From the NCBI GenBank assembly GCA_036172245.1, contig JAYWIR010000012.1, positions 1-64,000 of the forward strand: a DNA stretch of 64,000 nucleotides. Reading direction: 5' to 3'. The notes under the pieces were generated by a model, which ran no database searches, had not been told where the DNA came from, and worked only from the letters and a program-made list of their open reading frames with translations. Below are positions 1-64,000 of this stretch, piece by piece. Each line of letters begins with the position of its first letter. Position 1 is the first letter of the stretch. A program made the translations under genes and the position numbers. This DNA is from Raillietiella orientalis (lineage: Eukaryota).

Positions 1-2439
<2,439 letters not shown>

Positions 2440-5400
2440 GCAACTTCGGATGCAGTCGAGCATTCCTGGCCAGCGTCATCGAGCAGACAAGCCGCTCCAG
2501 ACAGCCAAACCTGGCGCTCGGCCCTAACCTTGTACTCCGCCAAACGCCAGACTTCCGGGCATCGGGAGAAGGAACGCGCCTGCAGAAAGGATCTGCTGTT
2601 CGCGACACCCTCACCAAAGCTGCGGGGAAGCAGGTGGAAGCGGAAACGGCAGCAGAAATCGCGGATCGATCTTTTCAGATCATCCCAGTCCTCGAGTTCA
2701 CGGATGGAGAAGCCCCGGAGGTGCTAGCGAAGATGCTCCGCCGCCTCCGGATTGCTAATCCAGTCGGCCGCAACCTTTAGAGATTCATCGGAGTCCCTTT
2801 GCCAGGCGGGAGGAGCTCGAACTTCAGTCTCGGATGATCCGAAATCTGGGACAGCAGGCGCCCTCTCCGACCTACTCGTGAGAGCAGGTGTTCATCGAGG
2901 AAGGCATGGTCCGGCGATCTCTCCATCCCGGGCTCACCAGCAAGCTAGTTTTGCACGCGCACGGACGCGCATACCTCGCTCACCAGTTGCTTCTCCCTCA
3001 AGCGGCATCTCTCCTCCGTAAGCAGGTGGACGTTGAAGTCTCTTGCAAGTAGGTGCGCCACGTTAGGGCCGGAGTCAACGAGCCAGCGGCTGCGCAGGCC
3101 ACCCAGGAATGCGATTCGTTGGGCGTAATGCCGGCCGCCACTCGGCGAGTAGATGTTCGTAACGACAAGGTCGATCGATTCCGACCACTTGAGGACAAGT
3201 TGGCCCACACGACGTTCCTCGTCGAAACAAACGTTCCGTCTTGCCTCCGCCACCCTGCCTCGGACGAGGAACGCGACTCCGCACGTGTGTGCGGAGCCTT
3301 GCCGCCAGTGTAGCGTCCCGCCCGCGCGCTTTTCCAGATCCGATGCCTGCCGTTCGGAGATGCTATGTATCTCCTGCGGCAGAACCAGATCGAACGCGCG
3401 CAAAGCGTTGGCTACCGTCCGCCTTTTGTCAGCGTCGCGTAGCCCGTTGACGTTCCAACAGGCCACGCTGAAGCGACGAGCGGACGCGAGAACACGCATC
3501 ACTGATGCGGACATGACGGCGTGCTCCTCGCTTCGTCCGGCGAGAAGTCAGCTGGTGGGAGAGCGGATTGGGAAGCGGAATCGCTCCCATTCGCCGCCAC
3601 ATCGCGCCCAGCTGAGTCCTGGGAGCCGAGGATCATCGTCTCGGTCTCCGTGCAGGAGCCGGAACCGCCTCCGGCAACAGGCTCGTTCCTTCGCACCTTT
3701 GCACGGCGCGCTACCGGCTTACCCCGGGATGCGCGCTCCATTTGTTTGCACTCGGACTCCACCTCGGAGTCGGAGTGCCTGGCGCGAGACTGACGTTTTG
3801 CCAGTCTCTTTTTGTTTAAGCAGGTCGGGACATGCCCTGCCCGCGCGAGGGTCGTCGCAGTCGCGAACGCAGCTTCCGGAGCTTTGGCTTTTGCAGCCGC
3901 CCTCTCGCGCGAAGCGACGGAGACACAGCACGCAGCCGTAGTGCGTACCTGTGAACGCACCTTCTTCGGCGTGCTTCTCTTTTAACTCCCACCCACCTTA
4001 AGGATGGGGAATATTGAAGGGTCAACCTTCTTCTTCCCTTTTGTGGGAGTCCTGGAGACTCGAGTCCAGCCCGCGTCGGGGACGCCCTACTGGGAGGCCG
4101 ACGCCTCCCTCAATTGTTTGGCCGGTGATTCCGGCTAGGGGTGCGCGCTCGATACGGGAGACGGCTCCGTCCCCGTTACGCGCTGTACCTGCTTCTTAGC
4201 CGATGCGGGCGAAACGGCGGTCATCGCCGTCGTCCCGCGAGGCGCTAATGCAGCCTTCGCTGCTCGTCCCTTCGGCGTGGAAGAGGTGATCTCCACCGCC
4301 GTAGGAGGAGACTGCCGTTCAGTGGCAGTTCCGAGGATACCCGCGCACGGTTTCCCGTGCGCTCAGCTGGACGCGGAAGCCGAACAGGAAGGTTCAGCAG
4401 CCTTGATTGAGTGCGTCTTCGCACTCTTAGGCTGCTTCGAAGAAAGCGATTTGCCCCCAGGACGACGAGGCATCTTTCCCGTCGGCGCGGTTTTCTGGGA
4501 CTGTGGCTTCCCTGAAGCAACCGCGTACTTTTTCGCGGGACCTCCACTTGAAGATGCCCCACCCTTCGCGCCCGATTTCTCCAGTAGCACAACGGGGATC
4601 TTTTCGGTGCGGACGGGGTCGATTGTTGGCGGCTTTTCGCCTGCCTCTTTCTCTTCAGCTCGGCGCACTCTTTAATGGAGTGGCCGAGCTGTTTACAATA
4701 GCGGCAGTTGCGAGGAGGGCACGTCCACGGACGGTGGCCCTCTGCGCCGCAAATGCCGTAAGCCGGTCGCTGACCGGCAAATTTAAGGTGGACGATCGCA
4801 TCGCCCACCTGCAAGTGCGGAGGCATTTGCCTCCTATCCGCCATGGTGGCACGCGCCATGGCAAGTCCGCTGTGGAGAGATGCAATCCTTTTGATTGGAT
4901 TGTCTGCTGTCCACAGCGCGTGCACCGTGGCGAATGCACTAAGTGCATCGACGAGCACGCGATCGGGCGTGTCCACCTGGACGGCGGATAATCGGACCAC
5001 GAACGACTGGTCCATGGCCGACGGGACGACCTCCTTCCCGCGGATATTTAGCGTGGTGCGAAGAAGGCGCTGGACTAGGGATGCCTCTTTGCAGTGCACC
5101 TCTCAGTGTCCGAGCGCGTTAACCGGCATGACGGCCAGGAGATCGTCCTGTCGGACCCCGACGCGCAAAAGCTCGTCCCACAAATTTTCTCCAACCCCGT
5201 CGGAGATCGCAGCACTCACCGGATAGCAGAGCGCAGGCTTGTAGCCATGGGCTGCATATGCCTGCAGCTCCGCTTCGTCGGGCGGTGCTCCGTTGGCTGC
5301 CGCTGCCTTGACGACGGCGGCGAAGCTTCTCGCCGGTGGCGAGACACAAGAATCAGAGGCGGACCGGACATCTGGAGTAGAGTCTCCACTGCCAGTAGCA

Positions 5401-5549
5401 GCCTTCACATCCATCTTTTGCTGCAGGGGCTCCGTGGACATCCCAGTGGACGCACTCGGGCACACCACGCACAAAGAAGACGGAAAGGAATCGCGCTCGA
5501 GGACCAACACAGAACACGTCCGTGCACCGTTGTCGTGGAGCGTATTCCC
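2440..5549 (-). mobile_element. E2: Tx1-like element with intact 5' end, ORF1 (ATG 5441, CCHC knuckles) and ORF2 APE; cut in the APE-RT linker by the E1 3' end
   Basis: ORF1 RSFAAVVKAAA, CGAEGHRPWTC and CRYCKQLGHSIKEC; APE WNVNG, QEIH, NIYSP, DFN; linker AEYKVRAERQVW ends abruptly at ~2441; in-frame stops and frameshifts. Confidence 0.93.
5515..5522 (-). promoter_or_regulatory. CGGACGTG DPE-like internal promoter motif of E2
   Basis: Same octamer in four 5' UTRs of this window; GGACG begins 28 nt downstream of the first G of a GGG start (5549). Confidence 0.6.
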
Positions 5550-5552
5550 TAG

Positions 5553-8500
5553 CGCTGCGAAAAAGAACTCGCGGCTACCGACGACAACAGCTCTGTTGAC
5601 TTTGTCAACAGCGAGGGGAGCGAGCCGGCTGCGGCGTCCGTCATCGGCACCACCATCGATAAGGTAGCCTTCACGCGACCCGCGTTAGAGCTGGCTGCCT
5701 CGTTGCAGCCGGAACCCTCCAAGGCTGGCAATTAGGCCGTAAGGCATCCGGCCTCCCCTCAGGAATCCCCCATTTCCGACCCCAAGGTGGAGGCCGGAAG
5801 CGCAGCCTCGGTTTTCACGGCACCTCGCAAGAAGGCTGGACGTAAGTCCACAAAGCCGAGGTAGCTCGTCTCCCCCGTCGACGGGGAAGAGATGGTTTCT
5901 GCAAGCGAGGGTGCCATGAGCGTGGGAAACTCGCGGGACCCGTCGCCCGAGAGACTCCCACGAGCCGACACGGAGAGGATGGAGGGAGTGGAGGCCGAAC
6001 AGGTGCCTCAGTTGCCTGAGAAGGCCGAAACCCCCATGGACATCCCGCCCGCCTCGCAAGAAGCGGGCTCCTCCACACCTTAATCTTCCCAGCAGTAATG
6101 CCGGGAATGTCCTCCCGCCGTCGTCTGCGCATCGCCGTTTGGAACGTGAACAACATGACAGACGCCGGCCGGAGACGAGACATGGCCGCCCTACTGGAGT
6201 CCTACGACCTTGCGCTGCTGCAGGAGATCGACGTGATCCCTGCAGAACAAGCGCAACAGATCGAACGGATCTTCGGAGGGCGGCTATGGTAGAGGTGTGG
6301 AAGAACGAAAAGTTGCGGTGTCGCGTACTTGCTTCGGCCAGCCCTCGAGGCCGCGGCTCAAAGCGTGCGGTACGACGATCACGGTCGTGTCGGCCAGCTG
6401 ACTCTGAGGTGGTCCCACTCGATCGATCTGATCGTCACGAACGTGTACGCACCGAGCGGCAAGGACCTGATGACCAGGAGGGCGAGGAAACAGTTTTTCC
6501 TTGCCCTACGGCGAGACTGGCTGACCGAAGCAGGCGTGCCGAATGCCCATCTGGTTGCAGGAGATTTCAACGTTCGCCTGAAACCAGATGGGCAGAATCC
6601 CCAGCGTGACCTGGTCAACGAGCTGTCCATGTCAAGGCACACCAGTAATTTGTTGGCCAGAGCACCGGGAATGTAATACAGCATTGACCACGTGTTTCTT
6701 CACGAGCACCTGTGCCCTCTCGTGGGCAGGCGCGGCAAGTTACCGTGCGAGCTGTGCGACCATCGCCCCCTAGTTCTCGAGATCCATCCGCGCGACAGGG
6801 CCCCACCCTCGTCAGCGTGACGTCTCCCAGGGGACTGGCTGAAGCTCCCGGACGCGGAGGAATATCTCCGCACGTTCATACGGAGCTTCAGGCTGCGGAC
6901 ACTGCAGGATTGAGACCGCTTCAAGCGGACGGTGGAGGAGTTCTGCGACCCGTTCCCTCTGCACCGCCTACCTACGGGTTTTTGGACCGGGGTCCGCAAC
7001 GAACAAGCCTACCTGGAGGCCCGTAGTTACGCCAGGACCCCCGACATCCGCAGGCTGGCGGAATACAAAGCGGGAGCCGAGAGGCAAGCCTGGCATTCCG
7101 GATCGGCCAGCTTACGGGACGATCAGGGCCAGGAGCACTCGGCACCTGCCCAAATCCGCGGCCTGCTGCGGACTTACTACTCCTCCCTGTATGCCAGGGC
7201 ACCTCCGGAGAGGAACGCCTTACGACTCCTGCTTCCGGAAGGCGCTCCAGCGATCGGGGAGGAGCAGAGAAAGACCCTCGTCGAGCCTTCCACGATGGAC
7301 GAGATCCTCTCGGCCATCGGAAAGCTCAAGAGGCGAAAGGCTCCAGGAGAGGACGGCCTGCCCGCGGAGTTTTATAAAACTTTCGCGGCTGAGCTTACCC
7401 ACCTGGTACAGCAACTCACCTTGCTGCTACGCGAAACAGGTGACGTTCCCGCCTCGTTTCGTTCGGCAAGGGTGCGGCTGCTCCCTAAGGGAGGAGATCT
7501 GAGGAGCATGAACAGCTGGGGTCCCATCGCAATAGTGAATAAGGACGCCAAGTTTCTAGCAAAGGTTTGGGCAGAGCGTCTGGGACGGGTTGCCAACATC
7601 TTCATCAGCCCGGAACAGACATATGCTGTTTCCGGACGAAGCATGCAGACGAACCTGTTCCACGGTTCCACCTGGCTAGAGCTCCAACAAGTAAGGAGCT
7701 TGGTGCGCAGCCGGAATTCCGGTGCGTGAGCCTTCAAGGGGTCGAATGGTCGGGTGGGGTAAGGAGCCCTTGCGGTCGCAATCGACTTGCGGAATGCATT
7801 CGTTTGCGTCGACCAGAATCTTCTTCTAGTTCTTCTGGAACGCTTGGGCTTCGCGGAATCATTAGTGGCCTATCTGCGCTCCCGCTGGCGCGACGCGCTC
7901 ATCAACGTTTCTTTCAGCGGGCAGACAGTGCACGGCGTGCCGGTTCGACCTGGGATCCGGCAAGGAGACAGCGTGAGCCCCTTGCTCTTCAGTACCTACT
8001 TTGAGTTGGTACTGGGAGCGTACAAGGAAACTCTGGCGCACCTGCGGCACGAATGTGCCGTTACGCCGGTCGTTTCAGCGTACGCGGACGACCTTCTGCT
8101 GCTGCTCCCCGGGTCCACCCCGGCGTCGGCGCTCGAAGATTTCTTTGAGTTGCTGCGCCGCGGGACAGGCCTCGAGGTGAACAGAGAGAAATCTTCCATC
8201 GTTCCAACATCACCACAACTTTTCAACAATACGGCGTGGGCCGGACGGCTGGACTGGATCCGCTTGGGGATCCCCACGGGCAGGTGCTTCAAGTACCTTG
8301 GCGTTCCGTTGGGGGACTTCTGCGTTGCAGAAGCCTGGTCCGACCGTCTCCAAAAGGTGGAGTTGGCGATCGGACCGTTCCGGAACAGCAAGTTTTACTT
8401 GCAGGAGCGGGCCGCGGTGTGGAACGCGTTCGCGGCCCCCCTGCTTCGCCCCTTACTTTTTGTTTGCCCCGCCCCTCTCATCTTACAGAGACGGACCAAA

Positions 8501-9724
8501 GCCCTCTTGAGGACTGCCCTTTGGGGCACAGCGAGGTCGCGAGTGTGATGGAAAGACTTGTGCGCTCCACGCAGGCATGGTGGCTGGGGCCTCCTTACGT
8601 TGGAGCGCATCCAACTTCAAACAAGAATTCGAAAGTTAGCCCTTGCGGCTAGCTTATGGATGACGCCATTGTGCGATCCGGCACGGATCCTCGCCAGAAG
8701 AGCGACCGGCTGCGAAGGATTGTCCTCGATCCTCGTGGCCTACCAGCGCAGCCTCTCCAACTGTGGTCCCGATTTGCGCCAGATGGTCGCCCTGATCAGG
8801 GAGAATACCTGGATCTCCTGCATCCCCGCGAACTGCACTGCCTGGCTTCAGGAGTCAGCTTCCGCGTGGGCTAAGATCAACGGAACGAGCGAGGCGGAAT
8901 ACAACTGCCTACGACGAGGACCGACGCTCGACAGCCGCTGCAGGAGATTATCAACACGCCCCGGAAGTTTCTGTGGGATTCCTTCAGCTTCCTTGTCCCC
9001 GTTCTGTCCTCCCTAAAAAACACTAGGAGGAGCTCTATTTCTGCACTGGGGACTGTTAAGGAGAGCACGCCTGTCTCACTGGACACTGGGGAATGTGGAT
9101 GCCCGCTGTGTTGAGTGCGGAGAAAGAGAAACCTTCCCGCATCTCATCCTCGAGTGTGTCGCCCTGGATGGACTCTGAAGTTGAATCGCCCCAATCCTCC
9201 ATCTTCCAGTAGGCGACCCTAAGGAAATTTACCGTCGCCTCTTTCTGCGTGACGGCCTGCGCCCCGCTGCGTCTCTAGCAGTCCTCTGCTGCGTGCGCGG
9301 CATTGTGCAAAGGTGGCACGCCAGAAGAAGAGGCCCAAGATGCAGGGACGCCATCCACTGGACGACGATCTCTTTAGAGACGGCCACAAGGTGGCGTCTA
9401 CCTTTCACAATAAAAACCGAACTTGACTGCATCCTCAACAGGATGCGGAGGACCGACCCAGGCGCCCAGTGATCCCTTTCCTGCCCCCCTTCTCCCCATA
9501 TAACTGTTTCCCTCCCCGTAATCGCTCTTTTTGTTTGTTGTCGTTCTAGTTTTCCCTTCGCATGCGCCTCGGGAATGGATCTAAGCGGTCTATGCACCGT
9601 CAACCGACACGTCGAGCAAGGTAGAAGAACCCAGTGTTTTCCCACGGAAAACATCTTTTTAAAGACTTTATTATCTAATTTTCGTAAAAAATTAGAATAA
9701 TAACTGCCCCGGCATATCCGGGTG
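5553..9724 (+). mobile_element. E3: Tx1-like element (ORF1 tail, near-complete decayed ORF2 from ATG 6098, 3' UTR); apparent inter-subfamily chimera
   Basis: APE WNVNN, QEID, NVYAP, GDFN; RT KAPGEDGLPAEFY, LLPKG, QGDSVSP, YADD; near-identical to E1 from ~8085 onward with a ~230 bp deletion at ~9030; terminal hairpin 9708-9722. Confidence 0.95.
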
Positions 9725-10950
9725 CCAAATGGCAAACGGCGGACGCAATTGTTGTGCGCTCCGTGGATGGGAAGTTTTACTTTTCTGGTGTTTCGTATGT
9801 GTTTCGCGGCCGTTGACAGGAAGAAATCCCTGTGAACGCCGCAGTTTCAGGTGAGGGAGGCGAAAAGACCGCGTCTCCCAAGCCAAAGGAGGTGGGATCA
9901 CGCCCCACCACTACTTCCGAACCCGCCACTACGGCGAGGGCCTGGAGCGCGGTGGCAGCGGCGGAAACGCCCGATGTCGCCGCCGAAATGCAATCCTACA
10001 TCCAGGAAGGCTACAATCCGGCCCTCCTCTACAAGGTAAGAAATTTATATTCCCTGTTAAGGCCGCGAAAGTTCGGCAATACCATCACAAAGATGGGCAT
10101 TGCCGACCATGAAATTCTTTGCCTGTCATTACGGAGCGGAGGGCAGTTGGCGGAGCTCATCTGCAAGGACGCAGCTCTTACCCACAAGATGATCTGCACG
10201 CCCGTACAATTTGAGGGCAGGAATTTACTCCCACACACGGTGGACCACTCCATTGTGGTCCACCTAACAGGGACAACAGTGCGGATGGATGAGAACGCCA
10301 TCCGCGCTGAACTGCAAAAATTCGCAAGCGTTTTCGCGATATGGAGAAAGCCCAACACCTTCGGAGTGAATGGTGCATTTAGTGGGCGAGAAGGCGCGCG
10401 CGTGACGCTTCCAGAAAGCGTACAGCTTTCCCACAAGCTCCAAATTGGCGATGAGTTCGTCGACATTTGGTTTGTGGGGAAACCTAAATTTTGTGGAAAC
10501 TGTAAGTCGTTCGGGCATTTGAAAAAGCGGTGCCCGGACGCAGTATGCCCAACGTGCGGCGCGAAGGTTACCACCAAAGTGGTGTGCCCGATGAACGTCG
10601 CTCCAACGCCGGAACTTCCGCAAAAGAAGGAAGGGAAGGCAAAAATAGTGATAAACCCCACAAAAGGGGATCAGCCGTCGGCTCCGACAAAAGTCGCGCA
10701 GCAGGAAAGGGACTCGGTACAGGAGCTCCCGGAAAAGAATGCCGACGAGGAAGGCTGGCAGCTGGTCACCCATAAAGTAAAAATCGTTAAAAAAACCGCG
10801 CCCGCACCGGCGAAAGTGGTGAAGGGCAATGGAAAGGTCGCGCCACGCCCAACCATAAAATCGTGCAGCGTGGCCATCAAACGCGTGCCGGCGATCGATA
10901 CTCGCTCCGCTGACGGATCCATGCGGTGTCACGTCACGCCAGCTGTTCAA
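9725..10950 (+). mobile_element. E4: 5' fragment of a second-subfamily Tx1-like element (5' UTR + ORF1)
   Basis: ARAWSAVAAA, EGYNPALLYKV, CGNCKSFGHLKKRC; homologous to E11; CGGACGCA variant motif at 9740-9747; the ORF 9832-11154 reads into antisense E5 after ~10950. Confidence 0.9.
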
Positions 10951-13900
10951 CCCGCCGCCGCGCCAACGCCGGCGCTTGGCCTTGGCCTTGTACTCCGCAA
11001 GGTACCGGACGTCCGGGCATCGGGAGAATTGGGGGGCCTGCAGAAACTCTCTGCTGTTGGCCACGCCTTCCCCGAAGCCAAGGGGAAGCAGGCGCAAGGG
11101 GAACCGGCTGCAGAACTCACAGACCGATCTTTTCAGATCGTCCCATTCCACTAGCTCTAGATCGGCCAATGTCCGGAGATGCTGGCGGAGGTGCTCCGGA
11201 GCCACCAGATTCCTCAACCAGTCGGCCGGCAACCTCCAGCCGTGCGTCGGAGGGCCCTTGCCAGGCGGAAGTAGCTCAAACTCCAGCCTGTAGTGGTCGA
11301 AAAGCTCGGACGGCACGGGACCTCTTCGACCCACCCGACAATGCAGGTGATCGTCGAGGAACACATGGTCCGGCAAAGCACGCATCCCGGGATCGTCGGC
11401 CAGCAAATTCGAGGTGTGCACGCACGCGCACACCTCGTTCACCAGCCGTTTCTCCCGGCGGCGGTGAGACTCCTCCGATAACGCGTGGACGTTGAAGATC
11501 CGGCTACGAGGTGAGCCACGTCGGGGACGGAGTTGCTGAGCCAGCGGTCGCGCAGTCTCTCGAAAAACTCCTGTTTCTCGGTGTGACGCGCAGAGCCGCA
11601 CGGCGCGTACACGTTCGTGACGACAAGGTTGATCGATTCGGACCACTTGAGAACAAGTTGGCCCACACGACCTTCCTCGTCGAAACAAACGCTCCGCACC
11701 GCTCCCGCCACCCTGCCCCGGACAAGGAATGCGACTCCGCAGGTATTCTGGGAGCCTGACCTCCAATGGAGCGTCCCGCCTGCGCGAACTTGCAGATCGG
11801 CCGCTTGCTGCTCGGAGAGTGCGTGAATCTCCTGCAGCAGGGCCAGATCGAAGTCGCGCAAGACGTTGGCAACCAATCGCCTCTTGTCGTTGTCCTGCAG
11901 CCCGTTGACGTTCCAACAGGCCACTCGGACGCGACGGGAAGAAGCGAGACCGCGCATTGCTGCTACGGACATGGAGGTGCGTTCCTCGCCCCGTCCGGCG
12001 AGGCATCAGCCGGGAGCACGGCGGATGAGGTAGCGCATGCGCTTCCTGTCCCCGCCGCGCCGCTCGCGGCCGGCTCGGTGGAGTCGAGGACCATTGCCTC
12101 GGGCTCCGCGGAACATCGGGAACCGTTCCCGGCATCAGGCTCTTGCCTGGCATGTTTTGGCTTGTGCGCAGCCCTGGCCTTGACCGAGGCTTGGCGAGCC
12201 TTAGCGCTGCCCTCGGACTCCACCTCGGAGTCCGAATTGCGCGCGCGCGGCGGGCGTTTTGCCTGCCGCTTTTTTTCCTGGCAGCCAGGAGCTGGTCCAG
12301 CACTCTGAGAGGGTGCCTTCGTCGCCGATCCCCCTTTCGGGGTCACGGCTTCGGCAGCTCCCTTCTCGCCGCGGGTGTTTGCGGCGGCGCGCGCGGCGGC
12401 AGCAGCGGCTTTATCTTGCGCCTTCCTTGGCGCGCGGGGCTGCCTCTTCACTCCGCCTACCTTTTTGATCGGGAAGTGGGAAGGATCGCGCGGTTTGCGC
12501 TCATTCTTCCTTCCCCCAAGAAAGGTCCAGCCATCCTCGCCGCCTTCCGGTTTGCCTCGGTTAGGCGCGAGGGCTTCCAGGGTCCCTCGCATCCTTTCCA
12601 AGGCCTCGCATACGGCGGTGGAGGTCAGTGTCTCCTTCGCCACGTCTGCCTTTTGCACCTCCTTACCGGAATGTGCGGACAGAGTGGCGGGATTCTCGGA
12701 GGTCGCCCGAGGCTTTTAGACCTTTGCTGACGTTCGGCCCTCCGTGGCCGGCTTACCTGTCGCGGGCAAAGGAGCGCGCGACCCCTTTTTCGACGCTCCG
12801 GTGGACTTCCCGGGCGTGCCACCGCTATTTCGCTCCGGAGCGAGAACGGGCGGAAGCGGTGGTGGTTTTGCAGCCTGCCCGATGTTATCGGCGGGATGGG
12901 TCGCTTGGGGCTTCACTGAAAAAGCCTGGAGAAGCTTCTTGTCCTTTCGCGCGGGTTTTTGTGGAGCATTGCCCTGATAATCGCCCGCGCAAGCGGACTG
13001 TTGACTTCGCTGCGAATCCTCGTTCGCGCCGGATTTCTTACCCAACGACGGGGCGGATGGAGTCGGCGCGGACGGCGATGTTGCGGGGAGGTTTCTGGCC
13101 CTCCTCTTACGTTTTAGCTCGGGGCACTCGTTAATCGAGTGGCCGAGCCGCTTACGGTATCGGCAACTGCGTGTTGGGCACTTCCGCGGACGGCGGCCCT
13201 GCTTCCCGCAGTTGCCGCAAGCGGGGGTTTGCTAGGCAAACCGGAGATGGACGACGACGTCATCGAGGACGATCTGCGAAGCCATGAGCCTCCGGTCGTC
13301 CATGGTGACGCGCGCCGTCAGGAGTCCGCAAGAGAGGCGCGCGACTTTATCGATCGCATTCGCGCGCCTCCACATCGCGTGCCCTGTGGCGAACGCCTCG
13401 AGTGCAACAATGATGTCGCGGTCCGTTATTCTCGGCCGAATGCCCGAGAGCTGGACCACGAACGATTGGTCCAGGGCCGAGGGGACGACCTCCTTACCCC
13501 TGATTTTCAGGGGGGTTCGTAGTAGGCGCTGGACGAGGGCTGCATCCTTGCAGTGCACCTCCCAATGGCCTACCGCGCTCACTGGCATAAGCGCCAGGAG
13601 ATCGTCCTTTCGGACCTCTACGCGTTCCAGCTCTCTCCAGAGCTGGTAGCCCGTCCCATCTTGGTACGCGGCACTCATCTTGTAGGCCAGAGGGGGGTTG
13701 TAACCGCTGGCGGCGTACGCCCGCAGCTCTGCCTCGTCGGGTGGGGCTCCGTGATCCGCCGCTGCCTTAGCAACGGCGGCAAAACTTCTCGCTGGAAACG
13801 AGGGACGATCGGTGGAGGCTTCCACTCCTCCCGAAGAAGGTCCTGCGATGCAGGGGGATTCCTCCACCTCCATTTCTGTGGGCACTGGCTTCATTTTCAA

Positions 13901-13978
13901 ATGAAAAATCGTACCACTCCCAAAAGGAACAGCCGCAAAGAAGCACCAAAGACGGAGCGCAAGAATGCACGTCCGAAC
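10950..13978 (-). mobile_element. E5: Tx1-like element, ORF1 (ATG 13894, stop 11963) + ORF2 APE, truncated in the APE-RT linker
   Basis: ORF1 RSFAAVAKAAA, knuckles at ~13130-13225; APE WNVNG, QEIH, NVYAP; linker LAEYKAKAKRRRW then homology ends. Confidence 0.93.
13968..13975 (-). promoter_or_regulatory. CGGACGTG DPE-like motif of E5
   Basis: Identical octamer about 75 nt upstream of the ORF1 ATG. Confidence 0.55.
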
Positions 13979-13979
13979 A

Positions 13980-14230
13980 ATGGAGGGGGTCGGCTGTATT
14001 GACTATGCGGCGCACGCAACACCTGTGGGGTCGCGTTTTTTGGAAAGCCGGCCATCGACGCTGCCGTGAAGCGCGTGGGCTTCGATGACGACGGTCGCGT
14101 CGGTCAGCTGATTCTCAGCTGGTCCGACTCGATCGAACTGATCGTCACGAATGTGAACGCAGTCTCTCGGAGCTGCTTCTGCCGGCGGATTCCTTCGCGG
14201 TCGACGAGGAGGAACGCGCCACTCTTGGAC
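13980..14230 (+). mobile_element. F6: short APE endonuclease fragment of the same Tx1-like family
   Basis: Translates to CGARNTCGVAF...GFDDDGRVGQLILSWSDSIELIVTNVNA, matching the APE of E2/E3/E5/E8. Confidence 0.85.
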
Positions 14231-14234
14231 TGTC

Positions 14235-17200
14235 TCGCCTGAAGTGTTTCGTGTAATGCCTGTGAAAGGCTTCCACGATATCTTCATACGACCGTCTTAC
14301 TGGATGCAGAAGATATCTGTTGCCAGATTTCTCTTCTCCAGAAGGCCGACTTCCTTTTTATGTTGTTGAAGACGTACGGACTCTCGTACTGATCGAAGTA
14401 CTTTGAGAGTGAGCGATCTTGGATGTTCAGCTCCCGCTACGCCTCCTGCCTCAAGCGCCTATCCCCGAATTCCATATTTGCAAACAGGTGTATCCTGTGT
14501 TTCAAGCTGTCCCAGTCAACGACTCTTCTGATTTTTGTGGTCTTCAGAATCGTCTCCAGAACCTCCTGATTTCCAGGATGTGTCCCGAACTAGGTGGGCA
14601 CGCTGATGAGCGCCGCCCTGGTGCCTTGCCTCCGCCGAGGATTCTCCGTTCTTATGGAAAACCGCACCAACGGTGATCGGACAGAGTGAACAATGTGTCT
14701 CGAAAACCCTGAATGCGATTCCCTAGTTCGGTGCTGTGGAGGACGTGATCGATCGGCTTGTGGCTTGCTGTTCGCCACACCAGTCCGAACTCGTCGGAGA
14801 GCCGCCGATACGCCGTCGTTCCTCTGGCGTCTTGGGAATGAGTGATCTCATCCAGCATGTTGAAATCACCAGCAACAATCACGACTCCTTGGGGGCGACG
14901 TTTTCACGGAGTGCTGCATGCAGCGCCTCCGCACAACGATGTTTCAGCCACTGCGGCCCGTAAACGTTCACCTGGATGAGGTGAACAGTAGCGCACCAGA
15001 CCAGTCGCACGCCGTTGATTCGTCCGGGTTGGGAACAGAACACTTCCAGAAGAGTGGGGGCCAAGTGGTTCTTTATTAGGACCGCCACACCCTGCGTGTT
15101 CGTTTCTCCCTCGCTGACAAACATCTGCCCGTTGAATCGCCGTTCCATTTGCTGACTAATCTCGAGACCCATCTTGTGGGTCTCCTGCAGGCACACTATG
15201 TCTTGGTGTGCGATGGTCCGCACAATCCTTTTTCTTTTTCCCTGGTCGACCACACCGTTTACATTCCAGGAGGCGATGTTCAGCCTCCTGGCGGTCGATA
15301 GGGAAGAGGCCATAAAAGGGGAAGACCTATTTCTTGGCCTTCCTGAGCTTCTTCTGTCTGAGAGACCGTGTTCTTCCAGACGATGAAGAAGTAGCGGGAA
15401 TCTCGCTGCCGGCGTCACTCTCCGTTCCAGTGAGGTCGGTTACTTCCGCCTCCTCCGTAGAGTGTTTGGCTCTCGCGATCAATTTTCGAGATGGCGCCTC
15501 TATCTCGACCTTGGGGCAGAAGTTCGCCTTTACGTCGAGAAGCTGTTCTTCTAGCGTCTCGTGCTCGGTGACCACCACAACCTGGTCCACCTTGTCCTGT
15601 TCATTGCAGAACTTCTGCAAGATTTTCTCTTGCTGAGACCCGCTTTGCACCTTCATCACTTCCTCCGCTAGTGTTACCAACTCCTCCGTGGACTGCAGGG
15701 CCTCCAGCGACACTGGAGTGGCTTCCTGGGCTACCTCCATCTTTTCGCCTTCCTGCGCTGCTCCTTCTAGGATAAGAGGGGTTTCTTGCTCCTTGACGAG
15801 CATCCTCCCCTTTTCTTTCTTTCCTACCTCAATGAAGCCGTCCGTCGATACCTGGACGGCTTCCTTCACCTTCTTCGGCCTTCCTGCCAACTTCTGAGGC
15901 TGTTCGGCCTCCTTGATGTTTCTTTCTCTCACGGGAGTCTTCGAATCCTTCTGCAATTGGCCAATTTCGGACAGCTCCATTTAGCATGTCCGTGCTTCTT
16001 GTAGAAGGAGCACACCTCCGGTTGCGGGCAGTTTCGGACTTGATGTCCTACTGTGCCGCAGCGGAAGAAACGGCATTTCGGGAAACTGCCGGCCCTGTGG
16101 CCGAACTGCTTGCACCCGGTGCATAATACCGGTTGTTGCCGGTAGCGCACGTTCTCTCCCTGGGATTGTTCGTCAATAAACGCCAACCCAGGTATAACAG
16201 CTCCCTACTTCATCTTCATATTAGCGATCATGTCGTCAGCAAATATATTTCCAGAGAAGTTCTGGAATTCAAGGTCCAGAACCTCCCCAAACTGCTCCAA
16301 AAAAGTTCCACACCGTTAGCTGCGGTGAGGATTGAAATGCCGTTTATGAAGACGGTTGTGTATGGCATCTCGCCAATACCACAAACCATCCTTCCTTGAA
16401 TATTGATCCCCTTCTGGATCAGTCTCTCTCCAATGCTTTCACAGTCTGTAAATACTGTGAAACTGTTAGTGGGTATAATCGCCTGTATGCGATCAAAGTT
16501 GATGTCTGTTTTATCCAGGGACAGATACACCTCCCTGATGTTATTAAATTTTATCAGCCCAGTCTTGAAAATAACGGGCTTTAGATTCGGCTTTAGCTCG
16601 ACGATCGGCCGATCTACCTTTTGCACTTTTCCGTATAGCGGCTTTCCAAATTTCCTTCGCGGGTGGACACTAGCTTGTCCAGCCGCCACCGACGCATAGG
16701 AAAAGGGCTCCGCCGCCGCAGCCGAACAAGATGGTGTCACGCCCTGTACCGCGTGAACGCCCGCGGATCCCGCCTGGGACGCCGCCGCTGCGGGCGCAGC
16801 CCTCGATGTTGTCACCGTTGCCGCCTCCGGCAGCACCCTCAGCATCGCCGCCGCAGGCGCGTCCTTCCCCGCCGCGGGCACGAACCTCGGCGTCGCCGCC
16901 GCGGGCACGACCGCCACCGCCGTCGCCGCGGGCACGACTCTTGGCATCGCCGCCGCCTGCGCAGCAAAGCCCGCAACGGGTGCGATCCTCGGCATGCCTG
17001 CCGCCGCTTCGCCGTTGCCGCACGTTCTATCCATGGCTTCCATGGGGGACGACGGCCTCTCCATTCCTCCTCCAGGTGCCTGCATCCTGGCAGCTGGTCT
17101 TGCTGCACGGGACCACTGCAGGTCTTCCGCCGTCATCTCCTCGGCGCTTCTTTTGTAGCTGTATGGGCAGACCCTATGCAGCACACTCTAGTCCACACTC

Positions 17201-17252
17201 ACTTTTTTCTGGACATTTCCCTCTCCGGGCACACACGATCACAATTAACTGA
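14235..17252 (-). mobile_element. E7: divergent third-subfamily L1/Tx1 element, ORF1 (Ala-rich N-terminus, three CCHC knuckles, stop 15327) + ORF2 APE (ATG 15313), truncated before RT
   Basis: FSYASVAAG; knuckle-like CTGCKQFGH, RCGTVGHQVRNC, CSFYKKHGHAKWSC; APE SWNVNG, CLQETH, NVYGP, AGDFN, IDH, SDH. Confidence 0.92.
16770..17010 (-). repeat. Degenerate GC-rich coding repeat (AAAMPRVVP-like) in E7 ORF1
   Basis: Repeated peptides AAAGMPRIAP, AAAMPRVVP, AAATPRFVP, AAAMLRVLP. Confidence 0.75.
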
Positions 17253-17254
17253 TT

Positions 17255-20200
17255 AACCGTCGTCGTGCGCGCAATGCAATGAACCTCGAAGCCAGGTCAC
17301 CAACTCGGTAAGAGAGGAGCGATCTCCCGACTGACAAGAAGCTGAGAACGCTGCCTCCTTTTAAAGGCGTGGCGAAAGCAGCGCCCCTAGAGGCGGTAGC
17401 GAAAACTCCGGAGGTTTCCGAGAGGAAAGTCGCGGAAGCGTCCGAAAATCATGACGGCGAATGGAAGGTTGTAAAGAGGAGAAAAGAAAAATCTCCCAAC
17501 AAGGCTTCGCAACTTCCATCCGTTAGCTCCTTGAAGGCAAAGAACAGCCGCGTGACCAAGAAAACACGCGCGGAGGGTTCTTCTGCCTTGGAAAAAACCA
17601 GAGCCGTCAACGCGTGCAAGTCCGCCTCTATGACCGCAGAGAAGACGATTCCGGTGCGATCGGACGGATGCAAGCGCACGCCGATCGTGCGAGCATCAGA
17701 CTCCGCAAAGGAGTCCGATAGCGCCGCTGAACGACGCGTTACTCGCGCGGGAGCAAGCGCCCGCAGGGCTGAAGCCCTGAGGCGTGACACACTCGCCGCG
17801 GAACGGCGAGTGCTCACCCCGGAACCCACAGGTTCTGCACCCGGGGGGGAGCACTCGATTACGTGCAGCACAGTTGAGGCCGGCGGCGACCGCGCCCTCC
17901 AGCCCGTCGTGTTCCTTACTGCCCGCTCGCCGGGTGAGGCGAGCACCACGGCCTCGCTTTCCCAGCCGTGATGTGGGCAATCCCGTCTTCTCGTCGTGTT
18001 GCCGTGACGTCTTGGAACGTCAACGGACTCCAACACGAGGAGAAGAGGCGACTAGTGGCTCACGCTCTGCGCGCCTTCGACTTGACGCTCCTGCAGGAGA
18101 TTCACAGGATATCCGAAGAGCAGGTAGCCGAAATCGAACGGCGCGCGGGCGGAACGCTACTTTGTAGGTGCGGCGTTGCACGTACGTGCGGCGTCGCTTT
18201 CCTCATGCGAGGAACTTTGGCGGGAGCGGTGCGCGGCGTTCGCTTCGACACGGAAGGCCGAGTGGGACAACTTGTACTCAAGTGTGCCGACTCGATCGAC
18301 CTTGTCTTAACGAACGTGTACGCAGCGAGCGGTGCTGGACGATGGGCCGAAAACATTGAGTTCTTCGGTACCGTTCAGAGCCAGTGGCTCACTCGTTCTC
18401 ACCCTACTGTGGCGCATCTGATTGCGGGGGACTTTAACGTCCACCTGCTGACCGAGAATAGCGCACACAAAATGGAAAAGTTGCTAGTGGAAGAGATGTA
18501 CGCGTCCGTGCACGCGTGCAACTTGTTCGCTAACGACCCTGTTATGCCGACTTCACCGGACCATGTATTCCCCGATGAACACTTGCTCTCTCGAGTGGGT
18601 CGGAAAGGTCCCATGCCGTCCGTGCTTTCAGACCACAACAAGCTCGAGTTCGAGTTGTTCCCGCCAGGCAAGAGGCCTCCAAACTGTGTTTGGAGGATGC
18701 CGGAAGACTGGTTAAGTCACCCGGAGGCGGCGGAGCATCTCCTTCAGTACCTCCGGACCTTCGTCATCCGCGAACTCGCGGACTGGCATCATTTAAAGAG
18801 ATCAGTCCGCGAGTTCTGCGAACGGTTTCCCTTGAACCGCCTTCCGCGAGGCTTTGGAGAAGGGGTCGCCAACAGCAGGACTTTCCTGCAGGCGCGCACC
18901 TTTTTCAGACGCGCTGTCAGCCGGCTTGCGGAATACAAGGCGAGAGCCGAGCGCCAGGTCTGGCCGTCTGGATTATTTTGCTTGCTCGACGAAAAAAGGC
19001 CTGGAGTGCTCGACTCCAGTCGGTACTCGCCGCCTCGTAAGGCGTTATTACTCCTCGCTATGCGCGGAAGCGCCTACGGAAAATACCTTTTCGGAGATAC
19101 TTCTGTCCCAGGATGCTCCCTTTGTTAGCATGTCTCGACGAGTCCTTCACGGCAAAGGAAATTTCCTCGGCTATCGCGGGACTCAGGAGACGAAAAGGAC
19201 CAGGTGAGGACGGGCTACCCGCGGAGTTCTATCAGAGCTTCTCGGCGGAACTCGTCGCTCTGGTGCTTAGCCTCCTCGCTGATGAGGGACTAGGGGAATG
19301 TCCCCAATTCCTTCCGCTCAGAGAGGGTGCGTCTCCTACTGAAAGGTGGAGACCCACGCCATCTCAACAACTGGCGTCCGATCACCCTGGTGAACTCGGA
19401 CGTCAAGTTGTTCTCTAAGCTGTGGGTTTCGCGGCTAGGGGGAATCGCGTAGTCCTTGGTAAGCCTTAGGCTTACAGACTTAGGCTGTTCTCGGGTGGTC
19501 CATGGACGCGAACCTCCTGTTTGCCCGCACCTCGATGCAGCTGCAGGAGCGCGTAGCGCAGCAAAGCCGATCCGTGTCCAAGGCTGCTGCCAAAGGCACA
19601 CGGTATCGATAGAAGCGGCAGGAGGGTACGCCTGGTGCCTTCGCGGTCTCAGTCGACCTGCAAAAGGCGTTCGATTGCTTGAACCAAGGGCTCTTATTAG
19701 AGCTCTGGAACGCCTGGGTCTCCCGGCGCATCTCCTGAAGTACTTGCGCACAAGCTGGAGCCACGCGCTAACCTGCATTTCTTTTAGCGGCTGCCACGTG
19801 TGCGGTATTCCCGTGCGCAGGGGCATCAGACAGAATGACAGCTTAAGCCCGTTGCTCTTCAGCATCTTCTTCGAGTTGGTGCTGAGGGCGTACAGGCTGA
19901 CGCTGGAATACCTGCCTAGCTCCTGCCCGGATACGCATGCCGTGGCTGCCTATGCAGACGACCTGCTTCTTTTGCTCCCCATGTCCACCCCGGCGGCCAG
20001 TGTCGAAGATTTCTTTGAACTGATTCGTCGGGGAGCGGGCGTGAGTGTGAACCGGAAGAAGAGCGCGGTCGTACCTGTAGGAGCGTCGTGGGAGGGGCAG
20101 TCCGACTGGATCCGCCTGGGGATCCCCACGGCAGGGTATTTCAAGTACCTTGGAGTTCCGCTGGGCGACCTCGGTTCTGCCGAGGCGTGGTCGGACTGCC

Positions 20201-21858
20201 TTCAAAAGGCAGAGTTGGCAGCCAGCCCGTTCACTAACGGCAAGTTCACCTTGCCGGAACGGGCAACTATTTGGAACACCTTCGTGGCCCCCCTCCTTCG
20301 ACCCCTGTATTTTGTCTTGGACCCCCCCTATGCGGCGAAACAGCGGGCTAAACGCCTGCTCAGGAACGCACTCTGGGGTCCGGCGCAATCCAGGATCCGC
20401 CTGAAAGACCTCCCTGGTCCACGTCGGGATGCTGGGCTTGGAATCCTGACGATGGAGAGAATCGGACTGCAAATGCAGTTCCGGATGCTCGCACTGTGTG
20501 CTAAGCTATGGACTTCCCCCCTGTGTGTGCCCGCGCGCATCCTCCTAAGGAGGTGTGCAGGCAGTGAAGGACTTCTTTCCTTGGTGCCTGGCATGCGTCA
20601 CAGGAAAGAGGGATTTGGCTATCCTCTGAGGCAAATCGCCTCCCTATTGGATTTCCTGCTGCCCGATGAACTACAATGCTTGGCGGCAGGAATCCATAGA
20701 TTCTTGGGCTGTATCCTTAGAAATGAGCCGTGAAGATCTCCGCCCCCTGTGTCGATTTCAACCTTGGTCCCTCCAAGATGTCATGCAGGACGAGGTGAAG
20801 TTTTCCGCCCTGGACGCCACGCCCCTCGCCGAAGCACTCTCTGCACTCGAGGATCGAGATGACAGTAGCCAGCCGGCGAAGTGAGAGTTCTGCACCATTG
20901 CAGGAAGAACAAAACCAGTTGGCGAATAGGCCACGAGCGATCTTGCGGATGCCGCCACTCCTCGTGCAACACCAAAGGCATTACTTTGGTGGGGAGAAGC
21001 ACTAGGTGTTGCCTCCGAGGAACTTACAATCTCTCCTTGGTGTTTCGACGGTTCGGTGTTTCCCCTTGCATGGAAGCAAGGCGTCTTGCTCTTCTTGCAC
21101 TGGGGCTTGCGCTACAACGAGCGGCGCCACCTAGTTTCCGGTGGGGTGGCTTCTCCCTACTGTGCCCGGTGCGGAGCGACGGAGACGTTCCCGCACCTTG
21201 TTATGGACTGCGGTGCCCTGCAGGAACTCTGGCGGAGGCTAGCAGCAGCTCTCCCGCCTCCGGGGGACACCGCTCGAGAAGTGCTGCGACGGTTCTTCCA
21301 GCCACAAGGACTTTCGATGGCTGCGACGATTTCCACTGTTGGTTGCATCCGTGCCATCCTCACGGTCCGAGACTTGCTGGAGAACACTGGACAGCAATGT
21401 TGTGTCACCAGGAAGGCAGGCGACATCGTCAGGTCGGCAGCTGGGTGGCGACACTTATGGGAAGACATAGCGGAGCAGCTAACCGGTATCCATCGCCGGA
21501 TGAGCAACGGCTTAGAACGACGAACACGGTGATCTGCCCTCATTTTACTTTGAATTGATTTTTTTCTTTTTTTCTTTTTTTGTCGCGTTCTTTTGCCTAT
21601 ACGCTCCGCAAGGGTTTTGGTGCTAAAACTTTTGAGTTTCTCGGTGACTGCGGAGCGTCACCAAAGTTCCCTGGCCCACTCCTCCAGTTTACCATTTTCT
21701 TTTTTTTTTTTTTGGACACCCCTCAGTCGTCCATGTTCTTCCGTCTTCCTGGCCTGCGTGCCAGTGGTGAAGCTCCGCTGCATGTTTTCATAGTCGTGGG
21801 CTGGAAACAACTGTTTCTAGCTCGTCTATATCAATAAACGTCCCGGCGTGACCGGGTG
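17255..21858 (+). mobile_element. E8: Tx1-like element, ORF1 3' half + full-span decayed ORF2 (17971-21532) + 3' UTR
   Basis: APE WNVNG, QEIH, NVYA, GDFN, DH, SDH; RT GPGEDGLPAEFY, GIRQNDSLSP, YADD, KYLG; CARCGATETFPHLVMDC; AATAAA 21833-21838 + hairpin 21842-21856. Confidence 0.95.
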
Positions 21859-21862
21859 AAAA

Positions 21863-24564
21863 ATTACAACGTTCGCTTTCATGAGAGACGGACGTGATTT
21901 CGTGTGACTGCGTTGATCCGCTATTTGGTTGCGTTTGTGCGTCCCACTGCATATCCCTAAGGATGAGCAGGGAACAACACAACGTGGAAGACCTAGAGCC
22001 TGTGGTTCAGGAACTTCCAGCAGCTGGAGCGATTCCGACAACCTGTGCGAGCCCCGCGCCATCGGCGAGGAGCTTCGCGGATGTGGCCGCTTCTGCGTCT
22101 GTGCAAGGATGCCTCCCCGACCAAGCGGAGATGCAGGCATATGTAGCCCATGGCCACAAACTTGCTACAATGTAAGTGGGTTAGGCAAGGCTGGGTACGA
22201 GTTCGCGGACGAACTTTTCCGTGTTGGAGTGCGATAGGAGGACCTCATAGCATTCATGCCTGTTCCAGCATTGGGCTATGTGAAGGTCCGATGCAAGCAG
22301 GCTGAGCTTGTGCAGAGGCTCCTCCGCACTCTTTTGTCCATTTGCGGGAAAAAAGTTCTTCCTTCCGCGATGGACGAGTCTTTTGTCGTTTTTCTCTCGG
22401 ACGTAGAGCCGGAGATCAACGACAAAGTTGATGGACGCGTTGGCGAATTTCGCCACCGTTCATGCGGTGTGGAGGAAGGGGAGTTTTTACAAAAATTCCC
22501 CTCCGTCCACACAGGATTTGCTGCGGTTTGGATTACCGTTCCTAACCGCCGCACGCTGCCTGCCACGCTACAGATCAACGGCACGGTCGTTCACTTGTGG
22601 TTCGTTGGCAAAATGCGCGCGTGCGAGCAATGCGGCAAAGGGCAAAGAATGCCCTTCCCCGAAGTGCCGCTATTGCAAGGAGTCCGGGCATCAAATCAGG
22701 CAGTGCCCGGGCATTGCAAAAATGAAGGAGGCCGCTAGACTTCGGCGCGTTAAAGAGAGCGCCGAAAAGAAAGCAGCAGTCTGAAAAAAGCGAGGAGACG
22801 CGCGAATGCCTGCCAAAAACCGCACAGGAACGTGGCGTCTCAAGAGGCTTCATCTGCCTCAAAGCCCCGAAAGGGAAATCGGCCGGCAGGGAAGCCTATT
22901 AAAAAAAAACGCGAAAGCTCCGTGCGTGCCGTCACTGATCCCATAGCGGAAAAAGGAGTTACCGCCCCAGGAATGGGGTCAGTGAAGCCGTTTACACCGG
23001 GCGACAGCGCGATAGGGGGACACGCGAATCGCACTTTCGCGACAACGGTCTCATCAAGCTCCTTGTCCATTGCGGGGGCTTTGATATGAAACCCCAGAAA
23101 GGAAGCTGGGATTCTGGCGAGAAAAGCCGGAAAAAGCGGTGGCGAGTCGTTAGAAAACTCGCCGTAACCAGCCGCATCTTCCCCAACGCGGCAGTCGACG
23201 AGCAATCACCCGAATGCCCAAGGGGCTCTGCCATTGCCGCCATTTCAGGGAGCAGCGAAAGCTGCGCCCCAGGCGGTTGGAAAGGAAAACCCAAAGCCAT
23301 TCCTCACGAAAGCCGTAGTTATGGAGCACTCCTTGGTGCGTTCCGGCCCGCCTTCAAGCCAGCCGTGTCTCCAGGACGCAAGGACTCGCGTCTTAGCTTC
23401 TGTGCTCCGGTCGGAAGATACGAAGATGCGGACTTCTCCTGGGACGCATGGCCACCCTGGCAAAGGAGAACGGGTGGATGGCCTGCAGCCCCGCCAACTC
23501 CAGCGCATGGCTGGAAGAAACAGTTGGAACGTGGGCAAAGTTGAAAGACATCAGTGGAGAATCCTGCAACCGCCTGCGCACCGGCATCTACACCCTCTGC
23601 ACGCTGCGGAACATGATCGTGTGTCCCGCCAGAAGCACTTCGGCGGAGACGACCCCACTGGCCACTGAGCTGCCTTTCCTACGAAGGGCGCTTCAAAACA
23701 GCCTTAAGCCGAGATGGCAAGTCTCCTGCAGGATAGCGGCCACGGAGAAGGATCTAAGCGGGTAGACCATGAGGGAACTGGCAGACGCCGCAACCCCAAG
23801 CGTTCACCCGCATGGAATACGGAGATGGGGCGAGCTGTTTGGCATCCCGGCGGATGACCTAGAGTGGCCCCCGTTGTTCATAGACTCATCCACCCTCCCC
23901 CTCAAGTGGCAGGAAACGGCGCTTTGTTGTTGCACTGGGGTCTTCTCTGCAACGCGCGCCGCCACCACTGGACGTTGTGGAACATGGAACAGAACTGTGC
24001 AGTGTGCGAGGAGAAGGAATCCCTCCCCCATCTGTTAGTGAACTGCGCTGCCCTCCAGATTCTGTGGGAACGGCCCTTAGGATACCGTTTGGCGGCAACT
24101 CCAGAAAAGTTTACAGTCTTCTCTTCGTGGGGGACGCCCTGAGAGCAGCTGCGGCCCTAGCAGCACTTTGCTGCATCCGTGGTATTGTGGAGGCCTGGAG
24201 TGAAGCAGAAGATGAAGATTGCAACGTAACGGACGTCGTCCCATATGCTGTTCGCTTCCTGCAGAGAGCTACCGGATGGCCCCAGCTGAGTAGATTCGAG
24301 GACCTCGAGGGCATCCTGCAAAGGATGAACCTTCCTCCCAGTGGGCAGTGATCCCTTCCCCTCCCTCCAAAAATTTTTTTTTCGGTTATTGTTTTATTTT
24401 TCTTTTTGTTTTTCTCCCTTCCCCTCCCACTGCCGAGGAGAGTCACGCTGGTCTGCGTCCCGGCGTCCCGTAGACGGCGAAGTGTTGGCCGTTAGTGGGA
24501 ACTTGTACCACGTATTATGCTGACCTTTGGAAAAGTTTGAATAAAGTCCCGGCGTACCCGGGTG
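21863..24564 (+). mobile_element. E9: internally deleted or chimeric Tx1-like element, 5' UTR + ORF1 (ATG 21963) joined at ~23315 to the post-RT end of ORF2 + 3' UTR
   Basis: RSFADVAA, CRYCKESGHQIRQC; from ~23320 LWSTPWCVPARL...CAVCEEKESLPHLLVNC; no APE or RT motifs between; AATAAA 24540-24545 + hairpin 24548-24562. Confidence 0.88.
21889..21896 (+). promoter_or_regulatory. CGGACGTG DPE-like motif of E9
   Basis: Identical octamer about 70 nt upstream of the ORF1 ATG. Confidence 0.6.
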
Positions 24565-24599
24565 GCATCGCTTCAGTCGCCAAAAACCTTTGAAATTCC

Positions 24600-25400
24600 C
24601 CAAAAAACAGCGTTCACCAAGGAAAAGCAGTGCTCTCTGCCCGTTCCAACGTAAGAAGTTCGTCTTGTGAGAGAGCGCCTTCAACTGAAACACCTTCGTT
24701 GTCCCCTTCACCATCCCGTCTTTTCTGTTCGTGAGTTACCCCAATCAGCCAAGCTGCGGACGCATCGCCTGTTGAAGAACGTTCTGCGGGGGCTACTAGG
24801 GTGCACGATACTCCTCGAAGACGTGGCGGCACCGCGGCGGGATGCCGGTTTGGATATCCTGACGCTCGACACGATCATCCCGCAAATGCAGTTCCTAAAG
24901 TGCAAGACTTTGGCGCCAAGCAATGCAAGACTCCGTAGTGTGTTCCAGCGCGCCTGCTACTGCAGTGCTGTACTGACAGCGATGGAGTGCCTTCGTTGCT
25001 GTTGCACTCCCAACGCACCAGGGCAGAATTCTGCTTTCCGCTTAGGCGGCTCACTTCGATCCTAGAAACTCATTCGTGGATCTGCTGCCTAACGAACTTT
25101 CACGCGTTGAAGCAGGAGACCTTATCGCTCTAAGCAACTAATCAAGAGCTTCCGCCTCCAGGAACTCGTTGCGCTCATGCTTCCTCGTGCTGGGCGGTGG
25201 TAGATATGTTGCAGGACCAGGGAAAGTGAACTCGTCTGGCCGCTACGTCCCACGCAGCAGTGTGCCCCAAGGGCAAGCGATGATAGTTGTCCGCCGGCGG
25301 GATGGAAGTATCCTGCAGAACTGCTGGAGAAACAAGATCGTTGAGAAGCTGGAAGACGAGAGAATGGCAGACGCTTCCACTCTTCGAATGTTTTGATAAG
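24600..25400 (+). mobile_element. F10: more decayed post-RT ORF2 fragment of the Tx1-like family
   Basis: RLLKNVLRG...LEDVAAPRRDAGLDILTL matches LKDLAAPRRDAGLGILTL of E13; many stops. Confidence 0.8.
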
Positions 25401-26243
25401 GGTTGCCTTCGCCATAGAAAGTAGACAGAAAGTTGAAAGGTAAACAGAGATGCAGATGAGTGGAGTAAAGATTCTGGTAACCTTGTCAGTCTTTTGCAAT
25501 CCCGACTCTCCATTTCAGAATAGATGCTCATTTATTGTCACCACATGCGCTCTGGTGCACTGCTGCACTGAGGCTCCCCATTTTGGATCGATGACGCGCA
25601 GGAATAAACGTGGAGAGCCGGTTGCAGGGCGAGATGTAGGCTGCACAGAACGCATTTAGCAGAATGGGCTTCCCAGTAAGTGTGCGCTCGGTATAGCTGC
25701 TGCCTTCGCCTTCTGGAAAGTGCTTGCCTACCATGCTCGGGTGACTTTGGATGTACCACCTTGGTATCATCCTTCAGTTGTTTTCCTTGAAAAAAGAGAA
25801 ACGCTCCAACAGAGGCGTTCACCATCTCAATTTCCCAGGGATTTCTAACGATCTGTAATACGGTTCGAGCACCAGGTCATGTGAGCTGACTTGCTGCAGC
25901 CTTGTGGCAGTGGAAAGGCGATGAGAACGCCATATGATCCCTAAGCAGTCTTCCGAGCTGCGAAAGGCACGAAAACCTACATACCGCTGGTGCTGTTGTG
26001 AATCACGCTTCTTCCCAGCCCTGCAGCTCGCTGCACAGAAAGCAAACCGCACAATGCCAGAAGCGCAACAGAACGCAAGAAATGCGAAGGAAAGCTTCAA
26101 TGATGGCAGCTGAACCGAGAACCAATCGCATAGCCGTCCTTTCGCATCAGCGTGGAAGTTCTTCGGCAGGCAGGAGTCTGCCTCGTACGTGCTATGCTTC
26201 ATTCTTTCTTCGTAATACGGCCCTTGATTTTATCCTTCTGCAG

Positions 26244-26372
26244 GTGTTCAGTATCCTGGAACAAGAGATCGAAAACCTGCAATTCTTCCTGCATTTCTCT
26301 GATAATAAGCCGTTTCGCGCGACTGGAAGAATGACAGAGGAAGTGGCGCCTGTGCTTCCACAGTTGGCGAAG
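26244..26372 (+). other. Candidate isolated coding exon (43 codons, unknown product)
   Basis: Acceptor ttttatccttctgcag, donor AAG|gtgagt, open frame VFSILEQEIENLQFFLHFSDNKPFRATGRMTEEVAPVLPQLAK; no partner exons found. Confidence 0.3.
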
Positions 26373-29300
26373 GTGAGTCCTCGTGCTCCTCCACCGCAAG
26401 TGTGCTCGAGGTTTTGACGATTTGCATGGAACACGCATTCACAAACAGAAAGTAAAATTAGGCTTTCTGGCAGCCGAGTTCGGTCAGCGCAATACATGCC
26501 AAGCACTAGCAGTAGTTTCAGCAAAGAATCGCAACCTTAGTGCACGACGCGCGGGTAGTCCCTGTCCAAGTGGCGAAGATCCGTTCACCTGCCAATCCAG
26601 AGTGCACATGCATAACTTTGCACAAAACTGAGCAAACACACTGAAATCGAGAGGACACCACAGTGCTCGTCTGCAAATGAAAGTGCTTCTCAAATGCGAA
26701 AAATTCGAACCAGCCATCGGACGGAAAATTGTTCGACGACGAAATGGATGTCGTCATGGCAACAAGATGACTCTTCCTCTGCAAACACACCAGGTGCCAT
26801 ATGGTGCGAACGGCGCTAGACGAACTTTCGCGAAGCTCTCTCGCGCCGTTGTTGGCGTACCGTAAGCTGGCGTCCGCCAACTGCTGAGCAACATATGTGC
26901 CAGCATTTCGGAATCGCGAACGCTCACGCGGCGAAGCAGATCTTCACTGGCAACTGAGACACGAGAGAAAAAGGTTCAGCAACGAATCTGCCAAATAAAA
27001 ACAAAATCAACTCTATGAATGGCGAAATGCATAGAGAGAGTAAATATGCCTGAGCAAAATTAGTTCCCTAAAAATTCTTCGGACGATAAGGATGCATAAT
27101 TACCCTTCGATGATTAAACACTTTCGAACTCAATATATGCCATGAACTATTTAAACTAGGTAGCTAAAGGTAACAAAAACTGGAGAATATCATGGGAAAG
27201 AAAAAAATTAGAACGAATAAAACTTAACGCGAAAAGTAAGGATCAAATGAGAGACTCATTAAGATGTCAAGGAACATACAAAAAGCAAATAGATACCATC
27301 GATACCTCAAAAAAAATAAAAAAAATAGTCAGCTTTCTCGTAAGCAACTGCCAAACACAATGTCACATTATCATGTCTCAGTACACTTGCTATAATCTGC
27401 CGTTCTTGTGTTGGAGAGTACCAAACTGCACAACCCCAAACTGAGCCAACACAGATGAAGGATGGTCCTGGTAAACCAGCATAATAGCAAAACGGCTTCA
27501 CCAACACCAAACGACTTCAACTCCGAAAATATCCCGAAGTTACTAGCAAAACCAAACTCCATCAAAGTACCTTCGCGACAATTCACAAAACTATGACTCA
27601 GTCTCACTCTGATATAGCACAATACAACATTCAAGCCAACAAGCGCTGATTCTCGGCATTCAGTTTGGACATCGTCAGAATGGCACAGTAAAATGAGTCG
27701 ACGAGTCGTTTCCGTAATCCGCGGACCACAGCACTTAGACAGAAATATGAAAATAGAGACAACTGAGTCACACAGGGAACACTGTTCGAAAGAAAGTCCA
27801 AGAGCTCAATACCAGAGTACAACCACGTGCTAAAAACGGGAATATTTCGCACAGATGTGAAAATGTAGAAACCATGTTTGGGATCCTTAAAAGACCCTCA
27901 ATTCCGCCGTAACAAACACAAATTAAGAGCAACGACTCAAACGCGACGCAGCGCATCTACACAATGAATAATGCACAAATGTCATCGATCTCGCAAGAGA
28001 ACACAAACAAACGGTGCACCATGGATTCAATGACCAAATTGAAAATGGAATCCTATATGATTCCAAATAACACAGGTCATCGAAAATTCCACATGCCACG
28101 CATCCTGGTCTCCGTAAACCAGGATCCACACCTCAGCTGAGTCAAGCATCACAAAAAGATACAATGCCTTAAGACAAACAGGCATATCCAGATCACGTTG
28201 TCAGAAGAATAATGGAATATCCAACTGATTAATGAAAGAACCATTACCATATCGAACCAGAATTCACCCACTGAACAAAGCAAAGTGACATTTCGGTAAG
28301 GCATTCTTCATGCCTATTAAAGACTGTAAGTTTCACTCGAACTAGTTCATTGTCTCTACATTCTAAGGATGACTCAACTGTTCCTATGTACAAATCTTTG
28401 CACATTTGAACCCTACTAGGCATCCACGCACAGATCAAGCAAAGAGTATGCTAGTACAGAACCAAGAACGCAGCCTGCGAAATCAAAAAGTAGACTAGGC
28501 CACTAAAATCACTTATAATATGTAGTTCAAACGCAGCCCACTTCATTATTTGAATGAATCGATACACTCTGTCCACCTCCGTAATTTACGTACACTGTAC
28601 ACATACACAAGAAAGTCTACTGCCAGCACCAACTCACAAGAATGCATACGACTTCGAAAAGTCCGAACAAATTTACTTTGTAAACGGCACCCGCAAGAGG
28701 CTCGAAATCTTGCTTGTGAGAAGCTGTGGAATGGATTTCCGCTTAAGTAAGCGAACTGTGGAAATAGGAACCGCAAACGATTAACATACTTATTTCCGAA
28801 TATTCAGGACGACGACGATAACAAGCAAACAGATGTAACAAAACAAACAATATTCCTAATTGCTGTCTGCCGCCATTGGTGAATTCTACCGTCACATAAT
28901 TTCCTGTAAGAAAACTTTCCGGCACCACTGCCTCAGTTGGCTACCTTGCACACAGTATGCAGAGCTGTCTATGAGGAAGACAACGTATACAGAGGAGTAG
29001 TGCACAGCAGCCGTTCCCAATACAGTTTGAAGGGTACTGCTTCGATTTCGAACTATCAATCGGAAATATCACAAAATCAAACATAAATTTCAAAACGCAG
29101 TTCGGCTGCATAATACTTTACTATGTGGCTACCTAGTAGCGCACAAGAAAACAGAGCTCACAACAACGGACGTCTCGACAGGAAAAAAAAATTCGGGATG
29201 GCTTTTATCTTGCAGGAAAACGTGCTCACAATAAACAGAAGTGTCTGCGCTCATTAACCACACTTCAATGACGTCCCACCCTATCAGGGTGCGTGTGGCT

Positions 29301-29477
29301 AGCTGTTGATCTAACGAAAAAAGCATCTGTTTTGAAATGTTTACTGTGCCGGTTTCAAAGGCAATCACAGTATACATAACAACAATCAGTACGCTTGCAA
29401 ATTGAGTGATTCTAAACTTAGATCTGGATGGTGTCAGGCACAACTCAAAATAAATTCAGAAGCAAAAGCTCGCAACG

Positions 29478-31301
29478 TTGAAAATTACAACAAATCTGGA
29501 AACTGATTTACATACACATGGGTTCATCAACGCACTTGCAGCTGAACTCCTCCGTAGGTATGAGCAAGCCGCGGAGAAGGTGCAAATTAGCAGGGAGATG
29601 ATCTGGGGGTCAATGTGTCCGACACAGTTAGGCACCTTGCACACCCTCTTGATCAGGTGCAGGACATTGGAGGCACCAGACACGACCATCGGGCAGGAAA
29701 AATGGGATTCGCTCGAAAGGTCGGAGACAAGAAGACGCCCACCAATGACAGCTCCCATGGGAGTTCTACAGGCTTGGTTCTCTGCGGTAGCCGATAGGGG
29801 AACTGGCACATCGGGAAGTGTGCTCACGGAAAGGTATCTCCGAGCGATTGGGGGGATCCCAGACCTGTTGAGATACTCATTGGATGCCAGTCTTCCCCAT
29901 AGGAAGCAGAAAAAGCTTGTAGAGTCTGGCTGTGAGGAGATTCTCTGGTACGCCGTGGGCTATGACCACCGCCACAGACACGGGCGGGTCATTGCGGCGG
30001 AGAACACAGCAGAGATAATAGAACAAACCGAAAACATGACAAGGGCACCCAACGTCTTAAACCCGAGGCTGCCAACTCAGATTTGACAGTATCGTAGCCA
30101 AATAGCCGCGCTCTATGCGGCCCTTTATCAAGGGGCAGGCGTGGAGGTGGCGGATTGGCGGGAGCTTGGGTTAAAAGCTTCCCTCTACGACGACCTGAGA
30201 GAACATCGGTTCAACCAGCGAACTGGGGTTGAGTAGGCCTTTGCTGAAGCTGAAGATTGGAGGTGTGTCTACCTGCCCATCAGGTCCTTCGATGAGTGGG
30301 GGTTCAGGATAGTGACCATCTCCGCACACTACCTGAACTTATGTCTGATGAACAGGAGAGGACTGATCCCGGTCGTTTCAGGTAGAGCAGAGGAAGAGTG
30401 GGACCTTAGAAATGAGAATACCGGGATGGTTGTCCTGGAACACTTAACAGCAGAAGAGCCAGTTGCATGGGCTCTATGGTTGTTGCTGCATTTGCAGTAT
30501 CCCCTCCTACAGTGTGCAGAGATGTACAACGTACTGTTAGGAGACCAGACGGAATACAGGGACTTGTTCCTGCGCAATGCTGGCCTCATCGACTTCCACA
30601 ATGAAATGCGTAATATCGTGGTGGTCACACCCTCTGCAGCACAACGGCAGATCGAGTTAGCCGGAATAGCGCTCGAGGTGTTGACCATAACAACCATGGA
30701 AAACTGGATCCCAGCAACTGTGGTGGAAGCGGACACGATTGTGGAAGCCTGTCTGTGCCAAATTATGAGCTACCCACTTTCTCTGAAGGGAGTGCTCATA
30801 AGGTACTTAGGAGCCCGGGTACCGGGAGGCCTCAACTGGGAGGAGGTGGAGATGCTGACCTCGGTCTTGACATCAAAGTATCCCCCACAGGTTGAGGTCT
30901 TCACAAGGGCGGCAGGAAACGTATCCAGCATGGTCGGGCAGGGCCCGCCCCCCAATATCTTAAGAAAGACGTACAAAATAGAGGAGCATGCTGGAAGAAG
31001 CATGAGGGACTACGGCCACCAGGGGGCGGTAGGCTGCTTCGATCATGTCCCCCTCGGGAGAGGAGACGCCCGGAGAAACCCGGCAGTTTCGTTCGGCAGG
31101 TGGACGAAATTTGCCGAGCTGGCCGTTTTCGTAGCGGCGTACACTTGCAAGGTGTATAACGCCGAATCTCTGACAGGGATAGCCAATGCCCTACAAGAGA
31201 GAGGACTCGGCCGGCTGGCGAAAGCAGGTTACCTCGTTGCTGACTGCAGTGCGATCAAAGCAATAATGAGGGATAAAACTTCGTCCAGATTTGTTACATG
31301 A
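29478..31301 (+). pseudogene. Candidate endogenous viral element: toti-like dsRNA virus capsid-like ORF, ~600 codons with two in-frame stops
   Basis: ORFs 29478-30086 and 30312-31301 share one frame, bridged by only TGA (30084) and TAG (30234); intronless; GC visibly above flanks; no TE motifs; WALWLLLHLQYP region recalls arthropod toti-like capsids (from memory, not searched). Confidence 0.5.
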
Positions 31302-34300
31302 CTGCAGTCGAATAAGATCATTCACACAGCATGTTTCCTACATAGACTGCAATATGTAGGGAATCACTGCACAAAGAATCAAACGTTCGCTGTATGAAAC
31401 CCCGGGTTCATCTGCACATTCAAGCTTCATCCCTCTACCTCAAAATGACCATGTTTACAGTTATTTACATGTTTACAGTTTATTCTTTTCTCTGTATATC
31501 TTCTCATCTCACAAGATAAATGTGAATGTTTGAAATCAAGTCATTTAAAACAGATGTCAATCTGTTCCAACATATGTCACCTTTATGCTTGCAAAGAAAG
31601 AGAAGTGCAAAGGATGACCCTGGTGCCAGTCTGATAATTTCATCCACGCCATCATGGAATTGGATCAATTCCATGGCAAATTCTGTTTACTCTTTGGTAA
31701 ATTTTCCTACTGTAAATCTGAACGCATTGCTAGATACCTCACACAGAAACAATCTTGGTTTCCAGCATGTTTTACATTACAGTCGCTGATTCATCTGTCA
31801 AACATTTCCCCTTCACAAAATGTTTTGCTCACATTCTCTACTTCCATCCATTAATTGCAAGCAGATGTTCGCACAACAATCTAAGGGCAAATCTTTCAAC
31901 ACACCCAGTTGCACACTCATTCCAACTACCCATTTCGCTAACTCTGATGAACATTTTGTAAACTTTTTTGCCATCCTGGAGCTTCTCAAACTGCCTTGTG
32001 CATGGCGAAAGGTGATAAGACTTCATGGATATGGTTTGAATTTCAAGCCTGAAACTAAAATGACCATCTCACTATTGTCCCCATATGTTTACAATGAAAG
32101 ACTGGAATTGCTACTTTTTAAGAAAGCAAACTTTTCTAATCGGAAATGCTTTGGCATCCTCATCATACAATACGTTTTATGCATCTTTTGCAAAACTGCA
32201 ATTTTCAGAATGCAAAATAGTCAGTTTTCTTAATTACATAGCAAAAAAGGCAATACACTTCAGAATGAGAAATGAATTAATACAGCTGTTTCACAAAATA
32301 AGTTCAATCATTATACCAATATTTTCTTGTCCTTCACTACACCAATTGCAAGTCAATGCTCTACATGCCTTCCCTGACCAAAACATTATTCTAATTAGTG
32401 TCTGGTTGTATTTTGGTTCATTTGCTTTCATACTATTTCATGAAATGAAATCTAATTCAAGGCTACTGAACCAAGTTCACAAGCATTTCAAACATAAATT
32501 TGTTCAGATTCATCATGCAGCAAGAAGCACCTATACTGAGGAAGATCCTTCAGTTTTTATGAAGCCTGATCAAAGGATTTGGCTGTCAAACTCATGTTTT
32601 TTTCCATAAAAGACTTTCATTCTACTTCTGATCTAAGAAATAAGAACAGATCCGTTCACAAAATATCATATTTACAAATTTCATTTCCCTGACAGTTGGC
32701 TTGACCATTTGAAATCTCGTAATGTACCCACATAATATTCACTTCTCAAAATGGAAAAGCACTTTTCGAGTTTGAACATCAACCTTTCGTGGCAACTTTA
32801 CCTACTAAAGGCCCCCAGATACCACATGAGAAACATATTTGCATAAAATGAGTACATGCCAGGAAGACATGGTGAAAACTATGGGATGGCTCCACTACAC
32901 TTGCCAATAAAGTCTTGAGACAAATTCCATGATCAGAGAAACAAAGTTCAAATGCCTAGCAATACGATGCACATTTTCTAAGGCAATCTCACAGAAAAGC
33001 ATACAGAAGCATCTGATGGAAACCTCAAATGTTCAAAAAAAAAATCAAAGTTTGTATAAAATCTTGTATCATAGCATCATGTCATGATAGAAACATTTTT
33101 GCAAATCAATGTACACATTAAGATTTCTAGTCAGCACAAAGTTAGCAAACAAAACAACTTAACATTTATAATGAATCTAAGACGGTATCCCAATCGATAA
33201 ACTCAAAGACTTGAGATAGTTCATAATTGAAAAGCTACATTCCATTTTGTTGTCATTACTAATCAGCAATACTGGTCAAAAGCACATACTGGTACAGCTT
33301 CCAACAATTTAATGCAGGCATTATTCATCACTGTCATCGTGAATCATAATTGACCTGTTAACAGATTCCAAACCACTTTAATCGGGAAAACATCATGTGT
33401 GACAACATGCAGTTGTTTCCTAAACAAGCAAGTTCCATTAAGAATTCAGATATATGTTTTTCGGACATGGATTTTATATCTTTGCGATATTGATTTGGAA
33501 ACTCCTGCATTTCATAAGAATAGGCTCAAACTGAAATATGGTTTCAGACATACATGCGCTTGGATCTACTTTGCTAGATAAAGTATTTTCAATCTTAGCT
33601 GCTCATCAGGAACTTCAAACCATGTTTAGCACCCTACGCCTACACAGAGTGGGTTTCTCAACTAGCATGTAAATAATAAACAAATCATAGGGTCAATAAC
33701 TTGGCTTGAAGTCCGGAAATGGTTCCAGTTCATTTCAGTTACGCTTCAGCCTTATAATCTCATAAGCTGTTCTTGCGACTATCAGCTCCATTATCAAGGC
33801 ACATCTGAACCACTTGATCCAAGTCAACCCATCCATATTGCAATCTGATTGCAAAGAACACAGTGACCAACACAACTAAGTTAACCGACGCGACCGGGTT
33901 TCCCGGAGTGGAAAAACATTCTGGCTTCGAAAGGCAAGCATTCTCCACAGTCATGCACACACCTCATATTTGCCTGATTATGAAGAACCATAGATGGAAG
34001 AAGTTTCCACGAGGCAGCTGGCGCTTCGGCGCAGAAACAGGTCGTCTTCATGAAACACTGGATTGCAGCAAAGGAAAGGGCATAGCAGTCTTCGATCTCT
34101 TTCATCCTTGTTACGATGCACTGGGGGCTCATTGCACAGCTGCCTACGTGTTTTACCACACAAAGCAAACGTTGACTACACTTTGGCGGAAAGGCAACCT
34201 GACCACGTGATCCCCTCAAGCCACAACGATCGCGACCCCTACTGAATTCCGCGTTCGGTTTTTAGCACTTCCGCAAAATTGAATACCACCTGAAAGAACG

Positions 34301-34547
34301 CCTCGTCTCACGAATCTGCAGCCAGAGTTACCAACTCATCTTCCGATTCCACGATGCGTTCTCAATTTTTTGTTTGCAGTGCAAGTGTGGATTCATACAA
34401 AGGGGTTATCTGGTTTGCACACTCTGTATCAAAGCAATCCATGGAAGGCACACTGTAAATACTTTGCGGAGACTTTAAAAAAAATTCTTCCATTTGAAAA
34501 ATTCAAAAAAGTCTGACGGATACCTCAGGAATGTTGGCAACAAATGG

Positions 34548-35393
34548 AATATTCGGAAAGTTTCATTTCCTTTGAAATAAAACAGGTACCCGTCCCAATT
34601 GCCATGCAACCAAATTTCTACTTTCTGGATTTTTACACTCATCCCTGCCATTCTCATTCCATTTCTTCTTTTCTTTCTTCGTTTTCACCTTCAGTCGTCA
34701 ACATTCCTTCTTATCCTCGGAAGTCCGGCATTTCTGCATTCACCTAACACATACTCATCATACGTATAAAAAATGTACATTCGAGAAAAAATATACACAC
34801 ACTTATATCCATATCTATATCAGTAAACATGCAATCAGCATGCGTGTTAATGATCGTTCGGGCTTTCGAACCAACTCCGAAGGGGTCCTACAAGCAATGG
34901 AGGGGGAACTCAGGGATGCGAATAGGCGACCTCTCTTCTTGTGACGAGTCCAGTCGGCTGTGGCGGTGCGAGGAGCACCTTCGGCGCTGTACTAACGGGA
35001 GGGACGTCCTTTCAACAGACTTCGTAGGAGAGCCCTTGCAGGTTGCGGCAGCGCCTTGCCCGGCACGCCCCCATTTCCCAATCACCATCCCCACCTTACT
35101 CAGCGGAGGGCGGCTGCTCTCTGCCGATGCGCTCCCCCTCCTAGCTAGGCTCTCCTCACTACGACCCCGCGAACGGTGGACATCGGAGGAGGGTCATTGG
35201 ATTCCCTTTTGATCCTTAGACAGATGGAGCCACTGAGACTTACGATTGGCATCACACACGAATCCCCACGCGAGTCTTCTCCAGTAGGTGACTCGGGCAA
35301 GGACTCTCTACAGAGGCAGACGGCCAATAGGAAGATCGCATTAGGGAACAGCGCCGCTTCCGCCTGCAACTATCCTCAAAGAAGCGCATCTTC
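34548..35393 (+). repeat. Dispersed ~0.85 kb repeat, copy 1 (abuts the 3' flank of the 5S gene)
   Basis: Colinear similarity to 54800-55719, e.g. tttgaaataaaacaggta...catccctgccattctcattcc...ggtggacatcggaggagggtcattggattccc...gaagcgcatcttc. Confidence 0.92.
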
Positions 35394-35406
35394 ATCAGAG
35401 GTGGCC

Positions 35407-35411
35407 AAAAA
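35407..35411 (-). terminator. Pol III terminator (T5) of the 5S rRNA gene
   Basis: TTTTT on the minus strand 5 nt after the 5S 3' end. Confidence 0.8.
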
Positions 35412-35416
35412 GGATT

Positions 35417-35535
35417 GGTCCACGGCACCCAGGGTTCCCAGGCGGTCGCCCATCCAAGTACTGATCGGGCCCGACGCTGCTTAACTTCGCCGATCGAACG
35501 AGAGACGGTGCTTTCAGCGTGGTGTGGCCGTGAAC
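35417..35535 (-). rRNA. 5S rRNA: 5S ribosomal RNA gene, solitary, 119 nt
   Basis: GTTCACGGCCACACCACGCTGAAAGCACCG...GAAGTTAAGCAG (box A)...AGTACTTGGATGGGCGACCGCCTGGGAA (box C)...GCCGTGGACC; helix I GTTCACGGC/GCCGTGGAC pairs; T5 terminator. Confidence 0.97.
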
Positions 35536-38500
35536 GGAGGTCTTATCCTTGAAGGCACTATTTGTGACACTTCTGCAAGGGCACCCCCTCCACCGCGGCT
35601 GCGTGCACTGCCGCAGTGCGAACGTTTTCCTCACGCGGGTTCGTCGCTGCATCGCATTTCTTCGCCTTGCTCCGCTACTGTTCCACCTGAGCCTCCAGGC
35701 TTCGTTGGCCAACAGAAGGCTTGTTCTTCTCTGAGGTATAGCAGCTACGACAGGACATGGGATGTTCTGGGCATACCTCGCTCGCCGCAAAGGATCGTCC
35801 AGCATGGAATGCTCTCTCACCGTTCATGCCAAACGCGTGCGTCCGCTTTGGCCATTCGTAGAACGTGCAGGAGGCTCGTGGAGACCACTTGGCAAGGTGA
35901 GGGGACGATGATACTGGCGCCTGATCGGAGTGCAGGCATGTGTCAGACGAATCTGACTCCCGGGAGATTGACCTCAGCCACGAAGAATCTTCGGATACCT
36001 CTTGAAGACACCGCCTGACATCCCTCTATACAATGAAGGCAAGCGATGCATCGCGTTTCGCTGGAGCGCAAGCCACGAGTGCTCCACTCCTTGAGAATGG
36101 TCAATCAGCCACTAAGCTGAAGCGAGCAGCTGCAACGCCCGTGAGGAAAGGCCAGAGTACGGGAAGGGCAGCTGACTGACTGATTCGTTCTTGACTGTGG
36201 CTGCTTTTCCGCGCACCTTTCAAAATATTTGCAAATCTGCACTCGCAGGAACTTGGCATCTACAGGGCAATCACAAAATCCTGTCTCTGAGACGTCTCTC
36301 TGTCTGATAAACTTTTCTTAGCCCTGGAAGATTGACTTTCCTTTCGAAAGCCGCACACTCGAGTTCTAACTTCTCTTTGCAGAAACTTGCTAACTTCTTT
36401 CGCTTGCAATTGGCAAGCAATAGGATCTCCGAGATGTGTACAGATATAATCATGCTGACCTTTATGAGTCGTTTTCATCGTAGTTCTTGGAAAGCTAGCA
36501 TGAGCTCAACGTTTCTCATCGGAGAAAAGTGTATGTTACACATAACGAAATGGTGAATCTGGATGGAAAGAAATTCGATGTTTTTCAGACGTCCTCCTTC
36601 TAAAAACCCAGTTGTTTTATGACGTTTATATGAGGAATGCTGCTAGGATCAATTTGTTGAGGAATGCTGCTAGGATTAAGAGCGATTACGTATGCATCGC
36701 AAAAAAGTGGAAAAGACTTGAAATATCAGAGAAACCTTGCGTTAGGGTATGAGTGAATGAGCGTCACACTCCTACTATAGACCACCTCGCTTGTGCGCAA
36801 TGGCTTAATTCCTGCAGCAAGAGAAATCCGAGAATCAGAAAGTGTGTTCCATCTTTGTCAAGCAGTCGTAAACTTGTGTGCGTTGCAGCGAAGGCAAACC
36901 TAAATCTATGAGGGACACACGGAGATGCGGCAGTTCTGAGAGTCGTCCTACCAAAGTGCTAATCATATGCTTTGATTATGCGAGGGCTCCATTAGTTTGA
37001 GATACGAATCAAAAACTAACAAGAAGTCAATTGTTAATTTGAAATACGAGACAAAGGTTGTGGTGAAATTTCTAAAAGCCTCAAATGTTGAACTTTGGTA
37101 AACAGAAGCACTTTTCTTTTCTCCAGGAGAAATGTGTCGACGAAACAAGAGAGACAGAAACATGAAGAGCTCAATCTGTTCAACGAATCCGAAATGAATG
37201 CAACACTTGTTGCTTTCATCTTTTAACATCAAATATCTTGTGAACCGTCAGTGGAAACCAGTTGTCTATCCAAGGTAGCAAAGTTGATCGCGGTGTTCTG
37301 AAGCAATTAAACTACGTGGATGGCAAGCTGCAGGCTTTAACCCAGTGGATGTGGATCTTACTAGACGGAGGCAACTTGCTTCACATCATCACTGCGTTGG
37401 AAGAGAACTGGGAAGAAAACTTTGTAATTGCAGACTCGAATTTTTATGGAACGCATTCGGATGGTAGTGATTTATTTCAGTGAAGGGAAAAAAAATAACG
37501 GAACCTTTTCTCCCCTCTGACACGACTGTCATTTTTCGGGGGCCCTGCCTGTCATTATGTGTTCTCTTGAAAATGTCGAGTTTTTGCTTGCAGCATCGTT
37601 CTCCAAAAAATATCTTCAAAGGGAATGTGCCAGAATAAGCATCACAAGAGCCTCACAGGTCACAGATAATTATGTGAACTCCTGGTGCTGAAGTAATGTG
37701 ATGCTATGGGGGCTCATAAAAAATTATGGCTTGTTCCACCCATCTCACATGGAGGCTGCTGGTAGGCGACTACGAAAAGCATTCATTTTTTCATGCCTTT
37801 GCTTTTTTCCGGAAAAACGTTACTGCATGTTTGTGGAGAAATTCTCTTTTACTATACAAATTCTCCCTACTGATTCACATAACAGTTGCTCCACAGTAAG
37901 GACGACTCAAGTTCAGTTGCGGAGTAAGTGATTTCTTCCTAAATACATGGATTCAATTGATCTTCACGAATAATGCATAGCACAGTGTAGCAGAGGGACT
38001 GAGCCATTACGTATCACCGAGCCTATTAGATCGTCGAATGCATTAATCACGATGATTAGAGGCGAGCTATGACAATTGGGTGCTGTTTCATCTATAGACT
38101 TGAGATGCGCTCCCTGACAATTGACAAGATAGAATAATATAATGAATTTATTCTAGACAGTTGCTCGGGCCAGGTCGGAGATACTTTTGCGCAGGTGCTG
38201 TCGAGGTTCGCAGGTATCTTTTTTAAAAGAGCTTCCATCCTCGATTGAGGAAGGAAGGCGCCACTCGAAGGTACTTCAGTGCAAGTGGCATTTCAATGAA
38301 TTTTATGCGAAATCTGTGCAAGTGGTGCTCACTCTCGAAACGATGTTGTTACACTCTAGCAATAGATCAAATTTCGTATTCGAATAATCGGTAGATCGAA
38401 AATTTTCTGAAATGCATTCTTTGGAGCTGAAAATTCCGAAGGAAGAAGCCAGAGCAATTGCAAGAAACATATGCCTATTGCAACGTTGCTTCGCCATTTC

Positions 38501-41500
38501 AGAAAAAACTGAGCCGAAATGTCTGCCTAGGGAAGATTGACAGCGAAAGGTAAGATGAAAAACAACGGCAATTCGTTTGCAAAACCCTAAGTGGAAATTT
38601 TCAATTAGGGAAAACATCCTCTTTAGCTACCTCGCTTCCTTTTACTGACGGAAACTATCACAGAGGAAAGCAGAGTGAGAGGGAGGGACGCCACCGTGCA
38701 AACAAACGATGAAAAGATAAGGGAAAAATTCGCTCTTCTTGACGAAAAACGTCCTCTGAGAGAGCCAATTAGAACGTGTGAGCAGACGTTCCAACTCGGT
38801 CCGGAGATGCACACTTCAGCAGAGAACGCGGACAGCGTAACACTTTGTGCAGTTATCAATGATTCTGCAGATTCTGCGTAAGAGTGTGAAATCATTCTCG
38901 TCGTTTCGGAATCCAGGCCGGAAGCAAAAAGCACTACCAGAGGATGCCATGGGAACGAAGGCGAAATTTTAGCAACGATGCTCATTCTCACGACACGATT
39001 ATCTCTCGGTCTCTCATTTCAAGCAAACGTTCGTAAAATCGCGAGACATTCCATGGGAATCGCAGCTGCGACACCGAGAGCCAAAGGTGTTTATGCAAAG
39101 GAAAGAAGAGCAGTCTCCGAGTAATCCTCTTGAAAGGGAAGCGGCAGGCATTGGGATAACTCTTCAGTGGTGACGATTCCCATAATCTGACTGGGTTCCC
39201 TGCTCCGCGCTCCCAGAGTTTCTGGCCGCAGCTAAAATGCAAGCAGCCGCCAAGTAGAGTTCGCGACTTCACGGTTTCTGTGCAGCATAGAGAAGTGGCT
39301 TCCAGTGTGTGCGGCTCATCCCTACCAGTAGGAGTTTCTTATCGCAGGAGTTCCTCCCCTGTTGGCTCCCATTCACAAGGCAGACAAGTCATGGTTGTTC
39401 TCCAAAGCAGGTTCCCTGCGTTGTGAGCCACGCAAACGATGGACAAAGAAGAGTGTCAGGCATGCGAGGAACGAGGGACATCAAGGAGTTTCGGTAGGGG
39501 ATAGAAAAGAAAGGGACGAGATGAGCGGTCTCATGGCAGCAATAAAAGGTAAAGAAAATCGTCCACTCGTCTTGTGTGTGAACATGCAAAAGCCAGAAAC
39601 GTGCTTAAAAAACCATAGCACCATAGGAATAGTGGAGGTCGGGTATATGGTCGAAAATGCAAAAGAATTATTCAGAAAAGGGAAAGACATGACTCGGGAA
39701 AAGTCAGAGCGCGAAACACGGGCGCCTGCGGAAGAAAGAAACATAGTTTGAATGAGCAACTTCAGTGTATGAAAGATCCGCAAGTTCGGCATGAGGGGTG
39801 GTCGCTGCTAAAAATCTGTGGGTGGTATGGAAAACAGTCCTGAACCTTCGGTTGTCCTTCGCGGTATGGGAGAAGTTGTCATGTTGCTGCTAAATAGCAG
39901 GTGCCACGATTGGGCGCCGCCTCGTGTTCACCAATGGTTACCGCACGGTAGATTCGTGAGGCCATGCTGGCCATGCACTCCGCTCGTCGGCGCGGGTGCT
40001 TGCCGTTGATTTCACTTCAGGAAAAGTGTAGGCGCAGTTTTGCTGCGAACATGGCAAAGCGCATGATGGTGCATTCCACGAGCAAGGGGCGAGGTGGACC
40101 CCTTCGTAGCAAACCAGAAGCAATTGCAAACCCACGACCGATGCTGGCGGGCCTCAGGAGCAATAGTCCTTGCCACCATCGCTGTCGGGTGCCACTTCCA
40201 AAAACTGCTCGATGGTCCTCTTGCACCTCGCATCTCGTAGTGGTCTTTTCCTAACCCTACCGGTTGCAGAGGGGACGGTGCACGCATCTGGAGGCATCGG
40301 TTCTCTTGCGTCGCCCACGCGTGCGCACACATCCAGACTTCAGGGATGAGATGCACGCAGGCGGGCAGGCTGCCCAAACGGATAGCTGGTCGTCACGAAT
40401 GCGAGTGAAGACTTTTGGACGCCTTCCCATAGCCCACCGTATCTGCTGCATCAGCTCCACGCAGTGTCTGGTCAGAATTAGCTTCTGCAGTTGTCCTTGC
40501 TATCTAATTGGTTGTTTCCTACTGAAGCTGCGCGTCTTACGGCCAGCACCTGCTTCGCTTCTGAAGACGATGGACGAGGAGAAAGACACTGTCGACTTGC
40601 ACTCCTTTTCATTTCTAGACACCTCTTCTTCTTCTTCTGTGTTCATTTGTGGGCGTTGGCATGAGCTGGTGTTCCAGCGAACGGGCTAGTGTCCTGCGCC
40701 TCCGCGGTTTGCTCGCTCACGTCCCCCTGACGGCAATGCAAACCAGCAGTCGCCCCGCTCACTCCCGCCCGCACCGCAGAAGATACCACGTAACTCTCGC
40801 TAGTGCGGCTCTGCAGGATTGTATTGAGAAATAGCAGCTAACGCACCTGAAAGCTAGAAACGTCAGTCACTGGCAATGCTCTTGACAGGGAATGTCACAG
40901 GCCCTTCGGTTCCTGCGCCAACCGTTTGCCACAGGTGACGCACCCGCTGAAATCACAACGTGCATGGAGACATTGCCCGGGCCGCTGCTGAGTTTACTCC
41001 ACGGCAACGTCATTTCTGTATCCTATTTGTACTTATCCTAACAAAGCACCGTGCTGCACTTCTGCAGGGGGTGGTTTTCAAACGCAGCCTCAATCTGGCA
41101 AGGAGTCCCAATCAAGTTATTTCGAGGGAGTCTTGGGCTCTATCCAGAGCATCCCCTTTAACAGAGCCGTGAACGCGTTTGCGGAGCACCACTGTCCACG
41201 AGGCTGCCAGCCTCCCGTATTCTGCTGCCTTTTGTTCCACTTCTTAAGTATACAAAGTTGATGCAGGGTTGCCAGTGACTCGCACAGGAGGTATCCGAGT
41301 CGTTCTACTTTTGTATACGCTTCCTCGTTGACTTTTCTATTCCAATGGTAAGGATTCCTGTCTTTATTGATTTCAGCTTCGGTCTCTTCAAAGGAAGTTT
41401 ACGAAAGATCAAAGGCTTCCTTCTCTCTTCGAATTCGTGCATCAGCTCTTCCTCCGCTTTCAGTCCAAGTTCCAGATGACCTAAACTAACTCATAATTCC

Positions 41501-44500
41501 CAGTTAGCCTGGAAAGCAGCAAAGCGTGCGGTGTGCTCGCCTTTATCACATGATCACCTCATGTTGCATCAAGTCTTTTTTTCAGTACCGCAAATCATCA
41601 AAGTTTCCTTCCATTCCCAGCTGCCTTTGAGCTGATACCGATGGCATTCGCATTGAGCGACCCGCCTTCTCCTCGAGGGCTCGCTTCCGAGCAAGGTTCT
41701 TCTTCTTAAGACGTAATGCTCTACCGTGGAGTTTGTATCGAGAGAGAGAGCACCTCACAGCTGCGTGCCGCATGCGTGGTGACGTGGAAAATTTAAGCAG
41801 TGGAGCGTCGTCATGAGCTCTCTCGTTCGGAAGAACGCGCCACGTTCGACGTATAGATTGCAACCACACGGTGCTGGATCCGTGAAGGAGGAGTGCACCC
41901 ACAATTTTGTGATGCTACAACCGGAGGCTGCTAAGTCTCCGAGAACGCAGATGCGTGGCATGCGTCAAAGTTGTCCGGTGACCGTGAGTCAAGCCGACTG
42001 CTGACTTCTCTCTGCTTCCCGATTGAGGAATCTCTGCGTCCCTCATGCAGTAGCAATGAACTGGCGTACATGAAAAGTAACTTTGGTGTTTGCTGCTGCC
42101 TGCTTTTGCTCACTTCAAAGGAAAAGCTGTTGCAACCACTCGCATGGTTTTCAGCAAGGAATCAACATGAGTCCGGTTAAGCTCACATGGTTCCTTGCAC
42201 AGAAGTTCCAGCATCTCGGCTTTCTATCTTCGAAGCCAGGTAATCTAAAGATCCCAGAGAACTCGAGAGTGTTTGTTAGAGGAAGGATTTTATCCTTTCA
42301 TCAAATAAGCAGCTCGGTAAAATTACCGTGACATATGGCGGCATGGAAGGAGAATGCACAGCAACGGATTTCGGTTCCGCCAGATTGCTTGTGCCACCAC
42401 CCTTCTTCGGCATTTCTGTATATCTGCATAATTCTTGAATACACTTCTCGAGATTCGCATCTGCGTTCTGTTTTAGAGCTGCTCTTATTGATCCTGAGGG
42501 CTACAGAAGACTCTTTTTGCTGGAATAAAAATTTCGTTTCTTTTCTTTGAACGGAAGGCTTACTTCGAGAATTAATTAAAACAAACCACGACACACTGAG
42601 GTGGCTGCTGGAGTGAACCGTATAAAGCTCGAATCGCAGCTGTGTGAGATTGGAAAAGCGACGTAAGGCTGCTGGAAAAGGGGCCAACCTTTTATTTTTC
42701 TGGACACTTTGTAAAACTCAATAGAATAAGATATTCGATGTCGTACAGCAGTCCTCACGACGATCTGTAAGAATCTGTGAAAGCATCACGACAGGAAGCA
42801 CACAGTTGCAACCATTGGAACTCAGAGTCCATCCTCGTTTTTTTGCAATCTTTTTCACTGATGGATAAAACTTGTACAGTAAAAAAATGTTAGTTTCAGA
42901 AACCGTTATCATCGTCTTATTTCTGAATCTTCCATTCTGAAGATGTGAGTGCGGAGATTATCCAAAGTGCCATTTTGAAAATATAAGAGTGAACTCTATT
43001 GTGAAGCGCTGCATTGCAAACTGGTCGTCCTGCTACAAACTGGCATTCTTAGAAAAAGGAGACACTGCAGGAATTCGGAAAGCTCCTGTTTACTGGAGTA
43101 TCAATCTTAATTCTGCAAATGGAGAGGCCTTTGGAGGAGATCACCAGGGTGCAAATAAAAGGGTATCTCGAGTTGGCTACTGGGAGCTCCTCATGAAGAA
43201 GATTCTTATTTGTAGTGTTTGAAACCATGAGCATATCTGCGCTTCATCTCCAAAGCAATCTGATACGGAAGAATTCCATTTCCGCACATCAAAGTCACAC
43301 CCTTGACTTTTCCGGCTTGTCTCTGGCACAGAATGATCCCCTGATTTTCTAATCTGGATTGACAAACGTGGAAGGTCAGACAATATTGAGATCGCAAATT
43401 GGGGACTAAGGAGTGACATTCTATGTAGGTATTTGCATTCGTGAAAAGAAATGTGTTTGAACTATTATCTGCGAATAGTTGAGAGTGCGATAACTCCTGT
43501 GGTCCCAGGTTTGAATCCAGGGTATGGCTCTCCATAGGACGATGAAGTTCTGCCTTTCTTTGTAGTATGTTATTTGGGATTTTTTACAATGGTGATGTCA
43601 ACGTTACACGTGGAATATAAAACACTATTGGTCTTTTGAAATGTGCGGAGGCCATTGTGGATGCTTCATGAGAAACAGCACTTTTGTGATCAATGAAAAC
43701 ATCAACATTTGAATTTCATATTCCAATGAATAAATTCGCAATTCGGTCTCCCAAATTGCAGGAATCTTTTATAATTTCCAAAACGAATTCAAGAAGGCTT
43801 CTAGATTAGTGGACCTTGGTGCTGAAAGCCAAGAACTGTCGATTTCAAACAGAGAGTGTATAGTTAAAAGAAGCTGCTAACTCTTGAATCTCAAATCATC
43901 CACAGACAGCGATTATCCACACTTTCAGTGGTAATAATCTGATAATACAAATTCTCTCTTCTCTATGCATTCTGAACTTGATCCAGATGTTTATACAATA
44001 TATATGTATTATTCTAAACATGCTATATGCTCAGAAAGTCTTTGTAAATATATCGATGGGGGGAAAGAAAGTCTTTGTGAAAAAAAATCCTACGCAAGAG
44101 ATGATCTTGTTTGAAACTTCTAATTCCAGAAAATTAGCTTGTAAATTGGACATGATTTGAATGAAAAATGGGCGCAGATGAGCAAAGCATCGTTTTCCAC
44201 CATACGGAATTGCCTTGGCAACCTGCCTACATCTGATGCTCGCTGACACTCAAGATTCGCGTTTTCATTGCCATTGTCACCTGCAAAGAAACGACAAAAC
44301 GATAGACGCTCTCTATGGAAGCTCAGATCTGGTCTGTCTCCTCACGGCAACCGACCTACCACATCCATCTCCGTTCAGCTTGAGAGGCTTCCTTGCAACT
44401 TCTAAAGTTCCTCGTCAACCAACCTTTCGAGCTATCCAAGGACGGCACTTGCCTTTTCAGTCCACCCTCCATCATCAAGTTTCCTGCTGAAGAATTCGTC

Positions 44501-45785
44501 TCAGGTAAATATTCATGCAAGCCTTCTTCCTTTGGTTCTCAACACGTGATGTTAAAGCTAAAGACTGTAGTAAGAACGGTAACCTGTGCTAGCAAACAAC
44601 TGATGAGGTCAATATGCAATGATTTAAGACTTCCCTACGGTTTACCGGAAGTCTCCGTATCGATTGCTCTTAAAGGCGAACCAAATCCAGGAGCCCTTCA
44701 GGTAAGGAAAATGACAGCGGTGCTGATACTTCCACGAACCCATCTGATAAGTACTTTCATAACGAGCTCAAGATGATGTCGCAGCTTCTCATATATATAA
44801 AACTACATCGAGGACTGCTGCAAGAAGATTCCGAGTTATAATGAAAAAAAATCCATTCTCCATAGGCTTCCGCATTTCCATGTCATAGCAACTGAGCCCA
44901 GAAGAGGTCATGCAACAGAAAGAAGCCACAGATGAAGAGCGCTTTGCAAGAAGCGTTTCAATTGAAGCTGGGGGTATATAAGCAGAAGAAACTGTCGTGC
45001 AGGAAGCACGCTGCATCTGCCGGGGAGTAAACCTGTGGTGTTTAGGCAGCTTGCACTTCTTTTGCACACTGCAGGAACACTGGGGAAGGTGGTGAGCAAA
45101 CGGCTGCAGCAAGCTTCACCTTTCGGAACGATTTGGAAACATCGTCCTCTGACCAAAAAACCTGTTTGGCAAGAGCAGATCTCTCTTCATCCGACTGCAC
45201 AGGAAAAACCAAACCATTTGGAATCGTTCGGAAACTTCTGATTCGCAAACCGAGGAATCATTGAGGAAATCACAGTGCCTTCAAAGAACTCATAGCATCA
45301 CAAGAAAGCAGATGGAAAATGCCATGCCCTCTGGAAGGTCACATTTGCGCTCCATATGGGACACTTTGTCAGCATACTCTCCTCTTGTGTTTGTATTGAC
45401 AGAGATGTCTTCAGGGGAGCGTCGTTGACAGTGGACAGCTGATGTTCCCTCGCTTGTTAAGGAAGCGTAGTGAATTGGCTGAAAATGGGGTCAAACATGG
45501 CCTCCTCTCAGTTTTTAATTACACCCCGAATTTCGAGCAGGTTTCTTCGAACTGGAACAGCGATCGGATCGAGGGTTCGTTAACGAGAACGATCAGCTTC
45601 AAGTGCAACCCGGACATCAACCTCCCTATGCATCTCAGTATATTCGTGCAGAGAACTTTTGATGGCCGAAACGGCATCCTTGAAAATTTCGTATGCAAAC
45701 GCAACTTGCTGTGTCTTGCATAGCGTTTCTGTTCGGAGGGCCATTTTAAGTGCCTCCGCAATTTCTCATCTGTTTTCGTTTACAG

Positions 45786-45875
45786 GAGACAAGGAAATGA
45801 GAACATAGTCAAAATGAACGTTCTTCTGGGACTTCTCTTGATCCAGGCTGGTTGTTTCTACGGACAAGCCTCTAG
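45786..45875 (+). other. Candidate start-codon exon encoding a signal peptide (CDS from 45814)
   Basis: Acceptor tgttttcgtttacag, CAAAATG context, MNVLLGLLLIQAGCFYGQAS, donor AG|gtaaag; downstream exons not identified. Confidence 0.35.
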
Positions 45876-46010
45876 GTAAAGCTCTACATCTCGTTTGTTG
45901 TTGATGTGTTCTCATGAAGGAATGTTTGAATGGAGAGTGTTTTGGGTTAGTCGTTCCCTCTTCTATGACTGTCTAAAATGCAAGGCTTCTAAACACAGCT
46001 CGCGAGCGAC

Positions 46011-47100
46011 TCAATCACCCGTTGGGCGTTCTGAAATAACTGAGGGATCTTTCGATTCCAGCTTTGAATAGATACGAAAATCCTTTCGTTCGATGAGAAC
46101 CTGTGATTTCATGTCTTCTTTATGGATGACTGCCAGCGCACTTATCGCTTTGAATTCTTTCGAAACCGTTTCTGAGGAAACCAACGTCTTCAGCCCACTC
46201 AGACTTGAGTCCATCATCATTCTTAGTTGCCAATCGCTCCCACTAAGATGCTGCTCTGAATGGAAGTGAGCGGCTACCGTCACCTCGAATGTCTTCCTTC
46301 TTACTGACTTGAGAGTTCGCTGTTTGCAGGCTTTGAAGTTGAGAGCCCTTATAGTGGACGAATTCCATTCAGAGATGCAAGCAGAGCACTGCAGGTTTTC
46401 AATGTTTGGATTGCTTTCTGATAAACACGGATGGAATGATAGTTCTACGAATTTTTCGAAAGTCACTCTCTTCATATCAAAAATTAATCCACATGCATTT
46501 TTTTCCTCGTGTGCATCCGAATGTTTCTGAATGAGAGTTACTGCGTTTGCAATCTTTTTTTCTAATGAGAAAAGGACTGTGAGTGTTTGACGACTCGTTT
46601 CCTCCTTTGTCCTGGAATACTTGCGGAAGAAGAGAGATGGAAACTTCTTCTGGAGCTCTGCATGGAAGAAGCTGGGAAAATTTGGACTCTCTGCAGTCCC
46701 AACAGAGAGTCGCAATTCCCGCATACGATTGGTGTATTTATTGCCTTCTCATACCATCGTCTTTTCTCTTCTTAGGATGACCTCGCAGAATTCAGAATCC
46801 CCCCAGAAGCGAAAGGAAAGCAAGAAATATGATATACCGTTGTACAGTGATGGCTTGGTGAGTACACATACCCGCACCTGGGTTTCGAAGGTTCGTCACG
46901 TAAAGGTGGTATACCTTTCGGTAAGCATATCGTTGAAACGGCAGATTTCTGCGACACAGTTGACGATATTGATCTCAAAACTTTCAACTACAGCTACCAT
47001 ATGGGATGAAGATGGGTCGAAGTTTGCATTCATGGCACTCTTGACCTACAGGATTTCGAGATTGCTCAGGACGGCCATGCAGCGGTTCTTTTCAATATTT
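46011..47100 (-). pseudogene. Possible decayed coding region of unknown identity
   Basis: 237-codon ORF (46011-46724) in AT-rich DNA, with further protein-like stretches upstream interrupted by stops; no recognisable motif. Confidence 0.25.
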
Positions 47101-50100
47101 CGTTTATTGAATTCAAAAAGTGTAAAGGGGAAAAGGTTTTGCTGAAGGTATTCTTATTTCTTGTGCCGCTGACCAGCAAAATGCCATCGCTTATCTTGGA
47201 ATCTAGAGACAACTGTCTCTACCTACGAATCTTAGAATCACAGACGATACGAAATTCAATTATCTCAGAATAGGGGGAGACCTATTCGACAGACCAATTC
47301 GACCTATTGTTCCGACAGACCATATTTCACCTTGCATTTTGATTACGAAAGAGAAAAGGAAATCATCGTGAAGGAAATGCCTTGCGCGACGTGTGACGTG
47401 TTACGATTTGCATCTGCGCGGAAGGACCAAAAGGGAACCTTCCAGAAGACTGTGTGAAACTTGCGGACATTTAACGCTGAGATGCTCTCTTCTTCTTTCA
47501 GAACAACTACATCACGCTGAAAATAGGAAGCCCTGAGCAAACAGTTTATGTTCTTCCAAATTCCGCACGGTCTTATTTGCTGGTTGCTACTGATGACATC
47601 GATCCCTCTCCACAACAAAATGGTACTCACAGCCGTGTTTCCGATTGGAAATAATTATCCATTCTGCTTTTTAGGCAGAGCTCATGGTTACAATAGAAGC
47701 GCTTCAAAGACGTTTCATTTGCTAGATAAGAATAAATTAGCCAGACGTTTGACTGTGGACAGCATCGGACAAGATGACATTAAAGTGCGTTCTAATACAC
47801 CAACTAAAAACTCTTCTGAGTGCTTTTTTTCTAAGTTTTTCTCATTCTTCCTCAATTGAATTCTGTACTGTGATGCAGTCTTTCTTGAATTTCAAAATAA
47901 AAACCACCACCGAGAGCGTGATATCAGGTATGCCTTCTATTGGTATGCCTTCTATTGGTGGTGTCTTTGTTCTTCTAATTTGAGTCCACAACCGAGAAGT
48001 AGCAAAACATGAAGCTCCTGTATTTTCTATTTCTCGTGATGATCATGCAATGCCATTCTCATGGGGGAACTGAATGATCGAATTATATAATTCTTTGTGT
48101 GTTTCGGTGCCTCATTTTGAGAATGCCGTAGTTTTAGACTTTAGAATAGAACTAAGGGAAAACTTTCTGATTGATTACATTGCACAATGCGCTTGTTATG
48201 TGCTTGCAGGTTAGACGCCATTCTCTCAAGGCTGTTAATTTCACCTTAAAAAAAAGGAGTGGACTTCCACGCTTGCAAAATCTTTCTGGAAACTTTGAAG
48301 GATTACTAGGACTTGCACCTCCTTCAAGGTTCGCGGATCAGAAGACAGTAGCATTTATGAGCACATTCAAAAAGCTTCTACCTTGTCAACTGGGATCAAA
48401 CTTCATGTTTCGCTGGTACAAGTAAGATCCATTTAAAAGAAGCTCTCTTTTCTTAGAGAATGTTTACAATTTTGACATCAGTCGACATATAATTCTCACT
48501 AAGACAATCGATCGAATCTTCATTTTTTGGTTTCGGGAGAAGCAGTCGTCCTCATGGGTGCCAAAAATGGCTGTTGTGGCACCGCGAAAGAAAGTATGCG
48601 CGTCAACTCTGACACCTTCCTGATAAAGAAAGGCAAACACTTTTCATTCAGCAAATTTCTTGCTGCATTTTTTCCCGCGCTATTGTGGGGGTATTGTGCA
48701 TTCCTTCATTTCTCCCCACAAAACAAGATGGCATAGTAGCAGACTCTCATCAAAGCGAAAATATGGTGTTCTAAAATGAAGGGAAATTTCCATCAGATTT
48801 CTCGGTCCTAAGGCGCAATCCGAATTCATGAAGGGATCATCTGCTTTGAAAGAAAAAGTGTATAAACTCTATTATCGTCTTTGGGATGCTTTAAGTGCCT
48901 CTTTCGATCTGAAAGTCTTCTGGGATCGGTGCCCTTCCAATATTTATTTGAACTTTGTACACATCTGCTCAGGAACTTCAGTGTCGTTGTTTTTCCAAAC
49001 CTTCCCTATTCCCTTTTTCCAAAGTCCAAGCACAAAATGAGCACTCACGGAAAGATGAAAAATCAAACAAGAGGTTCTCTCTTCCTTTTGCTTTGAGGTA
49101 ACTCCCATTAGTCTCTCGTGAAAACTCAGATTGCAATCATGAGTGAAATCCGGGATATATCCGAGGCCTTCAGCCTGCACAAAGGATATAAATGCGAAAG
49201 CAATCAGCTGATGAATATCCAGAACGAAAAGACATGCTGAGTTCTAAGAGAAGCGTCAAAGGGCAGCAACATATTCCACGCGTACTCAATTTCGTGCCAT
49301 ATTTTCTCAGTTTCCATCAGCAGATAAACAACGGAAAAGTATCATTCATAGCTGCAAAAAGTACTTTCTGCAAAACGCATGTTACCATCAGTGTATATTT
49401 GTTTGGAAACCCATTTGTGCGATTGCAGCACTACCTGCGAATGAGTTGTGCTGTGAGAAAGACCAATTTCCCTTGAGGATAGACGATTAAAGATTCAATG
49501 TGGGCTTCCCAAGAAGACGTTTCCAAAAATCTAGGAAGATTTGAAGGCAGCTCGGGCATCCGGAAACCATCGAGCCGATCTGAATTTCGTACAGTTTGAA
49601 TGAACACTTTCGTACAGGGGGCAGAGCGGAAAAGAAGACAAATCAAGAAGGCGGCAGAAGTGTTGCGGATCTCTAACGAAGAAGAACGCTTCATTGGTGG
49701 AAACCAGCGTTAATAAGGAAGATAGAAACACCAAGCAATCTTACTGAGCAGCTGCGGCATCGAAGGTCAAATGCTATGACCCATCGAATTGCTATTATCG
49801 TCCTTTATAGACTTGCTTATACTTTCGCTCACATTACAGAACATTTCTCAAGCTACCATGAGGAACCAGATTTCCGTGCCAGTTTTCAACTAAGCCTATT
49901 GCCTTCACAATAGCGATTCTATTTTCACACAGAATGAATTCCTGTGCCTCTAAAAGACACGGCGTTAGCATCTTCTAATCCGTCTCATTTACCTTTCAGA
50001 CAGCCAAAGCAACACCAGCAAGTTGGAAAACTTTCCATAGGAGTTCCTCTGCCGGAATTCGACATGTATGACCTCTTGATTCAAAGCAACAGCATGGACT

Positions 50101-51989
50101 TCTGGAGCTTCAAGATTGGAGAGTAAGATATTGCGAAAACAAATGTAAAGACACTGCTGACCACTCACGCTGTGTCCATGTAGACCGCATATAGGATCAC
50201 AGCTAATCTGCCAGAAGAGCTGTTATTTCGGTTTTTATTTGGAAGACACTGGTCTTTTTCTTTCTAACGAAGCCTATGAAAAATATGTCGAACAAATGAA
50301 AACTGCAGATCGAAGCGGCAGATTTATGAAGGTAGGTCATCGCTGTCAGTTCTTCTGCATTTACCACACTGCTAGTTACCTTGTTCCGAGGGCAACAAGG
50401 TTCCCAAGTTCAGCTTCCTCATGGGACACCGATCATTTTCATTTAATCATAGGGATCTGATGAGGAAGGTAACTGAAATATCGTCCTTGCGAAACACAAG
50501 GAAGGGATTATTTCAGGTCGAATCAAACAGTAGTGCAGTGGACATGTGCGAAGTTCTAATCGAAGCTGATGAAAACCTGTACGACGGAACCATAGGAATA
50601 GGAACCTTTTTCCTAAAACGGAATCCGACGAGATTCTTCCCCGCTACTAGGCAAATTCTCGTGCACGCTCCTGTATATCCATGAAAGGATACCCTTCCCC
50701 ACTGATGCAATAAATAAACGATTTCCTTGAACACCACAAACGCTTGTACACATTCATTCCTTCTTGTTCCAATTCAAAATTCAATCCAGTGAACGAAATG
50801 AAGCGCGCAGGATGGGGCACTCATGCAATTATAATGAAGTTTATATACCAAAATGCGATCAGTACAGAGTGTACAGCGTGGAGAATGCCTTCTTCATGTA
50901 ATGCACTCTACGATGACATGAAATGCAACGTCGACATTCATCTATATTTTTCGGAGACGTTGGCAATGGAAAAATTCCATTTAGAGCGTAACGAGGGAGA
51001 GCAGGCAGCCGTTCTTTGTACTGAGCCTTCACAGCGGGAAACGTTCATTCTTTCTATAGAAATGGCGAAAACGTAAATCAGACGAGGCGAAGATACCTAC
51101 CGAAAATCCCCGTCCAGAATTTCCTTCTGAGAAAGGAACATCATGCAAAAAGACGGTTTCCATTCGTTCGATGTTGCGTTCCTGCACTCAGCTTCCGTTC
51201 GGTCGGCTTCACAACCGTCGTCGGTGCAACTTTTCAGGAGATCCATTCAACTACGCTTCGTCTTCCTTTCGTTGCGTAGATATGGACTCCTGCGACATCA
51301 TCGAGGGTTTCGAAATATTCATGGAGGCGAGGTCAAAGTGCACGCAATCAGACAGTTATACGAGTTCGCTCGATTCGGTCCATTGAAGAGTTTGGTAGCT
51401 TTCCTCACTTGCAGGCCGGCATGGGTTGCGCTCCCCTGGGTAGATTCTTGTCCGTTTTCTCGCAGCGGGAGCAATGTGTTCTCTCTCCCTTCCGTGTGTT
51501 TACGTGTAAGAACTGACCGTGGGAGGACTGTTCGCTCGTGTTTCTCCAGAGCTCCCTCCAACTTCTGTGATTTACGTTTGGTTAAGAGTGGTGACTCATG
51601 AGCAGCAAATGTGATTGAACTGAGTGTATATTGGAGAGGACTCCATGCATGCTCAGTGCCTCCTTGCTTTCTAGGCATGTACCAAGAAAAATTTCCAATA
51701 GTCGGCTTGATATTCTGACAGGGAAGCTTCTTTAGTCAGGCAGACGGAAGAAGGTAGGAGCCACAGGGCATTCAAGAAGGCACTGAACCAAATTCCTGGA
51801 AAGCAGTGAAATCCTGACTTCACGAATCGAGCATGCACATGGAGGCGAAGTACTGCGTGACTCATGCGTGAAGCCCCATCCCCAGGTATAAGGTGTGGAT
51901 TTGTCTCCATCCGACACAAGGATGAAGTCAGGTACACATCGAAATACCTTTCACCATCATTAGACTTCGCAATTCCAACGAAGAAATCT

Positions 51990-53550
51990 GTGCCTGACAG
52001 AACAAACATCTTAAGATACTTGCACACGCGAATGAAATGGGAACATCCAGGAAAACGGGATGAAGATATCTCCGTCGAGGAAGTAAAGAACGTGTTTGAA
52101 GGACTCCGCAAAGATGTGGCAGCAGGCTATGATATTGTTCTCCCCACGCACTATCAGCGTTACCTGCATCCCTATCTGCACCTGTTCCATGAACTAACGC
52201 TCGTAATCAGGGAAGAAGACTCCCGTTTCCATTTCATGAGGAACGGGTGGAGCTGCTGCCAAAAGGAGTCGACCTGTTGGAAATCACCCAATGGAGGACC
52301 ATCACCATTCTTAACACAGACGCAAGGTGGCTGGCCAGGATCTGCGCCAACCGTTTGAGCATCGCGATAGTGCCTCCTCCTACGCAGACATGCTTAGTCC
52401 CAGGACAATGCTTATCCGCAAATGTGAAGTGTGCCCTTCCCACCATCGAGTACTGCCAATATATTGGTGGAAACCTGGTACTAGGGCTCACTGATATGGA
52501 GAAGACGTTTGATACAATGAATCACGAGATGCTGTAAAATATCTTAAGGAAATTGGATTTGTTAAGTTCCTCCTTCCAATATGTGGAGTGGACCCTAGCA
52601 AATCAACAACTTAAGATTCGAATCAATGGGTTGGATATTACAGCAATCTGGATGGAGAGGAGTATAAGCTAAGGTGATGCCCTGAACCTAATGCTGTTCG
52701 TGTTATACATGGAGGCGGTATCAGCAATCGTGGATTGCGGTAACCGTGCTGAAGGATTCAGGATAGACAACCATCAACTGTCACACTTGGTGTATGCGGA
52801 TGATCTCTTGTTCTTCCTCAAGGACGAACGAGAACCACAAGCATTCTAAGGTGTGGTCAAACAAATGGAAAGAGGATTGGGACTCGAAATTAATTCCCGA
52901 AAGAGTCACCTGTTGCCAATCGGGATCATGGACTCTGCTTTGCAAGAGGCTGGATTCCGATTGGCGGAATCTGTTGAATACCTGGGAATCCATGCTGGCG
53001 ACGAGACTGCGTCGCGTTGCCTATGTAAAGAAATCCTGGGCTAGATCAGTGATGAAACCACCAACTACACCCGTATCAAACTCGACATGGAGCAGGGGCA
53101 ACCTTGTGGAACGGCACCCTCGTACTTTACGGAATTGTCTTTTGCCGAATAGATGAGACAAAGGTGGTAATTGAATCTCTACAGAGGAAGATCCTATGGC
53201 AGCAGTATAAACCAAGGGTAAGTCTGAATTGTTGTACTGGCCTCGTAAGCATGGCGGGACTAAGATGAAGCTCCTGGAACATTCCGTGGAGTCCACAGAT
53301 GCGTAACAACTCCTGGATCTCACCAGAAACTGAGAAACCTGGCCTTGAGCAGCGCTTCGGGCGTACTAGAAATTGTTGAACAACTCGAGGGACCCGATGT
53401 CCGCTCTCATAGGGTCCACTGTAAAATGGATGCAGATCAACTCCACCTGGCGACGTAAATAAGCACTGTTGAAAACTCACCATTTCAAAATCATGTCTCG
53501 AAGTACTGAAATCTGGTATGAGGTACTGGCTCTGGTGATACCTCACTTTA
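51990..53550 (+). mobile_element. Old L1/Tx1-like LINE RT relic from a distinct, lower-GC family
   Basis: ISVEEVKNVF...AAGYD, LLPKG...WRTITILNTD, DMEKTFD, S*GDALN, YADD (~52793-52804), LEINSRKS, EYLGI; multiple stops and frameshifts; 3' limit uncertain. Confidence 0.88.
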
Positions 53551-53744
53551 TCTCGATCCCGAGGGATACCGTGAGTTTGTTACACCAAAGGCCACGCTTG
53601 ATCGTTAGATGTTGTGAGCAGTGCTCCACTAGTGCCAGCCGGCACCAAGTGAGACTGCATCGACTGACCATGAGCTTGCGAGGTTCCTTCAACCATCGAA
53701 CCGGAGAGCTTTGAAATCAGCAGCCACATCAGTCGTGACAGCTG

Positions 53745-54311
53745 ATGAACAAAGCAAACATGAAGATGAAAGTCGCAAAACATCAGCAAGATATCAACGC
53801 CCTCGATGCAGCCTCAAGTCGCTACGATCCTGCGCACGCCAATGTACTGGCCGTGGGAGCTTCACTAATGATGAGTGACCTTCCCCCGGACACTCAGGAC
53901 GACCCCCTGCTGTTTGAAAACGAAGTCATACTAGTACCTCCTGACTACGTCACTAGACCGGGACATACAAGATGGACGTTCGGTGATTACGAAAACGTAC
54001 TAATCTGCCCCACACTGCGACCTGATTGAGACGCGGTGAAAACAGTGATCTGCCTACCAAGGAAGACGAAAAATGGAATACTGTGGAGTTTATTCCAGGG
54101 GACAGGAATTGTTTCCCAGTATAATCCAACGGTGATGACCACTCTCGCTCTCTTTATCACAACCAATGGGATTAGGAGAGCCAAGATGTGCATCCTACAA
54201 CGAAAAGCGTCGACATGGGACTTATTCAAAGGTCTTGTCATGAAAGAAACAGAGATCAGTAATTGTGGAAAGATACAGCCTGGACTTATTGTTACATCTT
54301 ATCGAAGATGA
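53745..54311 (+). pseudogene. Orphan ~188-codon ORF with one in-frame stop; speculative negative-strand RNA virus matrix-like EVE
   Basis: 53745-54029 and 54036-54311 are in the same frame; PPDY (PPxY) at 53937-53948; downstream TTAAAAAAAC at 54397-54406; no LINE motifs. Confidence 0.25.
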
Positions 54312-54799
54312 ACAAATACATACAGGAACAAACAACGATTTCATTGCCCCTACCCTATCCTGAAATTTCAAAAGACAGTGTGTTGAATGTGATGTGTTAA
54401 AAAAACAAAGAGTGAATCTGTACAGTAACGGGCTGTGAAATGCTTACCTAAATGTATGTTGATTGTTCTGTGATGTTGTTTCATAATAAATGCGCCGCAA
54501 CATTTGTAGGTTGGGGGACAATTGTGAAGATCGACGGAGGAAAGAGAGAGCGATGGAAGGGAGATGGTGATTGAGCGAAGTTGGGTGGGAGGAACTCCCG
54601 TGCGCTCCCGTGCGATGTCCTCTTATGGAGGGATCGTGGAAGCGTGCAAAGGCTGCCATCAAAAACGCAGCGTCGAATCACCGCCATCTTTGCACACTCA
54701 GTGAGCGTGAGATGGGAATTTACAGGTATTATTTTGTTAACAGAACTACGGCGGGCTGACTGAGTGAAATCCTCATTGACGTGCCAAAGCAGCGAACCG

Positions 54800-55719
54800 A
54801 ATATACGGAAAGTTTCATTCCCTTTGAAATAAAACAGGTATCCCTCCCAATCGCTATGCAGTAAAATTTCTACTTTCTGGATTTTTACACTCATCCCTGC
54901 CATTCTCATTCCATTTCTTCTTTTCTTTCTTCGTTGGCAGCTTCAGTCTTCGGAAATCCGGCATTTCTGCATTCACTTAACAAATACTCATTATACGTAT
55001 AAACAATGTACATTCGAGAAGAAATCTGCACACATTGAACCCATCTTGGCTGCGTACACATCAGCACACATTATGGATGATCGCAAAAAAATATTTCGTT
55101 CAACCAAATGCGGTCATTCATCTTCATGCGCTTGCTTATATCCATATCTATATCAGTAAACATGCAATCAGCATGCGTGTTAATGATCGTTCGTTAATGA
55201 TCGGACTTTCGAACCAACTCCGGAGGGGCCCTGTCAGCAATGGAGGAGGAACTCAGGGATGCGAATAGGCGACCTCTCTACTCGTGACGAGTCCAGTCGG
55301 CTGTGACGGTGCGAGGAGCACCTTCGGCGCTGCACTAACGGGAGGAACGTCCTTTGAACAGACTTTGGAGGGGAGCTCTTTCTGGTTGCGACAGCGCTTT
55401 GCCCGGCACACCCCCACCTTACTCAGCGGAGGGCGGCTGCTCTCTGTCGATGCTCTCCTCGTCGTAGTAGGGCCCTCTTCACTACCACCCCGAGGACGGT
55501 GGACATCGGAGGAGGGTCATTGGATTCCCTTTTGTTCCTTGGAAAGATGAAACCACTGCGACTTACGATTGGCATCACAGACGAATTCCCACGCGAGTCT
55601 TCTCCGGTAGGTGACTCCTGCACGATTCTCTACAGGAGAAGACACCCAATACGAAGGTGGCAATAGGGAGCAGCACCGCTTCCGCCTGCAGCTTACCTCA
55701 AAGAATGAAGCGCATCTTC
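54800..55719 (+). repeat. Dispersed repeat, copy 2 (no 5S gene attached; ~100 bp extra at ~55035-55133)
   Basis: Colinear with 34548-35393; similarity stops at gaagcgcatcttc. Confidence 0.92.
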
Positions 55720-57132
55720 GAGCACTGTAATGAAGGCATGAAGAGCCCTTGGGTTGCCGTCGCTATCGATAGTGATAGAGGGCATTTTCTTTTTTTGTGT
55801 GTTTTAGGGCTAGCCTCACGAATGTCGTTTTGTGACCTCACATTAGCCAGCCCATTTGTTACCGTGCTTCTGAGGCGACTCAAGAGCATTTAACCACCCA
55901 ATTGATAGTAACTAACCAAGACTGACCTAACTAATTTCATTTCAGTTGATCTGACTTGGAAAGTAAAAGGGAAAGCAGAGTCATCTTGCTCACTCACGCA
56001 TGTCAGTGAAACTCTTTAGAAAAACTCGAATGCGTACACCGTGGTACACGCACCAAGTTCATGCTGACGAGTTTTTTTGTTACAGCAGGGGATGCACATA
56101 CCAGCTTCCTCGGGTAACAACGTACTGCCATAACTGATGCTGTGCAAACGCGATTCACGCGAAAGTCACGCACACGAGGATTCGGAATCGCGAACTGGCG
56201 TTGCCTTCGTCACAGAAAGAGCGCACTCATTCGAACGGTCGCAAAAGCAATCACGTGTACACATGTACTATGTACTTGTGCATCGTTCATTTAACGAGGA
56301 ACGCGTGCTTTTGGTGAAGCGACTGATGCACCATCTCATAGGGTACTGACTGACGACCAATCTATCTCTTGCTCAATGCACGGCTTGAGACTTTTTACTG
56401 CACTGCAGTGCTTGTATGACGTCACGACCGCAGCACCGTATCTGCTACGTAACGATGCTTGTTGCGTAGCAGCAGAGATTTGTTCTCACAAAAGTTATCT
56501 GTGCTGACGTGTACTTGGTTAGCTCGCAGATTTCGCTGGAAGAATCTCAACCCGGAGTATCGTACTACTTCCAAATCCAGAGAGGAGCACAATGCCTCCA
56601 GAGTCGGGAACCTCGTACCGGTTACACAATCCAATCCGGAAGTACCTCCTATGAAGCCAGAGCTCGGAATTCGCTTCCGGAAGTCAATCCGCAAGCGATT
56701 CGGATTGTTTTTGAATCCGCAACACCCCTTCGTACCTCGAAGGTACTTCTGAAGTGTTTCGTTCTCATATACTTAAATACAGAGTTGCGCCGCTTCACAA
56801 GGAATCCTCCTCACAAGAAACGTCAAGCAAAGGTAAGATAAATGCAATATTTTCAAGCACGTTAAATACTATGTGAGGAGATCGTAATTAATGGCTTGTA
56901 CATGACTTCCAGGTTCAGCCACTTTCCGTGGATTTGGCTGGTCTGTGGTTGGGCGGATTCCCAACAAGAGGCCGCTTTCCAATGCATGGCTGCCGCAGGA
57001 AATGGCAATCTTTGTGGATGCTTGGAGTCCGGAGAAGATAGTAACGCCTCTAGAAGCTTGACAGCCACAAGAATGAATACAGTTCTAAGATCCGTTATGG
57101 ACCCAGGAAGTGGCCACCCCTCTGGATGTGGT

Positions 57133-57330
57133 TGGCGGCCGCAGAATATGGTGACCACTTCAGAAGCGTGGCGGCCTCAGGAAGTGGCGCCGATTACAGA
57201 TGCGTGGCGGCCTCATAGAATGGCCATCCCACGGAATACGTGGCAACCGCAGATGGTAGGAGCCCCGCTGGATGCTTGGCGGCCGCAGAAGATGGTACCA
57301 ACTTCGCTGGATGCGTGGCGGTCGCCGCAA
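57133..57330 (+). repeat. 36-bp period degenerate minisatellite encoding WRPQ-x8 repeats
   Basis: Units start at 57133, 57169, 57205, 57241, 57277, 57316 (TGGCGGCC...GATGCG); a further decayed unit near 57098. Confidence 0.85.
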
Positions 57331-57884
57331 TAGCCAACGCTGCTTCCTAATGCTCTGCTACCGCAGGAAGTTGTTGCTTCTGCAGGCGCTGGGAGGCCCA
57401 AGAAAGTAGTGGCGCACGAAGAAGTTTGGTGATGTTTGGGACTGGAGCAGTCCGAAATCCCGTGGCAGCAGCACGGAGTGGCAGCAGACCTGGATCTGTG
57501 GACCGCGCTCCTTATTACAGCGGAAGCCGATCTGCCGTTCCTGGCTCCCTGTTCCGTCAGCGTGGACACCTGTGTCTCCATCCAATGTGGGTATGGACAC
57601 GGAAGACAGCAGGTGTTCATGCTCCGGATTGGGGTCTGATGCAAGGCCATGGTCGTCCGGACGACGTTCCCCCGGCGAAGGGCGCAACAAGCTTTGCCGC
57701 TCACGCAAGACAAACTGCATGAAAGCTCTGCAGACAAATTTAGCACTTTGGCTGCAGCAAGTAGAAGCTAGGGGACGGCGGCTCGCAGCTTCGACTCATC
57801 AGCAAGCTTCGACGAATGCAGCAATGCGGGTGGAGGTTCTTTTCTTCGATATAATGCCCTGCCATCCCGCATGACTGCCTCCAC

Positions 57885-59009
57885 GGGCGTCGCCGCGAGC
57901 GTTGCGAAAACGGACGTGTTTTTTGGGTGCTCCCAGAAATCGCGTTCTTAGCAGGTGTTTGGTGATCTGAGCGCGGTTGTTCCAGACACAAATGCCCGAG
58001 AACACCGCCTACACGGCTGAGGAGGGCGAGCGAGCTTCGTTCCCTCAATCCATGGATGTGGGGGTCATCTCCCACACGGATTCGTCCCCCGCCCCGGCGA
58101 GGGCTTGGAGCGTGGTGGTGGCGGCGCCTGCGCCGCCCCCCGCTGAAGAACAGCGTGCTTACATGGCCGACGGGTACAACCCGGCCTTATTATATAAGGT
58201 AGGAGGCCTGTACTCCCCCGCGGTATTGTGGTCGTTCGCCGCAGAATTTAAAAAATTGAAAGTCCTGGAGGACGAATTCCTCGGGCTTTCGCTAAGAAAT
58301 GGTGGGCAGCTTGTTAAGCTGAACTGCAAGTCTGCAGGGATGGCTCAACAGCTGCTCCGCATGCCGGTGACCGTGAACGGTCGAAAAATCTTCCCGTTCA
58401 CGGCGGACAATTCGATCGTTGTCCACCTGACCGGCATAACAATGCGAATGGCAAAAAATGCCGTAAGGGAGTCGCTAGAGAAATTCGGGACCGTCCACGC
58501 GTTGTGGGCAAAACTCAATGTCCTGGGGTACACCAGGGCATTCAGTGGTTACGCCGCTGCGCGGGTGACGGTCCGTGCCGAGGTGGGCTACCCCACAGAC
58601 TGCAGGCTGGGAAAGAGACCATCGACCTGTGGTATGTGGGGAAACCCGTTTACTGCGGCTTTTGCCAGGTGTCGGGGCACCTGAAAAGAAAATGCCCCAA
58701 CATCGTTTGCCTAAGCTGTGGGAAAAAGGGGCACATCAGGCGGATGTGCCCGAACCGCAAAAGGTCCGTCTCGGTAGGCGCGAGGAAAGAAGAGACGCCG
58801 AGAGAACAGGACATAAGCCAGAAACTGGCGGAGTCCAGCCCTGCCAACGCACACGATACTCAGCCATCCTCCAGCGCAGAACCAGCTGGACAAAACGCCG
58901 AGAACGAGGAAGGTTGGCACAGGGTGGAAAAAAAAAAGACCCCGAGAAAGGAGGCAAAAAAGATATACAAGGCGGCACCAAAGAAGCAGAAACCGGTCAT
59001 CCGCGTTCT
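57885..59009 (+). mobile_element. E11: Tx1-like element (E4 subfamily), intact 5' end + ORF1 (ATG 57992), interrupted by E12
   Basis: ARAWSVVVAA, DGYNPALLYKV, CGFCQVSGHLKRKC, CLSCGKKGHIRRMC; one frameshift at ~58590; starts with GGG 27 nt before GGACG. Confidence 0.92.
57911..57918 (+). promoter_or_regulatory. CGGACGTG DPE-like motif of E11
   Basis: GGACG sits at +28 if GGG at 57885 is +1. Confidence 0.6.
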
Positions 59010-61115
59010 CACCCTGATATGCCGGGACATTAATGTTGACAAACAAATGCACAATGAATTTTCACGGGGCGAACCCGAAGGTCCACCACACCAAAACAGC
59101 TTGCTGCTTGCCGGTATTCACCGGGCGAGGTCCTTCCGATGCGCGGGGTGGGTATAACAGAAACGAAACAAACAAAAAGTTCAAACGTGGGAGGGCACTA
59201 ATGTTTTGGAGAAGGGAGGGCGGGAAAGGGATCACAGTGCGCGCGGAAAGGTACTCTAGATCCTGTTCAGAATCCTCACAAGCTGCATCCTATCTGAGCC
59301 CAAATGGCGCCACTTGCACACACTTCGCACGAAAAGGCGTGTCCAGTGCAAGGCGTTGCTGCTGGCCTGACGCCTTTTTCTGGTGCCGTTCCAAGCCGCC
59401 ACGATCCCTCGAATGCAGCAGAGAACTGCTACACAAGCGGGAGGGGACAAGGCGTCACGAGAGAAGAGGCGCCTGGAACGATCATTAGGGCCGCATCTGC
59501 GCAAGTTCAGAATCGCCGCGAGACGATCCCACAAAAAGCGAAGGGCGCTACACGTAATAAGGACGTGAGGGAATGTCTCCATTTCCCCGCACTGGTCGCA
59601 ATGGGGATCCACAGCCTCCCGTGTGGAATGATACGGGCGTGCTTTGCAGGGTAAACCCAATGTTCGACAAGCGACGCCACCTCCTGACATTTCACGGGGA
59701 GGGATCCACTGTTCCAGGACGCTGGAGACCACTTGATCTCCTCCGGAGATAGTCCGAGTAGCTTGCCTCAGCGTCAAATTCCGTTGGGCAGGACACTCGG
59801 CGTCGCAGTGTCCGCTAGCTTCCGAGATGTCCACGCCTTAATCGTTTGTGTCCTGCTGTCGATGCTGCAGGACACTGTCCATTTTCTCTGCTCGCTGTTG
59901 TCCCTAGAGTAGAGAGCAGAAAGTAGCACTGGAGCAATGGGGTAATCAGAGCTTACAGATGCTGGTCGCGGGACTGCACGATCTCCTGCAGCGTCCAGCG
60001 GTTGTGCCTTTTCAGGCAAGTGCTCATTGTGCCCGCCGGAACGTGGATCTTTTCCCAGGTGAAGACTGACTCTTGCAACCATGCAGAGTGGTTCCTTGAT
60101 AGCCAGGAGATCCAGGCGTTCTCGCGTACCACAACAGCCATGCGACGCTGGTGAAAGCCGCAGTGTGCTTGTCTGTGGTCACGCGCCAACAGAAACAAAA
60201 AAAGTCCGCCGGATCCGAAGGCTCGTTGGACCAGGAGACGTGCTGGAACGCACCAGGCTGTGACCCACAATTCTGCCGCAAGGGCTAGAGTCCTGAATCC
60301 GAGTTGCACTTCCATGCGCTCCAGCGTAAGTACGCCAAGTCCACCGTCCTTACGTGGAGCGCACAAGTCTTTGAGTCTCACACGGGACCTCCCTTTGCCC
60401 CAAAGGACAGTCCTCAGGAGACCCACTGCTCTTTTCCGTACAAAATGAGGGGCGGGGCACACAAAAAGTAGGAGGCGAAGATGGGGGGCCGCAAACGCGT
60501 TCCACAACGCTGCTTGTTCCTGCAAGTAGAACTTGCTCTCCTGGAACCGACCGATCGCCCAAGCTGCCTTTTGGAGATGGTCGGACCAGGCTTCTGCTGA
60601 GCAGAAGTCCCCCCACGGAACGCCAAGGCACTTGAAGCACCTGCTCGTGGGGATATCCAAGCGGATCCAGTCCGACCCTCCAGCCCACGCCGAGCAGACA
60701 TGACGATGGACGACTTCGCTCTGTTCACCACCAGGCTCGTCCTGCGGAGTAGCAACTCGAAGAAATCTTCGAGCGCACTCGCCGGGGTGTACCCAGGTAG
60801 CAGCAGCAGAAGATCGTCTGCGTAGGTTCACACGGCAAGTGTGCCTGCACACGAGCTCAACAGAGTTGCCAGAGTTCCCCTGTATGCTTTCAGCAGCAAC
60901 TCGAAGTAGATGCTGAAGACCAAGGGGCTCAGGCTGTCACCCTGCCTGATGCCGCGGCGCACCGGCCCGCCCTACACGTGCCGGCCGCTGAAAATAATAT
61001 TAATTATTAGGTTGCGGAAGCAGGACAGTAGGTAGGAATGGAGAACGGCCGGGAAACCCATGCGTTCTAAGAGCTTTAGGAGGAGTTCCTGGACGAGCAG
61101 TCGAACGCTTCACGC
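59010..61115 (-). mobile_element. E12: 5'-truncated Tx1-like element (RT core to 3' end), E1 subfamily
   Basis: KAFD-like, GIRQGDSLSP, YADD, KDGGLG, CDQCGEMETFPHVLITC; terminal ATTAAT-gt-CCCGG-catat-CAGGG-TG at 59034-59010. Confidence 0.93.
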
Positions 61116-61360
61116 CCGTTAGGATGGACATGTTTCCTCGGTGCTCCTCGTGCTAGGAACCGTCCCTAGGTGTAGGCTTCGTGTGAGTCGGTGGTCAATC
61201 AGGCAGCAATGCCTCACACCACCACCAATGCGTGCCAGGGGGCGGCAGCAACGTCGCCTCCAGAGAAGATGGAGTGCCGGGGTCGGCGGCAAAGTCATCA
61301 TCAGTGGCGATGGACGTGGGAGCATCCGCCCCACAGAACCGGTCCCCGCTGCAGCGCGAT
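61116..61360 (+). mobile_element. Probable continuation of E11 ORF1 between the E12 and E13 insertions
   Basis: Low-complexity ORF1-like peptide (VPGSAAKSSSVAMDVGASAP); TCAC present at both E12 junctions (59009-59012, 61110-61113). Confidence 0.4.
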
Positions 61361-61368
61361 CGTTTATT

Positions 61369-64000
61369 ACCCGGTTGCGCCGGGACGTTTATTGATAAAA
61401 ACATCTGGAAACTGTGTTCCCAGGCAAGGGGAACAGAAAATAAGGAGGAGGGTTTCCAGCACGCAGGCCGGGTACACTGAGAGTTCGGAACGGGAGGGAG
61501 GGGACAATAAATAAAGAACTACAGTGGGAGGGTGGGGATAGGGGTATGCAGTCTAGTTGTTCCTGATCTCAGAACCGGCGGTGAATGCCGCCAATTTCCG
61601 TCCGCACTTCTGCACCAAGATGTGGCCACCCGGCACACTGTTGCAGGTTGCAGGCTGCAGTGTCGAGGATCGATGTTGGGACCGCTCGCATCTGCAATAC
61701 GTGGAGGGCCCTGATAGTGGCGCGGACGCAGCAGACGATTGCGACGACCGCTCCAAGAGAAAGACCGCCACGCGTGAAGAAGCGGCGCATCCAGTAATTT
61801 GCGGTGTGTTCGGGATGCAGGAGCGCTGAAGACAGCCGCCGCCACAGCTCCTGGAGGGCACCACATTGAAACAGCAAATGCGGAAGCGATTCTACCGCTC
61901 CGCATTTGGCACAGTTCGGGGACGCAACTCCCCCGGAAATCAGGTGCGCCCGCTGGTTGCAGTACAAACCCCAATGCACCAGCAGAAAAGCGTCCTGTTT
62001 CCACCGAAGGGGGAAGACAGTCGCGTGCAAGCACGCCGAAGGGACCACAAGTTCATCGGTGGGCACCCCGAGGAGCTCACTCTACCGGAGAAGCCCCTTT
62101 GCACGAAGGCGAGGTGTGGCAGCGTCTGCCACTTCGCAAGTCCGCCAGCCGCCCAGCAGTCGGGTTTCGCCTGCGATTTCGCAAGTGATCTCCCACCTCG
62201 CCGGCAGGTCACTGTCATCTCGCACCATCAGGGCAGACAGTGCTTCGGCGAGGGGCGTAGCGGCTAGGCGTGTCCACTGGTCCTGGTCTTCAAGCACCTC
62301 CCTCACTGGACAGTATGGGAAAAGGTTCGCGCAACGGAGTTCCAAACGGGACACATCCTGTTGCGCTGCCCAGGACGATAAGGCTTCCTGCCTCCAGGCG
62401 TTGAAGTTCGTCAGTAGGCAAAGGATCCACCCATGCTTTCCCAGAAGCGAGGCGAGCTGCTTCAGAGGGAAGCCCAGTCCTCTCTGGGCACACTCCGTGC
62501 GCAGGTGCAACGAACGCATTCCGTCTCCGCCCGTGCAGCGCCGCAGCAGCAGCTTCGCTGGAGCACACCAGGGAGTAGTCCAAAGCTGGGCGCAAAGTGC
62601 CAGCATGCGGAACTGCACTAGCAATCCGATCCGCTCCAGCGTCAGGATCCCCAAACCTGCATCCCGCCGAGGAGCCGCCAAGTCCTTAAGGCGTATCCTG
62701 GACCTCGCCGGTCCCCACAAGGCGTTTCGCAACAGGCGTTGCGCCCGACGCTTAGCCGAGTAGGGAGGGGGACAAACGAAAAAGAGGGGAAGGAGGAGAG
62801 GGGCAACGAAAGTGTTCCAAACGAAGGCCCGTTCCGACAGGAGGAAACTACCACATTGGAACGGGCCCAGAGCAGTCTCGGCCTTGTGAAGGCAGTCCGA
62901 CCACGCTTCTGCTGGACAGAAGGCGCCCAAGGGAACGCCGAGGTACTTCAAGCACCTGCCCGTGGGGGTCCCCAGGCGGATCCAGTTGGACTGCCCCTCC
63001 CACGTAAAGCCAACCGGTACAACGGTTGATTTCCTCCTGTTGATGATCAGGCCCGCCCCCCGACGAATGAGCTCGAAGAAGTCCTCGAGCCTGGACGCCG
63101 GGGTGGGCATGGGCAGCAGCAGGAGAAAGTCGTCAGCATAGGTGGCCACGGCCGTAGTTCCCGGACAGGAGCTCGGCAGGCTGGCCAGCGTCAGCCTGTA
63201 TGCCCTCAGCACCAACTCAAAGAAGATGCTGAAGAGCATGGGGCTTAAGCTGTCTCCCTGCCTGATACCCCGCCATATGGGAACGCCGTACACGTGGCGC
63301 CCGCTGAAAGAGATAGAGAATAGCGCGTGGTGCCAGCAGGAGCGCAAGTAGGCGATGAGGTGTGTCGGGAGGCCCAAGCGTCCCAGAAGCTCCAGAAAGA
63401 GGTCCTAGTTTACGCTGTCGAACGCTTTGCAGAGATCGACGGCGACCGCTAAGGCGCCCGGCGTTTCATCGTGCCTTGAGCACCGCCGCTTACCTTTGGC
63501 AGCGGCGCTTTCGGCTGCCTGGCTCTGCTGCGACACGCCCTGCTGCAGCTCGAACCATGTTCGCACGAAGAAGAGATTCGCGTCCATGGACCGCCCCGGA
63601 ACAGCATACGTCTGCTCCGGACTTACCAAGGACTCTGTGATTCTCCCCAGCCGCACGACCCAAAGTTTTGAGAACAACTTGACGTCCGAATTCACTAAGG
63701 TGATCGGACGGCAGTTGTTGAGGTGGCGCAAATCCCCGCCTTTCGGCAGGAGCCGCACCTTTGCTGAGCGGAAAGAAACAGGGACATCTCCCGTCTCCCG
63801 CATCATTGCGGAAAGGCTGAGCACCAGGTGGACGAGCTTCGCCGTGAAGCACTGAAAGAACTCCGCGAGCAGGCCATCCTCCCCAGGCGCCTTACGCCTC
63901 TTCAGTCCCGCTATGGCGGAAGATACTTCTTCTGCCGTGAAGGGCCAGTCCAATCTGGCGAGTTTCTCTTCGTCGATAGCAGGGTTACCCGTCGGAAGGA
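61369..64000 (-). mobile_element. E13: Tx1-like element, RT to 3' end (E8-related); 5' part outside window
   Basis: KAPGEDG, LLPKGG, DLCKAFD, GIRQGDSLSP, YADD, KYLG, CAKCGAVESLPHLLFQC; stop 61569; AATAAA + CCCGG-cgcaa-CCGGG at 61393-61370. Confidence 0.95.

Follow-up and report, generated by a model that had tools for sequence, protein, structure and literature searches.

Toti-like endogenous viral elements (EVEs) are common in arthropods, where they have already been catalogued by the thousands. One survey found 593 of 1188 arthropod genomes to carry toti-like EVEs, 5686 in total, which come from either the capsid (CP) or the polymerase (RdRp) gene and are usually disrupted (PMC10636211). 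Toti-like EVEs also occur in ixodid ticks (PMC10675110), and capsid-derived TotiEVEs of the black soldier fly have been tabulated (PMC9231314). The element described here is one more of this kind. Like known toti-like EVEs, it is a chromosomal copy of part of a CP gene, whose frame is disrupted and in which no Pfam domain can be recognised. It shares with the TotiEVEs of the black soldier fly both the nearest viral clade and the gene of origin, the capsid (PMC9231314). Identity to exogenous viruses is similarly low, at 26-35% for the element and 28-39% for the fly TotiEVEs (PMC9231314). Unlike these, the element lies in a different host genome and at a different locus, and whereas the fly has the exogenous virus HiTV1, none was found for the element.

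We consider the locus very probably to be a non-retroviral EVE, in which part of ORF1 from an arthropod-type toti-like dsRNA virus has been copied into DNA and become fixed in the host chromosome. The term 'arthropod' is used here on the strength of the viral clade to which the sequence relatives belong, and the attribution is a probable one.

The element was found in a window of 64 kb (the whole stretch of Raillietiella orientalis DNA that was analysed), which contains no N. It consists of a single reading frame, the parts of which are as follows, in window coordinates:

29451-29453, forward strand: in-frame TAA just 5' of the frame
29457-31298, forward strand: virus-derived frame, 614 codons long, interrupted by two in-frame stops but by no frameshift
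29541-31235, forward strand: core with demonstrable homology to toti-like ORF1 (profile positions 529-1123 of 1463)
30084-30086, forward strand: first in-frame stop, TGA (codon 210, within an aligned block)
30234-30236, forward strand: second in-frame stop, TAG (codon 260, within a strongly conserved block)
30237-31298, forward strand: longest uninterrupted piece, 354 codons
31299-31301, forward strand: closing stop of the frame, TGA

The original prediction had described a single frame of about 600 codons with two nonsense codons and no frameshift, a description that stands, as a profile of viral ORF1s aligns to this single frame of 614 codons in one unbroken domain (29541-31235). The coordinates it proposed, 29478-31301, are exact at the end but start 21 bases inside the frame. 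All of the peptides that it quoted (LLRRYEQ...MIWG, WALWLLLHLQYP, LNWEEV and VSFGRWT) are present in the frame translation. GC content had rightly been said to exceed that of the flanks, at 0.533 in the frame versus 0.417 and 0.356 in the 2-kb flanks upstream and downstream, respectively. Similarly, no clear start had been seen, and the head of the frame indeed carries no ATG, the first methionine being residue 48. The reported lack of transposon motifs within the frame was borne out by Pfam, in which the read-through protein matches no family at E <= 10. Over the same stretch, each of the other five frames contains between 13 and 42 stops, versus two in the frame of the element.

The frame is not a complete open capsid coding sequence, since it is interrupted by two in-frame stops and its match stops short at position 1123 of the 1463-position profile. 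The two stops and the incomplete match thus point to a fragment derived from the capsid family rather than a functional member of it.

Relatives of the element were sought with an exhaustive HMMER (phmmer) scan of 1.84 billion representative proteins, using the read-through protein as query. Of the 99 relatives recovered at E <= 1e-3, 59 also pass E <= 1e-10 and 15 pass E <= 1e-30. The top-scoring match (E 4.4e-52, 30% identity) aligns query residues 158-584 with residues 620-1050 of a 1449-aa protein, and the full-length relatives are mostly 1340-1735 aa long. Capsids of insect toti-like viruses are the best relatives in both sequence (E to 4e-52) and predicted fold (TMq about 0.7), with identities of 26-31%. 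No Pfam domain was detected in the 28 top phmmer relatives scanned, which are therefore not polymerases. One relative, P0002, is named 'putative RdRp-complex [Corcyphos virus 2]' and lies on a 6910-nt contig; a literature search on 'Corcyphos virus' found nothing.

Other searches were less productive. A word-indexed protein search gave no match to either the single protein or a 16-row alignment, which reflects that index, because the full HMMER scan recovered its 99 relatives. Scanning with the single protein gave no pattern match among viral contigs and 38 among metagenome contigs, 0 of which were confirmed. Among PDB sequences, the sole phmmer match was CTR9 (E 1.7), which was judged to be chance.

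Within the window, the viral homology is confined to the element. A profile of 25 viral ORF1s matches it in one domain (29541-31235; 397 bits, E 5.5e-122) and gives nothing above noise elsewhere in the window in any frame. When the protein relatives were compared with the window by tblastn, all 94 HSPs fell inside 29550-31277.

In the standard toti-like layout, ORF1 encodes the structural proteins, while ORF2 encodes the polymerase and is reached by a -1 frameshift. The toti-type polymerase family is RdRP_4. An alignment of 25 full-length relatives was used to retrieve IMG/VR contigs, which yielded eight (L001-L008) of 6659-8021 nt. In all eight, an ORF1 of 1366-1715 aa precedes and overlaps an ORF2 that lies in the -1 frame; the ORF2 of L006 is split into pieces of 363 and 524 aa. 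Pfam RdRP_4 was matched by each of the three ORF2s scanned. ORF1 from all eight viral loci matches the window at 29790-31235, and the eight ORF2s (nine pieces, given the split in L006) show no match to the window at E <= 0.01. The homology of the element is thus to ORF1s whose genomes carry a toti-type polymerase as well.

These genomes bear on whether the element could instead be a transposon or cellular protein gene that merely resembles a viral capsid. Its position among transposon debris would suit such an origin, as would the weak RasGEF-like neighbours returned by a protein-atlas feature search of the 354-aa piece. These neighbours were rejected as noise (recognition 1846, below the meaningful level). 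We regard this explanation as extremely improbable, given that the frame holds no Pfam transposon domains, that the readable relatives (8/8) sit on contigs of 6.7-8.0 kb together with an ORF2, RdRP_4 in 3/3 scanned, and that fold matches are confined to dsRNA-virus capsids. The best matches, which the original prediction had allowed might prove to be cellular or transposon proteins, are instead viral ORF1s in sequence and dsRNA-virus capsids in fold.

The relatives also help to define which portion of the capsid is retained. An H..H..NGN motif is invariant in 25/25 ORF1s (residues 490-500 of P0002). It is also the only match of the ORF1 profile to PDB sequences, occurring twice in entry 9thi, the ORF1 of Omono River virus (OmRV). 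For OmRV and IMNV, PMC7968656 describes MCP N-termini made by cleavage after a conserved NKxMHxxNGN, with the OmRV MCP spanning Pro789 to residue 1685. Since the H..H..NGN of the relatives matches this motif, their MCP is expected to start just after it, at about profile position 493. In this respect, the relatives of the element share with OmRV and IMNV a cleavage motif placed before the MCP (PMC7968656). The invariance of the motif predicts a capsid N-terminus for the whole of this Pfam-less ORF1 clade.

The profile match in the window begins about 36 positions past the motif, and only an isolated 'HN' is seen upstream, at 29439-29444. The alignment puts frame residues 11-28 on the cleavage-motif columns, where they show no conservation, and the motif is not recognisable in the window. 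By the profile match, the start of the element is only a few tens of codons away from the capsid N-terminus, and roughly the first 60% of the MCP is covered. The upstream part of ORF1, the last ~340 profile positions of the capsid and the polymerase are missing from the window.

Support for a capsid also comes from the predicted fold. An AlphaFold2 model built from a 52-row alignment has a mean pLDDT of 81.3 and a pTM of 0.84, with pLDDT mostly >90 from residue 230 on and residues 71-122 disordered. A Foldseek comparison, which had been proposed along with the original prediction, gave nine PDB matches at E <= 1e-3, and all nine are dsRNA-virus capsids, of either Omono River virus (7d0k, 7d0l, 6s2c) or Giardiavirus (8r0f, 8r0g). 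The next PDB match has an E of 0.63. Alignment of the model with VIA-align gave the following:

OmRV 7d0k_A: Z 18.3, rmsd 4.6 Å over 419 residues, model residues 33-614 on chain residues 838-1348
OmRV 6s2c_B: Z 17.8
Giardiavirus capsid: Z 13.7
PcV capsid: Z 9.0
L-A capsid: Z 8.3

The predicted model has the capsid shell fold of toti-like viruses and Giardiavirus, and is like the OmRV/IMNV-type MCP (7d0k, 7d0l, 6s2c) in this regard. The aligned OmRV range starts ~50 residues past the MCP N-terminus and stops ~340 residues short of the MCP end, which agrees with the extent of the element derived from the profile. Unlike the OmRV MCP, the element is without the C-terminal third, including the region that forms the OmRV C-terminal arm. 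Identity between the two is only about 10%, and there is no sequence-level match beyond the cleavage motif of the relatives. In BFVD, a capsid protein (Solenopsis midden virus) and a coat protein (Leptopilina boulardi toti-like virus) ranked first among the named matches, with TMq about 0.7. Hubei toti-like viruses 18 and 19 and Sanxia water strider virus 20 came next, and TMq ranged from 0.58 to 0.72 overall. The arthropod toti-like capsid put forward in the original prediction is therefore the identity on which sequence (99 relatives), the genome context of the relatives (8/8) and fold (Foldseek, VIA-align and BFVD) agree.

The confident fold prediction (from residue 230 on, pLDDT is mostly >90) could also be read as a sign that the element is a co-opted host gene. 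The precedent is NlToEVE14 of the brown planthopper (PMC10636211). On this model, the 354-codon piece at 30237-31298, or a spliced form, would give rise to a truncated capsid-like host protein, and it is true that 1.8 kb have been kept without a frameshift and that a 354-codon piece is left open. However, both nonsense codons fall within conserved, well-aligned blocks, the head of the frame has no start codon, the ORF is not intact, and the 354-codon piece would begin in the middle of the shell fold. Co-option is thus very unlikely.

To place the element among its relatives, a maximum-likelihood tree was built from 48 capsid regions. In it, the element has a long branch of 1.51 changes per column, falls in no well-supported clade and is paired weakly (SH-aLRT 82) with a 588-aa protein, P0003. 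Because of the long branches, this placement is unsure. P0003, the nearest relative, begins near the predicted capsid N-terminus and is without the capsid C-terminal part, as is the element; it may itself represent a gene model of EVE origin and not a virus. Identity to the relatives peaks at 31% in the tree (over 390 columns) and at 35% in phmmer. Within the libraries searched, these values support the earlier suggestion that the element could record an unsampled virus. What is new here, as far as sequence comparison can tell, appears to be a donor lineage with no relative closer than about 31-35% among the 1.84 billion representative proteins.

The setting of the element is that of host DNA. 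The window also carries LINE endonuclease/RT pieces and a 5S rRNA gene match, and the virus-derived sequence is contiguous with this host-type chromosomal DNA. Pfam identified the following pieces, all of them decayed non-LTR retrotransposon remains:

1340-2191, forward strand: zf-RVT piece
7763-8548, forward strand: RVT_1 piece
17938-19128, forward strand: Exo_endo_phos piece
19453-20733, forward strand: RVT_1 piece
22407-22781, forward strand: zf-CCHC piece
23858-24139, forward strand: zf-RVT piece
58318-59157, forward strand: zf-CCHC piece
62082-63998, reverse strand: RVT_1 piece

In the first 24 kb, all Pfam-positive retrotransposon pieces share the orientation of the viral element, and the nearest recognisable retroelement piece is ~4-5 kb away from it. 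Some 4 kb from the element, another decayed LINE fragment shows up as a 67% identity between 24631-25386, in the upstream flank, and 62110-62874, in the RT-coding region close to the end of the window, on opposite strands. The flanks were scanned against Pfam with 60 stop-to-stop frames of at least 74 aa, out of 107 of at least 70 aa between 22 and 40 kb. Only the zf-CCHC (22407-22781) and zf-RVT (23858-24139) pieces and two sub-threshold chance matches were obtained. Among these 60 frames, those next to the element (at about 25.4-29.45 and 31.3-34.5 kb) gave no noteworthy Pfam match, and blastn found no further copies of these immediate flanks within the window. The surroundings had been described as a 'TE graveyard', which is apt for the LINE pieces at 1-24 kb and 58-64 kb, but is not borne out by the frames scanned in the immediate flanks.

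The 5S rRNA match (35417-35535, reverse strand; 102 bits, model positions 1-120 of 120) lies ~4 kb downstream of the element. It is found just beyond a block, 34547-35393, that is ~84% identical to 54799-55719; around this second block, at 54000-57000, Rfam gave no match at E <= 0.01. Elsewhere in the window, two long frames without a Pfam match overlap on opposite strands (10264-12342, reverse, 692 aa; 9817-11154, forward, 445 aa).

Public sequencing runs offer some view of the junctions. Parts of the stretch are present in one low-depth DNA run (share 0.20), as 7 short contigs, and no RNA run was listed. The junction that these contigs cover is as follows:

29371-29637, no strand assigned: 5' flank-to-element transition, covered by two overlapping DNA-run contigs (29371-29514 and 29487-29637) with zero differences, from a run that may be the source sample

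The contigs leave 29638-29995 and 30147-31571 uncovered, the 3' junction included. That gap, together with the sharp GC step at both ends of the element, is what might be expected of an assembly artefact in which an exogenous toti-like virus infecting the sequenced animal contributed cDNA or RNA that was joined to host DNA. A replicating virus, however, would not have two nonsense codons in its capsid, nor would it lack its polymerase and the other 40% of the capsid. The two DNA-run contigs across the 5' transition also speak against an artefact, although the run may not be independent. We judge it highly improbable that the element arose in this way.

In keeping with an EVE, the element is not replication-competent: the window holds no other part of ORF1 and no polymerase match, and the frame has its two nonsense codons. 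Truncation at both ends, nonsense codons in conserved blocks and a contig that bears LINE pieces and a 5S match together indicate that the sequence is endogenous and not a virus.

Non-retroviral EVEs are generally held to arise via host retroelement machinery that copies viral mRNA. By extension from EVEs in general, viral mRNA would here have been reverse-transcribed and inserted by the machinery of a host retroelement, and the inserted copy would now be decaying as non-coding DNA. The retroelement route is assumed, since neither a poly(A) tail nor a target-site duplication is visible at either end of the element and no retroelement adjoins it. The sole flanking direct repeat (20 nt, 85%, at 28934 and 29625) was judged to be chance, as was a 23-nt inverted pair near the element. 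The only A or T run of at least 8 near the element is an A9 at 29183-29191, and there are no tandem repeats in 24-38 kb.

The age of the insertion was approached through its decay. A stop would result from 246 of the 5508 single-base changes that the 612 sense codons allow, so the two stops observed correspond to a d of ~0.024 substitutions per site (Poisson range 0.003-0.088). The element is unusually little decayed. Two stops and no indel in 1.8 kb (~2% neutral divergence) imply that either the insertion is young or the frame was kept open for some time.

Compatible with an EVE origin is a further possibility, namely that the element is a working immune-memory locus, situated in a piRNA cluster and transcribed into antisense 24-30-nt piRNAs against its cognate virus. 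Such a role is established for arthropod EVEs in general. EVEs are concentrated in piRNA clusters (PMC10675110), and most planthopper toti-like EVEs yield 24-29-nt small RNAs (PMC10636211). Consistent with this, decayed LINE pieces are abundant in the window, and those with a Pfam match at 1-24 kb share the strand of the element. However, the TE density and strand bias of one 64-kb window are weak indicators, and we hold this role to be possible but doubtful. If the element has any role, it would most likely be as an antiviral piRNA template rather than as a protein, again by comparison with other arthropod EVEs.

In summary, the value of this finding is modest, as it adds a well-characterised capsid-derived toti-like EVE and opens no new question. 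It also supplies a confident, if predicted, model of the capsid shell for a clade that has no Pfam family. Somewhat speculatively, the element could be a recent insertion from a deep, unsampled insect-type toti-like lineage, perhaps one still circulating in the host. The near-intact 5' 60% of the capsid gene would then be the only record of that virus and a ready-made piRNA or interference template. The low level of decay makes the donor virus worth seeking in host transcriptomes.
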